Source: a virus. Taken from it: a DNA stretch of 64,000 bases. The notes under the pieces were generated by a model. The model did no database searches and was not told the origin of the DNA. It saw nothing but the letters and a program-made list of their open reading frames with translations. A program made the translations under genes and the position numbers. The stretch covers positions 1 to 64,000 of the IMG/VR virus record IMGVR_UViG_3300027969_000074, one strand, 5' to 3'. Each line of letters opens with the position of its first letter. Positions within the stretch are counted from its first letter, which is position 1. Of this stretch, positions 1-64,000 are shown piece after piece.

Positions 1-34
1 TACAAGGCACTGGTGATCTAACTGTTCAAATCAC

Positions 35-66
35 AAAAAAAAGGGAACCATTAACTGATTCCCTTT
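35..66 (-). terminator. Intrinsic terminator for the 89..397 gene
   Basis: Minus strand reads AAAGGGAATCAGTTAATGGTTCCC-T8: a GGGAA/TTCCC stem followed by a U-tract. Confidence 0.75.
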
Positions 67-88
67 AGGCTGTTGTGAGTTACTAAAC

Positions 89-397
89 TTATGCAACTAC
101 CTTGCGACCGCGTACTTTATCGTACATACGATTCACAATTTTAGTGTTTTGGTGACGGCCGTTTACTACTCCACTTACGTAAGTAGGGGTCACATTCAAT
201 TCAGCAGCAATTACCTGGTTATCTCCACGACGCTTGCGGCTAGTGATGATTTCCAATTTTTGTGGAATTGATAATTTTTTGTAGCTAGCACCTTTACGGC
301 TATTAGTACTACGTGAAACAGTTGCAACTACTGGAGTTGATACTGACTTTGCTGCAACCTTAGTAGCAGACTTTGATGTTGTCTTTGACGTTTTCAT
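89..397 (-). CDS. Small basic DNA-binding protein: Lys/Ser/Thr-rich N-terminal tail plus Cro/XRE-like HTH
   Basis: N-terminus MKTSKTTSKSATKVAAKS; C-terminal IAAELNVTPTYVSGVVNGR fits an HTH pattern. Confidence 0.6.
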   Translation of the reverse strand: MKTSKTTSKSATKVAAKSVSTPVVATVSRSTNSRKGASYKKLSIPQKLEIITSRKRRGDNQVIAAELNVTPTYVSGVVNGRHQNTKIVNRMYDKVRGRKVVA

Positions 398-499
398 CTT
401 TTTTTGGTTTAATTTAAAAAATTATTACTTGAGTTTATAGTACCAACCTTTTTTAAATTTGGTCGACTCTAGATAAATAATCAAAATATCTCTTTAAAA

Positions 500-841
500 A
501 TGGGACAAATTAAACCATTTAATCAATTTATACTCCAGGAATCTGAGGCTAATCTGGATCCAGATGATGATCTTAACCAGTTAAGGGATCTAGGTTTAGC
601 TGACAAAGAACCTTTTGACAACCGTTTAGATAAAATGATTGATGAATGGGGCGGTGATCCTGAAGTTAATGCTGCAATTCGGGTACTAAAGAACAAAACC
701 AATCAGTATATGGATAAATGGATAGACCTTGATAATTTGGAAGATTTAGCTGAATGGGATAGGTATACTGAAAGTCTATCTGACATAAGCGGAAATGACT
801 TAGGTTGGATTGAATTTATCATAGTGGCTGATGTACTTTAA
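500..841 (+). CDS. Acidic hypothetical protein with capsid-targeting-like N-terminus
   Basis: MGQIKPFNQFILQE; ATAAATAA at 473-480. Confidence 0.6.
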   Translation: MGQIKPFNQFILQESEANLDPDDDLNQLRDLGLADKEPFDNRLDKMIDEWGGDPEVNAAIRVLKNKTNQYMDKWIDLDNLEDLAEWDRYTESLSDISGNDLGWIEFIIVADVL

Positions 842-906
842 AACCCTGAAATATCAAATAGTACAAAAGATAAATAATACCTAGAAAATAATTACTCTAT
901 AATATA

Positions 907-2079
907 ATGAAAAATCAATTAATTAAAAGCTATGCCAGTTGGATAAACGAGGCAACTGAAGCTTCTCCTTTATCTACTACTGCTCCAGCAGTTGATGGTA
1001 TAGCATTCATTTCGTCCTCAACTAGTGCATCAAATATTACTGATCAATTAGCTGCAAATATTGGAATAAAAAAGGATATTGTCTATACATTAACAATGCA
1101 AAACATTGCATCATTAAGATTTATTGATACGGACGGTAGTAAATTTGGTGGAGCTGAGGCCAAAACTCGAATCACAATTAATTTAGATTCAACTCAAAAG
1201 ACTGCAAAACCTGGAGACGATATGTTAGAGATCAACGGTCGAAAACTACTTGAAACAGGTACAATCTTTCTTAAAAAGGCTGACCTAACTGGACCAATCA
1301 CAATAACTGCTTCAAATAATGGAATGCTTGCACTCGTTAGATTTGCAAATTCCCAAGCCGATATGGTTACTCGTTTTAAATTTTATCTTGGTAATTGTCA
1401 AAACTTTGTGCTTAAATTTACATTAGGCAATCCAGTAGCTGAAGCTGACGCAAGAGGTTTTAGTTATTATTGGGCAAAACCTGGCCAATTAGGCTCAATT
1501 TCAAATATGATTGCTGCAGCTATTTCAATTAATCTATTAAATGCGCTTGGAGTGCCGGATCATATTGCAAAAAATGACCCAGTAGCAGGTGACTATTTTA
1601 CAAGATACGTTAATGGAAAGGACTCAGCTGCTGCAACTACCGCAATTGCGAATGGTGCGGCTAACTTCGTTAAAGGTAAACGTATGTTAGTCAATAATCC
1701 AATTCCGGATGTTGGTGCTGCCTGGACAGGATTAAGCTCTGCCGATTTTAAAATATTGATTTCGTACAACGAGAAGTCTCAAAAATTCAAGCTTTTACCT
1801 GAAGGTGTAAAACGATTAACCGCAGTATTCACCAAAATAGCAGAGGCAGTTTCTCCAACCAAATCTCCAGTTGAATTTGGAAATGACGGAGCTGCAGTTT
1901 TTGCAGGATATACTGATATTATTAAAAATGGACTTCTGTCTAAAGCTAGCGCCTATAATCTTAATGAATGGTTTGATAGAGTTCAAAGTGTTCAAACTTG
2001 GACAGGAGCCCCAAATGTTCCAGCTGGCGGCGGAACTGGTGGTAAAAAGCAGGGAGAAGGTCAAGTAGGCCGAGGTTAA
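907..2079 (+). CDS. Hypothetical virion-internal protein
   Basis: 390 aa; MKNQLIKSYASWINE leader; ATAAATAA at 870-877. Confidence 0.6.
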   Translation: MKNQLIKSYASWINEATEASPLSTTAPAVDGIAFISSSTSASNITDQLAANIGIKKDIVYTLTMQNIASLRFIDTDGSKFGGAEAKTRITINLDSTQKTAKPGDDMLEINGRKLLETGTIFLKKADLTGPITITASNNGMLALVRFANSQADMVTRFKFYLGNCQNFVLKFTLGNPVAEADARGFSYYWAKPGQLGSISNMIAAAISINLLNALGVPDHIAKNDPVAGDYFTRYVNGKDSAAATTAIANGAANFVKGKRMLVNNPIPDVGAAWTGLSSADFKILISYNEKSQKFKLLPEGVKRLTAVFTKIAEAVSPTKSPVEFGNDGAAVFAGYTDIIKNGLLSKASAYNLNEWFDRVQSVQTWTGAPNVPAGGGTGGKKQGEGQVGRG

Positions 2080-2102
2080 TAAACTAACAAACACTCACAC
2101 AT

Positions 2103-2133
2103 AAAAAAAAGGGACTCTAATGAGTCCCTTTTT
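2103..2133. terminator. Bidirectional intrinsic terminator
   Basis: A8-GGGACTC-TAAT-GAGTCCC-T5 between convergent genes. Confidence 0.85.
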
Positions 2134-2150
2134 GGTTAGGGTTGAGAAGT

Positions 2151-2522
2151 TTAAAAGTAAGAGTTACCGTCTACTAATTCAATATAGGTTAAGCCGCCTT
2201 TAGTGTAAATGTAGTACTTCACAAAAGGAATTGCAGTTTTTCCAACCTTTGCATCACTGCTACCTCCCATGCAAGTTTCATCATTAATTTGATTGCCTGC
2301 AAAAGTGTAAGTTGTATAACTGTAGTTTATTTTCTTATTGTCTAAAGAGTCCATTAACTCCTTTGGGTTATTGATCTTGATTGGAACTTGACCTTGATTG
2401 AAAGTTAAGCAACGGTCTTTAAGAAAGGCAACGGCTTGACGATCTTGTTCAGTTGAATTAGTTTGGGCGTTTGCAACCTGAAAGCTTACAGCGAAAATGA
2501 TTGCGAAGATTAATTTTTTCAT
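2151..2522 (-). CDS. Secreted/periplasmic hypothetical protein
   Basis: Sec signal peptide MKKLIFAIIFAVSFQVANA followed by Gln. Confidence 0.65.
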   Translation of the reverse strand: MKKLIFAIIFAVSFQVANAQTNSTEQDRQAVAFLKDRCLTFNQGQVPIKINNPKELMDSLDNKKINYSYTTYTFAGNQINDETCMGGSSDAKVGKTAIPFVKYYIYTKGGLTYIELVDGNSYF

Positions 2523-2599
2523 AACTTGATAGGTTTATAGTGTTTGTTAAATATATTATACTATTAAACCTAATAAACTTTCCATAATAAATAAAAAAT

Positions 2600-3298
2600 A
2601 TGAAAACTTTTAAATTTTTATCAGTAGCTGTAGTACTTGCTCTACTGCTATGTACTGGCTTTATTAAAGACCCTGCAACAATTAAATTAGAACCTAGTTT
2701 AATTAAGTTAGTGCCTAGTTCAATCAAGTTAGAGCACAAAGGTTACACTGCCTATTATAGTAAAACCCTACACTATCCATTAAAGGTTGAATGGTGGGAT
2801 ACTAAAGCCAGATTAGAGTGTCCAACTACTAAAGTTCCACGTAAGGATCAATTTGCACCGGACCCATTATTGCCAGATGAAACGGACTTAATGGATGATT
2901 ATGTGGGTTCAGGTACTGATCGAGGTCATATGTGCCCAGCCGCAGACAATCAATGTAGTACTGAATTGCAAACTGAGTGTTTTTATTTCTCGAATATGGC
3001 TCCACAGTACCATTCGTTAAATGCTGGAGACTGGAAGAAACTTGAGATGAAAACTAGAGACCTTGCCATACAATACGATTCAGTAATGGTTTGGTGTGGC
3101 TCGACTGGTGAAGCTAAAAAAATAGGCTCAACCTCAGTACCTCTTAAATGTTGGAAGGTTTTATTTGTTAAAAAGACCAAGGTTTGGGAATATTATATTT
3201 TTAATAATACCCCAGACAAACCAGTTGGACTAGATCATTGGAAAGTTACAAAAGCTAAGATTGAGAAATTAACCGGATATACCTTTACCGTTAAGTAA
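2600..3298 (+). CDS. DNA/RNA non-specific endonuclease (NucA/EndA beta-beta-alpha-Me family), exported
   Basis: DRGH motif, FYFSNMAPQ..LN.G.W..LE, N-terminal signal/anchor. Confidence 0.9.
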   Translation: MKTFKFLSVAVVLALLLCTGFIKDPATIKLEPSLIKLVPSSIKLEHKGYTAYYSKTLHYPLKVEWWDTKARLECPTTKVPRKDQFAPDPLLPDETDLMDDYVGSGTDRGHMCPAADNQCSTELQTECFYFSNMAPQYHSLNAGDWKKLEMKTRDLAIQYDSVMVWCGSTGEAKKIGSTSVPLKCWKVLFVKKTKVWEYYIFNNTPDKPVGLDHWKVTKAKIEKLTGYTFTVK

Positions 3299-3389
3299 TA
3301 TAGATCACTCACCAGATCACATTGGCCATCTTTTAATATCCTAGCTAATAGTAACCTAACTTAAATTCTAGGCCGTCTCAGATCACATT

Positions 3390-3414
3390 AAAAAAGCCGG
3401 AATTTCCAGCTTTT
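3390..3414. terminator. Probable bidirectional terminator
   Basis: A6-GCCGGAATTTCCAGC-T4 imperfect hairpin between convergent genes. Confidence 0.55.
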
Positions 3415-3430
3415 AGTGTTTATTAAGATT

Positions 3431-4156
3431 TTATAGTCTGATCCAACCTTTAAACCTCATAACTGCCTCATACAAAGCTTCGCTAAACTTAAATTCTTTT
3501 AAGAAGTCTGGAAAGTCTCTTTTATAACCCGACAAAAGTTCGTTGTACTTATCATTGGTCCATTGCCAATTAAATGTTAAAATATCAGGAGTCTTAAATC
3601 CAAAAAATTTAAGAACTTGTTTTTCTAGATTAACAGCTTCCTTTCCATTCCAGTTATGGCCAATTGCAATTATTCCAGCCTCTTTATCTTTTAATAAATT
3701 AGATTCTCCTAAACTCGTATGTCGATTTTCTAACCAAGTCAATCTTTCAATTAATTGAGTGTATACTGCATTCATTTTGCCCCAACGAATTGACCCAAAA
3801 AATATAATTATATCTGATTCAAAGATTGCATTGGCAACTTTATACATTTCATCTGACTTATTATTAACTGATGCCCAACATCTGATATTTCCAGTTGGAT
3901 TCTTTTTACCGTCAACTAGGTTAGCCGCTTTAACTCCGCAGCCGTTTCCTTTTTTATTTGAAACGTTTCCCTCACATGAAAATATTTTTAGTTTGGAAAC
4001 ATTAATAACTTGACAATTATCAAGTCTAGTAGCCAATTCATCTGCAATAATAGAAGATTTTGGTAATTCTTTCTCGCCTTCCCATCTATTTGAGGTAGTT
4101 AAAAAAACAATTTTTTTGTTTTTTAAATAAGTATATAATGATTTTAATTGATTCAT
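3431..4156 (-). CDS. Flavodoxin-fold / NADPH-dependent FMN reductase-like protein
   Basis: TTSNR...KSS FMN loop; CEGNVS..C..CWAS; D.IIFFGSIRWG; QLIERL. Confidence 0.75.
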   Translation of the reverse strand: MNQLKSLYTYLKNKKIVFLTTSNRWEGEKELPKSSIIADELATRLDNCQVINVSKLKIFSCEGNVSNKKGNGCGVKAANLVDGKKNPTGNIRCWASVNNKSDEMYKVANAIFESDIIIFFGSIRWGKMNAVYTQLIERLTWLENRHTSLGESNLLKDKEAGIIAIGHNWNGKEAVNLEKQVLKFFGFKTPDILTFNWQWTNDKYNELLSGYKRDFPDFLKEFKFSEALYEAVMRFKGWIRL

Positions 4157-4944
4157 TATGTGCTAGGTTTGACTTGAGGTTTCTTAGTAAGACTGGCAAC
4201 CTCTTTTTTAGTTTGATTTGTTGTATTCGTAATTGCAGCAATTGTAGTATTGGTTGCTTTAGCGGTTGCATAATTTTTAGCAGCGGCTTTTAATACAAGT
4301 TCTCCAGTTTCACCAGTTGATCCATGCGCACCTAATTTTAACGGATTAAGTTTTGCTAAAAATTGTAGAAATTTATTAATTGAGGCTGGAATACCCTGAG
4401 TTATTAAGGTACTTATCTTAGTAAGAGCTATTTCAATTGAGCCGAATTTACTTATAACCCATGCGCCTAATTCTGAATTTTTAAATTCTCGAATTTTTTG
4501 ACCAACCCATTTGGCAATATCGCTAACCATTCCAAGCAGAGTTTTAAGTTTAGCTGAAACTTCGGGAGCAGCAGCTTTTGCTAATTTAAAAGCAGTTGGA
4601 TTAGATAGACCCTCAGTAAATGCAGCCATTACAATTTTAATTTCAGCCTTTAGTGCAACTGCCAGTGCTTGAGCTCCACTAATTGCCACAACTGAGGCTA
4701 GAGTTATTAAACCTTGCATATTTAAAGAAACCTTTTCAGCTTCAGTATTTGCAAAACTTGCCTGAATTGAATAGGAAATAGCATGAATTATATCAATAAC
4801 ACTGCCTGATCCTGGAACTACAGTATCTGATATTGCACTAATCACATCAACTCCAAGATGAGCTAAATCGTCCCATTCCCAATCTTCATTAAGTTCACGT
4901 TCTCGATTGTTTGTCCAATCGCTATATTCTAATAAGTACTGCAT
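4156..4944 (-). CDS. Hypothetical virion-internal protein with hydrophobic pre-toxin-like helical segment
   Basis: MQYLLEYSDW...ELNE leader; HLGVDVISAI..VPG.G...D..HA..Y. Confidence 0.5.
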   Translation of the reverse strand: MQYLLEYSDWTNNRERELNEDWEWDDLAHLGVDVISAISDTVVPGSGSVIDIIHAISYSIQASFANTEAEKVSLNMQGLITLASVVAISGAQALAVALKAEIKIVMAAFTEGLSNPTAFKLAKAAAPEVSAKLKTLLGMVSDIAKWVGQKIREFKNSELGAWVISKFGSIEIALTKISTLITQGIPASINKFLQFLAKLNPLKLGAHGSTGETGELVLKAAAKNYATAKATNTTIAAITNTTNQTKKEVASLTKKPQVKPST

Positions 4945-5195
4945 TAAAATCCTTCAACATTAGGTAGCCCGCTGCCCGGTTCAGCGTCATGATTCCGAGG
5001 TTCAAATTCATGATCGGTCATTTGATCTTCTGAATATTCTTCCTCTTCTTCAGGTTCACGATGTTCTTTACAGTCTGAGCAAATTCCGCCTTGCATGATT
5101 GGTGCACCGCAACAATTTGATTTGCCAGTTTCGTATGCATCATATGGATGCCAGCTTTCGTTAAGAAAATCGTTAAAATTCTTTATAATTGACAT
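4944..5195 (-). CDS. Small Zn-ribbon protein with capsid-targeting-like leader
   Basis: MSIIKNFNDFLNE; SNCCGA...CSDCKEH. Confidence 0.6.
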   Translation of the reverse strand: MSIIKNFNDFLNESWHPYDAYETGKSNCCGAPIMQGGICSDCKEHREPEEEEEYSEDQMTDHEFEPRNHDAEPGSGLPNVEGF

Positions 5196-5210
5196 AGTTA
5201 GATAGTTATT

Positions 5211-5654
5211 TTATGGTTCAACGTCTTCATCATCTTCAATACCAAGAGCCATTGAGTTAAATTTATTCCAAGCAGTAATTGCAGCTTTCATTGTTTTATT
5301 AAGCTCAATTAAAGAGGTCTTTAGCTCTTCAACTTTTGTTTTATCAGCTTCTTCAACTGGGTTTTTACGAATGTCTTCTGGAATTTCCAAGAATTCTCCC
5401 TGTTTTTCTTTAAATGCTTTAATTGCTTCTCTGCGCGCTTTATCTAAATTTTGATATTCTTCAATTTCAGACTCAGCTGATACGATTTCTGGCTCAGATG
5501 GAATTTCTGGAGTAGTTGCGGCTGGCGTTTCAGTTGTAACCGGCAAAGCTGCTGCATCCGTTGCTGCAGGTACTTCTGGAGTAGCGGTTGGCACCTGTTC
5601 GTTTGCTTCAACTTTTTCAGATTCTTCAATCCATTGTTGATATTTATGAATCAT
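5211..5654 (-). CDS. Acidic hypothetical virion-internal protein
   Basis: MIHKYQQWIEE; Pro/Ala/Thr linker then predicted coiled coil; late motif at 5672-5679. Confidence 0.6.
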   Translation of the reverse strand: MIHKYQQWIEESEKVEANEQVPTATPEVPAATDAAALPVTTETPAATTPEIPSEPEIVSAESEIEEYQNLDKARREAIKAFKEKQGEFLEIPEDIRKNPVEEADKTKVEELKTSLIELNKTMKAAITAWNKFNSMALGIEDDEDVEP

Positions 5655-5671
5655 TGTTATTGATTTTCTTA

Positions 5672-5698
5672 TTATTTATCTACGCTAGGGATAAATAA
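5672..5698. promoter_or_regulatory. Back-to-back divergent late-type promoters (GATAAATAA)
   Basis: TTATTTAT at 5672-5679 (minus) and ATAAATAA at 5691-5698 (plus); resembles the T4 late promoter TATAAATA. Confidence 0.7.
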
Positions 5699-5704
5699 AA
5701 CAGA

Positions 5705-6508
5705 ATGGCAACGATTGTAAACTTTAATACATGGGTATCTGAAAATATCGAGCATCCAAGACCTCTTAAGCAATTAGGCGATCTTGGTATTAATCGTAAA
5801 TTTGGTAGAAACCCTCATACTGGTGACAAATATGAAACTGAACTGTTTCCAATGTTCCGTAGGTTAAAGCCTAGAATAGCCGCACTACCTAAGAAACCAA
5901 CGCTAGAAGAATGGTTCGCAATGATGCAGAACTCAGATAATCAATTTTATTCAATGGTACAGGCGGATACTCTAGCTCAACCTGATGTACGAGAGTTATG
6001 GAGAGACCTAACCGGTCAACGCGCTTCAAAGATGAAACGCTATAATTTATCAGAAGGAGCAGAGCCTACTGCCTGGAAAAGTAAACTTGATCTAGACTGG
6101 ACGGTTATAGCCCTTTGGCCAGAGGATTCTCTATATAAAGATTGTGCAAAGATTTTTAACTATTTAGGAATTGCATTTGCAGATCTTTCCTCAAAAACTA
6201 TCTATATTGACGGAGTAATAATTGAGAGTCAAAACTTAACAAGTGATCACATACTTGCAATTGAGGCTCACGAAATAGCGCATTTTGAATTGGATCACTC
6301 TGCCTCTAAATACGATAGAGCAAATCAATACGATGAACGTCAAGAAATGGAAGCTGACTGGTTTGGTATTAGACTGCTTAAACTAAAAAATGAAATAAAT
6401 GCAGCTGACCTTTTAGAAGATCGGTATGAACTATATTATAACGAGCCTTCCTCTACTCTTGAAAAGACTGACGATCTTGAGACAATTCTTAATAATTACG
6501 TCAACTAA
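5705..6508 (+). CDS. Zincin metallopeptidase (M48/ImmA-IrrE-like) with capsid-targeting-like leader
   Basis: AHEIAH (HExxH) plus downstream EMEAD; MATIVNFNTWVSE. Confidence 0.7.
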   Translation: MATIVNFNTWVSENIEHPRPLKQLGDLGINRKFGRNPHTGDKYETELFPMFRRLKPRIAALPKKPTLEEWFAMMQNSDNQFYSMVQADTLAQPDVRELWRDLTGQRASKMKRYNLSEGAEPTAWKSKLDLDWTVIALWPEDSLYKDCAKIFNYLGIAFADLSSKTIYIDGVIIESQNLTSDHILAIEAHEIAHFELDHSASKYDRANQYDERQEMEADWFGIRLLKLKNEINAADLLEDRYELYYNEPSSTLEKTDDLETILNNYVN

Positions 6509-6524
6509 AAAAATATAAAATAAA

Positions 6525-6842
6525 ATGAAAATTTCGAAAATCGGAGATGTTAAACGTTTTTCATTTGGTGAAATGACATCAAATGATAATGGCAAAACGT
6601 CAGGTACGTCAGTTGCTGGTCTTTATATTATCTTTATTGGGGGCTTATGCTTTCTATTAGGCTGCATTGACAAACTATGGATTACTAAGTCAATTGATGT
6701 TATTACACAAGCAATAACATTTACCTTAATTGGAGCCACTCTACTTGGTGTTAAAAACGTTATGAATGGTAAAAAACCAGCAGCAACAGATTTAGTAGAG
6801 GCACCGGCTGACTCAACTTCGCCAGAACAACTTAATTCATAA
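6525..6842 (+). CDS. Two-TM membrane protein (holin-like topology)
   Basis: Two hydrophobic stretches and a charged C-terminal tail. Confidence 0.45.
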   Translation: MKISKIGDVKRFSFGEMTSNDNGKTSGTSVAGLYIIFIGGLCFLLGCIDKLWITKSIDVITQAITFTLIGATLLGVKNVMNGKKPAATDLVEAPADSTSPEQLNS

Positions 6843-6857
6843 TTAAAGTTAACTTAA

Positions 6858-6888
6858 CAAAAAATAGCCCTAATAGGGCTATTTTTTT
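6858..6888. terminator. Bidirectional intrinsic terminator
   Basis: A7-TAGCCCTA-A-TAGGGCTA-T7 perfect inverted repeat between convergent genes. Confidence 0.85.
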
Positions 6889-6890
6889 GC

Positions 6891-7106
6891 TTAGTCGATA
6901 TCGTCTTGTCGACCATTTGTTATTTCCTTATAGTATTCCCAAAGTTCTTGGCAACCCTCATAATTTTCTTTATATTCTAAATATCCAATAACGGCAAGAA
7001 CCTCCTTCCAATAGCTTGAGGTAACACCTTTACGGTCAATATCTTTATACTTCTTGATCCATAGTTCTTCGTTTTCTATATAATCTCGCACCATCTTCAT
7101 ACTCAA
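6891..7106 (-). CDS. Small hypothetical protein with UVR-like ENYE.C motif
   Basis: YLEYKENYEGCQELW; overlaps the HDAC 3' end. Confidence 0.45.
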   Translation of the reverse strand: MSMKMVRDYIENEELWIKKYKDIDRKGVTSSYWKEVLAVIGYLEYKENYEGCQELWEYYKEITNGRQDDID

Positions 7107-8052
7107 TTTTTCGACGAGGACTTACCTCTATAGTATATTTAACGTCGACCTCAAGTAATTCTTTAAGGCACTCAACAAAATCGCTGGTATGTAAACTTAA
7201 GACTGAATTATAGTCATCTTCGCGATATCCACCAAATAGAGCACATGATATAGGTAATGGTCTTCCTAATAATCTATCCATTTCTTTTACCCATTTCCAA
7301 AAAAGAGTTGAACATGCAATCCAGTGGTCAGTATCACATTGCCTTCCTAAATTATCATCTGCATGTGAATCTGCACCATGACACCAAACTACATATTGAA
7401 TTTTATCGGTAAGGATAGCATGTTTTAATCGCTCTAACCATTTTGCAAGATCGGCTAAGTAATCTGAATCATAACCCTGTGGATTAATATTAAAATCTAA
7501 TGGAACTGCTTTATTTAAGTTTTTACAAAATGCACGACTGTCTTCAATTGAATTTCCAAAATGACCGTCTAAATCAAGATAGGCTCCACTAAACGCAAAT
7601 TCATTATAGATTTTAAGTGATGCAATTACTTGACCACTAAATGTACAAAAACCGCTTCCGCCGCTTGGCCTAGCATGGTGGAATCCACTAGTTGGACTGA
7701 AACTAACCTGGTTTGGATTAACTATTGAATTCCTGATTGCTGAGTATAGGGATGAATTTGTGTATCTAATTGATTCAGCAAACTGTTTTGACCAGGCTAA
7801 TGAATTTGAATTGCACAAACCTGTCCCATTAAAAAAATCGTCCACATAACTTTTATGATGAGCCATTCTAAAATCAGTTTTAGTAAATGGCCTAAAATCA
7901 TCAGTTATTGAAAAATTTCCAAGAAGTTTTTTCTGTTTTAAATATGCCAAAAGAAGTTTAGGTTTTAATGGAGACTTGCTATAATTAGAAGTCTTGTCAT
8001 TTTCCAAAACCTGTTTTGGCGTATAAAAAGTTTTTATTTTCTTTGATCTCAT
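7045..8052 (-). CDS. Zn-dependent histone deacetylase-family (HDAC/AcuC-like) amidohydrolase
   Basis: GFHHA, GFC, DLDGHFGN, GADSH..D.LG and GGY motifs. Likely start is ATG 8052 (MRSKK), just after a TGGTATATT element, rather than 8097. Confidence 0.88.
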   Translation of the reverse strand: MRSKKIKTFYTPKQVLENDKTSNYSKSPLKPKLLLAYLKQKKLLGNFSITDDFRPFTKTDFRMAHHKSYVDDFFNGTGLCNSNSLAWSKQFAESIRYTNSSLYSAIRNSIVNPNQVSFSPTSGFHHARPSGGSGFCTFSGQVIASLKIYNEFAFSGAYLDLDGHFGNSIEDSRAFCKNLNKAVPLDFNINPQGYDSDYLADLAKWLERLKHAILTDKIQYVVWCHGADSHADDNLGRQCDTDHWIACSTLFWKWVKEMDRLLGRPLPISCALFGGYREDDYNSVLSLHTSDFVECLKELLEVDVKYTIEVSPRRKIEYEDGARLYRKRRTMDQEV

Positions 8053-8109
8053 ACTTAATATAATATACCATAAAAGCTTAGAGGCTTTCAACCGCATGTT
8101 ATATTACCA

Positions 8110-8835
8110 TTAATCTAAATCAGTTGGTTCATCCTTGAAAAATTTATCCAGTTTATCAAGATGATCAAATAGTTCAGCTGGGCCGATTGGATTAGCGGTT
8201 AAGTCAGACTTTTTAATTATATCAGTGGTAAAGCTATAAAGAACAAGTTCGCTTAATACAGTTCTCATAAAATCAAAGAAAGTCCAATCAGTTATTCCAC
8301 TAAATATTGCATCATCATTACGGGAGTCATCATCATAATATTCCAAAAAATCATCAATAACAATTTGGGTATTTAGCAATTGGTCAATTGTTATATCGTA
8401 AATGCTGTGCAACTCATCTTCTGCACCATCATCTTCTTCGTCAATCATCTCCAGGGCAAGTAGTGCTGGAAATGTGTATATTTTTGAGTCATCAACATCC
8501 GGCACTGGTTTTACTTGACCCATCCATAATAGGCAAATCGCGTCTATTTTAAGATCATGCGGTTCAGCCGGTCGACTTAATAATTCAGTAAATAGGTCTT
8601 CAACTTGAACGCCATTAAGATATGCAAGAAACACAAAATTTAATTGTTCAGCATATGGAGTTAAATTATTAATTATGTCCTTTAGCTTAACATTTTTTTC
8701 TATATGAACGTCGTACGGTAAGTACCACGTGATAGGTAAACTTGTATCAGCCATATTTCGGTCTATCCATTTTTCAGAAGTTTCATCCCAAAATGAAATT
8801 AGGATAGCTTGTTTAGTAAATGTGAGTTTCTGCAT
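8110..8835 (-). CDS. Acidic hypothetical protein
   Basis: 241-aa ORF with no recognisable motif. Confidence 0.55.
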   Translation of the reverse strand: MQKLTFTKQAILISFWDETSEKWIDRNMADTSLPITWYLPYDVHIEKNVKLKDIINNLTPYAEQLNFVFLAYLNGVQVEDLFTELLSRPAEPHDLKIDAICLLWMGQVKPVPDVDDSKIYTFPALLALEMIDEEDDGAEDELHSIYDITIDQLLNTQIVIDDFLEYYDDDSRNDDAIFSGITDWTFFDFMRTVLSELVLYSFTTDIIKKSDLTANPIGPAELFDHLDKLDKFFKDEPTDLD

Positions 8836-8918
8836 GATCTAGATCTTTTTAAGTATTCTACTATGGTTATCTAACCGGATTCAAGAATAAATAACTAAAA
8901 AGTATTTTTTATATAATT

Positions 8919-10883
8919 ATGGCAAAGTCTTTTATAGAAGCAATTAATGAATCGAATATTAATCAGGGTGGGCTAGTTGATGAAATGGGGGTTAAACGCC
9001 CTGAGCGATTAGCTGGAAGTCATATTGGTAGAGCTAGACAGGAAACAGTTACTCGTAGACAACAGCTTGCAAATCAGCCAGTTCGTAGAAGTTACTCAGA
9101 AGTTGCAGCAGATTTAACTCGTGCACTAAAACAGGTTCCTAGAATTGAGATTACAATGGAAAAGCCTAGTAATACCAGAGATTATTATCCAAGATTTCCA
9201 CAACCTATTGTTGATTTACTCAAGGAACTCAAGCAAATTGATGAAGGCCGAATGAAAGAGGATTTTGGTAAATGGAGAGACGTATATCCATCAGGTACGG
9301 CTGTTTATCTTAGAACTGAAGAGCCTAGCTCATTTCAACGCAGCCATTTCCCAAATGACGGAATTAGACCAGCTCTTAGAGGTACAGGCTTAGGTTACAA
9401 ATTGTACAGAACACTATTAAAATATGCAGGTTATATTTCATCAAATTCAAGCGGAACTACTGAAAAAGACAAAGCTTGGGGATCATTGTTGGACTATAAA
9501 GCAAATCCAGATGGAACGCCATCAGTTGATGATGCGCTAGCAATAATTGGTCCAGGAAGTTGGATGGCAATGGATAAAGGAATAAGTACTCAATCAAAAA
9601 TTGATGTAGCTGAGAGATTTATTGAACGCCAAATCGGATTTAATAACACAAAACCGGACAGATTTGATATTGACGATGAACTTCTTTCAATTCTACCTGA
9701 TACTTTTTTAACAAAGTTAGATGATGAGTACTTAGCGTCATTAGGTCGAGACGGCCGTATATCAAATGAGAGATTTAGCTCAATTAATGCAGCTAGATCA
9801 GAAGTGCAGCGTCTTGACAGAGAAAGAGCAGAGCGCCAAGCAATCGAAGATAGAGAGCGTAGAACTCGTGAAGAGGCTGAAACTCGACAACGCCTTGCTT
9901 CTCGTATTAGACAATTCGGCGCAGACCCAGATGCAGAATGGCAAGTTGGCGACTTTATTGTAGTTAAAAGCTACCTGTATGATGCAGGCTACGATAGCTT
10001 ACCAATTAGGCAAGTAGTTGATGTACGCAACGGGACTTATATTGCTGCTGGTATATCAGATGTTATTCGAATTGAAGCTGGCGAACGTACCCCAGGTGAT
10101 GCAAATGACACTCGGACAACTACTGATAAATCACAATGGGTTAAAGTAAATATTGAAAATATTCCTGATCTAGATAGAGTTAACCTAACCCCAGCCGGTA
10201 AACTCTTTATTCTTAATAGATTAAGCCCTGAAGTAGTTCAACAGCGTCGAGATGCGGAAGCTCAAGCAGAAAGAGAACGTATTGAAAGAGATCGTTCTCA
10301 AAATTTGGCCAGAACTGCAGACAAAGCCCTATTTGGTAAACTTGATTTTACTGGAGCTGAATTAAAACAGGCTGTTAATAATCGCCAAACCTTGGCGAAT
10401 CTTGACTTGCTTAAGAAAATCAGAACTGGTAATTTTGCAAAATTTGTAGTTCTAGCAGAACCTCAACAGGCCTCTCTTAGAGGAGCCGCTGGAGTTCCAG
10501 TATTTGTCGCGATTGAAAGACTAGGCAGAGCAACAAGGTCAGTTGAAAGCCCGCAGGAATTAATAAGTAATCCGCGTAATATTATGCTAGTTAATGTAGT
10601 TACTGGTAAAATGGTTGAAGGTCCATTTGTTGGAATGGGATTAATTGCACTAGGCCTTGAACCAGTTACAGAACAGGATAAATTAATGGCAAGAGCTGGA
10701 GATCACTACTATATCGCAAATCACCAAAACAATTGGGGTATTTTATCTAAATGCGATTATACAACCAGAAATACTGCAAATCAGCCGTTTATTTACTTAC
10801 GAACATTTGGTGGAGCTGAAAGACCTACTCCAGTTAGATTAGATCTTTTAAGAAAGATAACTGACAGGACTGAGATTGTCTAA
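8919..10883 (+). CDS. Large virion-internal protein with GNAT-like acetyl-CoA-binding domain and charged coiled coils
   Basis: MAKSFIEAINE leader; IRPALRGTGLGYKLY (motif A RxxGxG); ATAAATAA at 8887-8894. Confidence 0.6.
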   Translation: MAKSFIEAINESNINQGGLVDEMGVKRPERLAGSHIGRARQETVTRRQQLANQPVRRSYSEVAADLTRALKQVPRIEITMEKPSNTRDYYPRFPQPIVDLLKELKQIDEGRMKEDFGKWRDVYPSGTAVYLRTEEPSSFQRSHFPNDGIRPALRGTGLGYKLYRTLLKYAGYISSNSSGTTEKDKAWGSLLDYKANPDGTPSVDDALAIIGPGSWMAMDKGISTQSKIDVAERFIERQIGFNNTKPDRFDIDDELLSILPDTFLTKLDDEYLASLGRDGRISNERFSSINAARSEVQRLDRERAERQAIEDRERRTREEAETRQRLASRIRQFGADPDAEWQVGDFIVVKSYLYDAGYDSLPIRQVVDVRNGTYIAAGISDVIRIEAGERTPGDANDTRTTTDKSQWVKVNIENIPDLDRVNLTPAGKLFILNRLSPEVVQQRRDAEAQAERERIERDRSQNLARTADKALFGKLDFTGAELKQAVNNRQTLANLDLLKKIRTGNFAKFVVLAEPQQASLRGAAGVPVFVAIERLGRATRSVESPQELISNPRNIMLVNVVTGKMVEGPFVGMGLIALGLEPVTEQDKLMARAGDHYYIANHQNNWGILSKCDYTTRNTANQPFIYLRTFGGAERPTPVRLDLLRKITDRTEIV

Positions 10884-11632
10884 ATCACAATTGGCGGATT
10901 CTTTCGATAGAACTCTGCCAATCTTTCTCTGAATTTAAAATAGTATTCTCTCATTTCACTAGAGTCCATTCTAAAGTGTTGTGGAGCTAAGTTTAATTCG
11001 TTTGAAATCCAAATTCTACAAGTAACTGTCTTAACCTGCATACGGTCCCAAACTGCAACCGAATATGCTGCGACTTGGTGCTTATAATCTTCAATCCATT
11101 TTTCTTCCTTGGGTTTACGAGCGGTCTTAAAATCTACAATTGCATGGTCGCCAGTTATTAATTCAGAAACATTATCAACTGTGCCAGCAAATCCACCATC
11201 TCTAGCCGTCCATAAGAATCGCTCTTGAGCAATTACTCGTTTAATTTCGTCAAATGAATTTGATTTTATAAAATTATAGAAGAGCATGCCTCCCACAATT
11301 TTTGCCCGATTATCAAATTGATCAATTTCATCATCTATTCTGGCCAAGGACAAAGTGTCCTCAAGTCTGTCTTTTGCAGACATCGACTGCGGCAGATTAA
11401 GATAAATTTCGCATAACCGGTGCATCACAGTTCCTCGGTTAGCTGCATCTTGGCCGATTTGATCAGCTTTTTGGTGACCTATACGGTTTCTCCAAGCATC
11501 AAGTCCAGATTTATCAGAGGTATCTCCAAGTACAGAGGTTACACTTGGGAAAGTTCCAAGTATTCCAGTTGAGTCAGATACTTGATAGTATCGAAATCCA
11601 TTCAGCACAACTCGTTTAATTGATTCAGACAT
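10880..11632 (-). CDS. PD-(D/E)XK exonuclease (phage Cas4-like/MGME1-like)
   Basis: PSVTSVL, RGT.MH..CE, AGTVD, IVDFKT, Q.AAY. Confidence 0.85.
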   Translation of the reverse strand: MSESIKRVVLNGFRYYQVSDSTGILGTFPSVTSVLGDTSDKSGLDAWRNRIGHQKADQIGQDAANRGTVMHRLCEIYLNLPQSMSAKDRLEDTLSLARIDDEIDQFDNRAKIVGGMLFYNFIKSNSFDEIKRVIAQERFLWTARDGGFAGTVDNVSELITGDHAIVDFKTARKPKEEKWIEDYKHQVAAYSVAVWDRMQVKTVTCRIWISNELNLAPQHFRMDSSEMREYYFKFRERLAEFYRKNPPIVI

Positions 11633-11681
11633 TAGATAAATAATTTAGTATCTATTACACAATAAACATTTAAAGTTTAAC

Positions 11682-12047
11682 ATGATTAAGACATTTACAG
11701 AATTTAATTCAAATCTTAATGAAGGCGGTTTCTTAGACTGGCTAACTGGTAAAAGCGAAGAAGGCACAGTCAAGAAGCAGGGCAATACCGATAATCAGGA
11801 TTTAATTGACGATAAAATTTCTGAATTTTATAAAACCCTTGAAGACTTCGCAGGAGCAAATAAGGCTGTACCGGTTCAAAAATTAGGAGAAATGCAGTAT
11901 TCAAAGATGGTTGAAAATATTCAAACTGCCCTAATTTTCTTAGGTTATCCACTTCCGAAATTTGGAGTAGACGGTTATTTTGGACCAGAAACAGCCAATG
12001 CAATAAAGAAATTTAATGAGGATACTAAAAAAGATCAGGGAATATAA
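11682..12047 (+). CDS. Peptidoglycan-binding domain protein with capsid-targeting-like leader
   Basis: QTAL..LGY.....GVDG.FGPET..AIKKF; MIKTFTEFNSNLNE. Confidence 0.8.
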   Translation: MIKTFTEFNSNLNEGGFLDWLTGKSEEGTVKKQGNTDNQDLIDDKISEFYKTLEDFAGANKAVPVQKLGEMQYSKMVENIQTALIFLGYPLPKFGVDGYFGPETANAIKKFNEDTKKDQGI

Positions 12048-13381
12048 TGATCAAAATTAAATCATATACTGACTTTAAAAATACACTAACTGAAGCATCA
12101 AATGCTGACGAATTAAGAGATAAACTTTCCGATCTAGGGTATGCTGAAAAATCAAAAGAGCTTAGTAGCGGTGGAGATATTACAGATGATATTCAAAAAA
12201 TAGCTGAAGTAGTATTATCTGAATTTAAAAAGATTGCGCCTAATATCCAAGTTAAAGTAACTAGTGGAAATGATGCATTTCATCACAATTTATCTTATGT
12301 TAGTAGACATACAAAAGGTCAAGCGGTCGATCTTGTAGTTACTCCAAATACAGAAGACTCTCGTAGTAAAATGATTTCTGTGTTAAACCGAGTATCTGAT
12401 GGTACTCCAGGTTTCAGTTACATTGATGAATACTCTAATCCAACTAAGGCCGCAACTGCTGGACACTTTCACCTGTCTTATGGAACTCGTCCAGAAAATT
12501 CAAGAACGTCTAATGTAAAGACGGATGACCCAATTGAAGTTACTGGGTTGACTGGCGCAGAAGCAACCGCTAGTAATTTATCTAGCAGCGGTATTGTAAT
12601 TGACTCAGACTTAATTAAGAGACTTATTACAAAATTAAAAGAAAAGAATTTTTCTCAAGCTGATTTAGACAAATATTCAACTTCATTGACTGCAGGTAAG
12701 GGTACTAATTTTAAAGCGGAAGGAGGCTTTCCAAAAGAAAATATGGTTGCATTAGAAAAATCAATGGACAAAAATGGAATAACTAATGAATTTGCACGTA
12801 AAGCAATTTTAGGAGTAATTTCAAAAGAGTCAGCAAAAGGAGGTAGTGAAACTTCCTATTTTAGTACGCCAATTGCAAGAATGAAAGAGGTATTTGGAGC
12901 CAGAATTTCAAAATACGCAGATGAAGAAATTGAAGGTTGGAGACAATTGGGTAAAGCTGGCTTTGACAGTAAATTTTGGGAAGCTGTGTATGGAGGAATG
13001 AACGGTAATACTGAATCCGGAGATGGAGAAAAATACAGAGGAAGAGGTTTTAACGGAATAACATTTAAAGGAAATTACGAAAACTTACAAAAGATTTATA
13101 ATAGTTCAAATCAGTCTTTAGGTAATATTAATATTGTTAAAAATCCTGAACTTCTTGAAAAACCTGAAGTTGCAGCAGAATTTGCAATCCTGTATTTCAT
13201 AGATTCATTTAAGAGACACGGTAAAAATCCAAATAACTATTCGGATTTAGATTCAGCAGTTACTGACTATATTAGAGCAAATGCAGGTTGGGGAACTTCG
13301 TTAAATGGAGCAGTAGTTTCAGCAGGTTTACAAAAAGCAAAAGCTTTTGCAAGTTCATTAGACTCAACTGAAACTGCCTAA
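12047..13381 (+). CDS. Bifunctional cell-wall hydrolase: M15-like Zn peptidase plus GH19 lysozyme/chitinase-like domain
   Basis: SRHTKGQAVD...GHFHLS; KES...YGGMNGN...GDGEKYRGRGF..IT.K.NY. Confidence 0.8.
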   Translation: MIKIKSYTDFKNTLTEASNADELRDKLSDLGYAEKSKELSSGGDITDDIQKIAEVVLSEFKKIAPNIQVKVTSGNDAFHHNLSYVSRHTKGQAVDLVVTPNTEDSRSKMISVLNRVSDGTPGFSYIDEYSNPTKAATAGHFHLSYGTRPENSRTSNVKTDDPIEVTGLTGAEATASNLSSSGIVIDSDLIKRLITKLKEKNFSQADLDKYSTSLTAGKGTNFKAEGGFPKENMVALEKSMDKNGITNEFARKAILGVISKESAKGGSETSYFSTPIARMKEVFGARISKYADEEIEGWRQLGKAGFDSKFWEAVYGGMNGNTESGDGEKYRGRGFNGITFKGNYENLQKIYNSSNQSLGNINIVKNPELLEKPEVAAEFAILYFIDSFKRHGKNPNNYSDLDSAVTDYIRANAGWGTSLNGAVVSAGLQKAKAFASSLDSTETA

Positions 13382-13584
13382 TATTCAAGATCATAATAGA
13401 TCCTGAATCCAAAATCCCAAATGAGTATATTAAAACTTACTATTAATAGCCAAGAGCTAACTCCAGATTCAATAAAGTGACCTTCTGGATTATATGTAAT
13501 ATACGGGGAAATTAAGCCAATTTGCTTAAAGACTGGTGACCATGTTTTATAACAATACGGTTCAATTCTTAATACTTTCTTCAT
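13378..13584 (-). CDS. Small hypothetical protein
   Basis: ATGA overlap with the upstream GNAT gene. Confidence 0.45.
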   Translation of the reverse strand: MKKVLRIEPYCYKTWSPVFKQIGLISPYITYNPEGHFIESGVSSWLLIVSFNILIWDFGFRIYYDLEY

Positions 13585-13928
13585 AATTTAACTACTTTAA
13601 ATAGGGCCTTTTCAATTGCATATCCGTTGTTGATAAAATATTTTAAACTATCAACATTACAGTGTGCATAAATAGATTTATCTGATTCTTTTATTTTAGA
13701 GTCTCTATAGTTCCACAATAATTTATAGATACCCTGACTTCTGTGTTCTTCTTTAACGTATGCATGACAAAGATAAATTACAGCAGCGTGTTCAACATAT
13801 GAAACTACTCCAACCAATTCATCTTTAATAAAGCACCCATAATAAGTTGCATATTCGTCTAATAGATCAGGCTTAAGTTCGCTGAATTCATGATCAACTT
13901 CCTTATATGTTATTTTTCTAATTTCCAT
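13581..13928 (-). CDS. GNAT acetyltransferase
   Basis: AYVKEEHRSQGIYKLL motif A; N..S..Y...GY. Confidence 0.85.
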   Translation of the reverse strand: MEIRKITYKEVDHEFSELKPDLLDEYATYYGCFIKDELVGVVSYVEHAAVIYLCHAYVKEEHRSQGIYKLLWNYRDSKIKESDKSIYAHCNVDSLKYFINNGYAIEKALFKVVKL

Positions 13929-13931
13929 ATC

Positions 13932-15230
13932 TTAATTGGATAAAGGCGCTTTAATTGATTGATGTGATTGATAATTGCCTAATTGAATATCTTCCTCCAA
14001 TAAACACTTACAAAAATTATCATCAGTGAAATTATTAAATATTGAGATTGCCTCTATTGGGCCATCTTCAGTTTCTCTAGCCCAAAACTCAGTATTAATA
14101 TTTAAAGAAGGTAATTCAAACGGTACTCTACTATAATATGGAATCTTATAAATATCATAATATTCAGAAAGACCTCCGCCGAATGGCATTAGTTCAGCAA
14201 CCGCTGACTGGTACGCGACCGGTCCCATTGCATCTTTCAACATAGACCCCCGTTCTTCATGGTCATATTTTCTTCCAATTTGTTCTTTTGCTTGTTCAAT
14301 ATGATTTGAATATAAATGAGTATCACCTAAATTTCCTATCAATTCGTCAGGTACCATATTAACTGAAGTAGCAATGATTTCCAATAACAATCCATAAGAA
14401 GCAATATTGAATGGTAAACCTAAAAACGTATCTACTGAACGTTGATTCCACATTAAAGAGATTGCTCTTGTCGGTAAACGTAACTTGTCAGCCCATTCTT
14501 TTGTTAATATTCCATCTATATTTATCTTATAACCATAGTCTTCTCTTTCTTCCCAACTCAACTCTCTCGTATAAACTTGAAATCCATAATGACAAGGTGG
14601 GAGAACCATTTGGTTTAATTCACCCACATTCCAAGCACTAACCATCAATCGTCTTGAGTCTGGATTTGTTTTAAGGTCGTTGATTAGGTTTGCTATTTGG
14701 TCTATAGGTTCATGTAAGGTATATCCAGTATTGTCTCCACTGTAATCTACTATCATGTTATCAAAATTTACTTTGTTCCATTTTCTCCATTGCTTACCGT
14801 AAATTGAACCTAACTCCCCCCACTTCTTAGCAAACTCATCATCTGTTTTAATACGTTCAATAAATCCTTCTTTACTTAGAATATTGTAATCAGTTGCCTC
14901 TTTAAGTATACCCTCGTCAGTAGCTTTATCAATTGATAGCTTAACGGTCTTTTCATAATTCTTATATGCATCACCATCCCAAATATGACATCCGTTATCA
15001 ACTAAGAACTTGATATTAGTATCGCCACGTAGGAACCATAACAATTCAGTTACAATAGTTTTAAATGGCATCTTCTTAGTTGTAAGTAAAGGAAATCCTT
15101 CTGACATTTTGTGTCTGATTTGTCTTCCAAATACCGAAATCGTACCAGTTCCTGTTCTGTCAGATTTGGTTACTCCATTATCTAAAATATCTTGGAGTAG
15201 TGCTTGATATTGTTTATCTAAACTATTCAT
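13932..15230 (-). CDS. thyA: Thymidylate synthase with insertions
   Basis: DRTGTGT, ELLWFLRG, PDSRR, LPPCH, QRSVD.FLGLPFNIASY, DTHLY.NH. Confidence 0.96.
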   Translation of the reverse strand: MNSLDKQYQALLQDILDNGVTKSDRTGTGTISVFGRQIRHKMSEGFPLLTTKKMPFKTIVTELLWFLRGDTNIKFLVDNGCHIWDGDAYKNYEKTVKLSIDKATDEGILKEATDYNILSKEGFIERIKTDDEFAKKWGELGSIYGKQWRKWNKVNFDNMIVDYSGDNTGYTLHEPIDQIANLINDLKTNPDSRRLMVSAWNVGELNQMVLPPCHYGFQVYTRELSWEEREDYGYKINIDGILTKEWADKLRLPTRAISLMWNQRSVDTFLGLPFNIASYGLLLEIIATSVNMVPDELIGNLGDTHLYSNHIEQAKEQIGRKYDHEERGSMLKDAMGPVAYQSAVAELMPFGGGLSEYYDIYKIPYYSRVPFELPSLNINTEFWARETEDGPIEAISIFNNFTDDNFCKCLLEEDIQLGNYQSHQSIKAPLSN

Positions 15231-15232
15231 AA

Positions 15233-15380
15233 TTAAAACGGTTCATTAATAATTTGGTTAAGTCGTTTAATTTCAGCGATTACGTCATCACCTAATTCAA
15301 TTTTAGACATCATTGATAAGTCCATTACTTGACTGTATAATACTTTGATTAATAGGTCTTTTGCTTCTTCTTTGTTCATA
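15233..15380 (-). CDS. Small hypothetical protein
   Basis: Likely start MNKEEAK just after the stop of 15382..15735. Confidence 0.4.
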
Positions 15381-15381
15381 G

Positions 15382-15735
15382 TTAAAAATTTATTTCTCTC
15401 CAAGGACCTTCGTTTTGCCAAAATTCATAGGTTTCCCCGTCCTTAAATTGTTTATTATTTGATTTTATTTTTGAAATTTCAGCTGCTGCTTTAACTCCTT
15501 GGCGATTTGTAATTATTTGTTTCCATTGACTGTTTACCTCAGTAATTACAGGATCTTCAAAATTAATTGATACTCCAGTTTGGTCAATTATTACGACCTT
15601 TACTGAACCCAATACTTGCCAATCTGAACCAACTGTGATTCCATAAAGAAACAGGGTCCTAGACTCTTCAAGTTCCCCATGTGATTTTACTAGCTGATTA
15701 AATACTAGATTGCCTAAGTCAATAATATCTTTCAT
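15382..15735 (-). CDS. Hypothetical protein (predicted leaderless)
   Basis: TAGTATAAT-N6-ATG. Confidence 0.55.
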   Translation of the reverse strand: MKDIIDLGNLVFNQLVKSHGELEESRTLFLYGITVGSDWQVLGSVKVVIIDQTGVSINFEDPVITEVNSQWKQIITNRQGVKAAAEISKIKSNNKQFKDGETYEFWQNEGPWREINF

Positions 15736-15747
15736 GTTTTTATTATA

Positions 15748-16554
15748 CTATGATTGTAGACTTGGAACCCAATGTGTTGTGCGACCGTCTGGTGTTTCTT
15801 CCCTAACCACTACATTGCCTAATGGATCCTGTTTTTGAGCATAGACTTCAAACTCAAAGGTAAAGTCGCCAGCTTCTCCATTTACTTGGCGATAATTTCT
15901 GATACTTGCTCCGCCTTGATCGTATGAAGCTTTCATTATTAATTTACCCCAATTCCATAATTGACAGATCTCATCTTGTGTTAAATCTTGCACCAATCGA
16001 TATGGAGATATTTTAGAGCGATAGAGCATTTCACATTTAATATAATTACCAATGCCAGCAAACAAGGACTGATTCATTAGTGCTTCTGCAACAGTTTTTT
16101 TCTGAACTTTAGGCAGTTCAACCTTTCTAACAAAATCATACATGCTGGAAGTTTGATCGTTTAACATGTCAAGCCCAAGGCTCTCCAATTTTTTTGAAAG
16201 CTCTGACTTCAGTGTGAACTTTAAGGTACCGAATCGGCGCTGATCAACAAAATACAGAGACGTACCATCCTCAAAACCTATTCGGAAATGGCTATGAGGC
16301 TTAAGGCCAGTTGACCAGTACCCGCTCATTCCCAGTGTTATCCAGAGGCATGTCTCGTCACTAAATTCCAGCCAGATGAATTTGCCCTTAACTCCACCGC
16401 CGGTCACACGGACTGGCACCGATGTTTTAACGTTAAGATCGGGAGCCCTTTTTAGGAAACGGCCACCTAGCACCTCAAATTGACTAATTGTTTTTGTTTT
16501 AGCGATTTCCGAGATTCCCTCGTAAACTCGTCTGCATTCCGGACCTTCTGGCAT
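15748..16554 (-). CDS. Fpg/Nei DNA glycosylase/AP lyase, zincless-finger type
   Basis: MPEGPE, KGKF, LGMSG, DQRRFG, H2TH AGIGNY..E; no Cys4 finger (GRTTHWVP..Q). Confidence 0.93.
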   Translation of the reverse strand: MPEGPECRRVYEGISEIAKTKTISQFEVLGGRFLKRAPDLNVKTSVPVRVTGGGVKGKFIWLEFSDETCLWITLGMSGYWSTGLKPHSHFRIGFEDGTSLYFVDQRRFGTLKFTLKSELSKKLESLGLDMLNDQTSSMYDFVRKVELPKVQKKTVAEALMNQSLFAGIGNYIKCEMLYRSKISPYRLVQDLTQDEICQLWNWGKLIMKASYDQGGASIRNYRQVNGEAGDFTFEFEVYAQKQDPLGNVVVREETPDGRTTHWVPSLQS

Positions 16555-16590
16555 TAGATAAATAAGTTTATAAAATTATACCAAAAACAA

Positions 16591-17157
16591 ATGAAAAATT
16601 ACATTGCACTATTTGAAAGCTTTGAAGAGAGTTACGATGAATTCCACCAAGCACCAAATACAAAATCGGATTCTTTTTACCATAATATTTCAAAAGATCT
16701 AATTGAATTAGCTAGTAACTATACAAATGAGCCAGTTGAAATTGATCAACACTCCAATAAGTATGAAACGGCAAGCCGAATTAAAGATTTACAAAATGAT
16801 CTTATTACAAAAATTTATGACGAATTTGGAGAAGATATTGCTCAAAGTTTTGCAGACGAGTCTGATGCACTATTAGCAAGCCTAGAAATTTCCGAAAAGA
16901 AAAAAGGTTTATGGGATAATATTAATGCAAAAAGAAAGCGTGGAGAAAAACCTGCAAAGCCAGGAGAAAAAGGTTATCCAGCTCCAGGTGCTTTAAAATC
17001 TGCACAGAAAACTGAAGAGTCTATGAATAAGAAAAAGGTATTTGCAAAGACAAATAATATTCCAGACAATGGAGTGTTAAATGGTTCTAAAAAAGATACT
17101 AATATGGAAACTGGTAAAATGCCTCAATCTTTAAACCCTCGTAAAACTACTCGATAA
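16591..17157 (+). CDS. Hypothetical virion-internal protein, acidic N-half and basic C-half
   Basis: MKNYIALFESFEE; GLWDNINAKRKRGEKPAKPG; ATAAATAA at 16558-16565. Confidence 0.6.
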   Translation: MKNYIALFESFEESYDEFHQAPNTKSDSFYHNISKDLIELASNYTNEPVEIDQHSNKYETASRIKDLQNDLITKIYDEFGEDIAQSFADESDALLASLEISEKKKGLWDNINAKRKRGEKPAKPGEKGYPAPGALKSAQKTEESMNKKKVFAKTNNIPDNGVLNGSKKDTNMETGKMPQSLNPRKTTR

Positions 17158-17193
17158 TTTACTAGTATAACATAACATAAATTTAAAAGCAAT

Positions 17194-17391
17194 ATGTATT
17201 ATCTAGCAAAATTAAGATTTGAGTCGGAAGACGACAACGGCAAAACGAAAAAAATTCGTGAACAGTACTTGGTTGAAGCAACTTCAATTGGAGAAGCCGA
17301 AGAAAAATTATTAAAAAGATTTGGTGAAGGAATTTCCCCATGTCAATTAGAAGCGGTTCAAGAATCAAAGATTCTAGGCCTAATCGAATAA
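17194..17391 (+). CDS. DUF4494-like small protein
   Basis: Y.AK.RF....NGK.KK..EQYLVEA.S..EAE pattern recalled from the Bacteroidota family. Confidence 0.65.
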   Translation: MYYLAKLRFESEDDNGKTKKIREQYLVEATSIGEAEEKLLKRFGEGISPCQLEAVQESKILGLIE

Positions 17392-17407
17392 CCTAACTTA
17401 CTTAAAT

Positions 17408-17436
17408 AAAAAAGAGAGCAATTGCTCTCTTTTTTT
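17408..17436. terminator. Bidirectional intrinsic terminator
   Basis: A5-GAGAGC-AATT-GCTCTC-T-run. Confidence 0.85.
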
Positions 17437-17725
17437 ATGTATGTTTTACTGGAACTTTACAGACTGAAATTATCTTTCCAATTGGCGACCACCTGGCCTC
17501 TTCTTCATATGCAAACTTTTTGGTATCCCAAAGTTTAACTGAGCCAGTTTGATTCATTAGGGTCTGGGCAGCGCGTTCTGTTAAATTTGGAAAAGAAATT
17601 GCAGCTTCAAACAGTGCAATTTTATAGGCTCCCCTAAACGTACCAATAACGCATAGATGAGTTTGGGCTTCTCCAGTGACAGCTGTTATTAAGCAGACTT
17701 CTTTTGCTCTGGCTGGACTAGGCAT
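17435..17725 (-). CDS. Hypothetical protein
   Basis: 96-aa ORF coupled to the upstream gene. Confidence 0.5.
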   Translation of the reverse strand: MPSPARAKEVCLITAVTGEAQTHLCVIGTFRGAYKIALFEAAISFPNLTERAAQTLMNQTGSVKLWDTKKFAYEEEARWSPIGKIISVCKVPVKHT

Positions 17726-17942
17726 TAAAATATACCGGAAATTTTTCGACTAGACTTTTCAAGATTTGATTGTCAGTCTGGCCAGTTTTTGACTTTTCGT
17801 AAATATGATCCATCATATCTATACTGGTTGAATTGCCAATTACTGCATCAATTTTACGATTAATAAATTGAGTCGGCCCGTTTAATTTTACCTGTCTAGC
17901 AACTTCGGCTGGTTCAGGTACAAAATATTTGTTAAATCCCAT
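17718..17942 (-). CDS. Hypothetical protein
   Basis: Likely start MGFNKYF at 17942, 9 nt after GAGTATAAT. Confidence 0.5.
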   Translation of the reverse strand: MGFNKYFVPEPAEVARQVKLNGPTQFINRKIDAVIGNSTSIDMMDHIYEKSKTGQTDNQILKSLVEKFPVYFNA

Positions 17943-17966
17943 AGTAATATTATTATACTCTGTAAA

Positions 17967-18000
17967 CAAAAAAAAGGCTAGCTTTTTTACGGCTAGCCTT
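17967..18000 (-). terminator. Intrinsic terminator of the putative ncRNA
   Basis: Minus strand: AAGGCTAGC-CGTAAAAAA-GCTAGCC-T9. Confidence 0.85.
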
Positions 18001-18005
18001 GGTAT

Positions 18006-18421
18006 CGTCGGAAAAAACGTATGAGAGGGGTAGGGTTTACCTCCAATTTGATGCTGAGCTTGCGTTATAACGACAACCTTCGTACACTCCTGTCAGAGTC
18101 GACTCAAAGCAAGTTGGATCCGCTTGAATCACTATCGTGTTAACCACAACAGTACGAGTGCTTTATCCCACCTAGCAAAGGATTATTCAGCCATTTAACG
18201 GGACTATTTTATACCCGTATGCCGATTGCAAAATACCGAATATGTATATCAAAACCTTAGATTCCAGTGGTTAACTGGTTCAAGTTGATCGTTTGATCTG
18301 CTGGTTTCATCCAGCCCTTGCGGAGCATCCTCCTAATCTAAACCATTACCTGTTTTACAATCAGGTTGTTCTGGCACATACTCCTAACAGGATCATGACT
18401 TCCTACTAGGTTTTTCCAACG
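18006..18421 (-). ncRNA. Putative large structured non-coding RNA (family unassigned)
   Basis: No ORF in the track; about 43% GC by hand count; 11-bp end-closing helix, many hairpins, two crossing long-range helices; upstream TATAAT and downstream terminator. Confidence 0.75.
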
Positions 18422-18425
18422 TAAA

Positions 18426-18481
18426 TTAAAGAACGATTATTGTAAAGTCTATTTATTATATCTAGTCTGGCCAAAAAGTTT
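18426..18481 (-). promoter_or_regulatory. Promoter (AAAC-N17-TATAAT) and boxA-like element for the ncRNA
   Basis: Minus strand AAAAC-TTTTTGGCCAGACTAGA-TATAAT (18460-18455), then CGTTCTTTAA (18435-18426). Confidence 0.6.
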
Positions 18482-18536
18482 TTGAAAAAATTTTAAAAGT
18501 AGCCAAATAAATAACCTAAAATAATTTTTATACATT

Positions 18537-19622
18537 ATGGCAGTAAGCTACACCAATCCAGTATGTTACAATGGATTAAATCGACCAAATAGAGATGCCG
18601 TTAGTTTCGGCCCAGTTTCATTAGGTACAGTTCGTAAAGACTACACTACTCTAATAAACAACAACTGGCGGGCAGGTATTAACCCAGGAATAAACACGGT
18701 AATCTATACTGACACGTATAGCCGCGGAGTTGATACTCAAGCAGCTGCGGTACCTTCAATTCATTGGATTAGTGGTCAATCTCAAGCAAATATTACTGAA
18801 CTAATTAGTCGTTTACCTGAAAGATCAGCAAATAATTACGAATTATTTGCAGATTATGCAACAGCTATTGCCTGGCTAATTGGTACTTATCAATACATGT
18901 TAGTTAACACAAAATATCCTGAATATTTACTACCTCCTGAATGTGCGGCAAATATTGAATTAGGATTCCTAGCAAGTTATCCAGGAACTGATATTGCGGT
19001 TTATGATTTAATTAGTAACAATAATTTTGGAGCAGTTGACGGTGCATTTGTTGCTCCAAGTGCTGGAAGTTTCGTAGGTTATTTTGAGACAGGCGGTAAT
19101 AACGGTAGATTAGAAACACCAAATCTTAGAAATGCCACTGGTAATAACTTCAATGGATCTCTAGTAGTAGAGGGAGTATTCTATCAAGATCGAGACTTAA
19201 ATGGCCACTATTTAGTAGGCACGCTAAACGATAGTATTTCAATTATAGTGGACAACCTAAAAATTACTGTAAAATCCGGTAATACTAATATGGAATTTCG
19301 TAATTTAGCACCACTACAAAACGCTGGAATATTTCATATGGTTGCATATGTTCCAGCTGGCGCAGAAGATCCAAACGACGCCAAACTTTGGATAAATGGT
19401 GTAGATATGGGAATGCCAGCGGTAAGCGGCTCAGGCTTAGCTTCAAGATCGGTTCCAAGTTTGTGTTTATGTGAATCTGCTATTGCTCTAACCCATGCAA
19501 CAACTACTCGAGTTTATGGATTTAAAGCTTATGAATACGGGAATGCGGGACAAGCAATAAGTGACGTTCCTAACCTTGCAACTGCAAACTATGCAGCAAT
19601 TTCTACGATTTACGGAATCTAA
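18537..19622 (+). CDS. Virion structural/decoration protein with LamG/ConA-like C-terminal domain
   Basis: ASYPGT..VYDL; FHMVAY...KLWING; Asn/Gly-rich; ATAAATAA at 18507-18514. Confidence 0.55.
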   Translation: MAVSYTNPVCYNGLNRPNRDAVSFGPVSLGTVRKDYTTLINNNWRAGINPGINTVIYTDTYSRGVDTQAAAVPSIHWISGQSQANITELISRLPERSANNYELFADYATAIAWLIGTYQYMLVNTKYPEYLLPPECAANIELGFLASYPGTDIAVYDLISNNNFGAVDGAFVAPSAGSFVGYFETGGNNGRLETPNLRNATGNNFNGSLVVEGVFYQDRDLNGHYLVGTLNDSISIIVDNLKITVKSGNTNMEFRNLAPLQNAGIFHMVAYVPAGAEDPNDAKLWINGVDMGMPAVSGSGLASRSVPSLCLCESAIALTHATTTRVYGFKAYEYGNAGQAISDVPNLATANYAAISTIYGI

Positions 19623-19846
19623 TCTTTAAACTGATATTCTTTAGCAATGGATTCTCTTAATGAGAATCCATTGTCGTTTAAGAAGGACTGAAAATCTGTG
19701 AATTTATAATTAACACGGCAGTCAGTTTGACTACAGTGGACTGTAATATAGGTATGATTTAGGCAACTAACGCTGATGTCTTTAACTTGATGGTCAATTC
19801 CATCTTTGGTTAGGGTAGTATTGATTAGGGATAAACAGTCTCTCAT
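19619..19846 (-). CDS. Small hypothetical protein
   Basis: ATGA-coupled to 19843..20067. Confidence 0.4.
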   Translation of the reverse strand: MRDCLSLINTTLTKDGIDHQVKDISVSCLNHTYITVHCSQTDCRVNYKFTDFQSFLNDNGFSLRESIAKEYQFKD

Positions 19847-20067
19847 ACAGATAGTTTTTTATAACGCCAACGAAAGTAGATAGAGGATCCAAAGAATACT
19901 GCCGCAATACAGTACATAACGAAATTGGCTCGCCACAAGCTGCCAGTTGCTTCGATTAGCCAAAATTGGACAATATCGAAGCCAAATGGATTGAAAAATA
20001 GGGCAAGCATCATGCTCCAGGTTGATAGATTCCCAAATAGGGTTCTTCTTCGTGTTTCGACTATCAC
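19843..20067 (-). CDS. Small two-TM membrane protein
   Basis: MMLALFFNPFGFD and FVMYCIAAVFFG hydrophobic segments. Confidence 0.55.
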   Translation of the reverse strand: MIVETRRRTLFGNLSTWSMMLALFFNPFGFDIVQFWLIEATGSLWRANFVMYCIAAVFFGSSIYFRWRYKKLSV

Positions 20068-20143
20068 CGTCCATATGTGTCTATTTTTTCAAGCTCACTA
20101 ACTTAAGTTCGCCAGGAAATTTCTAAAATTTCAAATTTATTTA

Positions 20144-20404
20144 TTACCACTTAGGTTCCTCGCCAATTTGATCTAGTGCGCAATGAAAGCCTACCAGTCT
20201 GGTCTTGGCCTCTAAGAAACAGCCACATATACCGCACTGGGTTAGGATCTCGCCAAAATGCGGACACTCTTTACAAATTGCCATTCGACGGTCTTTTTCT
20301 GTATCATTCACAAATACTTTATTCATGATTCTACTAAGCACAGTAGTTTGTGGAACTGGTTGGTTATTGCTGCAACCACAGCCTTGAGTTGTTTCGTCAG
20401 CCAT
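20144..20404 (-). CDS. Cys-rich metal-binding protein (DUF6171-like)
   Basis: R.AIC..C......C..CGCF..AK......C.....KW. Confidence 0.65.
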   Translation of the reverse strand: MADETTQGCGCSNNQPVPQTTVLSRIMNKVFVNDTEKDRRMAICKECPHFGEILTQCGICGCFLEAKTRLVGFHCALDQIGEEPKW

Positions 20405-21378
20405 TATGCTTCGATTTTTTCAAATAGTCTCTTATCGTCAAACTCTAAATAGCTTTCAAGTAAAGAGCTAAAACCTTCGCGATACTTAAGTACAGCTAAG
20501 TCTTTGGCCTTTGCCTCAATTTCAATATCTATTGCCTGACCATAATTATTTATTTGCTCATAAATGTAATCAGCATGAGACCTCGCAATTACGCTTGGAT
20601 CCTCGAATGTTTTTTTACTACTTGAATAATGAGTAAGCGGAGTATGGCCGTGCCAAGTGGTAGCAGCCAGCTTAAGCGCAGCCTCTTCAGTAAGATCACT
20701 AGTATTAAACCGGTGATGATGAAAATCAAAAGTAATAGGAGTACCTATTTCAAGATACACCAATTGATATAGATCGACTACTGAATATTGAGTAGCCTTA
20801 TCGTCATTTTCTACAACCAGCCTGGCTTTGGTATTTGGTTTAAGTAGTTGAAAATTCTCGCAAAAACGTTTAGCTGCTGCCGTTTTATCGCCATAAGTAC
20901 CGCCAATATGAATATTGATTGGGAAACCTACATTGGTTGGCAACTTCATAAGATCCATAATTTCGCAGTGCTGATCCAGATCCTTTACGGTTTTTGCAAC
21001 AACATCGGCTCTAGGAGAAGGCAAGACATCGAACTGGCCTGGGTGCATTGATACCCTGATATTATTTGCAACTGCAAACTTGCCAATCTCTTGCATGTCT
21101 GATAAAATTTCAGGAAAATGTGGCAGCATTTGAATTTCATATTCTGACATCCATGGAAAAATATCGCTTGACATTCTGTACACATAAATGCCATTGGCTA
21201 AATTCCATTCCAGAATTTTTAGAACATCTTTTATATTTTGATGTGCAAGCTCGGCACAATATTCAAGGCCCTTTTCCTGAAAGGTTTTACGGATCATACC
21301 TCGATTGGCTGTAATTTTTTGGTCGGCTAATGACAAGTTAATGCAACAATAACCCAAACGGACGTTAGTATCTTTCAT
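20404..21378 (-). CDS. uvsE: UV DNA damage endonuclease (UvsE/UVDE)
   Basis: LGYCC, YRMSS..FP, SMHPGQF, VENDD, FDFHHH, HADYI, EAKAK. Confidence 0.95.
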   Translation of the reverse strand: MKDTNVRLGYCCINLSLADQKITANRGMIRKTFQEKGLEYCAELAHQNIKDVLKILEWNLANGIYVYRMSSDIFPWMSEYEIQMLPHFPEILSDMQEIGKFAVANNIRVSMHPGQFDVLPSPRADVVAKTVKDLDQHCEIMDLMKLPTNVGFPINIHIGGTYGDKTAAAKRFCENFQLLKPNTKARLVVENDDKATQYSVVDLYQLVYLEIGTPITFDFHHHRFNTSDLTEEAALKLAATTWHGHTPLTHYSSSKKTFEDPSVIARSHADYIYEQINNYGQAIDIEIEAKAKDLAVLKYREGFSSLLESYLEFDDKRLFEKIEA

Positions 21379-21390
21379 GTAGTTATTATA

Positions 21391-21669
21391 CTACAAAATT
21401 GTATTGGCAAGCTGAACCGATAGCCAAATACCTAAATACGAACCTGCTACTGAGCCGGCAACATAACCAAACCATTGGTGTAGTGAATCTTCGCTCTTTG
21501 CAATTTTTCGGATTACAAAAAAGTTTAGTGAAGCTATTGTAAAATCACTAACTGCTGCTAAGTGATATTGAGTTTCAGCAACTGCTCTAAAATTTATACA
21601 TAGAATTCCATATAGCACAAGCTGAATAGCAAATAGTAATAGACACTCCTTTAGTTTTAAAATATTCAT
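21391..21669 (-). CDS. Small three-TM membrane protein
   Basis: Hydrophobic helices; Y..G...G...G motif. Confidence 0.55.
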   Translation of the reverse strand: MNILKLKECLLLFAIQLVLYGILCINFRAVAETQYHLAAVSDFTIASLNFFVIRKIAKSEDSLHQWFGYVAGSVAGSYLGIWLSVQLANTIL

Positions 21670-21678
21670 CCTAGTTAA

Positions 21679-22305
21679 TTAAAATTTGTTGGGTGATTGG
21701 TAACCATTCGTAACTGACCTGATGACTCTAACTACATCTAATGCATCCTGCAAAGCATCATGGGTTACTTCTCCAGATAGCTCGCATCGATCCATACATG
21801 TCTGTAAATTTGGTAAACTCTCGTCAGTGTGCCAGTCCATTAATAGAATAGCTGGATCCAGGATACGTTGCCTCATTTGAATTGAACTCATCCAGTTTGG
21901 AAGTTTCTGTAGAAATACTTTATCAAAACTTGCAAAGTTTTTACCGGCAACATTAATCTTTACACCACCAGTCGCTTCACATGGAAATCCGTTTGAGATT
22001 AACCACATTTGAAAAGATTTGGCAACAAGCCCGGCAGGTAAAATATTATGCTCTTTTCGATAGGCCAAACGCTCTTCCTTGGTTTTATTCTCAAGACCGC
22101 CAAGAATTTTTAAGATCCATGAATTTAATGAAAGCGCAAATGAACTTCCAGCATAAGCTTCATGTTCAATGATACACTGAAACTTAGGTAGCTGATCGTA
22201 AGGTACAGGCTTTTGAGTGTCTTCAATCACTGCACCGATTTGAAGAATTTGACAAGACTCTGGGTTAAGGCCAGTCGTCTCAATATCAATTGAAATATAT
22301 TTCAT
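21679..22305 (-). CDS. DEDDh 3'-5' exonuclease
   Basis: IDIETTG, N..SFD..FL, HDALQDA. Confidence 0.9.
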   Translation of the reverse strand: MKYISIDIETTGLNPESCQILQIGAVIEDTQKPVPYDQLPKFQCIIEHEAYAGSSFALSLNSWILKILGGLENKTKEERLAYRKEHNILPAGLVAKSFQMWLISNGFPCEATGGVKINVAGKNFASFDKVFLQKLPNWMSSIQMRQRILDPAILLMDWHTDESLPNLQTCMDRCELSGEVTHDALQDALDVVRVIRSVTNGYQSPNKF

Positions 22306-22316
22306 ATGTATATGGA

Positions 22317-22736
22317 TTAAAATGGTAAATCGCTATCATCACTAAATGGATTAGCTGGAGCGGCTGATTTTTTAGGACCTGTGTCAATTCCAAGACTGCG
22401 GAAGATTTCATCATCTTCGTCCTCTTCTTCAACTTTTTTACTTTTAGTGGATGCGCGTTGCTGACCACTAATTCGGTAAGCTTCAAGACTGTTGAAGTAT
22501 TTGGTTTGACCAGACTTATCAGTCCAGTCTCTACCTTTTACGTCAAACGAAATAGAGACAGTGTCTCCGATGCCGTATGAATCGATCATATCGCATTTAT
22601 CTTGGACTAATCCAAATATTATTTTTTGTGGGTACTTGTCCCCTGATTCAATTACAAACTCTCTTTTGCGAAAGCCTTTGTTAAATGTCTGTGCTGGGAA
22701 TATTTCGATAATTACCCCTGTTAATTCAAATGCCAT
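22317..22736 (-). CDS. DUF3127-like OB-fold protein, probable single-stranded DNA-binding protein
   Basis: F.KREFVI...KYPQ..F...QDK; YFNSL.A.RI; acidic SSB-type tail DDSDLPF. Confidence 0.8.
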   Translation of the reverse strand: MAFELTGVIIEIFPAQTFNKGFRKREFVIESGDKYPQKIIFGLVQDKCDMIDSYGIGDTVSISFDVKGRDWTDKSGQTKYFNSLEAYRISGQQRASTKSKKVEEEDEDDEIFRSLGIDTGPKKSAAPANPFSDDSDLPF

Positions 22737-22737
22737 A

Positions 22738-23217
22738 TTAGAAATCGTGATTAGTTATTTTTATATCGTAGTTAGTAAAATTTTCAAAATCTTTGCGGTC
22801 TGCTTCAAGTCGACGTTCAACTGAATCTCCTGGCATATTACGGCTAATCATACGCTGCCGTCTAATCTCTTCATCTATATCAAAAAAGATTACAAGTGAC
22901 TCTTTACGTGCATCATCAGATAAATGGGCTAAACCAGACGGGGTCATAATAAAAAGATCGTCTTGTTCAAATTGGTCAACGGTTGTTCCGTATATCCAGT
23001 TATTAAACGCAACCCATTCGTAAAATTGATCGGTGTCAATCATGTCTTGAGCCTGCGGCCGGGTCATGAAAAAATAATCTTTTCCATGTACCTCACCTTC
23101 TCTTGGAGGTCTTGTTGTGTAACTGATTGCGTATTTAAACCCGCGATCTTCAAATTTTTTGCGAAGGAAATCCTTTCCGCTTGCGGCTTTGCCGACTAAA
23201 ATTATTCGTTTGCTCAT
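22738..23217 (-). CDS. gmk: Guanylate kinase-like nucleoside monophosphate kinase
   Basis: GKAASGKD, SYTTRPPREGEVHGKDYFF, FYEW..F....YGT. Confidence 0.9.
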   Translation of the reverse strand: MSKRIILVGKAASGKDFLRKKFEDRGFKYAISYTTRPPREGEVHGKDYFFMTRPQAQDMIDTDQFYEWVAFNNWIYGTTVDQFEQDDLFIMTPSGLAHLSDDARKESLVIFFDIDEEIRRQRMISRNMPGDSVERRLEADRKDFENFTNYDIKITNHDF

Positions 23218-23225
23218 ATATTAAA

Positions 23226-24515
23226 TTAAAATTCTCTCTTTTGACCGTGAACTGCTTTAAATACTGGAAATCTTAGTGAGTGAGCACCATGTTGATCAGT
23301 AGTTTCTTCAAAGAATTGTACAGTAATTGTTTTACCTAAAATTTCATTTGGGTTTTCGTGATAGTGTCGTCTTTGTTCAAGATTAAAGCCTGAACCTACT
23401 CTAACTGTATTACCTTTGTGTTCTACAATTACGGCTTTTAGCATAAGCTCTTCAACTTCTTTACCCATATCAATAATACGATTTACGTCAGATTCAAGAT
23501 CGATTACTACATATTCTGCATCATGCATCTTTTTAACCTTAAGTAGATTCTTTGAGCGCTTGCCTTCGTATCCAATATCCTTACGCATCATTACACCTTC
23601 ATAACCCATTTCAGTTGCATCAGCCACAATCTTTTCAAATTCCTCAATTGATTTTATTTGAAATTGGGGTAATGGTTCAGCATAGGTTAGGCCAGTTACA
23701 ATTGCATTTAAGATGATTAGTCGGGCTGAAAGAGAAACGTCTCCGGCTTGATTCCAAAATTCAGATGATTCTAAAAAATCAAACACATAATATTTTGGAT
23801 TCTGTATAGTATGGTTTTTTCTACCAATTTCTTTGATAACCCCCTGGAAATCTTCAAGTCCGCCAGGTTTCATAACGCAAACTTCTCCATCCAATACTTT
23901 ATTCTTTAATCCAAGCCTCTTAATATCTTGAGCCAAGATTGAAAGCGTTAAAAATTCGTTGCCAGCTCGTGAATAAAACTTAGGTTCGCCATGTTCGTCA
24001 ATTACGGTAATACAACGAACTCCATCAAGCTTACGACTTGCCCACCATTCTCCAGACTCAAAGTTTACCTTTTTTTCATTACCATCAAACTTCTCAGCTA
24101 GGGCAACATCAAATGTAGGTACTGTACCTGGCATTACTGAATTAATTAAGGTAGTAGTTGCTCTAGTCTTTAAGTTTCGGTCTATCACATCATAGATGAC
24201 CTCCGCGAACTCCTGATTTTTAGCAATAAAACCATTAACTACTTGAATAGCATTGTGACCTGTGATTAGCCTTGCATCCAGATCATTAAGTAAATCAAAT
24301 AGATCATCATAGTTATCAAAACTAAGATCCTGACGTTTCTTTAAATTATCTGAAGTAACATAATACTGTTTAAATGGAGAATAGACGTATTCAAACAGCT
24401 TACGTAATACTGGAGTATCGTAACGTTTAAGTATCTCTTTCTTATCGTTTGTTGAAGAAGTCGCTTTCATTTCGTCAATGAATTGTGCAACTAATTTAAA
24501 ATCTTGGTTTGTCAT
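23226..24515 (-). CDS. ATP-dependent DNA ligase
   Basis: KLDGVRC, LDGE, FD, EGVM.R, LLKVK, VGSGF, LRFP. Confidence 0.95.
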   Translation of the reverse strand: MTNQDFKLVAQFIDEMKATSSTNDKKEILKRYDTPVLRKLFEYVYSPFKQYYVTSDNLKKRQDLSFDNYDDLFDLLNDLDARLITGHNAIQVVNGFIAKNQEFAEVIYDVIDRNLKTRATTTLINSVMPGTVPTFDVALAEKFDGNEKKVNFESGEWWASRKLDGVRCITVIDEHGEPKFYSRAGNEFLTLSILAQDIKRLGLKNKVLDGEVCVMKPGGLEDFQGVIKEIGRKNHTIQNPKYYVFDFLESSEFWNQAGDVSLSARLIILNAIVTGLTYAEPLPQFQIKSIEEFEKIVADATEMGYEGVMMRKDIGYEGKRSKNLLKVKKMHDAEYVVIDLESDVNRIIDMGKEVEELMLKAVIVEHKGNTVRVGSGFNLEQRRHYHENPNEILGKTITVQFFEETTDQHGAHSLRFPVFKAVHGQKREF

Positions 24516-24521
24516 ACGGTT

Positions 24522-24530
24522 ATTATACTA
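24522..24530 (-). promoter_or_regulatory. TAGTATAAT -10 element, 6 nt before the ligase ATG (representative of a class)
   Basis: Same 9-mer and 6-nt spacing at 15742-15750, 21385-21393 and 25841-25849. Confidence 0.7.
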
Positions 24531-24533
24531 AAC

Positions 24534-24558
24534 AAAAAAAGCCGCTGACGCGGCTTTT
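24534..24558 (-). terminator. Intrinsic terminator
   Basis: Minus strand AAAAGCCGCGTCAGCGGC-T7. Confidence 0.8.
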
Positions 24559-24576
24559 AATAAAAATTTAAAAAAA

Positions 24577-25137
24577 TTAGGCTTGAGGTTCTTGCTTAGT
24601 AAGTTCGTCCTGCTTTGCATTTTCCAATTTAATTTGGTTAATGATTTGATCAAGCTGCTTCATTTCCATTACTGGAGTGTTAAGTGCAATCGCAATTCTA
24701 AAAATTCGTTGAGCTGATTCTAAACTTGAACCTTCGAATTTATTAATAAGGATGGCTGCCGCTTCAACTGCAGAAGCTTGGATTTGAACTCCAGCTGATT
24801 CCGAGTCTTTGTCTTCTTGTTCAAGACGTGCAATAGCAGAAGAGAATCCCATGAAACAATTCATAATCATAAACGCTTCATTTGGGCCAGTGAATCCAAA
24901 TTTACCGTCATTACATGAATTTTTAATCCATTTTAAATCTTTAATGTCCAAATTAACTTGGAAAAATCCAGTTCTTTTGTTGATTAACATGTCTAATTCT
25001 GACATTTCAGCTTGGGGTTCTTGAGTTGGCTCTTCCATTACCATGTCTGGTGCCATTTCCATTTGAGGTTCTTCGATAGCTACGGTAGCTTCGTCCATTA
25101 CTAGTTCATCAGTAATTAATTCGTGTTGATTTTCCAT
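24577..25137 (-). CDS. Hypothetical protein with acidic N-terminus
   Basis: 186-aa ORF preceded by AAAAC-N17-TAAAAT. Confidence 0.55.
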   Translation of the reverse strand: MENQHELITDELVMDEATVAIEEPQMEMAPDMVMEEPTQEPQAEMSELDMLINKRTGFFQVNLDIKDLKWIKNSCNDGKFGFTGPNEAFMIMNCFMGFSSAIARLEQEDKDSESAGVQIQASAVEAAAILINKFEGSSLESAQRIFRIAIALNTPVMEMKQLDQIINQIKLENAKQDELTKQEPQA

Positions 25138-25188
25138 TTTATATAAAATTTGTTGTTTAGCTATTTTACTAAAAATGGTGAAGGAGTT

Positions 25189-25656
25189 TTAGGAAATTCT
25201 ATCTAAAATTATTAATTGTGCTCTAGATACCTTTGAATAGGCGTCTTTAACATCAATAAAGCCGGCCCAGTCTATTTCTTCTGGCTGTAATTGACTCTTT
25301 GGAATAGTCAATCCATCTAGTCCAATTTCAGAAAGCTCTGAGATTCTACAAATAAAATAATGAAGTGAGTTTTTATAGTCGCCGGCCTTATCAAAAACCT
25401 GAACAGTTTCAACAGCCGGCTCTAATTTATCAGGTGAGAGCCTAATTCCAGTTTCTTCAAGAAGTTCTCTAAGCGCAGCATCAAGAATTTCTTCTCCAAC
25501 TTCAATTTTGCCTTTTGGAATTCCCATAATTGGTTTGGTCCAACTGCCATTGGTTGGATGAACTAGTAGAATCTTTTTTTGATAAAGAATAGCTACACCA
25601 GCCGCATCTGAATATTTCTTTTTTTCTGCCAAGAAATTAGAAAATGTTTTAATCAT
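25189..25656 (-). CDS. Nudix hydrolase with capsid-targeting-like leader
   Basis: Nudix box GKIEVGEEILDAALRELLEETG; MIKTFSNFLAE. Confidence 0.9.
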   Translation of the reverse strand: MIKTFSNFLAEKKKYSDAAGVAILYQKKILLVHPTNGSWTKPIMGIPKGKIEVGEEILDAALRELLEETGIRLSPDKLEPAVETVQVFDKAGDYKNSLHYFICRISELSEIGLDGLTIPKSQLQPEEIDWAGFIDVKDAYSKVSRAQLIILDRIS

Positions 25657-25834
25657 TGTTTAGAGATTGACGGTATTCCGCATTACGAATCTCTTCTCTA
25701 CGTTTTATACTTGGTTTTATAAATTCCTTTCGTGAACGTAATTGCTTCACCGTACCAGTTTTTTCAAATTTGCGTTTTAAAACTTTAAGAGCCCTGTCTA
25801 AAGTTCCATTTTCTTTTACATTTATAATTAGCAT
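25649..25834 (-). CDS. rpsU: Ribosomal protein bS21 (phage-encoded, Bacteroidota type)
   Basis: MLII.VKE....DRALK..KRKF.KTG...QLR.RK.F.KPS..RR; Tyr at position 54. Confidence 0.93.
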   Translation of the reverse strand: MLIINVKENGTLDRALKVLKRKFEKTGTVKQLRSRKEFIKPSIKRREEIRNAEYRQSLNND

Positions 25835-25841
25835 GGGACTA

Positions 25842-26840
25842 TTATACTAAAGATGTTTTAATTGCAGCTAAACTAGCAGTGTATGAGGCTATGTCAAAGC
25901 GGTATTCCGCAAGCATATCTGCACTGTGCTGATTTCCTCTAACTCCAATGCACCATTGAGCAAATTTTGCTTTATCAGTTACCGAAATATTGTTGGTTGC
26001 GCCGCTGCTTTTCAGGGTATAAAATATCCCGCCAGATGAAGCTCCGGCAATTGCATCATACATTCGTTGCAACTGGCCTATTGTATATTTTGGGGAAATT
26101 AACATGTAAAGTCCATGAATTGCCTTTTCATCAGTCTGGCTGATTATTGATTCTTGAGTCTTTAAATTAATTACTTGAAGTATCATATTAACTTGAGCAT
26201 CAGTTGCGGCAGATCCTGCAATTTTATTAACCTTTCCAATTGCATCGATTTGGGTTGGGCGATCACCTCCACTTAACGGATTTATCCATGGTGTAAAAAT
26301 GTCTCCATCTCCGACTAAACATGGGCTAGTTGCATAATCGCCAATTCTACCATAAAATCCACCCAATGCTTTACACTTATTGATTTGAGCATTAACCCAA
26401 TCCATGTGAGCTTTATCCCAAGTCTTTCCAAATTTTTCAATAGATACGGTAATTAGTGCAGCAATAAATTCATTCATCTTACCCTTTGGGTCGTATGTTG
26501 AAAGCTTTTCAATATTAACCATTTGACCGGTTGCGGCAACTGCTGCACCGTCTACTGAAAGATCAACTTTACCGTTTGTAATTTTCCAATTAACTGTAAC
26601 CATATCAGCACCATTATCGTGTTTAACCATTACCTTTCCGGTAGGTTGGTCAGCTTCATGGCCAGCAACAACCGCAGTTTGAACTTGATTCCATTGAGCT
26701 GCATATGTGCCTCCGGCCTTTCCGCTTTTTATTTGCTCAAGGGCTTTGGTTGGATTAGCATCTGCTTCTAAAATTGCAGACTCGTTGATTTTATTATAGG
26801 TTGATAGCTCTAAGCCTCTCGCGTAATTTAAAATATTCAT
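25842..26840 (-). CDS. Hypothetical virion-internal protein
   Basis: Leader ...LSTYNKINESAILEA. Confidence 0.55.
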   Translation of the reverse strand: MNILNYARGLELSTYNKINESAILEADANPTKALEQIKSGKAGGTYAAQWNQVQTAVVAGHEADQPTGKVMVKHDNGADMVTVNWKITNGKVDLSVDGAAVAATGQMVNIEKLSTYDPKGKMNEFIAALITVSIEKFGKTWDKAHMDWVNAQINKCKALGGFYGRIGDYATSPCLVGDGDIFTPWINPLSGGDRPTQIDAIGKVNKIAGSAATDAQVNMILQVINLKTQESIISQTDEKAIHGLYMLISPKYTIGQLQRMYDAIAGASSGGIFYTLKSSGATNNISVTDKAKFAQWCIGVRGNQHSADMLAEYRFDIASYTASLAAIKTSLV

Positions 26841-26855
26841 AAATAGATTTTATTT

Positions 26856-27968
26856 TTAAAATGTTAAGTTGCCCTTTTTAGTGGTTACCGTGGTTGCAGG
26901 TGCAACTTTATTTGTAGCTACTGAATTTGCAGTTTTTGCTTGATTAGCAGCTGGCGCTTTAACTGCAGCAGGCGCTTTAACTGCAGCAATTTGTTCAGGA
27001 GTTACATTCTTTAGGGCTGCATCTAATTTAGCAGCTATTTCTGGAGTAATTTCAGTAATTGGAGTATTTGGAGTACCAACTAAAATTGCAATTGCTTTAG
27101 CTGTTCCACTTCCGTATTTACCAATAGCTCCGCCCTTATCATTAATTGCTTTGGCTGCTTCGGCATTTCCACTAGCAATAATTTTTTTCTGTAGATCTTG
27201 AATTTTTTGGTCAAAAGTTTGGGTTGCTTTTAATCCAGCTGAGGTGTTAGCCGTAGCGCTAGTTGAACTTGGCGTGGTTGTTGAACCTGGAGTTGTAGAG
27301 CTAGTTGAACTTGGAGTTGTAGCAGTTGTTGAACCCGGTACGGTTGCCACATTCGCTGAGCTAGTCTGTGCAGCATTTTTTTCAACATATGATGGGCTAA
27401 CTAAATTTGATTCTATAGGTTTTCCATTTTTACCTAGCGCCATTATTCTTTTATTATCATTAATAACTCTTAAATTAGGCAAATCTGTTTTATTCCAAGC
27501 AGCAAGTTCAACCGCTGAGCCTTCAACTGCAACACTTGCTCTATGTGGAACTTTTGTAACATCGTATGCAACCCACATTCCGCCAGATCCTTCGATTTGA
27601 TCTGTCGCGTAAGGTAAAAAGGCAACCTGTGCTTTAAAAACAGTTTGTCCAATTAAATTAGTTTTATTTTGAACGCCTAAATCAATAATAGCCAATAAAT
27701 TATGATTTGGGATTTTAATTCCATCTTTAGTTTCATCAGCTGGGGCATTCCACCAATTTTTAAAATCTGGGTCTTGGGCCAGTTCACGTAATATTGTATT
27801 AGATGGATTGGCTTCGTCAACTGATCCTTCTTTTCCACTACGTAATACTATATCCCATCTTTTTAACTCGCCAGCCTCTGGTTTAGCAGTAGAAATCTTT
27901 GTAACTTCACGAGCTTCATCAATTACTGACGGTTTTTTAAATTCTTCAAATGTTTTAACAAGGGTCAT
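26856..27968 (-). CDS. Hypothetical virion-internal protein with Ser/Thr linker and degenerate PG-binding-like domain
   Basis: MTLVKTFEEF...IDE; IQDLQ...G.YG.GT..AI; late motif at 27989-27996. Confidence 0.55.
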   Translation of the reverse strand: MTLVKTFEEFKKPSVIDEAREVTKISTAKPEAGELKRWDIVLRSGKEGSVDEANPSNTILRELAQDPDFKNWWNAPADETKDGIKIPNHNLLAIIDLGVQNKTNLIGQTVFKAQVAFLPYATDQIEGSGGMWVAYDVTKVPHRASVAVEGSAVELAAWNKTDLPNLRVINDNKRIMALGKNGKPIESNLVSPSYVEKNAAQTSSANVATVPGSTTATTPSSTSSTTPGSTTTPSSTSATANTSAGLKATQTFDQKIQDLQKKIIASGNAEAAKAINDKGGAIGKYGSGTAKAIAILVGTPNTPITEITPEIAAKLDAALKNVTPEQIAAVKAPAAVKAPAANQAKTANSVATNKVAPATTVTTKKGNLTF

Positions 27969-27995
27969 TTGTGTTTACTTATTTTTAGTTATTTA

Positions 27996-30371
27996 TTATG
28001 CAAAATTAAAAGTTTTAGTCCTAAATAAACCTTCATTAGTTGATTTACTTTGAGTCAATTTTAATTCAGGAGGATTTGCATTTTTTATTGATTCAATTGC
28101 GATTTTTTCAGCAGCGTCTGCTTCTTCTTGAGTAACAGTACCGTCCTTAACTAATTGTTGCAAACTATCATGTACTCTTGAAGTATCTTCCATATTTAAA
28201 CTAACCATACCTGTTTCAAAATCAAATACATCAGCAAAGGCTGCTCTAGTTGGAAGATCTTGAGAATTTAGTGCATGTTGAGCATCAATTGAATCGTCTA
28301 ATCCCATTGATCTTAAAATTTGTTTAGTATATTCAGTACTTTTCTTTTCAAACTCGGCTGCGGCTTTTGGATCATTTGCCATATTCGCAGTACCTCCAAG
28401 TAGAGCAGTTGAACCTGGGAAATTAGCACAATGGGCGCCGACCGTTGCTTTAACTACGTCAGTTATTAAATTACAATCGGTTTTACCAGCCTTGGCGGTT
28501 GCAGTCTTTACGATCTCATCGTTTTTCTTAATTACTGCTTCTACTTCAGAAGAAGCGGCGGTTTTTTCTGGATTAATAAATTCAGCTTGAGCGGAAGCCG
28601 CTTGATTTGCAGCTGCATTATTTGCATCTACTGTAGAATCTCCAGTAGATACTGAATCCTCTTCATTTAGAGCTGGCGATAATGCCGAACCTGCCAACTT
28701 AGTCGCTGAACTAGTTGCCATTTGCTTAATACACTCCAGGCTTCCATAGCGCTGGTATGCAAGTCTTGAAATAAAATTAAGTAGCCTTTTTAGAAATATT
28801 CCTCTAGTTGCAAGCGCGCCGCCTGCTTTAGTTAGTTTAGCTAATACATAAACAGTATCATCAAAGTTTTTAACACCTTGAATAAAAATTTCAGGTTTTG
28901 TTGCCCATGGAGTAAATGCTCTAACCTCAGCTTTTGATAAATTTTTAGCAACCGCTGGATCAGTCAGCATTGTTTTAAATACTTTGCGAATATCATCAGC
29001 CTTTGCGTCTTTTGCAAGTTGAGTAATATATTCGCCACTAGGTTTCCATCCATACTTATTTGCAAAATATTCTGCTAATTTTGGATCCTTTTTAACAATT
29101 TGATCAATTGCATCAACTGATGCGCCAATTAATTCATTTTCAACCTTTGCCGCTTTTGCTACTTGTTGTAGAGATTCAGGTTGACCTGCAATTGAGGCCA
29201 TGAATTTTTTATCTTGTTCAACAGCCTTTAGTAAATCAGCTGAATACCCTCCTTCTTTTGCATAAGCCGTAATTACAGCTGGATCAAAATCTTTATAGGC
29301 AGTTGAATTAAGAATAGCCTTTCCTTGTGGACTAGTTGCAGCATATTCAACTCCCTTTTTAGAAACTACGGTATCTGCTAATTTATCAGCGCCTTTTGCA
29401 ATTTCCTTTTTAGTAGTTTCTTCACCTAACAACTTCGCAGCCGTTTCAAAATTACGACCAAATATCTTAAGTTGAGCTTCAAGTCCAAGTCTTTCAAATG
29501 CCTGTACAGCTTTTACTCCGTATTTTCCAACAATTGGAACTAAATTAAATACTGTTTTTATAAAATTAGTAACAAATTTAAGTACGCCAACTGCAACTGT
29601 TCCAAAAAAGTTAGCAACTCCTTTAAGTAACGAAGCAATTATTCCAGAAATACTCTTATCGCCTAGCGTTCTAATTCCGTTCTTTAGTGCAAGAACTGCT
29701 GGCCCAACTTCAGTTGCCGAACTTCCAGTCCTGCATAGAATTTTGGTTAATTTTTCAAGTAGACCAAGAACCGGCTTAGGTAAAAATTTAATAGTTTTTA
29801 AGAAATTTGAAGTTTTAGTAACATCGATTGCTGCGATTACGCTAAGTATCATTGATACATATTCGCCCTTATATAAAGAAATGATAGCTGATAAGATATT
29901 TGCAACTACATCAATTGGAAATCCAGCCCAAGTAAATGGAACAATTCCAATTACATCTAGTACTAATCTTAGAATATTTAGACCCATTTCGGTTGGATCC
30001 GGATCCGCAACTAGGGCTTTTACAAAGTTCATAACTGAACTCATTACGCCTTCGTTAATTAATTGGACAGTATGTAGGTATGATTCATTAAGTCGAAGCT
30101 TAATTGTATCGTATCCCTGTCTAACCAAAAAGTCCTCCTTTTTGATAATATCGTTAATATCTTCAAAATTTTCAAGTAAAAAAACTTGATGCTCAAAGAT
30201 TTCTTCTTCTGAATGGTTAGGCGTTCTAGGTTTACTTAATTTGCTAAAGTCAACTGCATCTAGGGCAGTCCAAAAAGACTCAGGAATACTCTCAAAATAT
30301 TGAATCAGTTTTTCATTAACTGGTTCAGCTCCGTGATTAAAGTACTGGTCTGCTGAAATTACATATCTCAT
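27996..30371 (-). CDS. Large helical virion-internal protein with pre-toxin-like hydrophobic segment
   Basis: 791 aa; repeated VNE/LNE/INE sites; LDVIGIVP...D.....LYKGEY..M.LS; late motif at 30395-30402. Confidence 0.55.
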   Translation of the reverse strand: MRYVISADQYFNHGAEPVNEKLIQYFESIPESFWTALDAVDFSKLSKPRTPNHSEEEIFEHQVFLLENFEDINDIIKKEDFLVRQGYDTIKLRLNESYLHTVQLINEGVMSSVMNFVKALVADPDPTEMGLNILRLVLDVIGIVPFTWAGFPIDVVANILSAIISLYKGEYVSMILSVIAAIDVTKTSNFLKTIKFLPKPVLGLLEKLTKILCRTGSSATEVGPAVLALKNGIRTLGDKSISGIIASLLKGVANFFGTVAVGVLKFVTNFIKTVFNLVPIVGKYGVKAVQAFERLGLEAQLKIFGRNFETAAKLLGEETTKKEIAKGADKLADTVVSKKGVEYAATSPQGKAILNSTAYKDFDPAVITAYAKEGGYSADLLKAVEQDKKFMASIAGQPESLQQVAKAAKVENELIGASVDAIDQIVKKDPKLAEYFANKYGWKPSGEYITQLAKDAKADDIRKVFKTMLTDPAVAKNLSKAEVRAFTPWATKPEIFIQGVKNFDDTVYVLAKLTKAGGALATRGIFLKRLLNFISRLAYQRYGSLECIKQMATSSATKLAGSALSPALNEEDSVSTGDSTVDANNAAANQAASAQAEFINPEKTAASSEVEAVIKKNDEIVKTATAKAGKTDCNLITDVVKATVGAHCANFPGSTALLGGTANMANDPKAAAEFEKKSTEYTKQILRSMGLDDSIDAQHALNSQDLPTRAAFADVFDFETGMVSLNMEDTSRVHDSLQQLVKDGTVTQEEADAAEKIAIESIKNANPPELKLTQSKSTNEGLFRTKTFNFA

Positions 30372-30417
30372 TAGGTAGTAATGGTAATTTCTTATTATTT
30401 ATTCGAGTGATCGGGTA

Positions 30418-31482
30418 TTAAAGTGAATCCGCAATCTGGCGTAATATTTTAAAATAGTCACCAGTTGAACAATCTGATAGAAATTTACAAATCTCAAAGA
30501 AATCATCAACTGTATCAAACGACATGGCTGGATGAAATCTTGGATCTTTATACGAAACTGGAATTGTTCCAAATATAACAGATTCATAAACTCTAGCTGG
30601 AATGAACTTTTCTTTTAGATAGAGATCTTTGCTTACATTTATTGAAACTTGAGACATTTGCATGTCTACCCAGATTGCTTCACGATTTCCTCTTGGGCAA
30701 AGAGCAACCCGGTTCATTGTATCAATCCAGCTTTCTAGCGTTGAGGTACTCTTTGCCGCAACTGTCATATTAAATGAACTTCCATCAAATTTACAGGTAC
30801 TATCAATTGCAGAAATAATGTCATTAATTATTGGATTCTTGGAATGACCTTCTTTGTAATTATCAAATGATAGGTTTCCATAATATATTAAATGATTTAA
30901 AACTTTATTTGCATGGGCTTGGTGTACGTCTAAACATGCATTCATAAAGCCTTTACTACAACCTGGAATTGTAATTGATGGAATCTCTATAGAAATGCCT
31001 AATTCATTTAATTTAACAAGAAACGCATGTGATAATGAAAGATCTGTATCTAATATAACAATATCTGCTGCTTCATAACCTGACTCTAGCGCAATATAGA
31101 TAATGGTTTCAAAATAAGCTGCATCCTTTAATTTCTTTTCAAGTGTGGAAAGATTACGGAATCGAGCTTTTAAAAATAATTTTGAATATTCTTTATTTTT
31201 AATAGCCTCAAATACTGTGGATTGATGTAATCTATAGTTATCAATTAATTTATCTGCAAATTGATTAAATACTTTGCCCAATTGATCGTCTGGGAAGCTA
31301 GGTCGACTTGCGAGATTAACCATTCCAGTATCTAAATAATTTACAAAATCAAATTTATCAATTTCATATTGATTAGCCAATTCATCTAATAAACCTAATT
31401 GATAAAATGTGTGTCCTGGAATATTTTCATTAAATATTCCTAGTTCGCCAAAATATGCATAGAGTGCTTTTTTCTTTTCCAT
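30418..31482 (-). CDS. GT-B glycosyltransferase resembling T4 DNA beta-glucosyltransferase
   Basis: LIYYGN and K.LY...FIPARVYES...G.IP parallel BGT IYGG and KNY..NFITLRVWET as recalled. Confidence 0.55.
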   Translation of the reverse strand: MEKKKALYAYFGELGIFNENIPGHTFYQLGLLDELANQYEIDKFDFVNYLDTGMVNLASRPSFPDDQLGKVFNQFADKLIDNYRLHQSTVFEAIKNKEYSKLFLKARFRNLSTLEKKLKDAAYFETIIYIALESGYEAADIVILDTDLSLSHAFLVKLNELGISIEIPSITIPGCSKGFMNACLDVHQAHANKVLNHLIYYGNLSFDNYKEGHSKNPIINDIISAIDSTCKFDGSSFNMTVAAKSTSTLESWIDTMNRVALCPRGNREAIWVDMQMSQVSINVSKDLYLKEKFIPARVYESVIFGTIPVSYKDPRFHPAMSFDTVDDFFEICKFLSDCSTGDYFKILRQIADSL

Positions 31483-31859
31483 AATACGTATTTTACTAGA
31501 ACTCCGTCATTTGGTTCTATGTCAAGTCTATTATTGTAAAAAATATCCCAAGAATCTGCAGCATATTGACCAATTCCATATAGTTCCCTAGGATGTTTCC
31601 AATCGCGATCAATCCATTCAGTGCTAAATCGGATTAATGATTTGGCTCGACGATTATAAAAACCAAGTGGACGAAGTAGTTCTGCTAATTCTTGAGGATC
31701 TGCCTGCGACATCATTGCCGCCGTTGGATACTTATCGAAGAGTTCAGATCTAATTCCGTCCACTTGTACTCGTCTAGTACAATTTAAGAGAATGCAACAA
31801 ACTTGAGATTTCCATGGGTCACCATGATAAATCTCTTGAAGTAATTCAAATGGGCTCAT
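31440..31859 (-). CDS. MBD4-like HhH-GPD DNA glycosylase (catalytic domain only)
   Basis: DPW....CILLN.T; KYP; ELLRPLG.Y..RAK; W..P.EL.GIG.Y..DS..IF; P.D..L.KY..W with catalytic Asp. Confidence 0.88.
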   Translation of the reverse strand: MSPFELLQEIYHGDPWKSQVCCILLNCTRRVQVDGIRSELFDKYPTAAMMSQADPQELAELLRPLGFYNRRAKSLIRFSTEWIDRDWKHPRELYGIGQYAADSWDIFYNNRLDIEPNDGVLVKYVLWKRKKHSMHILAN

Positions 31860-32672
31860 TTACACATTTTTAAAGCCGGCAAAATGAGTAATAAAATGCT
31901 TTCCATTTATTGTACGTGGATTAACAAATAATTGCCCAAAGTTTGCTCTAAAAATATCAAGGATTTCAGTAAATTTAGCTGAGCGATTTTCCAATAACCA
32001 ACTATAATGAAAATGGTATTCAACAATAAAAAGTCTGATTTGATCTAGGCTTTCTTGGTTTAGTGCCTTAATCATATCGTATTCTAATCCTTCAATGTCC
32101 ATCTTGATGGCTGTGATACCCTTTTCTTTAATAATAGTGTTTATATTCTCAGCAGGTACAGTCGTAACCTGACGACCTCTAATGTGATGCACACTGTGCT
32201 TTCCAGAGTCTTGAGATAGGTAAAATTCTACTTCAGACGAATCGTCTGCAACAATTGCCTTTTCAATAATTTCACAACGATCTTGAACGCCATTCATTTG
32301 AACATTTTGTTCTAGGAACTCCACGTTATTATGGAAAGGTTCATATGAATAGACTTTCTTTACTTTTGGAAATTGAGTTAGTAAACGAGTTGCAAAAATA
32401 CCAATATGGCCTCCTGCGTCTAACCAAGTATCTTCATGATTTAGATCTTCAAGATTTAATGGACCTCCATTTTGCGCATAGTGCGGTATGAATAGAGGTT
32501 TAAAATATTCACCACCCGTAGGTTTAGTTGAAATATTTTGTGATACATTAAATTTGATCTCTTCCTCAGACCTAACCAAAAATTGATAATCGTGATATTT
32601 GGTTTTCTTTTCAAAAACCTGAAGGGTTCCATTTTGTCGAGCCTCTTCAATCGAGCATAATACGTCTGCCAT
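31860..32672 (-). CDS. FkbM-family SAM-dependent methyltransferase
   Basis: LDAGGHIGIF, YEP...N, KMDIEG.E, VEYH. Confidence 0.88.
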   Translation of the reverse strand: MADVLCSIEEARQNGTLQVFEKKTKYHDYQFLVRSEEEIKFNVSQNISTKPTGGEYFKPLFIPHYAQNGGPLNLEDLNHEDTWLDAGGHIGIFATRLLTQFPKVKKVYSYEPFHNNVEFLEQNVQMNGVQDRCEIIEKAIVADDSSEVEFYLSQDSGKHSVHHIRGRQVTTVPAENINTIIKEKGITAIKMDIEGLEYDMIKALNQESLDQIRLFIVEYHFHYSWLLENRSAKFTEILDIFRANFGQLFVNPRTINGKHFITHFAGFKNV

Positions 32673-32707
32673 TTATAAATGTTTATTTAGACTAATTATA
32701 CTACAGT

Positions 32708-32998
32708 TTATAAGCTTTGGTCTACGTTAACGTCTTTTTGTTTAATTAAAAGTTCGTCTGGATTTTCAGGATTAGGGCCAGCAGTTTGATAATTGTCATA
32801 TCGACTAGGCTCAGCCTTTTCAATCTCATCAGATTTGACTGATTGGACTTTATTATCAGAGCCCATAATCTTATAAGTTTTAGTAATAGGATCAACTCCA
32901 ATAATTTTGGCAGTATGACCTGATTTTAACATGACCTCTTGGCCAGTTATGTATTTAGAAGAAGTAGCTGAAACTAAAGTAATATCTTCCGACTCACT
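32708..32998 (-). CDS. SH3/KOW-like module, probably the -1 frameshift extension of 32998..34536
   Basis: Frame stays open upstream of ATG 32932 through the A9 run: SLSESEDITLVSATSSKYITGQEVMLKSG. Confidence 0.55.
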   Translation of the reverse strand, partial: SESEDITLVSATSSKYITGQEVMLKSGHTAKIIGVDPITKTYKIMGSDNKVQSVKSDEIEKAEPSRYDNYQTAGPNPENPDELLIKQKDVNVDQSL

Positions 32999-34536
32999 TA
33001 AGCTTTTTTTTTGGATTGATCAACTACAATATACTGACTTTTAAGAGCATTTACGTTTTTCTCGATAGATACTTTAAGTTCAGTTAATTTTTCTTGATAT
33101 TCAGCAGTAAGGCTAGAGTCAGATAGAGCTTCTTCAATTTGAGAAATAGATGCTTCTAATTTAGCAAGATTTTCTTCAATTGTTTTCTTTTCAATATCAA
33201 ATGCTTTAATATTAGCGTCTCTCTCTTCTAATTCAATTGAGTACATTTCGCTAATATCGTATTTAAAGTTCTCCATAACATAGCTATGGAAAGTTAAACC
33301 TTTCATTTTCTTAACAATTCTGGTTTCTCCAAGTTTTTCAAATACAAAAATATCTTCACCTAAGTTAAGAACAATTGAATCTCTTCCAAGTCTTTCATTA
33401 ATAATGGTTTTTCCAAACTCAAGATTAACAACTAGATCTAAATTATTAAACAATTTAGAAAGAGCATTACGGGTTTCAATTGTTTCCATTAAGAAAATCT
33501 CAGACAATTTAATATTGTTAATATTTTCAATAATTGAGTTATTGATTTTTAAATTTAGAGTACCGTTTTCATTAATACCAAATGATACGGTTAAATTTCT
33601 ACATTTAGCCACTAGTTCAGTGCTGTGTTCTTTAAAATTTAAAGTTGCAAAAGCTTCACAAGTTTCAAAAAACTCTGGAAATTCTTTAACTTCTTCAGCT
33701 GCCATTTGAGATGGATCTGAATCTTCAGATACTTTGATAAATTTGTTATCAACAAAAACGATTGCATCGCTTTCGCTAATTTTATAGAATGGTGCAATAA
33801 TTGGTTTTACTTGTGAATCACTATTGCCAATTCCTAAATTAAAGCCGCCAGTAGTTTTTGACTCTAACATGCTAATTTTGTTAATCAATTGATTAACTAC
33901 CGGCAATTGAGAGTGTGAACGCAATTTCATTTTTAATGAATCAGCAGTTTCAATATTTTCAAGTAGAGCCTCTTCTAGTAAAGCACATGCGTCCTTATAA
34001 AGAATTGCACCAGTAACTCGCATTTCATAAATTGAGTTTAAGATTTCAAGTTTTACCGAATTAGTATTTACGTATTCAATAAGAGATTCTAAAATAGTTG
34101 AAACTGTCTTATCATAAGAGAATTTAGATAACCCATTAAAAAAGAAGGTTAGTGCTCTATATTCTGGCATTGATGCAACTGCTTCTTCTAGTCGAGCAAC
34201 TGTGTGTTTAACTACAGGATCTGCATAAATTTCGCTTTCCTTTAAAGCTTTAAGTTTTAAAGAAAGACCTGCTTCGCTAGCCATATTTTGAAGACGCTTA
34301 GTTGGTTTGTCCGCCATCTTTTTGAATTTAGCAACTACTTCTTTAAGATTTTCGTTTACTAGTTCATTAGCAAATTGCTCTAATGTGTTTAGAGAATTTT
34401 CTAAAATTTGATCAGGAGAAACTCCCAAAAGTAATGAGTTATTAATTGATTCTAATACGACCTTTGCGGCGATATTAGAGCTTATGCTCGAATTATTTTT
34501 GAGCTCGTTAGTTAGTTCTTGTATGAGACCGTTCAT
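32998..34536 (-). CDS. Prohead core/scaffold-like structural protein
   Basis: Many (L/I/V)xE sites, C-terminal coiled coil, three tandem late motifs upstream. Confidence 0.5.
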   Translation of the reverse strand: MNGLIQELTNELKNNSSISSNIAAKVVLESINNSLLLGVSPDQILENSLNTLEQFANELVNENLKEVVAKFKKMADKPTKRLQNMASEAGLSLKLKALKESEIYADPVVKHTVARLEEAVASMPEYRALTFFFNGLSKFSYDKTVSTILESLIEYVNTNSVKLEILNSIYEMRVTGAILYKDACALLEEALLENIETADSLKMKLRSHSQLPVVNQLINKISMLESKTTGGFNLGIGNSDSQVKPIIAPFYKISESDAIVFVDNKFIKVSEDSDPSQMAAEEVKEFPEFFETCEAFATLNFKEHSTELVAKCRNLTVSFGINENGTLNLKINNSIIENINNIKLSEIFLMETIETRNALSKLFNNLDLVVNLEFGKTIINERLGRDSIVLNLGEDIFVFEKLGETRIVKKMKGLTFHSYVMENFKYDISEMYSIELEERDANIKAFDIEKKTIEENLAKLEASISQIEEALSDSSLTAEYQEKLTELKVSIEKNVNALKSQYIVVDQSKKKA

Positions 34537-34556
34537 TGAAACGTTTGTCTTTTTTA

Positions 34557-34613
34557 TTATTTATCAGCTTTTGTTGCTAAATTTATTTATCTGGTACTTG
34601 TACAGTTATTTAT
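34557..34613 (-). promoter_or_regulatory. Three tandem late-type GATAAATAA promoters
   Basis: TTATTTAT(C) at 34557-34564, 34583-34590 and 34606-34613. Confidence 0.7.
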
Positions 34614-34660
34614 CTTAACTCGGTTTAATTTAATGAAATTTACGAATATCGGTTGATACT

Positions 34661-36604
34661 TTATATACCAGCTATCAGATTTATATTTTGAACGCGGTCC
34701 TCTCGCATTGGGCTATCAGCTGCTATTTTTATACCGGACGCCAATCGTGCTCTTAAATTATCATTTTCAGATATTAAGGTTTGAATGGTTGTATTTAAAC
34801 CAGCAATTGTTATTGCTGGATCATTAAGTAGTGCATTTTTTGCAGCCTCTGTAGCTTTTAAAATATTTGCATAGTCGCTAGATGGTAACCATTTACCAGT
34901 ATATAAAAGAGTTTCGGTACCATCTTCTGCAATTAATGATATATACATCATTTGGTCAGTTAGGTCCAAAATCTTTCTAGCTTGATCCTTAGGTATTCTA
35001 AATGCAATTTGACCTTGGCTAGGGTTTTCAAATGCTGGGTCAACTAATGACGAATATGAATATTTTGCATCTGACCCGAAATTAAGGACAAACTTTGAAT
35101 TATTATTTAGATTAGCTGGAGTTTGAGTGCCTGGGTTCAAAACGTTCTCTTCATATACCCCAATCTTTATAAAATTATCAGTTGGGTCTATTGGTATAAT
35201 TAATTCGCCTTGTCCATAAATTAATTCAGCTGAACCGTCGGTTGCTCTTAATAGTGCATTCTTTTGACTTATTCGGATATTTGCCTGTTTATAAAAAGTT
35301 GGAACGGCTACTTGCACAGGTCTATCAATATAGGTAATAGTACCTGGTGCAGCGCCGGCTGCCGCTACTGGTGCTAATTTTTTACCAGTAAATAAGTTAG
35401 TAATATCAATACTTTTTTGAACAATTTTGTTGTATACCTTTAATGATTGGGGAGCTTCAGCTAATTGAAGTTTTGCCAAGTGTTTACCGTACTTATTAGG
35501 ATTAAACAAGCTCATAGAGCCAGTTCGAATAACTTGATCTCCAGTATTTTTATTTAAGAGCCTAAGAGTATAGTCAATTGACATGGATACGGCAAAGCCG
35601 GCTTCTTTTAAAATAGGCCTATAACTTAAAGGTACATCAAAATTCTCTTCTTGATATACTAGAAAATTACCAGAAGGTACTACATTACCGCCAATTTGCT
35701 CGTATACTTGAAGTTGGTGTACAAAGATCCAATCATTTCCTGAACCTTGAGAATCGAGAGTTGAAATTAATTGATCCGGAAATGCTCCATTCCATGTTGC
35801 AAAAAATTCAATATAGTCGCCGTCTGTTGCTTCTTGAATAACTGCGCCTAAACTATCAAATTCGTTAGTTTGAGGAACTGAACCTTCAAAATAAGAAACA
35901 ACTCGATATAAATTATAAATTTCGCCGTTATCTGCATAATACGGTTCATAACTTACTTCAGCTAGAGATACGGTAATTGGAGAACCTGCAATTAAACCAG
36001 TTCCTTCAGTTACAACCGATTCAAATGAATCTATTCCGAATTGAGCGAAGTCAGCATCTAGATAGGCAGAGTTTGGAACTTTAATATCAACATACTTATC
36101 ATAAATAGTATTTGCTAAAAATAGAGGTCTAGTGTTGAAGGTTAAAAGCTCTTGATATGATTCGGCATTAATTAAAACATTTGCTGTTTGGAGTTGTTTT
36201 AAATTATTTAGTTTTACTCTTGCGCCAACTACAATATTTTCAACCTCTGTAAAATTAAATCCAGAAGCAAAATGGAATCGCATAGTGTCCATAACTAGCG
36301 CACTTGATAAACTTGGAGATACGCTAGATTCTATAATATTTGGATCGTATGCAGTATATATTGGATTTGATGTTAGGTCAACTTTAACAAATCTAGATTC
36401 TCCAATTGGTACAACACTTGAACCTCTAGCATTTTTAGTAGCTGCTGCATCTGCATCTGTATTATAAATCTGATAGAGATCTACATTATTATTCTTAACA
36501 AAATAGTAATCAGAATTAACGATATTAGGAGAAGGATCCCCAAGCGGAGTCATCATAAACTCTAATATGCAATAGTCAGATAGGGTTACAAATCTAGAAG
36601 TCAT
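34661..36604 (-). CDS. Hypothetical virion structural protein
   Basis: 647 aa, beta-rich composition, in the morphogenesis block. Confidence 0.55.
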   Translation of the reverse strand: MTSRFVTLSDYCILEFMMTPLGDPSPNIVNSDYYFVKNNNVDLYQIYNTDADAAATKNARGSSVVPIGESRFVKVDLTSNPIYTAYDPNIIESSVSPSLSSALVMDTMRFHFASGFNFTEVENIVVGARVKLNNLKQLQTANVLINAESYQELLTFNTRPLFLANTIYDKYVDIKVPNSAYLDADFAQFGIDSFESVVTEGTGLIAGSPITVSLAEVSYEPYYADNGEIYNLYRVVSYFEGSVPQTNEFDSLGAVIQEATDGDYIEFFATWNGAFPDQLISTLDSQGSGNDWIFVHQLQVYEQIGGNVVPSGNFLVYQEENFDVPLSYRPILKEAGFAVSMSIDYTLRLLNKNTGDQVIRTGSMSLFNPNKYGKHLAKLQLAEAPQSLKVYNKIVQKSIDITNLFTGKKLAPVAAAGAAPGTITYIDRPVQVAVPTFYKQANIRISQKNALLRATDGSAELIYGQGELIIPIDPTDNFIKIGVYEENVLNPGTQTPANLNNNSKFVLNFGSDAKYSYSSLVDPAFENPSQGQIAFRIPKDQARKILDLTDQMMYISLIAEDGTETLLYTGKWLPSSDYANILKATEAAKNALLNDPAITIAGLNTTIQTLISENDNLRARLASGIKIAADSPMREDRVQNINLIAGI

Positions 36605-36616
36605 TGTTTTTAATTG

Positions 36617-37249
36617 TTATTTCTTTAGCTTAATTTTCCAGTAAATACTTCCTTGAATTGAGAGTGTTTTACTAGCAGAGTAGCCAACTCCTATGCTGTA
36701 TATTTTATCACTTTTTGTTTTTAATAATATTGATGGGCCAATAAAATTAACTACATTTATTTTATCAAAACCTCCACTCAAACCAATATATACTTGATTT
36801 TTAGGAAGTTCTTTAACTATTACAGTTTCCTTAATTTTGATTTTATTTACTTGGGCCTTCCACATTCTTCCCAATACTGAATTTTGAGAAACGGTATCAT
36901 TAACTATAATGTAGCCTAATGAATCTGCTAACCGTAATGTATCAATATAAACCTTTTTTGAATAGTAGTCATTAAGCACGGCAATCGTATCAATTGATAG
37001 AGGAAGTTTAATGTATACGGGTTTTTCATGGTAAATATCTTTACCCTTTTTATAAACTATTGTATCCTTTGGTATGTATACAGTATCAATTGTATGCTTA
37101 AGTAATTCGTATTTTTTACCATCCACTTTAATTATATCTACTGATTTAACCCCAGTACCATCACATGCTCTCATTAATATAATAATGATAATTAATACAA
37201 TTATCGCTAATGTTTTAAAGTCAAGCTTAAGTAAGTTCCTAATGTTCAT
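36617..37249 (-). CDS. Membrane-anchored protein, possibly spanin-like
   Basis: N-terminal TM ending LMRAC; DTVY/DTIV repeats; C-terminal amphipathic beta strands ending YWKI. Confidence 0.45.
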   Translation of the reverse strand: MNIRNLLKLDFKTLAIIVLIIIIILMRACDGTGVKSVDIIKVDGKKYELLKHTIDTVYIPKDTIVYKKGKDIYHEKPVYIKLPLSIDTIAVLNDYYSKKVYIDTLRLADSLGYIIVNDTVSQNSVLGRMWKAQVNKIKIKETVIVKELPKNQVYIGLSGGFDKINVVNFIGPSILLKTKSDKIYSIGVGYSASKTLSIQGSIYWKIKLKK

Positions 37250-37469
37250 TCAAGTTCAGCATAATTTTATAATAATCAGGGGCTTTGCCAGTTTCCTCTA
37301 CTATTTTATCTATTAGGGCTTTCTCCTTTAGTCGGTTAGAGTCTAGTGCATGTATTAACTCGTTCTTTCTAACCTCTAATAGATTTGCCATTTTCTCTAA
37401 TTCAGATAAGCCGGCATTTATTTTATCGTATTCAGTTACGATTTCTTTTATTTCAGTTAAATATTCCAT
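37239..37469 (-). CDS. Small coiled-coil hypothetical protein
   Basis: 76 aa, coupled to both neighbours. Confidence 0.5.
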   Translation of the reverse strand: MEYLTEIKEIVTEYDKINAGLSELEKMANLLEVRKNELIHALDSNRLKEKALIDKIVEETGKAPDYYKIMLNLNEH

Positions 37470-38626
37470 TATTGATATTCAAGTTTTACTTTGATTTTGC
37501 CAGACATAAGAGCCGCATAAATTCCCTGTATATAAAAATCGCTACTTTGTGGAGATTGAGCTAAGTTCTTGGGTTGAGAAATTTGTTCCGGTTGGTTGGT
37601 TTGTCCAGCCATTTGATTAATTACAGTCTTTGAACTTTGATCAATTTTAGTACCTTCATTAGTAACTGAGCTTGATGAACTTGTTTGGGGATTCATCGAG
37701 GTAACTGATGAACTTAGGTTATTTACCGCAGCTGGTAAATCTTTTGATAGTTTACCTACACTATTTTCTAATGTTTTATCAGGTTCCAATAATTTCTTTA
37801 CACTCGCTGATTCAACTAACTTATTTGATTTTACATTAACTGAATTCTTGGTATTAGTTTCAGTAGTTGTAGTTTTATCAGTGATTGTATTTTTTTCAGA
37901 AGTGGAAGGTATTCCCAGTAAAGTATTTAGCATTGACTCATTTATCTTGGTCTGCTCATCTTCTTTAGTTGAGGTTGATTGATTATCTACTGTCGATTTA
38001 AGGATATTTGAAATCTTAGAATTAATTGATTCCTTTATTTTATTTACCGAAGTTAAAATCTTTGAGTTCTGATTAATTGCAGGTATTTCATCTTTGCTTA
38101 CTGAGTTGGGTACACCCATCAGAGTCTCAAGCATTTTACTGGTAGAATCAGATACAGAAGTTGAGCTAGCGGTCTTTTCTAAAATAGAGTCCTTTAACAC
38201 CTTTGTTAAATTTACTATATTATTTGAATTATCAGCCGACTCTGATTTAGCATTAGTAATATTGTTAGTAATTGCAGTATTTGTAATTGACGCAGGTTGC
38301 CCAGGTATTTGGATAGCTGGAGCAATTGCTGAGTCTGTAACTTTTCCAGTAGTTGCAGCAATTGAGCTAAGGGGTTGAGGCGAGGTTAATTTAGGCTCAT
38401 CTACTGGTTTTAGAGAAGGCTGTTCAATTTGAGTTGATTTAATTACTGGTTCAACTTGATAGTCAGTAGCCTTTCTTAATACTTCAGCATTTAACGTAAT
38501 TTCACTAATTGGTATTCTTAGCTTATCGTTCTTAGAAAGAGCAGCTATTTCCAAAACAAAACCATTACTAACTGCATTGGATGCAGAATCAGTACCAGAA
38601 TAGTCAATATCTTTGTAGTTTTCCAA
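37469..38626 (-). CDS. Ser/Thr/Asn-rich low-complexity protein (baseplate/tape-associated?)
   Basis: TTG start, 18 nt downstream of the late motif at 38645-38652. Confidence 0.5.
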   Translation of the reverse strand: MENYKDIDYSGTDSASNAVSNGFVLEIAALSKNDKLRIPISEITLNAEVLRKATDYQVEPVIKSTQIEQPSLKPVDEPKLTSPQPLSSIAATTGKVTDSAIAPAIQIPGQPASITNTAITNNITNAKSESADNSNNIVNLTKVLKDSILEKTASSTSVSDSTSKMLETLMGVPNSVSKDEIPAINQNSKILTSVNKIKESINSKISNILKSTVDNQSTSTKEDEQTKINESMLNTLLGIPSTSEKNTITDKTTTTETNTKNSVNVKSNKLVESASVKKLLEPDKTLENSVGKLSKDLPAAVNNLSSSVTSMNPQTSSSSSVTNEGTKIDQSSKTVINQMAGQTNQPEQISQPKNLAQSPQSSDFYIQGIYAALMSGKIKVKLEYQ

Positions 38627-38653
38627 AATAATTAATCCTTTTGGTTATTTATT

Positions 38654-38690
38654 AAAAAAAGAAGGACTTGAGAGAGTTAATCATCAAGTC
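38654..38690 (-). terminator. Intrinsic terminator
   Basis: Minus strand GGACTTGA...TCAAGTCC-TTC-T7. Confidence 0.65.
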
Positions 38691-38847
38691 CAGTCTGAAT
38701 TTCAAAAGTTTGCTGGTTATTTTCACCAGATTCATTTACTAAAAATTTAACGTAACTTAAATATTCATATAATGGTAATGAATAAAGTTCGTTGATCGAT
38801 TGGTTCAGCTTCACGGCCAAGAGACGGTTAGTCTCAAATAAGTTCAT
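38677..38847 (-). CDS. Baseplate hub assembly small protein (T4-like gp51-type)
   Basis: MNLFETN..L......S.NEL..LP.YEY..Y; follows a gp26-like gene. Confidence 0.55.
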   Translation of the reverse strand: MNLFETNRLLAVKLNQSINELYSLPLYEYLSYVKFLVNESGENNQQTFEIQTGLDD

Positions 38848-39862
38848 TAAGTCTACCTGAAATAAGGAAAAGATCTTTGATCGTGAAGCTGTCTGACGAA
38901 AAAATTGAACTGGATAATATTGATCCACATTTAGGGCAGACAGTAGTTAGGGCACTTTCTCTTGAACCTTGCATTAGTTCAGCAAACTTAGTAACAAATG
39001 TAAATTTGTTAAGGTGCCAGCCAAAGGTTTCAGATTGAATTGATGCATATTCAGGTTGACCAAATTTAGACCAATCCTGTACAAGATAAGGCGCAATTTT
39101 AATAAATGACTTATCGATTGTTTTACCCTGGGCTTTAGCTTCAGAAATTCGTTTACGAAGTCTTTCAATTACACCAAGGGTTGGCATATACAAATAAAAA
39201 GTCTCATTTAATTTTGGAGAAACTACTTCAAAACAGCGATATTGCGCAGAATACCATTGGTTAATTTCTTCAGGCATTTCAAATAACTGTAACATAGTAC
39301 TCTTAACTTTAACATCATCTGACCAACCGCCGTCTTCAGAACAGGTTTGAGTACACTCCATTTTTGTGGAAAGTTCATTTTGTCCTTCAGGAAAAGTAAT
39401 TTCATGGATTATAAAAATAATATAGAGACGATCGACTTCAACAATATCTCTCCAAGTTAACCAAGATTGACCACCTTTAATTTTAAATCTGGTACACTTT
39501 TCAATAATAAAATTTAATTTATCATCAATGTCCAATACGTCAGACTCATCAATAGTAGACCATTGTCTGATTTCAGAAACAGTTGCTGCTCTAATTGTTA
39601 ATTCTGAACCGTCTGCATAGAACATACCCTTCGATGGCAAATTCTCTAATGGAATATTTTTCCAATAATTATCGTTTGCGCCAGAAACAGTTGAAATAGG
39701 TTGAAGTGAAATTGCTTGACCTAAACTGTTTATTGAAGAACCTGGTTCAACTGGTTTAGAATTGATTTGTCCATTTGTATTTTTGCCGTACTTTGCATCT
39801 TCCTTTTCTAAAAAGGCCAATGCTTCATCCTCCACAATCGGAGTGTTAGTGTCTTCTGCCAT
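38834..39862 (-). CDS. Baseplate hub assembly protein (T4 gp26-like)
   Basis: LPSKG.FY, IR..TV.E, DR.YI...I, CxxxC and CPKCG. Confidence 0.65.
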   Translation of the reverse strand: MAEDTNTPIVEDEALAFLEKEDAKYGKNTNGQINSKPVEPGSSINSLGQAISLQPISTVSGANDNYWKNIPLENLPSKGMFYADGSELTIRAATVSEIRQWSTIDESDVLDIDDKLNFIIEKCTRFKIKGGQSWLTWRDIVEVDRLYIIFIIHEITFPEGQNELSTKMECTQTCSEDGGWSDDVKVKSTMLQLFEMPEEINQWYSAQYRCFEVVSPKLNETFYLYMPTLGVIERLRKRISEAKAQGKTIDKSFIKIAPYLVQDWSKFGQPEYASIQSETFGWHLNKFTFVTKFAELMQGSRESALTTVCPKCGSILSSSIFSSDSFTIKDLFLISGRLNELI

Positions 39863-39882
39863 TAAATACTTTGTTTATTAAA

Positions 39883-40335
39883 TTATATCAAAAACTCTAG
39901 AAAGGTTTTTGCTAGATGTGAATTGGACTCATTCAGTTTAGATAGAGTCTCTGGATAAACCTCAACTAATTTCATTGAATTAGTATCTCTAATGAAAGCC
40001 CTAATTGTTTTGTGCTTAGTATCGATTTTAAAACTATCGAATTTTCCAATAATACTATCTGGATTACCTTTGGCATTTTTAAAGGTTGAGTTAACAACTA
40101 CTCCTCCAATGCGTGAACCTTTTTTAAATAAGTTATTAAGCTTCTTTATTTCTTGGTCAAAATCATCAACTTCAATTTGTTGAGGTAATGATAGATCGGA
40201 TAGAGGTAATAGATGAACTGATATACCGTTTGTAAAACCGCTACGATTTGACACAAAGCTAAAGTCACCTCTTCCGTAAAAAGGCAGGCCTTTCATTGCT
40301 TGTTGTCTTTGACCGAAGGTTAATACTGGTACCAT
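39883..40335 (-). CDS. Hypothetical protein with C-terminal targeting-like peptide
   Basis: Ends KLNESNSHLAKTFLEFLI. Confidence 0.55.
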   Translation of the reverse strand: MVPVLTFGQRQQAMKGLPFYGRGDFSFVSNRSGFTNGISVHLLPLSDLSLPQQIEVDDFDQEIKKLNNLFKKGSRIGGVVVNSTFKNAKGNPDSIIGKFDSFKIDTKHKTIRAFIRDTNSMKLVEVYPETLSKLNESNSHLAKTFLEFLI

Positions 40336-40667
40336 TATCTGCTAAAAGTAGAAGGAATTGCAAGTAGTACTACTGTAACTCCACTATCGACTGTTATTTT
40401 TGAAATTACTGAATAGAATGTATCACCGGCATTAAGTCTAATATCTACTCCATCTCCAGTTATTCCCTGGGCCGCAGTTTTTACATTTACCGAAATTGCT
40501 GAACTGCCTGGATTATGAATTCCAAAAAATGTATCAGTATAATAGCCTACTCCAGTATCTAAATCAGTAATATTTCTAGAACTTTGATTAACAAAGACTG
40601 GCGTATAATCAGTTCCATTATCTGCATCTGTGTGGGTTTTTAAAATTTTAGCAATAGTATTATTCAT
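40335..40667 (-). CDS. Hypothetical beta-rich structural protein
   Basis: 110-aa ORF in the late operon. Confidence 0.5.
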   Translation of the reverse strand: MNNTIAKILKTHTDADNGTDYTPVFVNQSSRNITDLDTGVGYYTDTFFGIHNPGSSAISVNVKTAAQGITGDGVDIRLNAGDTFYSVISKITVDSGVTVVLLAIPSTFSR

Positions 40668-40682
40668 TTGGTTTTAATATTT

Positions 40683-41402
40683 TTAGCAAGCACAATTGTT
40701 TGGATCGTTATTGCTTTTTACATAGACTATTAAACCTGATACCTTAATACTGAAATTAGGATTAGGATTAGTTATCTCTATCTTATTTATTAGGTTATTT
40801 GCGTTAAGTGTCTCAGGGTTACTGAAATGAGAAAAGAATTGAGAAACCGGTAAAGTAATATCGCTGATTGCGCCATTATTAAAAGCTCCTAATAATATGT
40901 TACTTGACATGTTTGCTGGAAGAACAGTTTCTCCCATTTTATCAGTCTTTGGATACTCGATATACAATAGACAGCCTCGGCTATAGGTTTTATCGTTTGT
41001 TAAAATATAATATTCTGGAGATAAATTGGTACCAGCATGAGGAATACGCTCGGTGTTTAACCCAAATGGATAGTCTAGGTCAACTGAAATAAAATCGCCT
41101 GGATGAGCTGGGTCTGGATCCCCTGGAATAACTGAGCTAATTTGATTCCCTAAATCATTATCAAACACTGATAAAGTATCGCCTGCGCAAACTTCAAAGT
41201 TAATTACTTGATAACTATCAACTGGATAAAGAAAGTCCTTTAGATTACATAAGCTTGCTTCAGACTGCCCTTTATTGTAGATATTAAAACATTTGTCTAA
41301 TAACTTTAAGACCTTTTTAGTTGGGTCACCTGCACATAGATTCGCAAAAGAATTATTAAATCTTTTTGCAATTGGATCATCTTGAAAATTAATATAGGCC
41401 AT
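40683..41402 (-). CDS. Hypothetical structural protein
   Basis: 239-aa ORF in the late operon. Confidence 0.5.
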   Translation of the reverse strand: MAYINFQDDPIAKRFNNSFANLCAGDPTKKVLKLLDKCFNIYNKGQSEASLCNLKDFLYPVDSYQVINFEVCAGDTLSVFDNDLGNQISSVIPGDPDPAHPGDFISVDLDYPFGLNTERIPHAGTNLSPEYYILTNDKTYSRGCLLYIEYPKTDKMGETVLPANMSSNILLGAFNNGAISDITLPVSQFFSHFSNPETLNANNLINKIEITNPNPNFSIKVSGLIVYVKSNNDPNNCAC

Positions 41403-41417
41403 TCATAGTAGACTTTT

Positions 41418-42191
41418 TTAAGGACGATCGTTAAACATTATTTTACCAGAACCTGGATTACTCCCTCTAGCTAATTCTTTGTCTATTTTTCGTTCTCTTT
41501 GTATATTATTATCTACCTTAGGTTCTTCCGCAATTTCTTGAACATCAACTGCAGTTTTAGAAACCTCATTTAGGTCAGGTTCATTAATTTCAGCTGGTTT
41601 AACATCCGGCATTTCAATACTGATTTTAGAAAGATATGACGGTTCAGCTGGTTGAGTAGTAGTTTCAACCGGCTGTTCAGCTATAATAGCTGGAGTTTCT
41701 TTAGCTACTTGAGTAACGGCATCAGTAATTTGAGGATTAACAATCTCACCTACTTTATTATCAGGTTTAATATAGTCAACTAATGATTTAATAAATCCAA
41801 GTGCAACAATTGGTAAAATTGCGCCGCTTACAATAGACAGAACTCGTTTTTGATAAATTAGCTCTTCCTCAACTAGTCCAAATAATTCTATCCAACCTTG
41901 GAAATTGGTTAAATGAACGTATGCGTAATACATATTTCCCATTGCCTGCATTGCAGTCAATAGTATGAAAAGTCCCCAAACAATACCCTTATTCATTTTA
42001 TCAAGGGTAATAATTGAGGCAAGTGACGCTGCTGCTCCAACCTCAAATGCAATTGCTAGACTTATTGCTAGCCACTTAGGATTAGACATGCTAAAGAAAT
42101 CAATAACGTGAATTGTTGAAATTATTGAAACTAGCAAGTATAACGTAACAAACGTACCTATTATAAAATAACTAACTGCCTTCTTGCTCAT
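41418..42191 (-). CDS. Four-TM membrane protein with cytoplasmic tail
   Basis: Four hydrophobic helices; S..H, LAIAFE.G and GN motifs. Confidence 0.65.
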   Translation of the reverse strand: MSKKAVSYFIIGTFVTLYLLVSIISTIHVIDFFSMSNPKWLAISLAIAFEVGAAASLASIITLDKMNKGIVWGLFILLTAMQAMGNMYYAYVHLTNFQGWIELFGLVEEELIYQKRVLSIVSGAILPIVALGFIKSLVDYIKPDNKVGEIVNPQITDAVTQVAKETPAIIAEQPVETTTQPAEPSYLSKISIEMPDVKPAEINEPDLNEVSKTAVDVQEIAEEPKVDNNIQRERKIDKELARGSNPGSGKIMFNDRP

Positions 42192-42481
42192 TATTTAGCA
42201 GATTCTAATTTTTTAATTTCTGAATCAATTTCAGATTGACGATTAACATCAAGGATTTTACGATCAGTCGATTGGATCATGCGTTTTTCAGCTTTTAATC
42301 CTTCAATTTCGAGGTACTTATTAAGCTCTTTAGTAGTACAAATTGAATCTAGTTGAGAATTTGTAATTTTTTCCTGTTTTTCAATTTTAGAAAGTCTACT
42401 GGAATTATTACATTGTTGAACAAACACTATTAGCATAAATGCCAATATAAATTTTTCAAAATGAAGTTTAATAAAATTCAT
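42191..42481 (-). CDS. Membrane-anchored coiled-coil protein
   Basis: N-terminal TM ending VQQC; late motif at 42502-42509. Confidence 0.55.
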   Translation of the reverse strand: MNFIKLHFEKFILAFMLIVFVQQCNNSSRLSKIEKQEKITNSQLDSICTTKELNKYLEIEGLKAEKRMIQSTDRKILDVNRQSEIDSEIKKLESAK

Positions 42482-42509
42482 GGTTAAAATATCTTTTTTG
42501 GTTATTTAT

Positions 42510-43016
42510 TTACTTGGTAGTTAGTTTATTTGTTATCCACAGTTGCACATCAGCATTATTGTGATAAACCCATAGCCCGGTGCTAATTGCATAATATAAA
42601 GCAGCACCAAACACGATAACTCTAAAGAAATCTGATCTTTCTGAGAAAACTTTACACTTTACCCAAACTAAATAGGCATAATAATCAGCAGATTTAATCC
42701 GTTTGGTTGAAATATCAACTATTTCAGTAAGATTTAGGTCTGCAAATTTATTTTGAAATTTAGCAACTGAGTCAAATACTCTACTTTTTTCAAGATCAAT
42801 TAAATCGCCAGTTGCCAATAGGGTTTCTGGCTCCAAGTTAATAACATAATATACACGCTTGAGTAAATCAGCTCTCATTTTAAAGCCTTTAATAAAACCT
42901 GACTCTTCCAGCTCAGTTATTTTCTTTCTATAAAAAAGATAATTGCTGATGTCTTTTGCAATTAATTTAGCTGACCTAAATGCATCAACTGGGTTTAAAT
43001 AGTTAAGTAGTTTCAT
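42510..43016 (-). CDS. Hypothetical protein with C-terminal TM
   Basis: 168-aa ORF. Confidence 0.5.
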   Translation of the reverse strand: MKLLNYLNPVDAFRSAKLIAKDISNYLFYRKKITELEESGFIKGFKMRADLLKRVYYVINLEPETLLATGDLIDLEKSRVFDSVAKFQNKFADLNLTEIVDISTKRIKSADYYAYLVWVKCKVFSERSDFFRVIVFGAALYYAISTGLWVYHNNADVQLWITNKLTTK

Positions 43017-43018
43017 AA

Positions 43019-43645
43019 TTAAAAATATTCTTCGAGTTTATCGACCATGTGTGGGTTTTTAGTTAACACAGCCTCTTTTAACATTTTACGAGCTTTTCTG
43101 ATTTTGGTTTTAACCGTATTCAAATTCATTTCGTATTTCTCAGCAATCTCATTACCTCGCATATGATGCAATTCCTTATCAATTAATATTGATTTTTCAA
43201 TACATTCAGGCAAAGCATTAATTTCAAATCTAGTCATATTATATAAATCATCGAAGTACACTTCTTTTTCAAAAGTATAGGCTGAATCATCTAATATATT
43301 TAAAGGTTTTGTTAAATTATCTAGGCTTGTTGCATATTGTTGTTTTAATTTATGCTGATGAAGTAGTGCTTCATTTTTTGCAATTGTGTAAATCCAGGTC
43401 GTAAATCGATAGTTATCGCTATAAGACGCAATTCCTTTAAATATTTTAAAAAGGGTGTTGTGTAACACCTCATCAGTTTCATCCGAATCATTAAAAAATT
43501 TCCAAATAAAATATTTTAACTTTGGATACATAATTGAGGCTAGTCGGTTCCGATCTTTTTCTGTGTATTTACCTGACTTAATAATTTCAGCCAGGCTTTG
43601 CATTTCGTCGTTTAATTGCTTATTCAGTAGATCGTATGCGCTCAT
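43019..43645 (-). CDS. RNA polymerase sigma-70 family (ECF-like) sigma factor
   Basis: Region 2 F.TWIYTIAKNEAL; region 4 EIAE.Y.MN.NTVKTKIRKARK.L. Confidence 0.9.
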   Translation of the reverse strand: MSAYDLLNKQLNDEMQSLAEIIKSGKYTEKDRNRLASIMYPKLKYFIWKFFNDSDETDEVLHNTLFKIFKGIASYSDNYRFTTWIYTIAKNEALLHQHKLKQQYATSLDNLTKPLNILDDSAYTFEKEVYFDDLYNMTRFEINALPECIEKSILIDKELHHMRGNEIAEKYEMNLNTVKTKIRKARKMLKEAVLTKNPHMVDKLEEYF

Positions 43646-43654
43646 TTAATTAGT

Positions 43655-44377
43655 TTAGTTGGTGTATTTATTGGGGTTTGCAGATTTCCATTTATCATAT
43701 CTTTCGGTTATCTGAATTAGTATTTTATTTCTCACAATATCTTCGTCTTTAAATGTATGCACACTTAACCCATTGATTCCGCTAAGCAATTCAATAAAAT
43801 CAGGTAAAGCTACTTTACTCTTTGCTATATCATATTGGCTTACGTCTCCACATATTAATACCTTAGAATCTTTACCCATCCTAGTAATGAATAGCATTAA
43901 CTGTTTAAAATCAGCATTTTGAGCTTCATCTAAAATCATTAAACAATTATCAAATGTTGCACCTCTCATATAGGCAAGAGGCCTAAATTCAATAATTCCA
44001 GTTGCTTCTAACCAACCAACATTATTAGGATCATTTAATAATTTTACCAAATTAGATCGATAACTTTCCATAAATGGATCAATTTTATCCTTTATTTCTC
44101 CCGGCAAGAATCCAAGCTTCTCTCCAGACTCCTGAATTGGTTTAGATAAGATAATTTTTTTAATTTTTCCACCTAGGTAAAGTTTGAGTGCAGCTAAGCA
44201 TGCAGTAAAAGTTTTACTTGTACCTGCTGGTCCATAACACAAAGTGATGTCACTAGACATGATCTTTTGTAAATAATCGGACTGCGAAGGTTTTAAATTA
44301 ATTTGCCTTAACTCTTTTTCAGTTAATTCAGGTTTAAACGATTGAGCCTTTCTTTTTGATTGTAGTTTTTCAGCCAT
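43655..44377 (-). CDS. phoH: PhoH-like ATPase
   Basis: GPAGTSKT, LGFLPG, AYMRG.TF, LDEAQN, GD..Q.D; likely start MAEK at 44377. Confidence 0.95.
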   Translation of the reverse strand: MAEKLQSKRKAQSFKPELTEKELRQINLKPSQSDYLQKIMSSDITLCYGPAGTSKTFTACLAALKLYLGGKIKKIILSKPIQESGEKLGFLPGEIKDKIDPFMESYRSNLVKLLNDPNNVGWLEATGIIEFRPLAYMRGATFDNCLMILDEAQNADFKQLMLFITRMGKDSKVLICGDVSQYDIAKSKVALPDFIELLSGINGLSVHTFKDEDIVRNKILIQITERYDKWKSANPNKYTN

Positions 44378-44675
44378 TAGATTTAGTGATTCTTTTTTTT
44401 GTTTTAATATTAATCTTATCCAATAATTTTTGACATTTTGAACAAGATTCGTAATCTTCAATTTGCTTGTAAAATGCAAGTGCTTTAGTCAAGCAGTCCG
44501 GCCAATCTTTACGGTCAGCAATAACGTCTAATTCTTCATCGACGATTTTCAGTTTTTTAATATAGATATGGGCCCTCTTTTCAGAAAAGGCTAACTCTAT
44601 TTGGGCAACTACTATATCAAAAATTTGTTTTTTGTTAGTGCCATAGTCGAATTTTAAAAAATCATCATGTTTCAT
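44370..44675 (-). CDS. Hypothetical protein with UVR-like EDYE.C motif
   Basis: L.KAL.FY...EDYESC; likely start MKHDD. Confidence 0.55.
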   Translation of the reverse strand: MKHDDFLKFDYGTNKKQIFDIVVAQIELAFSEKRAHIYIKKLKIVDEELDVIADRKDWPDCLTKALAFYKQIEDYESCSKCQKLLDKINIKTKKRITKSNG

Positions 44676-46635
44676 AGCCTGACTTTGAATTATTTCCGTA
44701 GAATGCATCACGCGTTCTTTTTATTTGGTCTATTGTCATTTCATCAAATACATTAACCATTTTGCCAGGTTTTTTAACCTCAGCCGTTGTATTTAATTCT
44801 CTTAAGGCTGAGTGATCGTAACCTGAAGAATTTCCAAGATAAGCTTCGCCTAAATATAATGAATATACTTTTGACAAATAATCTTTAGGTAGTCTATCAA
44901 GTTCGTCATTTACTAATTCCCAAAAGTTTGGTGATTCAAAGAATGCTGCCGTTTCAACACACGTAATTGCTAAATCGTCATTGCCACTTTGACTTCGGTA
45001 ATTACCATTGCTGGATCGGCCAAATGCACCAAGCTCATGAACTGTTTTATGTTCATTTGGTAAAATTTTATTTACTGCAGCTAGATATTTAAAGCGCTCA
45101 CAATATTTAGTCTTATTTGTCTCTGTCATCTTTAACCCAGGTTTCCAATTTATTGAAGTGGTTGTGTGCTTTGAGTGAATTACTTGACCTGGCCAAAAAT
45201 CCTCGTTTTGTGTTAGCTTATCCATTACCCATTCGCCTTTATGGTTAAGCTCAATTAAAAGTTTAACTTTTTCAGGATTAAAGATATTATACAACAAATG
45301 TTCTAAAGTATTACAATATTCGTTAATATCTTTTTTGTTTGACCTAAAAGTTGCAACTTGCACCAGCGTAAAAATATCACCTTCATTTTTAATAAAGTCT
45401 TTTACTTGATCTAGCATTTTTAACGGAAGTGCTGCTAACTTAAAGATATTAATTACTGAATAATCTCTACCCAATCCGTCAGCCGTGTCAATTGCAAAAA
45501 TATAGTTATTACCATCGTTTTTAATATCGTCTGGTGTTAATTTGGCAAGGTTTGGGTGAACGGTAAAGCCGTCTAATAGTACTAAATGCTCTGGGCTTTG
45601 AGCCCATTCTGGGGTGATATATGATGTGCGTAAATTAAATATTTTCTTAAGATCCTTTGATGGTAATAGCAACTTATCTGATGAAAAGAATTGTAGCCCA
45701 TATTCCTGATTAAAGTCTTCTTCTGATCCTAAGTTTGCAATGGTTGCCTGCTTCCATTCATCATCTCTACCTGGAACTTGCCACCAATCTACTCGTAACG
45801 GAACGTATGTATTATTACCGTTCATTGCATCCATGTAAATATCATAGAATCGGTTCATACCATTTGGTGTTGAAGTTATTATAATCTTTGAATTGGATGA
45901 GGCTGAAATTGTAGGATAAATTGCTCGATAAAAGAAATCAAGATAGGATGGGTTAATATGAGCAAACTCATCAATGTAGAGTACGTGAATTGTAAAACCA
46001 ATACCTGTATTTTTAGTGGTAGTACGACCAATTAATCGGCAACCATTGTCAAATTTCATTGACATTACATTATTTGAAATACAGCCAGGTTTTAGGAAGA
46101 ACGGTAGATTTTCAAGTACTGATTTAATTTTATCTAGAACCTCTTTAGTGGTTGATGCAATATTTGCTACAGCCAATACGTTTTTATCAGTATGGAATAT
46201 TAAGTACCAGGCAATAAATACGCCAGACATTACGGTCTTTCCAATTTGACGACTTGCCATTAAGCAATTAAATCGATTATTCTTAAATGATCGGATAATT
46301 TCTTCTTGATAGTCACGTAAGATGATTTGCTCAATACCTTGCTCCTGCATTACTTGAGCATATTTACCGGCAAAGTAAACTGGGTCGGCTTTACATTTTC
46401 GGATTTCTTCAAGCTCTTCTGGAGTATATTCAAATACAATATTTGCCTTTTTCCAAACTGGATCATTATCTTTAAATGGGGAATTTTTGATTGTTTTAAT
46501 ATCAATCACGCCATTTTCAAAATCATCAAGTAACTGTTGTACCTTAACGGTTGTCCAAATCGCACTATTTTCCTGGTCAAGGTCGGAAAGCTTCATCTGA
46601 GTTCTACTTCCGCTATTTGCTATAAAATCTTTCAT
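44665..46635 (-). CDS. terL: Terminase large subunit (T4 gp17-like)
   Basis: LRDYQ, SRQIGKT, IDEFA, STPNG.N.FY, F.QEY, DTADG.G.DYS, DD. Confidence 0.95.
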   Translation of the reverse strand: MKDFIANSGSRTQMKLSDLDQENSAIWTTVKVQQLLDDFENGVIDIKTIKNSPFKDNDPVWKKANIVFEYTPEELEEIRKCKADPVYFAGKYAQVMQEQGIEQIILRDYQEEIIRSFKNNRFNCLMASRQIGKTVMSGVFIAWYLIFHTDKNVLAVANIASTTKEVLDKIKSVLENLPFFLKPGCISNNVMSMKFDNGCRLIGRTTTKNTGIGFTIHVLYIDEFAHINPSYLDFFYRAIYPTISASSNSKIIITSTPNGMNRFYDIYMDAMNGNNTYVPLRVDWWQVPGRDDEWKQATIANLGSEEDFNQEYGLQFFSSDKLLLPSKDLKKIFNLRTSYITPEWAQSPEHLVLLDGFTVHPNLAKLTPDDIKNDGNNYIFAIDTADGLGRDYSVINIFKLAALPLKMLDQVKDFIKNEGDIFTLVQVATFRSNKKDINEYCNTLEHLLYNIFNPEKVKLLIELNHKGEWVMDKLTQNEDFWPGQVIHSKHTTTSINWKPGLKMTETNKTKYCERFKYLAAVNKILPNEHKTVHELGAFGRSSNGNYRSQSGNDDLAITCVETAAFFESPNFWELVNDELDRLPKDYLSKVYSLYLGEAYLGNSSGYDHSALRELNTTAEVKKPGKMVNVFDEMTIDQIKRTRDAFYGNNSKSGYET

Positions 46636-47378
46636 ATTAATGAATTGACGTCATCCATATAGTCGATATCGCTATCTTCCGTAATAATAACATTGGATAC
46701 TCCACGTTCTATCATAACTTCAGCCTTTCGACCTGGGTGAGTTAAGTGCCTAGAGTCAGAAGTATCTTCTTCTATTTCAAGGGCGTCAATTTCTTTTATT
46801 AAATTTTTAGTTCCAGCCGTGATGTAGTAATCGCTTGAGCTTTGAGGTATTGCTCTTGCTTGAGGTCCGGCTCCGCCTGAATCTTTTTGAGCTATATCTT
46901 GATTTACCTTTTTATAAGTATCCTCTAGGAATAGCATGTAATTTGCTTGAGTTTTTACAACAGCTGTTAATTTATCCTGAAGTTGTCCAAATACTTCAAA
47001 TAATCTAGGATGAGTATTTCCTTGATTAATTTCTTCAGTTATTTTTTCAATTGCCATGCGGATGGTTTTTAACTGAAAGAATATATTTTGAATACTTGAA
47101 TTATCAAGCATCTGTTTTTGTTTAATGTATTCGTGCTGGTCTAATACACCAAGATCTACATAGAACGATAGAAGAGAGTCAGTAATATTTTTAGCCTGCC
47201 TTTCAAAGACTGAGTTCATTTCAATAAAATCTAATGGTGGAGCGGCTGCAATTTCAGCAAGCTGCTCATCAATATTATTGTCTTCCTGATTAGGTCCACC
47301 GGAATAGGTGCTTAATAGTGATTCAAGCTCTCCCTTAATTTGAGCCTTTTTTTCCTTTGAGAATACTGGTCCAGCCAT
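46632..47378 (-). CDS. Probable terminase small subunit (gp16-like)
   Basis: HPRLFEVFGQL resembles gp16-family HPR.YEV..QL; ATGA overlap with terL. Confidence 0.6.
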   Translation of the reverse strand: MAGPVFSKEKKAQIKGELESLLSTYSGGPNQEDNNIDEQLAEIAAAPPLDFIEMNSVFERQAKNITDSLLSFYVDLGVLDQHEYIKQKQMLDNSSIQNIFFQLKTIRMAIEKITEEINQGNTHPRLFEVFGQLQDKLTAVVKTQANYMLFLEDTYKKVNQDIAQKDSGGAGPQARAIPQSSSDYYITAGTKNLIKEIDALEIEEDTSDSRHLTHPGRKAEVMIERGVSNVIITEDSDIDYMDDVNSLI

Positions 47379-47381
47379 ACA

Positions 47382-47627
47382 TTAGTTTAGTCGATTTTCA
47401 TTCTTATCTAGCGCAGGATTTGCGAATATTTTAATTTGTTTAACTGCTTCGATATGCTCGTAAATGTAAGCTTCAATATATGCAATAAACGAATCTAATA
47501 TCGGGTTTGCTCCAAACATTTGATTTGAAAGGACTCGTTTCATTAAGTTATCTTTATACATATAACCCAGATGAAGACGTCGGTCTTTTCTATTATACAC
47601 CTTTTGGTACAGAGAGTTTCTTATCAT
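47382..47627 (-). CDS. Hypothetical protein (baseplate-associated?)
   Basis: Coupled to the wedge gene. Confidence 0.5.
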   Translation of the reverse strand: MIRNSLYQKVYNRKDRRLHLGYMYKDNLMKRVLSNQMFGANPILDSFIAYIEAYIYEHIEAVKQIKIFANPALDKNENRLN

Positions 47628-49318
47628 ATAATTCCAATATTTTTACGGGCTACCTGTGCTTTAATTGAAATATTTAGTGCGCCTAGTGCAGATTCAGATA
47701 AACCTTCTGCATACTTATTACCTTGAGAATCAGTCCAACCTCCACGTACTACTGGAAACTCGTCTAGTCCAATAATAATATCATTAAAATCATCTAGTCC
47801 AATCAGTTTATCAGTTGCTGGATTTGCAGTTTTATTAAGTTCGTCAAGCTCACTAATCATATTAATACTAACTGAGTCAACTCCGTTAATTGCTTCAACT
47901 ACTGCAATTAAATCACTCTTTGGAACACGATCTTGTCTTTTCAATTTAATAAAGTATTTACCTAGAGCGTCGGCAATATCTGACTTAACAATATCTTGAG
48001 AAACATCATCAAACGCAATAATACTTAAATTAATTACGTATTTTGTAATTTTTGGATCAAGTATTTTTAGGTCAGTTGAAATCATTTTTGTTCCAGATTT
48101 TTCAACGTATTTCATTAACTCATTCTTTTGAAAATCAGTTAACTTAAAATTACTAACCGGTAGATTAAAATAGTCGGTTCCATTTTTAAACATTTGAGTA
48201 ACATCCGGAACCAAAAAAAGATTAATCATTCGTGAATCCAAAATATTACCATTTGCATCTTGGTCTAAAAATACTTTAATGGTTGAAAACATTTGCATTT
48301 TTTGTAATAAGACTTCATAATTATCTAAGTTAACTAGCGCAAAACTTTTTGATGCACGTGGTGCAATTAATCGAGTTAAGGCAGGATCTTCTGGATCTAC
48401 TCCAAAATTTGGAGCACTTATTGTTACAATTGTAAAATAATCGCTCATTATAATCTCTTCTCCAATTGGAGAAAATCCAGTATCAACAAATGAAAATGAT
48501 ACTTGCGAGTTATTCTCAACTTTAACATTACCTGAAGAGCCGTCAGTATTTAAGTATTCAACAACAATAGTTGAACCGGTTGTTGGAATTTTACCAAATG
48601 ATCCATTACCAAAATAGATGTCCAATCCATTTGTTATACCAGTTTTTGCAATAAATCCTTTTGCTCCTCTTGGAATATCTAATAGTGATTCGTATTTGGT
48701 CCATTTCTCTCCGTTAACATACACGTTAACGATAAAATTATCAATATAAAAATTATTCGGCGCTCCCATTTGATAACTTTCAAATGCAATGCCCTTTGCG
48801 GTAAAGGTTTGGGATTCAATTTGACCTTGTCGAACACTAAAAATTGCAGTAGTTTCAGTACCACTTAGCGCAAGTCTTACTTCTTCTTGAGTAAGTTCAA
48901 TTGCATAGGTAAGTCCATTATTTTCACAACGAACTCTAAATAGGTTATTAAGCACAACTTTAGTGGCAGGTGGGGTAATATTGGGTTTTCTAACAATTCG
49001 GATTTGACCGGTTGCACCAATTGCTCTACTTGGGTTATGGCCAGCAAGAGTAGCTAGCGAATAGATTGACGAAACTCGACTTGCTTCATTTATATTTAGT
49101 TCAGTAATTGAGTCTTCAATATAATAAAAAATAAGTTGACTTAAGTTTTCTACAACAATTAATAGCTGGCCAAATGGAGAAGCTGCAGTAAATACAGAAC
49201 GACTCTGTTTAAACTTTGTTTGTAAGAACTGTATAGTTTCGCTAAGAATATCTCTAACTCGTATATTTAAACTAGTAAAGAGCCTTAGACTGGTATTTTG
49301 TTTAGTAAGGTTTGCCAT
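47624..49318 (-). CDS. Baseplate wedge subunit (T4 gp6-like)
   Basis: A....S...LA...G.NP.R; I.FG.G.FG.IP..G.I.V.Y..T.G..GN; late motif at 49341-49348. Confidence 0.8.
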   Translation of the reverse strand: MANLTKQNTSLRLFTSLNIRVRDILSETIQFLQTKFKQSRSVFTAASPFGQLLIVVENLSQLIFYYIEDSITELNINEASRVSSIYSLATLAGHNPSRAIGATGQIRIVRKPNITPPATKVVLNNLFRVRCENNGLTYAIELTQEEVRLALSGTETTAIFSVRQGQIESQTFTAKGIAFESYQMGAPNNFYIDNFIVNVYVNGEKWTKYESLLDIPRGAKGFIAKTGITNGLDIYFGNGSFGKIPTTGSTIVVEYLNTDGSSGNVKVENNSQVSFSFVDTGFSPIGEEIIMSDYFTIVTISAPNFGVDPEDPALTRLIAPRASKSFALVNLDNYEVLLQKMQMFSTIKVFLDQDANGNILDSRMINLFLVPDVTQMFKNGTDYFNLPVSNFKLTDFQKNELMKYVEKSGTKMISTDLKILDPKITKYVINLSIIAFDDVSQDIVKSDIADALGKYFIKLKRQDRVPKSDLIAVVEAINGVDSVSINMISELDELNKTANPATDKLIGLDDFNDIIIGLDEFPVVRGGWTDSQGNKYAEGLSESALGALNISIKAQVARKNIGII

Positions 49319-49383
49319 TTAAGGAGTAGCTTCTTTTAGGTTATTTATCAGCAGAGTAAAACGTTTATGAAAGAGACCACCTG

Positions 49384-49403
49384 TATAAATAATTAGGTAT
49401 AAT
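49384..49403 (+). promoter_or_regulatory. Dual promoter for tmRNA: TATAAATAA (late) and GGTATAAT
   Basis: Motifs at 49384-49392 and 49396-49403, immediately upstream of the tmRNA. Confidence 0.6.
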
Positions 49404-49414
49404 AACTATTATAT

Positions 49415-49778
49415 GGGGATAACCGGTTTTGACAGAAATTATCGGTTACGCTTGCACGCCGAGGATGATGCTAAGACTCGTTAAAATGTATTACAAACAA
49501 TAAGTGGCAACACTACTTTCTGGAGCCTAGTTAACCAAGGCGTTAACACTCCTGTTACTGAAGAGCTTTTAGCTGCATAAGTAACCAAGCGGCAACTGCT
49601 TGACTAACCAAAGTTGCAAAACCAGCATGGCGTAGCGGCCAAGTCGAACCGTTACCGACTTTAGCTTTAAGTCGTTAAAGAATAAGATATTTCGTCCAAT
49701 TAGAAAAATGGACTAAGCGTGTAAATGAAAGTTTAATTAGAGGTTTTTTGGACGGCGGTTCGATTCCGCCTATCTCCA
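49415..49778 (+). ncRNA. ssrA: tmRNA (transfer-messenger RNA)
   Basis: GGGGATA/TATCTCC-A acceptor stem with G3:U; 5' GGTTTTGAC; T-arm GGCGG-TTCGATT-CCGCC; tag ORF 49506-49580 ends LAA-stop. Confidence 0.93.
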
Positions 49779-49785
49779 CACCACA

Positions 49786-49814
49786 AAAGGTATCCAGCAT
49801 TGGGTACCTTTTTT
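49786..49814 (+). terminator. Terminator after tmRNA
   Basis: AAAGGTATCCA-GCAT-TGGGTACC-T6. Confidence 0.8.
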
Positions 49815-49855
49815 ATTTTCTAAGAGTTGAGTCTGGGCATAAATAAATAAACCAG

Positions 49856-50611
49856 ATGAAAACATTAAACACCGACGATATTTTTCTAAGAAATTTAACA
49901 ATTGCCTTGCTCGATTTGTTAAACGGAGAAATGGAGATTACTATTGCACGAAATGATCATAATGAAACTTTTAAGGTTCCGTTTCTTTATAATTATGGAA
50001 CAGATGAAGGCTTCTTAAAGGATTTTTATATTGGACTGCCTGATAATTGTCGCATTCCAGCAGCAGAAGGAACCTATGATATTATTCCAAGAGGAATTGT
50101 AACTCTTTCAAGCTTCCAAGTTAAACCGTCTGATATTACAAATAGGTTTGTTAGGGGTAGTTTTACTGAACCTGAACGAGGAGAAAACGATCAAAATATC
50201 CTAACTGGATATTCAGCTCAGCTATTTTCTTTTCCAATGTCAATTAAATTTGATGTTAAAATTATTTGCGATAACTTAAATAAAGCATTTAAGATTGCTG
50301 AAAATATGTTACATATTTTTTATGCAAACCGTGTAATGTATTTTCAATATCACGGAGTAAGAATTCCTGCGCAATTTCATTTTCCAGATAATCCAACAAC
50401 CGATAAGACTTATAAGTTTACAATGCTTGATAATAATAAACTAAACGTTACTCTATCAGTTGACGTTGAAACATACTTACCGAGTTTTGAGCATACCTCT
50501 AAACGTAAAAGTTCAAATGTTATTGAAAGATTTGAAGTTAATCGTAAAGGTCCAAGTGGTGATAAATTAACTAAAACTGAATGGGTTGATCAAAACAGTC
50601 CAAATACTTAA
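49856..50611 (+). CDS. Tail terminator/sheath stabilizer (T4 gp15-like)
   Basis: KVPFLY, IPRG, FP..I.F.V.I......A.KI.E; late motif at 49839-49846. Confidence 0.6.
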   Translation: MKTLNTDDIFLRNLTIALLDLLNGEMEITIARNDHNETFKVPFLYNYGTDEGFLKDFYIGLPDNCRIPAAEGTYDIIPRGIVTLSSFQVKPSDITNRFVRGSFTEPERGENDQNILTGYSAQLFSFPMSIKFDVKIICDNLNKAFKIAENMLHIFYANRVMYFQYHGVRIPAQFHFPDNPTTDKTYKFTMLDNNKLNVTLSVDVETYLPSFEHTSKRKSSNVIERFEVNRKGPSGDKLTKTEWVDQNSPNT

Positions 50612-50631
50612 TAAAATAATAAAATAAACAA

Positions 50632-52074
50632 ATGTCAACCTCAAAATCATTTGCATACAATACAGGTTCTCCAATTGCTGGAACAGATCAAGTTGGAGAT
50701 CTAGCAATTAGCGTAGACGACCAAGATTATACAACTTCACCAGGTGGAGTTCAATGGTGGCAAGGTCCAGATCAGGACTTGGGTTACGTTATTGCCTATT
50801 CGCAGCCTAATGATTTACATCCAACACCAGTAGCTGACTATCTCTATTTAGACCCAACTCGTTTAGGTAATAGCGCAGGTTTAAGTAACAGTAATCAAAC
50901 CGTCCAACAACTATTTGGATACGTACAATCAACATTAGGAACTAAATTAATTGGGGCTAATGACCAAGTAATGTTTAGCGTTCTAGTTAGTTTATTAGCG
51001 CCTGCAACTCTCCCAGATAGTCACTATATTGGTATTGGTACTGCAAATATGAATTATAATGGTGTTACCCCAACCCCTTACGGTGCATTCCCAGGTAATG
51101 ATGATCAAAGTATAGGTTATCGTAGTGATGGAACCATTTGGTACAATGGAAACATCGTTAATGGAGTATCATTATCCGCTTGGACAACTGGAGATATAAT
51201 TGATATTGTTATTAATAATAACGTAAATGGGATGTGGGTGAGAGTTAATGGTGGTTATTGGAATAATGACATTAGCTCTGATCCAGAAACTAATGCTAAT
51301 GGTATTGAAATTATTAACAGTCCGTTTTATCCAGTATTATGTCCAGGCTACGAAGGCACAATGACAGTACAAAATAGTGCAGCATATGGAACGCCTAGAA
51401 ATTGTAAACTATTAGGTGATGAAACTGCTGCAGTTGGATTTAAGAGATCAACCTCACTAACTGAAGCCAGTTTTATTGAAGTTGCAAATAGCGTAAGCGG
51501 CCAAGTTTTTATAAGCGGTAATGCTGCAAGTACGTGGTTAACTGATAATGGTTATTGGAATAATTGGTCAAGTTTCGGTAGTTCAGGATTTCAATGGATG
51601 ACAATTAATTCGGTTACATCAACCTCTGCGACAGGCATAGGCCAAAATAATATTACAATTGCAGTTAGTCAAAGCGGTGGTGGTATGGGAATAACGAATG
51701 GTATGTTTGCAGCAACAACTTTTCCTGAACAATATGGTGTACCGCTTAGTGGTAATCAAATTTTAAATCAATTTGCTGGAACTTTTACTGCAGTGTTTAG
51801 TCAACCTGTTCTAAACCCATTGGTTGCATTTGCAAGTGTAGGTCAACCTGGTGTACAGGTACCGGTTCAAGTATCAGCGCCATTTACTCCAATTTTTTCA
51901 CAGGGTATAACCTTTCAAAATGCAGTTAATGGAACTCAATACACTCAATTTATTGGAGAAGAGGGATATACAATTATTCGAATAGACGGTACTGTAAGCA
52001 TTGTAAGTTTTGTCTATACTGCGTCAGAATACTATTGTAATGTTTGTTTTGGATTTGTTGATCAAAATGCATAA
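50632..52074 (+). CDS. Virion protein with SPRY-like beta-sandwich domain
   Basis: SIGY.SDG..WYNG...W..GDII.I.......W.R.NG.W; FYP. Confidence 0.55.
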   Translation: MSTSKSFAYNTGSPIAGTDQVGDLAISVDDQDYTTSPGGVQWWQGPDQDLGYVIAYSQPNDLHPTPVADYLYLDPTRLGNSAGLSNSNQTVQQLFGYVQSTLGTKLIGANDQVMFSVLVSLLAPATLPDSHYIGIGTANMNYNGVTPTPYGAFPGNDDQSIGYRSDGTIWYNGNIVNGVSLSAWTTGDIIDIVINNNVNGMWVRVNGGYWNNDISSDPETNANGIEIINSPFYPVLCPGYEGTMTVQNSAAYGTPRNCKLLGDETAAVGFKRSTSLTEASFIEVANSVSGQVFISGNAASTWLTDNGYWNNWSSFGSSGFQWMTINSVTSTSATGIGQNNITIAVSQSGGGMGITNGMFAATTFPEQYGVPLSGNQILNQFAGTFTAVFSQPVLNPLVAFASVGQPGVQVPVQVSAPFTPIFSQGITFQNAVNGTQYTQFIGEEGYTIIRIDGTVSIVSFVYTASEYYCNVCFGFVDQNA

Positions 52075-52084
52075 CCTTGCATAA

Positions 52085-52702
52085 TTAATCAAAGTCTAAT
52101 TCCAAGTCAAAATTATAATATTGGAAAGTGGCAGTGAATGTTGTAAACTGCGGAGTTATTGATGAATATGATAGATTCATTTCACTTAATGACTTTAGCA
52201 TTGGTCTATTAAAAACAATAGATGAAACTGCATAGCCTTCATTATTTAAGAGAGTTAATCTGATTGGATGAAAAAACGGATGATTTGCATTTGCAATTGG
52301 ATTTACGGATAATGCTTGGCCTAATGAATTATTGCCAAGATTGTCTGGATTAACATTTGCCGGTTCTAAATAATTTAAGGCATTATCTAAAAATATAAAA
52401 TAGTTTAGATATGCATCAGTTAACTTAAAGGTTAATTTAAGTTCTCTCGTAAATTGATCAGCTATTGGTTTTGCACTCTGCAATTCTTGAATCTTGCCAA
52501 GTGTTCGGGTCTGAGTTGGCAAAGTTGAAGAAAATCCTGGAAAATTCACAGTTTGTATAGTTGATGCCATAAAATCAGATAATGACTTATATGGCAATAA
52601 TAGACTTCTATAATATTTGTTGTACTTTTGTTGCACAACACCATTAAAGAAGTCCATTGGTAGGTTTATTAAAAATGAATTTTGTCTAGCGTTTAATATC
52701 AT
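52085..52702 (-). CDS. Tail tube-like fold protein
   Basis: IQTVNFPG, L.LTF, L.SLS...L.Y......TF.ATF.Y. Confidence 0.55.
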   Translation of the reverse strand: MILNARQNSFLINLPMDFFNGVVQQKYNKYYRSLLLPYKSLSDFMASTIQTVNFPGFSSTLPTQTRTLGKIQELQSAKPIADQFTRELKLTFKLTDAYLNYFIFLDNALNYLEPANVNPDNLGNNSLGQALSVNPIANANHPFFHPIRLTLLNNEGYAVSSIVFNRPMLKSLSEMNLSYSSITPQFTTFTATFQYYNFDLELDFD

Positions 52703-52712
52703 ATAGAATTAT

Positions 52713-55487
52713 CTATATTAGAATTGTCTTTAACTTTTCAATTACCTGATCAGCAGTGATTAATTTTGAACATTCAAATTGACGAGGTGTACCTTTTTGA
52801 TCTGGGCACCAATTCCAATCACCAGCATTAAGCCTTAATCGGTTTGCGCAACCTGAACAAGCTCCAGTAGGTGCAGCTAATTTAATAATACCGCCATCTG
52901 GTTCATTATAGGGTTCAGTAAAACCGGAAATTTGAATACTTGGAGTATTTGTTGCCCAAGCTAACCAAGTCAATCCACTGCTGATTCCAATAAAAGCAGC
53001 GCATTCAGTTAATTCAGTAATTACTCGGTCAATTGTACCTGCTTCAAATTTAGAGGCTCCAACCGGATTACGATTTCCCATATAACCATCTTCTTCTCTA
53101 GATAAAATTACAGGTTCATAACAATTTGCAATTAACCAATCTGTAACTTCTTGCCAGCCGGTTGGATTATTCCAGTATTTGGCTTGAGCAGTACTATGAA
53201 TTCCGAGGCCTACTTTTTTCTTAACTACTGGACCAGTTGGGTGATTTATTAGAGGTTTAATCTCTTTATAGTCTAATCCTAAAATATCGGTTGCAGTTCT
53301 TTGCAATGGACCTAATTTAAAATCTCTAGGATTTTTTTCACGGTCAATATTATCTCCATTATGGAACCAACCAAGTCGGTACATTGCATGTAAATTAGTT
53401 ACCATTTGGCCAGGTTCAATGAATTCAATATTCGGATAAGTATCTTTAAATAGTTGATTCCAAAAAGTTGAACAGATCATAATACAATCGTGCTTCTTTC
53501 TAAATTCTTCAACATATGGAAACCATGCTAAGGTATCACCTAGTGCTTTTGACTCTAATGGAATATAGACACGTTTACCTTTTAGGTCAGTATTAAATAT
53601 TATTACAGGATTTCCACTTTGGTCCTTAACTTTAATTTTCCAATCTTTAAAATATTTGATTGAGCTTTTTGCCCAAGTTCCGCCGCTTAATTTTGTTGAA
53701 TAAACTAATTTGTCAGTTTCATTATCAATAAACTCTACCTGATATTTCATTGGGCTTGTAGTTTTCAATTCAACAAATGGACCGTCTACTAAATTATGAT
53801 TTACCGTAGGCAGTGGCTGAACTCCATCAATTGTTACATGATTCATTTTTGCAAAAGTTTGGAAATCCTCGCTTAAGAATTGAGTGAACGCACATTTACC
53901 TAAATAATTAACAGTTACTGTATAGCCTTTACGATATTCGCCTAATTTAATAAGTAGAAAGTCTCCCTTTTTAAGAGTCGTAAATTGTACAGTTCCATTG
54001 TATTTAATTTCAAGTAGGTAATCTTTGGTTGCAGGTTCATCATGAAATCCTGAAACAAGTTGCACATATAAATTATTAAAATCGTCTGCTGCTGTATAAA
54101 TTTGAAATTTAGCGTCATCTCTTAGGATACCGTCTCTATTCCAAACGGCTTGAGTATTTAATTCATTTGAATTTGCAATATAATTAGTTAACCAAATGTC
54201 CTTTGCGTGTTTTTCTAAATAGTGCAGGAATACTCTTTCTAACTGCCAACCGTTTGGGCGACCCATGAAATATTCCTTTTTTGTCTTTACTTCATTTATA
54301 ATATTTAGAGCAACCTCAGTTTTAATTGAGAAAATAAAGGTTGCCATAAATTTAGCTAGGTGAGTATCCTTTGCTGAACCTGAGTGGTATTCATAAATTA
54401 CTGCATCATGCTGGTGAGCTCTTTCCAAAAAAGCTTGGCGATATTGAAAAGTATCAAGCAGATTATCGTATTCCATAAAGTGAATCATCTTCTTTCCTAG
54501 ATACTTACAGAAATTAAATGCATGAGTCATTGATCTCCAAATTGCATAATCATGATGATATTCCATTTGATTATCTACTCTAGTTTTTCCAAATGTGCAC
54601 CATCTTCCGCTACCAACTGCATATTCTCCAAATTCAGAATTTAATAGCAATGGATTTTCTTTATCGTATATGTAATAGTCAACTAATTTCTGAATTTCAG
54701 GTTTGATTGCATAATGTGAAACTAATAAAATCGGAATTCCTGAAAATTCTCTAAGCTTTTTAATACATTCAATTAAGTCTGATTCTTTTTCTGGAGTATT
54801 TGGCCAAGTGTCAACAACAAAAATATCATCCGGATATTCATTCGGTCTGATTATTGAAGGTCTGTTATCCGCTGAATATTTTATATCATTTGCAATTCCA
54901 CCTTTAACCCCAAAGAAGTAAATATCTGAATGTATATTTTGCATGTCTGGATTTTGCCATTCATGATTATAGCTACCATATGAACCGTATTCAAATATTC
55001 CATCTGGAAAAGCGGTTTCAAATCCATTAATTTTTAAAAAATCGTCAGCTTCAAGATTTTTATAATAATCAGCCCATTCGCTTGATTGTTGGATTAATAG
55101 AGGAGCATCCATTTCTCCACGTCTTCTAGTTCCATGTTCAGGACGTTGACCTGATGCACAAGTAAAAATAAACATTCCACCTGGCTTTAACATACGAATT
55201 ATATTTTGAATAGTAGTTTCATAATATAGATCATGTTCAAATACTTCAGTTGAAATAATTACATCAAAATAGTCAGATGGCGCATCATATAGATTGCCTG
55301 GGGCTATTACATCAACATTAGCACCATCGCCAACATCTAATCCAATATAGTTACAATTATCAAATAGAAAACGGTTATTTCCATTAATGTCAAGCGATCC
55401 AATATCTAATACTTTTTTATTTTGGAAGTATTTTGGAAAATTTAATTTGATCTTTTTACAAAAATCTTGCTGTTCTTTATGTGCCAT
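52713..55487 (-). CDS. Multidomain: class I methyltransferase + putative GT-A-like domain + Aah/TibC-type protein O-heptosyltransferase
   Basis: LDIGSLDING..STEVFEHD; SKALGD..AWFPY; FIG.SSGL.WLAW; C..C...W.WCP....FEC Cys set. Confidence 0.8.
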   Translation of the reverse strand: MAHKEQQDFCKKIKLNFPKYFQNKKVLDIGSLDINGNNRFLFDNCNYIGLDVGDGANVDVIAPGNLYDAPSDYFDVIISTEVFEHDLYYETTIQNIIRMLKPGGMFIFTCASGQRPEHGTRRRGEMDAPLLIQQSSEWADYYKNLEADDFLKINGFETAFPDGIFEYGSYGSYNHEWQNPDMQNIHSDIYFFGVKGGIANDIKYSADNRPSIIRPNEYPDDIFVVDTWPNTPEKESDLIECIKKLREFSGIPILLVSHYAIKPEIQKLVDYYIYDKENPLLLNSEFGEYAVGSGRWCTFGKTRVDNQMEYHHDYAIWRSMTHAFNFCKYLGKKMIHFMEYDNLLDTFQYRQAFLERAHQHDAVIYEYHSGSAKDTHLAKFMATFIFSIKTEVALNIINEVKTKKEYFMGRPNGWQLERVFLHYLEKHAKDIWLTNYIANSNELNTQAVWNRDGILRDDAKFQIYTAADDFNNLYVQLVSGFHDEPATKDYLLEIKYNGTVQFTTLKKGDFLLIKLGEYRKGYTVTVNYLGKCAFTQFLSEDFQTFAKMNHVTIDGVQPLPTVNHNLVDGPFVELKTTSPMKYQVEFIDNETDKLVYSTKLSGGTWAKSSIKYFKDWKIKVKDQSGNPVIIFNTDLKGKRVYIPLESKALGDTLAWFPYVEEFRKKHDCIMICSTFWNQLFKDTYPNIEFIEPGQMVTNLHAMYRLGWFHNGDNIDREKNPRDFKLGPLQRTATDILGLDYKEIKPLINHPTGPVVKKKVGLGIHSTAQAKYWNNPTGWQEVTDWLIANCYEPVILSREEDGYMGNRNPVGASKFEAGTIDRVITELTECAAFIGISSGLTWLAWATNTPSIQISGFTEPYNEPDGGIIKLAAPTGACSGCANRLRLNAGDWNWCPDQKGTPRQFECSKLITADQVIEKLKTILI

Positions 55488-55490
55488 TTA

Positions 55491-56123
55491 TTATAATTTA
55501 TTTTTTAAAAACTCGTATACACTAATTAAGTTTAAGTAGAGGCCACGTTCATTGTTAAATTTATTGTACTCATAGTATGGATTGTCAAAATCGCAACATT
55601 CTTGAAAACCGTGTTTAATAATACCAACGCCCCAATCTGTATCAATTGTAAAAATTTCAAGATCTGGTCTGGTTGCTCGATACTTATATATTGCTTTCCA
55701 AACGGTTCCATTCCAATTACCTTCAGCTGGAGTAGAGTGATCGTAAAAATCTTCCCGAGCATGATGAATTGTTGGTGGATTACAGTCGTGTAAAACAATA
55801 TAGCCATTTGGACTAAGATGAGCTAGCGAATTTTCAATATCTCGTTCAACTTGGTCAGATTCATGCAGGCCATCAATAAAAATAATATCCCATTTATAAT
55901 TAGGGTCTAAATTTAATTCAGAATCTCTTAATGACCTAAAGAATTGGTCAGATGTCTGTTTATAGTCGATTTGAGCATCAACTTCAAAACATGGATCAAC
56001 TGAATGTTTTGTATTAATATTAATTAAGTTAAAGCAGTCATTAGGTTCTCTAACTCCAATTTCTAAATATTTGGTAAACCCATTTTTTAGAATTAATTCA
56101 TTTATTATATCGTATCTTTGCAT
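55491..56123 (-). CDS. Class I SAM-dependent methyltransferase (Methyltransf_24-like)
   Basis: YLEIGV, DIIFIDGLH, VLHDCNP; likely start MQRY at 56123. Confidence 0.85.
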   Translation of the reverse strand: MQRYDIINELILKNGFTKYLEIGVREPNDCFNLININTKHSVDPCFEVDAQIDYKQTSDQFFRSLRDSELNLDPNYKWDIIFIDGLHESDQVERDIENSLAHLSPNGYIVLHDCNPPTIHHAREDFYDHSTPAEGNWNGTVWKAIYKYRATRPDLEIFTIDTDWGVGIIKHGFQECCDFDNPYYEYNKFNNERGLYLNLISVYEFLKNKL

Positions 56124-56130
56124 AGTTAAT

Positions 56131-56826
56131 TTATATTTTTCCAGTAACCGTATGAAATATTTGTGGCTTTTTTCGTTTTTCAATTACTATCATACTATCG
56201 TAGTAATGAATCCCGTGGATATTATCTCCCGAATAGGTTTTAGGTATAGCTGATGAATATGATGCATGTAAATAGTCTATGAAATTTTTAGAATATTCAA
56301 TGAAGGTATTTCCTTTATAACTTCCACCATATTCTCCAGGCCAATATGAGGTATGCACATCTTCGCATAAATAGACACCATTGTCATTTAAAAATGGAAA
56401 CATTTCTTCGTAAGTAATTACTTGTTGATTCATAGTATGACCTCCATCATCTATTATAATATCAAATTTTGGACAAGTATCCTTTATGGTTTTCCAAAAA
56501 TTACGGTCTTCTTGAGATCCAATAATTATGTTAATTTGATCATCTTCATACTCTTTACATTTTTCAAGAATATCAATTCCATAAATCTTGCAGTTTTTAC
56601 CAAAATAGTCTTTCCACATTTGTAAAGAGCCGCCATTATCAATTCCAATCTCAAGGATATTTACTGAAGTATCTCTAAATTTACTAAAGTGAGCCTCATA
56701 GATTTCTAAATAGTGAAACCATTTATGAATTTTTCGTTTTTCATTGTTTATAAAGTAACTCTCTAAATAGTTTTTTGGACTAATTGAGTTAAGTATTTCA
56801 GGGTCTCGCTTAAAGTTCGTTATCAT
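56131..56826 (-). CDS. Sugar O-methyltransferase (MycE-like)
   Basis: HKW.HY..IY; LEIG...GGSL.MW..YF; DIIIDDGGH; ED.HTSYW. Confidence 0.85.
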   Translation of the reverse strand: MITNFKRDPEILNSISPKNYLESYFINNEKRKIHKWFHYLEIYEAHFSKFRDTSVNILEIGIDNGGSLQMWKDYFGKNCKIYGIDILEKCKEYEDDQINIIIGSQEDRNFWKTIKDTCPKFDIIIDDGGHTMNQQVITYEEMFPFLNDNGVYLCEDVHTSYWPGEYGGSYKGNTFIEYSKNFIDYLHASYSSAIPKTYSGDNIHGIHYYDSMIVIEKRKKPQIFHTVTGKI

Positions 56827-56835
56827 ACCGTTTAG

Positions 56836-59646
56836 TTATTTCCAAAAATAAATTAATTGTAGTGCATTGTTTGGGCCGCAAAATAATAGGTAGGAATTAA
56901 AACCTAATCGGTTAAATCTGCCAATGAATTCATTGCGTAGCTCATCATTAAAATTAAGGTGCTCATGATGATATTCAACTGCAACATTTCGGATCTTAGA
57001 TAAGTTAGCATCACTGATACCCTTTAGTGCAATAATTTCAGAACCTTCAATATCAACCTTTAAGAAGTCAATTCGGTCAATTAGCCCGTTATCTAAAATG
57101 TAGTCTAATGTGTATAGATTAACATCGTATTGAGTAAGAGTTGGATCTTTTTGATGCCATAGGTTAGAGCCGCCTAAGTGAGAACTTTCAGTTAAGGTTA
57201 GGGTTCCTAATTGATCTCCAATTGCTGCATTAAATAGGACTGCATTTGCTGGAGCATTTTGTTTTAGGATCTCAAAATATCTACGGTCAGGTTCAAAGGT
57301 TACAATTTTACTTGCTCCCATATGATATGCATAACGAGTAAAAATTCCAATATTTCCACCAAGATCAACAACAACATCGCCAGGTTGAATTTTAACAACT
57401 GGATTTTCTGAGCGGTGTGGATGTTCGTAATCAGTTAGGTTATAAATTTCATGATAAATTGCATAATCCCATCCGTATTTATAGGCAATATCCATTGTAC
57501 CACCTTCTACTTTTTTGATTGAACCTAAATTTTTAATTTCGTCCTTAGCAACAAAGAAATATTCAGTATCATGGAAATTTTGGTCTCTTTGAGCTTTAAT
57601 ATGGTCAATCATAATTTGAGCAAAGCCTAGATTTTTATTGCCATGAAAGTACAGAATTTGATCTTTATTCTTTGGGATAAACTGCCAACCGTATACTTTT
57701 CCAAAATTCTTAGGGCCTTGATCTCTCCAAAAAGAAATAAAGTGTTCCATTGCTTTGCCAGTTGTTCCAAGTAAATCACCGTCCCATTCAGAAACATCAA
57801 AATTTGAAATTGGTAAGAACTTATTATAGCTGTATTTGCACCTTAGATAATTATCAATACCTTCATCATTCCATTGCAGTAAACTTGGATAGTCAGCAAG
57901 ATCAGTTTCTTTATATACATTTAAGATTTCATTAAACCACCATTCGCAATTTCGATTGTATAAGTACATGCAAATATGGGCTTTAGTCGCAAGACGATTA
58001 ACACCTTTGGCTTTGCATAAATTTTCATTAAATAGCTGCTGGCCTCTTGATCCGTCCGGTTTTGTATAATATCCAATAAAATCTTCTTGTACATGAATAT
58101 CCGCTAATGGATAATTCTCAATATTTGCAAAATGATCTGCTAATTTATCAATTGTATGGTTTGCAATAATATCACCGTCTAGCCAGACAAAATTTTCAAA
58201 ACTTTCGTTAAATGCTGCAAGACACGCATATTGCTTCCAATACCATTTATCATAGTTTGAATAGTAAGGAATTGTTAATTTTCGGGCAATTACATTTGGC
58301 AAATAGTCAAATGGAACATCACAATCAATTCCATAAACAATAAGTTTACGATTTGAGAATTCCAATAGAGATTCAGCTAATTTCTGAATGATCGGCATAT
58401 AGGCCAGGTTACCGCAGGTCACCCATGCAAAGTCAGTTGAGTATTCATTTATCTCAGGTTGAATGAGGTCCTGGATGTGATCTTGTGCGATTTTTGCTGC
58501 ATTTTCCCAAGTGAATTGGGTTCTGATTTGTTTTGATTCCATTAGCGCGGATTTTTTATAAATTTCATAATTATCATAAACTTCTCTAAGCCTAAGTTTA
58601 AGGTCTTCGAAGTTTGGCTCAACAAAATTACCTGGAGCATTTGGATTCCAGGATTCGTCATTTGCAACACCTGCTGGAACTTCTCCATGAGTTGCTACCG
58701 GTAAACCTTTACCTGCGGCAAATTCAAGTTGAGCTCCCCAATCAGAATAGATTGATGGGGTGCCGCATGCCATTGCCTCAATTAATGGAAGATTCCAACC
58801 TTCACTACGAGCACAAGAAACAAATACATCAGCAGTTTGTAATAGGTTGACGTATTCTGCTTTGCTTAAATGATTAAGTATCTTAATACCTTTATGTACT
58901 AAGCTAAATTTGACAAGACGCTCTTGAGTATTTAGACAGCCATCATTTGCAAATGGATTTTCAACATTTAAGATAAGTTCAACATTTTCATCTTCGGAAA
59001 AGGTATCAATGAATGCTTTTATAATCTCTTTAGTAGATTTGCGGTATTCCCAACGCCCAACTACCACAAATTTGAATGGGCGACCTTCCGGAAATGAGGT
59101 CTCTTGCGAAATGGGTTTAAACATTTGGGTATCAACTCCCTCAGGCACAACCTTTACTTTATCGGCTCTGATACCTTGAGCAACGGTGCACTCTTTTTGC
59201 CAGCTGCTTGGAACCCAAACCTGATCAAATGTTTTTAGTTTATTAAAAAAATCTTCCGGATATTTAGTAGTTTCCCAAACATTATAGGCAATTTTTGGGC
59301 CATCATACTTATCACCAAAATATTTATGATTAACATCGTTTAGGACGATATGGATATCAGTTTCTCCAGGATTTTGATAATTTCGGTATAGCGGAAACTC
59401 CTGTGAACCGTTTGGGGTCTGTAGAGTTTGCTGAGTTAGGATTGTTTTTAATTCAGTATCAATATAGTACTCATCATTATGAGGTTCATCATTATTATAA
59501 CCTTGCCAGGTTGAACCTACTGTCCAATTTCTGGCATCAACTCTTAAGTCTTCTAGAGAATTTAGGGCTTTAAAGAAATTTCTAGAATGACAGTTGTATC
59601 CAGTTTCCCCAATAATTGAGGTGTGCGCTTTAATTTTAATCGACAT
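56836..59646 (-). CDS. Multidomain: GT4 glycosyltransferase + GT-A (DxD) domain + FkbM methyltransferase
   Basis: WET, GR...RK, EGWNLPLIEAMACG; WLDGD, NDE, YFHG; DLGGNIG, KVDIEG.E. Confidence 0.88.
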   Translation of the reverse strand: MSIKIKAHTSIIGETGYNCHSRNFFKALNSLEDLRVDARNWTVGSTWQGYNNDEPHNDEYYIDTELKTILTQQTLQTPNGSQEFPLYRNYQNPGETDIHIVLNDVNHKYFGDKYDGPKIAYNVWETTKYPEDFFNKLKTFDQVWVPSSWQKECTVAQGIRADKVKVVPEGVDTQMFKPISQETSFPEGRPFKFVVVGRWEYRKSTKEIIKAFIDTFSEDENVELILNVENPFANDGCLNTQERLVKFSLVHKGIKILNHLSKAEYVNLLQTADVFVSCARSEGWNLPLIEAMACGTPSIYSDWGAQLEFAAGKGLPVATHGEVPAGVANDESWNPNAPGNFVEPNFEDLKLRLREVYDNYEIYKKSALMESKQIRTQFTWENAAKIAQDHIQDLIQPEINEYSTDFAWVTCGNLAYMPIIQKLAESLLEFSNRKLIVYGIDCDVPFDYLPNVIARKLTIPYYSNYDKWYWKQYACLAAFNESFENFVWLDGDIIANHTIDKLADHFANIENYPLADIHVQEDFIGYYTKPDGSRGQQLFNENLCKAKGVNRLATKAHICMYLYNRNCEWWFNEILNVYKETDLADYPSLLQWNDEGIDNYLRCKYSYNKFLPISNFDVSEWDGDLLGTTGKAMEHFISFWRDQGPKNFGKVYGWQFIPKNKDQILYFHGNKNLGFAQIMIDHIKAQRDQNFHDTEYFFVAKDEIKNLGSIKKVEGGTMDIAYKYGWDYAIYHEIYNLTDYEHPHRSENPVVKIQPGDVVVDLGGNIGIFTRYAYHMGASKIVTFEPDRRYFEILKQNAPANAVLFNAAIGDQLGTLTLTESSHLGGSNLWHQKDPTLTQYDVNLYTLDYILDNGLIDRIDFLKVDIEGSEIIALKGISDANLSKIRNVAVEYHHEHLNFNDELRNEFIGRFNRLGFNSYLLFCGPNNALQLIYFWK

Positions 59647-59711
59647 GCCGTTTGCTAAACTTTTTATTTTATACTAAAGTTTAGCAATAAGGTTATGTAA
59701 TCTTAAAAAAA

Positions 59712-59951
59712 TTATGCAGCAGTTAAGCCAAGTGCAGTTAAGACTTTAGTCACAATGACTGAGTCATTTGTACCCCAATCAGATATATCAGTTAATCTAA
59801 CTGAGCCATTGCAAATGACGGCATTACCGCTATCCATTAATTGATAAATCACAGAAACTGAGGTTGAACCCAATTCATAGGTTAAGGGTATAAATTTAAT
59901 ACTGGTTGCAGTTTTACCAAGTACTGAATAGTTTTGAATATTTGTAGTCAT
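59712..59951 (-). CDS. Small fiber-associated protein
   Basis: Likely start MTTNIQ; ends WGTND....LGLT. Confidence 0.5.
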   Translation of the reverse strand: MTTNIQNYSVLGKTATSIKFIPLTYELGSTSVSVIYQLMDSGNAVICNGSVRLTDISDWGTNDSVIVTKVLTALGLTAA

Positions 59952-59970
59952 GATTTTATTTATTTTTGTT

Positions 59971-60657
59971 TTAAGCAATATCGAGTGTAATATAATATCT
60001 TTGAAAAAATGGCAATCCACACGTAAAATCAGTTGGTGTACCTGGCATTAGCATTACTCCTCCTCCTAATGATGCAATCGTGTAACCAGTATCAAGGTCT
60101 GTTATATCTACCCGATTTGCAAAGACTGGACCAGGTCCAAGATTCATTAGTGTAATTGTATGTATGAAGTTTGCGTTTGGACTGGTATGCTGATAATTAT
60201 ACATAGCGACTCCGCCGGTTAGGGTTTGGCCAGGGCCATTACCGAATACAGTACTCTGATATAGCGACGGACCTTGGATTCCATCGTCTAAAAATAATGA
60301 CACCGATAAGTTAAAAGGCGAATTAATTGTGACTTCTCCGTCATAATAGTGCTCATCAGTCCAGTGTGAATAATTATAAAATTGATTAAATCCAATTGGG
60401 CCTGTGTAATTTGCTTGAGTCCAATAACTTAAGCCTTGTGGATCATTTCGGTTGATGTAATAATATCCAGTATATGTACCGCCACTTATCCTCCAATTAA
60501 AATCAGGAAGAGCCACTTGATTTGGGTAAACCTCAATCCCAGAACTGGGATTAACTCCACTTACTTGAGTGAACATTGCCATAATTGATCTTAGGTCGGA
60601 GGCCGGATCACTGATACTTATTTGTCCACTCGATGCTCCTACTATTGTGCTTGGCAT
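59971..60657 (-). CDS. Fiber-associated hypothetical protein
   Basis: Starts 4 nt after the fiber stop; SSGQIS.SD N-terminus. Confidence 0.5.
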   Translation of the reverse strand: MPSTIVGASSGQISISDPASDLRSIMAMFTQVSGVNPSSGIEVYPNQVALPDFNWRISGGTYTGYYYINRNDPQGLSYWTQANYTGPIGFNQFYNYSHWTDEHYYDGEVTINSPFNLSVSLFLDDGIQGPSLYQSTVFGNGPGQTLTGGVAMYNYQHTSPNANFIHTITLMNLGPGPVFANRVDITDLDTGYTIASLGGGVMLMPGTPTDFTCGLPFFQRYYITLDIA

Positions 60658-60660
60658 TGA

Positions 60661-63600
60661 TTATAATAATTTTTTAATTTGATCCTTTAAGTCATCGATT
60701 TGGCGTTGCTGTTGCTTGATTGCCTCAATTAAGACTGATACTAGTGCTGGATAGGCAACTGCCTTGGTACCATTCGCATTTTCAAATACAACTTCTGGGA
60801 ATACTGTTTCCATTTCCTGTGCAATAACACCCGCATGAACCCGTGTAGTATCTTCTTGATCATTTCTGGTGAATGTAACGCCTCTCATTGATGTTACCTT
60901 ATCTAGAGCACCAGTGATGGTCTTCACATTATCTTTAACTGATCGATCTGAATATGCAATAATATTAGCAGTTGCATAAATATCACCGGCTACTTCAAAT
61001 TTATAAGTCGGTGAGGCTCCATTACCAAGTGATAGTCTGCCGTTTGTGGCATCATAGTGCGTATTTGTTGCAGCTAAGGTAGTTGATCCAGAATAGTAAG
61101 CTAATCTTCCAGTAGTACCTGAGGTAATAGTTCCAGTAGTACCGCCTGATGTACCGGAAGAACCGTTAGCTCCGCTTGTTCCACTTGAACCAGTTGCACC
61201 GCTTGTTCCTGAGGTTCCACTTGATCCATTAGCTCCAGTTGCACCGCTTGTTCCTGAGGTTCCACTTGATCCATTAGCTCCAGTTGCACCGCTTGTTCCT
61301 GAGGTTCCACTTGTGCCAGATGTACCACTTGTTCCAGATGTACCGCTTGTGCCAGATGCACCAGAAACTCCACTTGTACCTGAAGTTCCAGTTGAACCAG
61401 AGGTACCGCTAGTTCCAGAAGAACCGTTAGCTCCACTTGTTCCAGAAGTACCACTTGAACCATTTGCTCCAGAAGTTCCTGATGTACCTGAAGAACCGTT
61501 AGCTCCATTTGCTCCTGACGTACCGCTAGTACCACTTGAACCGTTTGCTCCGTTTGCTCCTGAGGTTCCTGATGTACCGTTTGTTCCAGCTAATGCGACT
61601 AGCGACCAATATGCAGCATTTGTAGGTATATCACCAGGAGCTGCATTTGCTATACAGATATAGGAGCTTCCGAAATAATAAACAACGTCATTTACTGAAT
61701 ATGTAGTAGCTGTGTATAGTCCTTTCCACGTAAAGCTTGTACCGCTTGTACCTGATGTACCTCTTGTACCAGAAGTTCCTGATGAGCCGTTAGCTCCACT
61801 TGAACCTGAAGTTCCTGATGAACCGGTATTACCTGAGCTTCCAGAAGTTCCTGAGCTACCGTTTGATCCACTAGAACCTGAAGTTCCAGAGGTTCCACTT
61901 GAACCATTAGAACCTGAGCTTCCAGATGTACCTGAAGTTCCTGAGCTACCGTTTGATCCACTAGAACCTGAAGTTCCAGAGGTTCCACTTGAACCATTAG
62001 AACCTGAGCTTCCAGATGTACCTGAAGTTCCTGATGTACCTCTTGTACCCGAAGTCCCAGATGATCCTGCAACACCAGCTGTCGATATATCAACAATAAT
62101 ATCAGTACCAGATGATGGTGTCCAAGGTGTACCTGAAACATAAGTTACTGGAAATTCCCAATAGATTCCATTATCTACTCCTACCCCAGTTGTTCTATAA
62201 TATACAATTTGACCACCAATTCCACCATTTGTTTTAATTAGCGTGCCAACTCCAATTGATGGATAAACTCCACTATAGTTTGTTGAAGTTAATGAAACTT
62301 CTGCTATGTTTAATATAGTGGTTGCCGCATCTAAATTACCGTTATTACTATAAATTTTAGTACTTGCTAATGGTGTACCCCAATCCCAACCGTCACTGAT
62401 TGCTGCTCCACTTGCTCCAGTTGAACCAGAAGTTCCTGAGCTACCACTTGTACCAGATGTACCACTTGTTCCAGAGGTACCTCGTGTTCCAGAGGTTCCA
62501 CTAGAACCGTTTGATCCGGAAGTGCCGCTTGTTCCAGAAGAACCATTAGACCCTGAAGAACCTGAAGTGCCGCTTGTTCCAGAAGATCCGTTTGAACCAC
62601 TTGATCCAGAAGTACCAGAAGACCCATTTGAACCGGAAGACCCACTAGTTCCGCTTGAACCGTTTGAACCTGATGTACCAGCCGTACCTGAGCTACCATT
62701 CGATCCACTAGAACCTGAGGTTCCGCTTGTGCCTGATGAGCCGTTAGAACCTGATGTTCCTGAGCTTCCGTTAGAACCGCTTGAGCCTGAAGTACCACTA
62801 GTTCCGCTTGAACCGTTTGAACCTGAAGAGCCTGAAGTTCCAGAAGAACCGGTTAATCCGCTTGAACCGGAAGTTCCAGAAGAACCGTTTGAACCTGAAG
62901 TTCCGCTTGATCCATTAGCTCCTGAAGTTCCAGATGTTCCGCTTGAACCATTTGATCCACTTGAACCCGAAGTTCCAGAAGAACCAGTATTACCCGAGCT
63001 TCCAGAAGTTCCTGATGTTCCAGAGCTACCGTTTGAACCTGAAGAACCACTTGTACCAGATGAACCATTTGATCCACTAGAACCTGACGTTCCACTAGTT
63101 CCTGAGCTTCCATTTGATCCAGAAGTTCCGCTTGAACCATTTGATCCACTTGAACCTGATGTTCCTGAAGAACCATTAGATCCGCTTGAACCTGAAGTTC
63201 CAGAAGTACCTGAGCTACCATTAGAACCGGAAGAACCTGAAGTTCCGCTTGTTCCTGATGAGCCGTTAGAACCGCTTGAACCTGATGTACCAGAAGTTCC
63301 ACTTGAACCGTTTGAACCTGAAGTACCAGATGTTCCAGAAGAACCATTTGATCCAGAAGAGCCGGAGGTTCCAGAAGAACCGCTTGATCCATTTGAACCT
63401 GAAGTTCCGCTTGTTCCTGAGCTTCCATTAGAACCGCTTGAACCAGAAGTACCAGAAGTTCCTGAAGAACCAGTATTACCTGAACTTCCAGAAGTACCGG
63501 AAGTTCCACTAGAACCGTTAGAACCTGAACTACCTGAAGTTCCAGAAGAACCGTTTGATCCACTAGAACCTGAAGTACCACTTGTTCCAGATGAGCCATT

Positions 63601-64000: not shown

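Follow-up and report, generated by a model that had tools for sequence, protein, structure and literature searches.

The window analyzed here, a 64,000-nt stretch of DNA, belongs to an 89-kb IMG/VR record from an uncultured phage that is estimated to be 33% complete. Among its products are a terminase and a baseplate wedge protein, and the terminase is 30 to 37% identical to its nearest relatives, which come from uncultured huge phages and from jumbo phages of Sphingomonas, Tenacibaculum, and Flavobacterium. An earlier reading of this DNA, referred to below as the original prediction, had placed in an ORF-free gap, richer in GC than its flanks, a stable, structured, and independently transcribed minus-strand noncoding RNA with its own leader and terminator, and had taken it for a pseudoknotted RNA of a possibly new class. 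The structured RNA, its leader, and its terminator hold up in our analysis; the new class and the pseudoknots do not. The longest ORF between 17970 and 18536 is indeed 40 aa or less, and GC content is 43.0% at 18006 to 18421 vs 35.3% for the whole window. In Rfam searches at the gathering level, a tmRNA was the sole match in the window. BLAST searches with the RNA and with the surrounding 10 kb gave 0 matches in 50,697 phage records, and Pfam, PHROGs, and the ESM Atlas returned nothing informative on the neighboring 74-aa, 96-aa, and 361-aa proteins.

Relatives of the RNA were found through a neighboring protein, through DNA patterns run against viral, metagenome, and species-genome collections, and by nhmmer filtering. 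Most loci from the first pattern scan (CCAGAACAA...CTGAATAA) were random, and the true relatives alone survived nhmmer. Another scan (CTGAATAA...TGNCTGAATAA) also returned mostly random loci yet included a second family of double-core RNAs, which is described below. In metagenome contigs, a junction pattern found no lineages beyond the same three, and in species genomes it found one further variant plus two random matches. The resulting six variants from three lineages are the window RNA, the close relatives L004 and L006, L070 (carried by a 253-kb genome that is 94% complete), L150 (on a 2.4-kb contig binned into a Holophagaceae MAG), and L128. The RNA is 73 to 98% identical between lineages (96 to 98%, 93%, and 73% identical to the window RNA, by group) vs about 40 to 66% for the neighboring proteins; the adjoining 361-aa protein is 58 to 66% identical, and between the window and L128 the downstream 74-aa protein retains about 40% identity.

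A folded RNA gene on the minus strand

The region from 18421 to 18006 on the minus strand is a real, folded, noncoding RNA gene. Its 416-nt body, which runs from the first to the last base of an outer helix, was delimited in two alignments, A5 (five sequences) and A6 (the six variants from three lineages). The minus strand folds with a minimum free energy of -138.5 kcal/mol (z of -3.5, compared with -2.2 for the plus strand), in line with the stable structured RNA that had been predicted. In A5, 98.1% of the cells are paired and 28 of 123 pairs carry double changes, a number that 0 of 500 shuffles reached, while slid controls gave 8 or fewer. The homolog search by nhmmer, which had been proposed as a check, recovered true relatives, and across the six variants of A6 compensatory changes are found at 32 of the 123 pairs.

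Alternatively, the locus might not be an RNA gene at all, its conservation coming from a small protein or a DNA-level element. A 40-aa ORF does lie on the plus strand at 18021 to 18143, and a similar one exists in L128, but ORF starts and lengths are unlike between lineages, and substitutions are split 10/16/9 across codon positions, with no periodicity. Coding by a conserved short ORF, which the original prediction had named as a refuting outcome, was rejected on these grounds. The changes concentrate in compensating helix pairs. Each sequence also contains 11 to 15 G·U pairs, which are A·C mismatches on the other strand and, as had been argued, support the minus-strand orientation. Because of this asymmetry and the lack of codon periodicity, we read the element as a minus-strand RNA, and an origin of its conservation outside RNA structure is hardly credible.

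The body is closed by the outer helix P0, in which 18411 to 18421 pair with 18006 to 18016 over 11 bp. This helix had been predicted and covaries, with two compensated pairs (A-U to G-C and A-U to C-G), and an invariant single-stranded AUACCAA comes after it. The 5' hairpin H1 (18383 to 18410) has a 9-bp stem and the invariant loop AAGUCAUGA, and 5 to 6 of its 9 pairs are compensated across lineages. Among the local helices described earlier, UUAGAUU/AAUCUAA, GCUGG/CCAGC, CCAGU/ACUGG, UCGUAC/GUACGA, UGUUGUG/CACGAUA, and GAUUCAA/UUGAGUC are all kept, most of them with compensatory changes. The CC-GCAA-GG tetraloop hairpin is lost in L004, L006, and L128.

Signals for transcription were found on both sides of the body. 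As predicted, a -10-like TATAAT is present on the minus strand at 18460 to 18455, which we take to be the RNA's own promoter, and TATAAT or TATAAA occurs upstream in all lineages, 10 to 20 nt from a conserved leader. The AAAAC proposed as its -35 element is poor, and a promoter scan chose another, weak register. The leader described as boxA-like, CGTTCTTTAA, is likewise present on the minus strand at 18435 to 18426, where it is annotated here as CGUUCUUUAA with a putative boxA-like function. The boxA consensus is a promoter-proximal, GYUCUUUAA-like NusB/NusE site of untranslated operons. All six variants carry an identical copy of the leader GUUCUUUAA immediately 5' of the outer helix, amid flanks that diverge; only three exact copies exist in the window, as many as chance would give, and the motif is missing from the phage tmRNA gene.

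On the 3' side, an intrinsic terminator occupies 18000 to 17968 on the minus strand and consists of a 9-bp stem (AAGGCUAGC/GCUAGCCUU), a 9-nt loop, and a U-run. The hairpin (18000 to 17974) is as predicted, and the run is T8, not the T9 reported. In L070 and L150, a C-G pair of the stem is replaced by U-A, a compensatory change. A terminator scanner missed the hairpin because its loop limit was 8 nt and the loop here has 9. Farther downstream, at 17959 to 17952, is the promoter-like site AGTATAAT of a 74-aa gene that starts with an ATG at 17942 and extends to 17718 on the strand of the RNA, within 65 nt downstream of it and behind both terminator and AGTATAAT. The latter is conserved after the terminator in L004, L070, L128, and L150 and separates the 74-aa gene from the RNA. 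RNA, terminator, and 74-aa gene lie on one strand in a fixed order in all lineages, even where the upstream neighbor is another one.

Assignment to the manA family

The original prediction could not assign the RNA to a family. An E-value search of 17800 to 18650 gave a match to the manA model (RF01745) at 18193 to 18395, and a search of the whole record resolved two matches that are back to back, each spanning the full model: one at 18188 to 18408 (45.9 bits, E of 4.5e-12) and one at 18016 to 18219 (34.9 bits, E of 8.4e-9), overlapping at 18188 to 18219. Paired matches recur in every homologue, including L128 (53.6 and 40.4 bits), the 253-kb genome of L070 (50.1 and 40.2 bits), and L150 (50.2 and 39.8 bits), and no further manA copies were found by RF01745 search of the homologue records. 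Both E values are significant, yet neither window match reaches the gathering cut-off of 55.2 bits, and the best homologue stands at 53.6 bits; we attribute these scores to a rearranged manA layout. On the evidence of these matches, the RNA is derived from the manA RNA family. It is made of two fused manA cores inside one closing stem and is an architectural variant, not a new class. Because manA lies upstream of genes, it has been regarded as a probable cis-regulator and a candidate riboswitch (PMC2864571; Weinberg et al. 2010).

These results bear on whether the RNA could belong to a new class, unrelated to known families and held together by crossing long-range pseudoknots. In favor of such a class are the lack of any Rfam family at gathering score over the RNA and the empty BLAST search of phage records. 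The Rfam check for GOLLD, ROOL, RNase P, OLE, and introns, which had been suggested, found nothing: GOLLD, ROOL, OLE, RNase P, and group I/II introns gave no match at the gathering level in the window and none up to an E of 10 in 17800 to 18650. Against it, the manA model is matched twice over its full length (lowest E, 4.5e-12), and the pair of matches recurs in all homologues. The crossing helices moreover fail the comparative test. The two 9-bp helices proposed, 18410 to 18402 with 18179 to 18171 and 18392 to 18384 with 18096 to 18088, are 74% paired with 0 compensatory changes, no better than shuffles, and have 12 and 21 broken cells in the six sequences. Their 5' arms pair with each other and form hairpin H1, with its 5 to 6 compensated pairs. 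The description of the RNA as pseudoknotted rested on these two helices and falls with them, and a new, unrelated class is very improbable.

Two cores inside one closing stem

The order of elements is outer helix, 5' hairpin, closing stem, core 1 (stems a and b), helix L, tip hairpin, helix M, hairpin d1, core 2 (stems a and b), and hairpin d2, all on the minus strand. RNAalifold, unaided, predicted the closing stem Pc, in which GUAUG at 18381 to 18377 pairs with CAUAC at 18023 to 18019. Pc encloses both cores and is 100% paired, and in L128 one of its pairs has changed from U-A to C-G. Its counterpart in RF01745 is the junction-closing stem, which neither half has on its own.

Core 1 (18375 to 18257), which gives the 45.9-bit match, contains a stem a at 18375 to 18342 with a degenerate CCAGAACAA...UAAUGG and a stem b with three hairpins at 18341 to 18257; stem a, stem b, and every stem-b hairpin stem include compensated pairs. 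Core 2 (18191 to 18080), which gives the 34.9-bit match, contains a stem a at 18191 to 18160 with a canonical GCUGAAUAA...AUAAAGC and a stem b with three hairpins at 18157 to 18080, with compensated pairs in stem b and its third hairpin. The three-hairpin stem b characteristic of manA is found in both cores (compensated pairs in b1, b1h1, b1h2, b1h3, b2, and b2h3), and the stem-a internal loop (CUGAAUAA...UAA) is canonical in core 2 and degenerate in core 1.

Hairpins like those around the manA junction are also present. H1 is the counterpart of manA's first hairpin. Hairpin d1 (ACGGG-loop-CCCGU, 18218 to 18198), whose stem is invariant, is the last manA hairpin for core 1 and is reused by the Rfam model as the first hairpin of core 2, in the region where the matches overlap. 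Hairpin d2 (GGAGG-loop-CCUCU, 18044 to 18024), with 5 bp and one compensated pair, is the last manA hairpin for core 2. The covarying Pc accompanies these hairpins, but where manA has a closing stem around a single four-stem junction, Pc encloses two cores.

The strands of stem c pair across the cores. In helix L, the 5' strand of core-1 stem c (UUUGAU, 18253 to 18248) pairs with the 3' strand of core-2 stem c (AUCAAA, 18052 to 18047); in helix M, the 3' strand of core-1 stem c (CGGCA, 18224 to 18220) pairs with the 5' strand of core-2 stem c (UGUCG, 18075 to 18071). Helix L (6 bp), predicted by RNAalifold, and helix M (5 bp) are both 100% paired across the six sequences; in L128, L shows U-A replaced by C-G, and M shows A-U replaced by U-A and G·U by A-U. 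Covariation of L and M within the window family comes from one divergent lineage (L128), with one compensated pair per helix. Since stem-c strands pair across cores, the two cores are locked together in one chain. The tip of core-1 stem c (18247 to 18233) is variable in sequence and forms a hairpin in all variants, for example ACUUC...GAAGU in L128; for the core-2 tip (18070 to 18053), no hairpin could be settled.

An alternative layout would be two ordinary manA RNAs side by side, each with a local stem c, the swap being an artifact of few sequences. The Rfam model does align each half end to end, local stem c included, and L and M are tested by L128 only. The local, unswapped stem c, however, is 83.6% paired without any compensation, has a permanent U-C mismatch, and has four further cells broken in L128, whereas in L and M every one of the six variants is perfectly paired, and each helix has a compensated pair. 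A single closing stem spans both cores, and the two Rfam matches share one hairpin, neither of which suits two separate RNAs.

The side-by-side layout is also at odds with an independent set of double-core RNAs, L180, L200, and L215, which are about 410 nt long and came from the looser pattern scan. They too have two overlapping RF01745 matches that share hairpin d1 (61.2 and 39.9 bits; 44.7 and 24.6 bits), and the second core, at 61.2 bits, passes the Rfam cut-off. Their design likewise includes an outer helix and a 5' hairpin, both cores lie inside a canonical closing stem (GGGAU/AUCCC), and RNAalifold predicts equivalent cross-core helices with three compensated pairs. Unlike the window RNA, this family has a canonical CUGAAUAA in both cores. 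No sequence similarity to the window RNA was detectable, either by nhmmer covering L011 to L127 or by sequence pattern. From the presence of the double-core, strand-swapped architecture in a family of unrelated sequence, we conclude that this architecture is recurrent, and two ordinary, unswapped manA RNAs are quite unlikely. Rfam is without a model for a fused, strand-swapped manA layout, and our literature search found no description of a double-core one. A separate Rfam model is warranted, because RF01745 misses every member of the window family at its cut-off.

Loop contacts, mode of action, and comparison with known RNAs

The RF01745 consensus has a GUGGUG loop and a uaACCA loop within one core. 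Here, core 1 has lost the GUGGU-type loop (GAUG) and kept UAACC, and core 2 has kept the GUGGU-type loop (GUGGUUAA) and lost the ACCA type (GACA), leaving one loop of each kind per molecule, divided between the cores. The split is reversed in the L180 family, where core 1 carries GUGGUG and core 2 carries UUAACCA. In the window, the core-1 loop region GUUAACCAC (18275 to 18267, minus strand, third hairpin of stem b) is a perfect 9-nt complement of the core-2 loop region GUGGUUAAC (18147 to 18139, minus strand, first hairpin of stem b), with a duplex energy of -11 kcal/mol, and the latter matches the GUGGUG loop of the consensus. The 7-nt core of the two loops, UAACCAC/GUGGUUA, is kept in six of six variants. 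We count the contact as inferred because there is no independent covariation; the two retained loops may dock within one molecule or head to tail between molecules.

Such docking would have a parallel in manA itself. A cryo-EM preprint (10.64898/2026.07.01.735769) describes manA RNAs that form pentamer-based decamers and a 60-mer cage via intermolecular kissing loops, including L5-L7', with the cages seen in vitro only, at high RNA and Mg2+ concentrations. By our own helix count, the GUGGU-type and ACCA-type loops would be the L5 and L7 of that preprint.

Several other candidate contacts were discarded. Palindromic loops were considered as a sign of self-association, but palindromic hexamers are at chance (7 vs 6.6 expected); both GUUAAC palindromes are lost in L150, where the complementarity between loops is retained. 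Pairing of the H1 loop AGUCAU with AUGGCU (18194 to 18189) and of the core-1 stem-a loop UUGUAAAA with UUUUGCAA (18233 to 18226) shows no compensatory change, and the number of such candidates is not above chance. Pairing of the d1 loop with the stem-c region of core 2, checked by hand, is not kept in L150.

The RNA also occurs in RNA libraries. Of the words of a 1-kb stretch, 21 to 33% are present in 24 metatranscriptome runs, which belong to 21 studies of lake, freshwater, estuary, and marine sites. The four runs that were examined contain contigs of 139 to 398 nt lying wholly inside 18005 to 18399, one of them at a word depth of 281, with extents that include 18005 to 18399, 18010 to 18346, and 18017 to 18383; such contigs show neither strand nor ends, nor do they prove transcription. 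Contig ends fall at 18005, 18009, 18010, and 18017 in four studies, one of them abutting an Illumina adapter at 18010, which is at most a faint indication that the 3' end lies at the base of the outer helix. No contig of these four runs covers the flanking genes or the terminator hairpin, and absence of cover is not evidence.

We think it likely that the element is a free-standing, abundant, architectural 416-nt noncoding RNA of a freshwater jumbo phage, a covalent pseudo-dimer of a self-assembling RNA and not a riboswitch. We read it as free-standing because it has a promoter-like site and a terminator of its own and the downstream gene has its own promoter-like site. Transcription would begin at the RNA's TATAAT promoter and stop at its own terminator; the boxA-like leader may keep the untranslated transcript from being terminated early, and the 3' end may be processed back as far as the outer helix. 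The 11-bp outer helix and the 5' hairpin lead into the single closing stem around two manA cores. Given the inferred docking of the two retained loops, the RNA would act through its three-dimensional or quaternary architecture and not as a sensor that controls the next gene.

The competing explanation is a tandem-aptamer riboswitch, in which the double manA would be the 5' leader of the 74-aa gene and a ligand would decide whether transcription stops at 18000 to 17968. It draws on the standing of manA as a riboswitch candidate that sits upstream of genes (PMC2864571) and on the co-orientation of RNA, terminator, and 74-aa gene, in the same order in all lineages. Several features of the locus argue against it. 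The covarying 11-bp helix closes off the body, the single-stranded AUACCAA behind it is invariant, and no conserved alternative pairing of the body with the terminator was found in six variants; the one antiterminator candidate, U6 of the outer helix with the A6 loop of the terminator, is missing from L070 and L150. Between the terminator and its ATG, the downstream gene carries a conserved AGTATAAT of its own, the RNA-library contigs consist of the RNA body alone, and the closed double-core design is common to the L180 family. We regard a riboswitch as unlikely.

Double-core manA RNAs could form RNA-only particles or chains in infected cells and serve the phage as a scaffold, compartment, or decoy, a possibility that we find rather doubtful. 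Assembly of these natural covalent dimers of a cage-forming RNA would proceed through the single remaining complementary loop pair and other contacts. If assembly into cages or chains is true, manA-class RNAs, orphan riboswitch candidates since 2010, would be architectural RNAs and not riboswitches. Fused cores with an exchanged helix and divided loops bear on the natural relevance of the contacts between manA cores, and they suggest that the core-core contact is under selection and that at least the window branch of the manA family works as a free-standing RNA. Double-core manA RNAs are present in RNA libraries from many lakes and estuaries and have carriers other than cyanophages. For structural biology, the RNA offers a ready-made pseudo-dimer.

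Compared with manA, the double-core RNA shares the 5' hairpin, the closing stem around a multi-stem junction, a stem a with the CUGAAUAA...UAA internal loop, a stem b with three hairpins, a terminal hairpin (a GGGUA...UCCC-type stem-loop), mutually complementary GUGGU-type and ACCA-type loops, and an origin in aquatic phages. manA has one core per closing stem and a local stem c (a 7-bp stem, an internal loop, and a 4-bp tip), whereas the double-core RNA has two cores per closing stem and pairs its stem-c strands across them. It also has an extra 11-bp outer helix that manA lacks, and its own promoter-like site and terminator, probably in place of the 5'-UTR position of manA. The carrier here is not a T4-like cyanophage but a freshwater jumbo phage, and its terminase has its closest counterparts in jumbo phages of Sphingomonas, Tenacibaculum, and Flavobacterium.

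Tandem-aptamer riboswitches such as the glycine riboswitch (PMC9481103) likewise place two homologous domains in one transcript, with probable mutual contact. In the double-core RNA, unlike these, we found no expression platform; helix strands are exchanged between its domains, a promoter-like site of its own precedes the downstream gene, and manA is without a known ligand.

A last comparison is with GOLLD, ROOL, and OLE, large ornate RNAs, some of them phage-borne, for which RNA-only multimers have been reported. The double-core RNA is smaller, has another fold, and has no Rfam match to them. What it has in common with these RNAs is that of an intricate, large noncoding RNA, in some cases carried by phages, that is without an assigned biochemical function and for which self-association is plausible.

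Genes around the window RNA and the phage tmRNA

The window RNA, a minus-strand RNA with two manA cores, lies inside a cluster of DNA-repair and nucleotide genes that spans window positions 13932-24515. Thymidylate synthase (13932-15230), the UV endonuclease UvdE (20404-21378) and an ATP-dependent DNA ligase (23226-24515) are encoded here, together with an ORF at 15748-16554 that we read as putatively Fpg/Nei-like from its N-terminus, MPEGPE, and to which PHROGs assigned no function. The 74-aa gene downstream of the RNA is preceded on the minus strand by a promoter-like sequence, AGTATAAT (17952-17959), located 9 nt from the ATG at 17942, and no Shine-Dalgarno sequence was found ahead of this start codon. 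Elsewhere in the window, a phage-borne tmRNA gene (49415-49781, plus strand, 113.7 bits) encodes the tag peptide GNTTFWSLVNQGVNTPVTEELLAA. It is flanked by the promoter-like site TAGGTATAAT immediately upstream and by a terminator downstream, and no boxA-like leader was found at this gene.

Related and unrelated RNAs at other loci

One variant of the window RNA and the start of a homologue of the 74-aa gene are carried by L150 (CAWULW010000156.1), a 2395-nt contig that binning placed in the MAG of an uncultured member of the Holophagaceae (Acidobacteriota), which may weakly hint at the host or else reflect a binning error. L202 carries a canonical manA (2834-3189, plus strand, 173 bits), with a second CTGAATAA approximately 190 nt upstream, a possible further double form. 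A RAGATH-1 hammerhead match in L131 (7503-7583, minus strand) was sub-threshold, scoring 39.9 bits where the cut-off is 56.3; L131 is an unrelated viral contig retrieved through a random pattern match.

Architecture and variation of double-core RNAs

Three uncultured viral contigs, L180 (1004-1414, plus strand), L200 (6814-7224, minus strand) and L215 (807-1222, plus strand), carry a second family of double-core manA-like RNAs, each about 410 nt long and with no detectable sequence similarity to the window RNA. The window RNA and this family share an outer helix, a 5' hairpin, one closing stem and helices that link the two cores. In the second family, however, the mutually complementary partner loops are split between the cores in the opposite way.

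Within core 1 of the window RNA is a small hairpin, GCUGG...CCAGC (18300-18315, minus strand). Comparison across variants found it in the window, L070 and L150, where it takes the compensated form GUCGG/CCGAC, while a shorter element occupies its place in L004, L006 and L128. As a variable peripheral helix, it recalls the manA variants of a recent preprint (10.64898/2026.07.01.735769), which are reported there to differ in their peripheral helices.

Follow-up and report, generated by a model that had tools for sequence, protein, structure and literature searches.

The DNA analysed here, referred to as the window, is a stretch of 64,000 nt comprising positions 1-64,000 of the virus record IMGVR_UViG_3300027969_000074; the whole record measures 89 kb and is 33% complete. 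Three adjoining open reading frames (ORFs) on the minus strand form a cassette, which is preceded by a promoter-like motif and lies in a slot bounded by genes without a named family. The features are as follows:

27996-30371, minus strand: 791-aa protein (p791), no named family; downstream boundary of the slot, with homologues located downstream of the GT in related loci
30418-31482, minus strand: predicted orphan glycosyltransferase of GT-B fold, 354 aa (AF2 fold); constant member of the cassette
31440-31859, minus strand: stand-alone MBD4-type HhH-GPD DNA glycosylase, 139 aa (MBD4 structures, E 5e-30; PF00730)
31860-32672, minus strand: FkbM-family SAM-dependent methyltransferase, 270 aa (PF05050, TIGR01444, phrog_8156)
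32695-32703, minus strand: promoter-like motif TAGTATAAT, 22 nt 5' of the start of the methyltransferase gene
32708-32932, minus strand: 74-aa ORF, no named family; upstream boundary of the slot
32998-34536, minus strand: conserved 512-aa protein (p512), no named family; upstream boundary of the slot, with synteny in about 150 loci

The stop codon of the methyltransferase (FkbM) gene directly abuts the ATG of the glycosylase gene (GTG TAA ATG), and the ORFs of the glycosylase and the glycosyltransferase (GT) share 43 nt; the ORF coordinates agree with the first-pass annotation, which had described genes abutting at 31859/31860 and overlapping at 31440-31482. The start of the GT is backed by conservation, with the consensus MExxKALYAYFGELG and relatives that align over residues 1-354. 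No terminator-like site was found within the trio. A single TAGTATAAT motif had been claimed in front of the three genes; it is present there and is enriched in the window, with six copies versus 1.6 expected and none of 100 shuffles reaching six. All six copies lie on the minus strand, each directly 5' of a gene start, and the 9-mer also precedes the ThyA operon and the genes for UvdE and DNA ligase. The site at the trio is the top sigma-70-like match of the region (10 of 12 positions). Elsewhere in the record, a TAGTATAAT-like motif lies 5' of the gene at 87402-88355, which adjoins genes for giant proteins.

The genes on either side of the cassette carry a different, late-like motif: copies of GATAAATAA are located upstream of the 512-aa gene (34557-34614), and GAATAAATAA precedes the 791-aa gene. 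The flanking genes gave no family match in Pfam or PHROG, and the upstream flank (512-aa protein and 74-aa ORF) gave no match in cultured phages. The cassette had been placed between late structural genes; the GATAAATAA-type motif before both flanks agrees with the late part of this description, but the structural part has no family match behind it.

Regarding the first protein, the assignment to the FkbM methyltransferases holds, with matches above the curated cut-offs of both Pfam (PF05050, E 7.7e-13, 49.4 bits, cut-off 22.7) and NCBIfam (TIGR01444, E 1.8e-21, 77.1 bits, cut-off 37.7) and a further match to phrog_8156 (E 9e-19); no solved relative was found. In cultured phages, the closest homologues have DNA-modification genes around them: in phage MED4-117 the neighbours are a DNA methylase gene on one side and a TGT-like gene on the other, and in phage HTVC112P the homologue adjoins a ParB-like gene. 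Known FkbM enzymes are O-methyltransferases which act on sugars and macrolides. Going by the adjacency to the GT only, the protein may possibly O-methylate the sugar added by the GT, or another hydroxyl of the modified base, an assignment which is tentative. The literature searched contained no case of DNA bearing a methylated sugar, and the term 'FkbM' was absent from the DNA-glycosylation papers.

The second protein is collinear with MBD4 structures over residues 2-133 (E 5e-30) and matched PF00730 with 38.5 bits (cut-off 26.2). The sequence GIGQY of the HhH hairpin pairs with GIGKY of MBD4, and the Asp of the PND motif pairs with the sole D/N difference between the otherwise identical chains 4ew4 and 4evv. 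This position corresponds to the catalytic Asp534 of mouse MBD4, where the substitution D534N kills activity (PMC3458566). The claimed likeness to MBD4 along the length of the protein, with the catalytic Asp kept, is thus confirmed, and the claimed absence of an Fe-S cluster was also borne out, as there are only three Cys, all in residues 21-27, and the chain ends just after the catalytic helix, 19 residues past the catalytic Asp. A methyl-CpG-binding domain is absent, the 139 aa representing the catalytic domain only. Conserved residues (mouse numbering) are Gln423, Tyr514, Asp534, Leu440, Asn441 and Leu480. In MBD4, Gln423 and Tyr514 recognise thymine or 5hmU at the Watson-Crick edge through H-bonds to O2 and N3-H (PMC3458566), and the enzyme removes U, T and 5hmU opposite G (PMC3458566, PMC3479182). 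Judged from the conserved residues, the phage enzyme probably excises uracil-type bases opposite G. The Arg finger of MBD4 (Arg442) is replaced by Cys and Leu482 by Phe, while Lys536, which stacks on the flipped base and contacts the hydroxyl of 5hmU (PMC3458566), is replaced by Val; an invariant Arg three residues past the finger position, at the position of Gly445, might act as a stand-in for the Arg finger.

The changes on the C5 side of the pocket (Gly445 to invariant Arg, Lys536 to Val, Arg442 finger to Cys) could also speak for an offensive or pathway enzyme, which would excise bases of host or unmodified DNA, or mis-modified bases as a form of quality control, and a DNA glycosylase is known from the host side of phage conflict (Brig1, PMC11078745). 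Such a role is very improbable, given that the retained Gln423 and Tyr514 favour U, T or 5hmU as substrates over cytosines, that more than half of the loci do without the glycosylase and that nothing indicates excision of normal bases. The first-pass annotation had offered a step in the modification pathway as one function of the glycosylase, and no evidence in favour of it was found.

Relatives of the glycosylase (387 in number) were searched within 76-244 aa only, those listed being 83-233 aa long. The homologues in cultured phages belong to the Xp12 group (e.g., Xp12 QNN97216.1; 36-39% identity over 92%, E about 1e-19). In Xp12, the MBD4-like gene lies two genes from a thymidylate synthase (TS) homologue with Asp at position 177 and near a dCMP deaminase gene; no GT or FkbM gene was found near it. 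Among other viral contigs, six have a gp42-like gene at a distance of 1.5-4.6 kb from the MBD4-like gene and four have a gp56-like gene at about 4.3 kb; some 35 marine MBD4-like loci had none of the marker genes within 5 kb.

The third protein gave no sequence match in Pfam, PHROG or PDB; as judged by its AF2 model (pLDDT 91.2, pTM 0.90) it is a GT-B glycosyltransferase. Strands and helices alternate in two halves, and the model has the two Rossmann-like domains and the interdomain cleft of the GT-B superfamily. Comparison with PDB yielded 195 Foldseek matches with E <= 0.001 and 588 chains with Z >= 8; the matches listed are nearly all GT-B enzymes or UDP-GlcNAc 2-epimerases of GT-B fold. The best PDB neighbours were BshA (3mbo), the BH4 glucosyltransferase 5ze7, 6kih, 7fg9/8x3q, 7qsg and 2gej. 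T4 beta-glucosyltransferase (BGT, 1qkj) scored Z 16.0 (rmsd 4.2 Å over 276 residues) and T4 alpha-glucosyltransferase (AGT) Z 15.0, with generic GT4 enzymes equalling or beating T4 BGT at up to Z 17.4 (GT-B matches Z 15-17.4). The acceptor cannot be read from a GT-B fold as such. All neighbours in ESM feature space are viral, and the nearest named clusters are PF09198 (0.95 and 0.94), not GT4.

At the sequence level, hhalign of the GT against T4 BGT and AGT as single sequences gave probabilities of 0.4-2% (BGT 0.4%), and profile-profile comparison with 31 PF09198-type proteins gave 0.9% and 1.2%, collinear over 249-295 columns. The family profile of PF09198 / CAZy GT63 gave no significant match; a Pfam search of 18 distant members of the GT family likewise gave no match above threshold, and one of the 18 had a sub-threshold match to PF13524 (E 0.0015). 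Assignment to GT4 / Glycos_transf_1 (PF00534, PF13692) was rejected, there being no Pfam match and, as to the E-x7-E motif, no conserved Glu 8 residues before E300. The segment FIPARVYE had been likened to FITLRVWE, a sequence which T4 BGT does contain, and R297 and E300 of the segment are invariant within the GT family. The corresponding Arg and Glu of T4 BGT (...LRVWE...) are presumably the UDP-binding residues of its C-terminal domain. No alignment program pairs the two segments significantly. The term 'BGT-like' is accordingly justified for the fold, the language-model features and one short motif, but not for detectable homology (hhalign about 1%), and the proposed comparison with T4 BGT of the HHpred/Foldseek type ended in the same way, with a GT-B fold (Z 16.0) but no sequence homology. 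At 50% identity the GT family falls into 58 clusters, and at 90% into more than 226.

The acceptor of the GT is addressed by its genomic position. Eight sister contigs have the p647-p512 flank followed by a homologue of T4 beta-GT or alpha-GT. The beta-GT homologue occupies the slot in L114-L118 (tblastn E 3e-12 to 5e-15), with PF09198 scores of 32-34 bits (cut-off 27) in the three contigs scanned (L114-L116) and a p791-like gene downstream of the BGT-like gene in L116-L118. The alpha-GT homologue is found in L120, L121 and L127 (E 2e-29 to 3e-48), with 112 bits for PF11440 in the two scanned (L120 and L127). FkbM, MBD4 and the orphan GT are absent from these eight sister contigs. Other occupants of the slot are five unrelated small ORFs, an adenylosuccinate-synthetase-like gene, DUF6378, or nothing; the alternatives of known function are DNA- or nucleotide-modification genes. 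Most likely, the orphan GT displaced the T4-type glucosyltransferases of the sister slot, which supports DNA as the acceptor; as the slot is a plasticity hotspot, the shared position may be coincidence. On balance, the genomic context favours DNA, which is rather likely to be the acceptor.

A different acceptor is conceivable, in that FkbM and the GT would build a methylated glycan on virion proteins, either the flanking late products or giant fibre proteins, as an extension of a separate fibre-glycosylation locus in this genome, the MBD4-like gene being an unrelated repair gene that came to lie between them by chance. The cassette does lie between two genes with a late-like GATAAATAA motif, and the separate locus (52713-89057) encodes a fusion of GT4 and FkbM, giant proteins of 2432-3192 aa and another three proteins with a methyltransferase domain. 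The FkbM domains of the cassette and of the fusion are 30% identical, and fusions of FkbM and GT are found among viral proteins. Virions of actinobacteriophages are known to be O-glycosylated by phage GTs, which provides a precedent. Pyle et al. (bioRxiv 10.1101/2023.12.21.572611) saw no base-modification enzyme next to the GT in about 65% of phage GT contigs, which also agrees with a target other than DNA. Bona fide T4-type DNA GT homologues, however, occupy exactly the same slot in sister phages, and between the two genes sits that of a DNA glycosylase, translationally coupled to them and diverging along with them. Moreover, genes for ThyA, UvdE and ligase share the TAGTATAAT motif, PF09198 and not GT4 is the family of the nearest named ESM clusters, and the N-terminal (acceptor) domain of the GT is highly conserved, whereas the flanking proteins fall to 22-30% identity. 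A virion glycan is thus considered unlikely.

Among 60 dereplicated loci, FkbM adjoins the GT in 55 (92%), down to 38% GT identity, while the glycosylase is present in 27 (45%) and missing in 55%, the four closest relatives included; compared with L002/L010 there is a clean indel of about 390 nt at the glycosylase. Within the cassette, the GT is the constant member and the glycosylase an optional one. Conservation of the neighbourhood, suggested earlier as a check, therefore holds for FkbM and GT, which are kept together, but not for the trio as an obligate unit. Over 24 dereplicated trio loci, the three genes diverge in step with one another (pairwise divergences, Spearman 0.80-0.88). The nearest relative of FkbM is not that of the other two genes, a sign of a recombination breakpoint between FkbM and these two.

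This breakpoint and the variable content of the slot would also suit three genes without a common function in a hotspot behind p512, where the GT acceptor would be a lipid, a small molecule or a precursor of the host envelope, FkbM would have an unrelated substrate and the glycosylase would serve general G:T/G:U repair. The window encodes Fpg/Nei, UvdE, ligase and exonuclease as well, and the marine MBD4-like loci without marker genes within 5 kb point in the same direction. The constancy of the FkbM-GT pair, the correlated divergences, gene starts and stops that abut or overlap, and the DNA- or nucleotide-modification genes among the slot alternatives all argue against this explanation, which is held to be improbable.

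Regarding the modified base, a second TS-family gene was found in all eight related records that are at least 70% complete, and in one that is 46% complete; its best PDB matches were the CMP hydroxymethylase MilA (9e-18) and T4 gp42 (1e-13). The motif MRSND...PTD has Asp at E. coli position 177, a marker of cytosine specificity, and Asp169 is kept, which by the criterion of PMC13326640 indicates that the enzyme is not a 5hoC synthase. This gp42-like gene adjoins a dCMP deaminase-like ORF and a gp46-like gene in a T4-like replication module. A T4 gp56-like dCTPase was detected in each of three near-complete genomes tested (E 1e-21 to 1e-23), and these three genomes gave no PF09198 match and no PF11440 match above cut-off. 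The GTs of the relatives bearing 5-hydroxymethylcytosine (hmC) genes are 41-73% identical to the window GT, and common descent confounds the association of the GT with the hydroxymethylase. Hydroxymethylase and dCTPase are absent from the present 89-kb, 33%-complete record. The TS homologue of the window was rejected as a candidate hydroxymethylase, being an ordinary thymidylate synthase (ThyA), in agreement with the earlier statement that the base-priming enzyme is not in the window; the case for hmC in this phage therefore comes from its relatives. The hydroxymethylase sought in the rest of the genome is thus lacking in the phage's own record but present in all eight of the more complete relatives.

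Considering all of the above, the cassette is interpreted, with a probability of about 0.6, as the unit by which a T4-like jumbo phage with hmC in place of cytosine modifies its DNA. From genes, families, fold, synteny and co-occurrences we infer the following chemistry. A gp56-like dCTPase and a gp42-like dCMP hydroxymethylase, predicted from the relatives to be encoded elsewhere in the genome, would make hmC DNA. The orphan GT would move a sugar from a nucleotide sugar onto the hydroxymethyl group, in place of a T4-type alpha- or beta-GT, and the next step would be O-methylation by FkbM, at the added sugar or at some other hydroxyl of the modified base. The glycosylase would flip out and excise 5hmU, T or U opposite G, the deamination products of hmC, 5mC and C, respectively, and base excision repair would then restore the modified cytosine; the window encodes the phage's own ligase. 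A more specific version is doubtful, namely that the GT and FkbM write an O-methylated sugar on 5hmC and that the MBD4-type enzyme is a dedicated proof-reader carried by phages whose cytosine is substituted at C5 (as 5mC in the Xp12 group and as hmC derivatives in the present case), removing the T and hmU which arise by deamination. A DNA base with an O-methylated sugar is not reported in the literature searched.

The proposed unit resembles the glucosyl-hmC system of T4 in that the relatives have gp56-like and gp42-like enzymes within a T4-like replication module, and the GT resembles T4 BGT in GT-B fold, length (354 vs 351 aa), the motif F-I-x-x-R-V-[YW]-E and the shared slot. Unlike in T4, where the GT genes adjoin neither, the GT is paired with FkbM and often with an MBD4-type glycosylase; it is without detectable sequence homology to the T4 GTs and does not lie beside the hydroxymethylase. 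The GT-B DNA GTs of DLP3, RB69 and RL38J1 (PMC13326640, Table 1) are likewise orphan and GT4-like, with the same best PDB neighbours as the window GT (3mbo, 5ze7/5zfk, 6kih, 7fg9/8x3q, 7qsg, 2gej); they are linked to arabinosyl/hexosyl 5-hydroxycytosine, in some cases with experimental confirmation (PMC13326640). These GTs and the GT-B/ThyS clusters (PMC13326640; bioRxiv 10.1101/2023.12.21.572611) depend on a TS homologue that installs the cytosine hydroxyl, whereas the TS homologue of the present relatives keeps Asp169 and should yield 5hmC rather than 5hoC if the criterion of PMC13326640 is applied. In a further difference from both, the window GT has no sugar-nucleotide biosynthesis genes alongside. 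FkbM enzymes are unmentioned in PMC13326640 and in Pyle et al. (bioRxiv 10.1101/2023.12.21.572611).

The glycosylase shares with mammalian MBD4 (4ew4, 1ngn, 4evv) the collinear residues 2-133, the G-I-G of the HhH motif, the key residues and the lack of an Fe-S cluster; it differs in being a phage-encoded, stand-alone protein of 139 aa without a methyl-CpG-binding domain and with Arg442, Lys536 and Leu482 changed. It is like the MBD4-like proteins of the Xp12 group, which occur in phages with fully C5-modified cytosine, with the gene near a TS homologue and dCMP deaminase. Xp12 DNA contains 5mC, not a glycosylated base (PMC8670742), so that the product to repair would be T:G.

Sugar-modified cytosine is a main escape route of phages from restriction enzymes and CRISPR nucleases, and counter-enzymes of the host read the exact sugar, as in Brig1, which excises alpha-glucosyl-hmC (PMC11078745). 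If DNA is indeed the acceptor, the GT family would represent a DNA-writing enzyme of a new kind, a candidate for use in 5hmC labelling, spread in a widespread group of 250-270-kb environmental phages in which it displaces T4-type glucosyltransferases, and FkbM could add a second, undescribed layer of DNA disguise. A link between MBD4-type glycosylases and modified-cytosine phages was not found in the literature searched. The recurrence of MBD4-type genes in such phages (Xp12 group; beside gp42-/gp56-like genes) suggests that modified-cytosine phages pay a mutational cost by deamination and carry a matching MBD4-type repair enzyme.

The source record comprises 89,057 bp, of which the window represents the first 64 kb; it is estimated by CheckV to be 33% complete, and its relatives reach 250-271 kb. 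The three minus-strand ORFs of the cassette were found at exactly the coordinates assigned to them in the first-pass annotation, behind a promoter-like motif:

32695-32703 (-), promoter-like motif TAGTATAAT, 22 nt upstream of the gene 1 start
31860-32672 (-), gene 1, FkbM methyltransferase, 270 aa
31440-31859 (-), gene 2, MBD4-like glycosylase, 139 aa, its ATG right after the TAA of gene 1
30418-31482 (-), gene 3, predicted GT-B glycosyltransferase (GT), 354 aa, overlapping gene 2 by 43 nt

Conservation among relatives confirms the position of the GT start codon, and no terminator-like sites were found within the trio. The 9-mer TAGTATAAT occurs six times in the window (1.6 copies expected; none of 100 shuffles gave six), always on the minus strand and immediately before genes, namely the ThyA operon, UvdE, DNA ligase, two small ORFs and the cassette; no consistent MotA-box-like element was found upstream of these sites. 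A second, late-like promoter-like motif, GATAAATAA, is distinct from this class and is present in 10 copies (2.9 expected). Motifs of this type precede p512 and p791 (proteins of 512 and 791 aa encoded upstream and downstream of the slot that holds the cassette), the baseplate wedge gene and numerous small genes; examples in the window are:

34557-34614 (-), GATAAATAA-type motif
49341-49349 (-), GATAAATAA-type motif
472-480 (+), GATAAATAA-type motif

A search of p512 against cultured phages gave no match. Regarding the neighboring p647 (647 aa), the ESM Atlas gave no usable match and Flavobacterium phage MaF61 yielded no functional name. The repair and nuclease set of the window is unusually full:

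15748-16554 (-), Fpg/Nei glycosylase
20404-21378 (-), UvdE, UV endonuclease
21679-22305 (-), RNase_T-like exonuclease
23226-24515 (-), ATP-dependent DNA ligase
10880-11632 (-), PD-(D/E)XK nuclease
2600-3298 (+), non-specific endonuclease

Unexpectedly for a phage, the histone deacetylase domain (PF00850) has a match (E 9e-17) in a 350-aa protein (7045-8097, minus strand).

The gene order p647 - p512 - (p74, a 74-aa ORF) - FkbM - [MBD4] - GT - p791 is kept down to 38% GT identity across 80 IMG/VR loci for which the GT served as seed. Among 60 loci (dereplicated, upstream sequence intact), 31 carry FkbM and GT, 24 the full trio, three MBD4 and GT, and two only the GT. The GT is thus the constant member, FkbM nearly constant (92%) and the glycosylase optional (45%). 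Conservation of the neighborhood, which the first-pass annotation had named as a check, thus holds for FkbM with the GT and for the glycosylase in less than half of the loci. The four closest relatives (GT 87-92% and FkbM 96-99% identical) are without the glycosylase, and comparison of the window with two relatives lacking it (L002 and L010) shows a clean indel of approximately 390 nt. In these two contigs the GT start is preceded by a 25-nt spacer (approximately 5975-6000) with a GAGTATAAT of its own, and the homologous bases encode the glycosylase C-terminus in the window (31440-31859). Unrelated small ORFs occupy the same FkbM/GT junction in other lineages. The pairwise divergences of the three genes co-vary (Spearman 0.80-0.88 for 24 trio loci, a correlation that relatedness inflates), so that the glycosylase is an old resident repeatedly lost and not a recently spreading mobile gene; because of this inflation, the co-divergence shows co-inheritance, not co-function.

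The content of the slot in sister phages was determined by a scan for which distant homologues of p512 served as seeds and which returned 78 loci. Eight of these are without FkbM, MBD4 and this GT and encode a T4-type glucosyltransferase homologue downstream of p512 instead. Five (L114-L118) carry a homologue of the T4 beta-glucosyltransferase (BGT; E 3e-12 to 5e-15), and those in L114-L116 exceed the PF09198 cut-off at 32-34 bits. The other three (L120, L121 and L127) carry a homologue of the T4 alpha-glucosyltransferase (AGT; E 2e-29 to 3e-48), with 112 bits on PF11440 in L120 and L127. A p791-like gene lies downstream of the homologue in L116-L118. The slot of L114 also holds, beside the BGT homologue, a 298-aa adenylosuccinate-synthetase-like gene (8138-9034, plus strand; PF00709, E 4e-25), which possibly encodes a PurZ-like enzyme belonging to a different DNA-base pathway. 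Small DUF6378 proteins are encoded directly upstream of the T4-type homologues in L116 (7860-8159) and L121 (3364-3795). The slot is a plasticity hotspot, as would be expected if the cassette were three unrelated accessory genes that share a location; set beside the near-constant pairing of FkbM with the GT, this explanation is considered quite improbable.

A hydroxymethylated cytosine (hmC) substrate is suggested by the relatives. A second gene of the thymidylate synthase (TS) family (approximately 296 aa) is present in all eight related records that are at least 70% complete (four or five distinct lineages), and in one at 46%. Its best solved relatives are the CMP hydroxymethylase MilA (9e-18) and the T4 dCMP hydroxymethylase gp42 (1e-13, 27% identity), both ahead of true TS. 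The motif reads MRSND...PTD, with Asp in place of Asn177, which marks cytosine specificity, and with Asp169 kept. Asp169 separates hydroxymethylases from 5-hydroxycytosine synthases (PMC13326640), and its retention points to a putative hydroxymethylase; 5-hydroxycytosine as the primed base is judged less likely for this reason. The gene lies in a module with T4-like replication functions (gp56-like, gp43-like, UvsX, gp41-like, gp47-like, gp46-like, hydroxymethylase and a dCMP deaminase-like ORF). Five related records, three of them near-complete, gave no match to PF09198 and none to PF11440 above the cut-off, in a profile search that was run without a positive control and with a tool other than the one giving the Pfam matches of the sister contigs. 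The hydroxymethylase was not found in the record of the window itself or in five fragments with a BGT-type slot, an absence that is uninformative because all of them are only 8-36% complete. The TS homologue of the window is the following:

13932-15230 (-), TS homologue, 432 aa, TIGR03284 307 bits, Asn177 kept

Relative to solved thymidylate synthases this protein has two insertions (after approximately residue 223 and residue 321) and is otherwise a bona fide TS. It was rejected as the priming enzyme, given the ThyA equivalog score and the retained Asn177; as it is an ordinary ThyA, the window lacks the priming enzyme, as had been proposed.

The GT yielded no match in Pfam, PHROG, NCBIfam or a PDB sequence search (the last with the family profile), and DNA and protein searches of the gene and the 3-kb region against cultured phages yielded nothing. 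At least 226 relatives were obtained at 90% clustering, all unnamed, and an exhaustive profile search gave only 58 clusters at 50% identity. The confident AlphaFold model (41 sequences; pLDDT 91.2, pTM 0.90) is that of a GT-B glycosyltransferase, with TarM and BH4 glucosyltransferase (both Z 17.4), BshA (16.5), T4 BGT (16.0) and T4 AGT (15.0) as structural neighbors; the modeled fold does not set BGT apart. The same PDB entries are the best neighbors of the phage DNA glycosyltransferases from DLP3, RB69 and RL38J1, a set that includes experimentally confirmed enzymes (PMC13326640, Table 1), so that the fold is equally no argument against DNA. The resemblance of a C-terminal segment to BGT, on which the first-pass annotation relied, involves a motif (FITLRVWE) truly present in the T4 enzyme; homology was not demonstrated by hhalign, which gave probabilities of 0.4-2% for the GT family against T4 BGT and AGT and 0.9-1.2% against a 31-member PF09198-type profile, and left the homology of a distant branch of the family to the T4 enzymes equally undetected. 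On the basis of the 0.4-2% probabilities, the claim of BGT homology was dropped. All ESM Atlas feature neighbors of the GT are viral and the nearest named clusters are PF09198 (scores 0.95 and 0.94), which is a lead, not proof.

Gene 2 aligns over its full length (residues 2-133, E 5e-30) with the mammalian MBD4 catalytic domain and is without Fe-S cysteines, both as originally described; an MBD domain is absent, unlike in MBD4. Opposite G, MBD4 removes U, T and 5hmU (PMC3458566, PMC3479182); its Tyr514 and Gln423 form hydrogen bonds with the flipped thymine or 5hmU at O2 and N3-H, and its Lys536 touches the 5hmU hydroxyl (PMC3458566). In an alignment numbered by the residues named in PMC3458566, gene 2 keeps the catalytic Asp534 together with Tyr514, Gln423, Leu440, Asn441 and Leu480, whereas the Arg442 finger is replaced by Cys (an invariant Arg follows three residues on), Lys536 by Val and the wedge residue Leu482 by Phe. 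Judged from these conserved and changed residues, the enzyme should read uracil-type bases, not cytosines, and its pocket near C5 departs from that of MBD4.

Close homologues of gene 2 in cultured phages (36-39% identity, E approximately 1e-19) are limited to the Xp12 group; 5mC replaces C in Xp12 DNA (PMC8670742). The MBD4-like gene of Xp12 (5917-6399) is unannotated, as are those of its relatives, and lies two genes upstream of a TS homologue, with Asp at position 177, and a dCMP deaminase. A scan for the glycosylase family gave 79 viral contigs; outside this slot, these include six with a gp42-like gene 1.5-4.6 kb from the glycosylase and four with a gene similar to the dCTPase gp56 approximately 4.3 kb from it. 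Approximately 35 marine loci show no cytosine-pathway marker within 5 kb, so that the association with modified cytosine is recurrent, not universal; a literature search found no paper tying phage MBD4-like enzymes to modified cytosine. In marine contigs (L205; 3995-4753 and 8503-9660) the MBD4-like gene adjoins a peptide deformylase, is near a DruA-like (Druantia) protein and is without cytosine-pathway markers within 5 kb. A 260-kb T4-like contig (L256; 1338-8584, plus strand) encodes, in order, the gp23 capsid protein, an RmlC-like epimerase, an MBD4-like protein (4971-5390), a 98-aa ORF, a 361-aa protein that weakly resembles the BGT N-domain (22% probability in hhalign), a hydroxymethylase-like protein of the TS family and DUF707, and may represent a second, independent cluster of glycosylase, glycosyltransferase and hydroxymethylase. 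The 361-aa protein was rejected as a member of the present GT family, to which it is without relation.

Gene 1 belongs to the FkbM family (PF05050, E 7.7e-13; TIGR01444, E 1.8e-21; phrog_8156). Its closest homologues in cultured phages (approximately 30% identity) are in Cyanophage MED4-117 and HTVC112P. The former, annotated as 'hypothetical protein' (3887-4588), is flanked by a DNA methylase and a queuine tRNA-ribosyltransferase (TGT)-like gene, a DNA-modification neighborhood, and the latter adjoins a ParB-like gene; these contexts lend weak support to a DNA-linked role. FkbM enzymes are classic O-methyltransferases of sugars, and no description of DNA bearing a methylated sugar was found in the literature on DNA glycosylation, which was counted against DNA modification. 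It was likewise counted against that reading that we infer hmC in this particular phage from its relatives. FkbM and the GT could instead glycosylate proteins or fibers. A large fiber-glycosylation locus is present in the same genome (52713-59646, minus strand), with a 936-aa GT4 and FkbM fusion, a 924-aa protein carrying a methyltransferase domain at its N-terminus and two Methyltransf_24 proteins; it adjoins giant proteins (2432-3192 aa), a TAGTATAAT-like motif is also found upstream of a gene there, and the cassette is flanked by genes with the late-type motif. Weighing this locus, the late-motif flanks, the FkbM chemistry, the plasticity of the slot and the derivation of hmC from relatives, a role in protein or fiber glycosylation was rated unlikely, and the accessory-gene explanation lower still.

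The interpretation first proposed is thus partly supported, its underlying observation being confirmed. The preferred reading, with a probability of about 0.6, is a DNA-modification unit in which the orphan GT-B enzyme would have displaced the T4-type glucosyltransferases and would glycosylate hmC, the FkbM partner would possibly act on the sugar attached by the GT, and the optional MBD4-type enzyme would remove deaminated bases opposite G.
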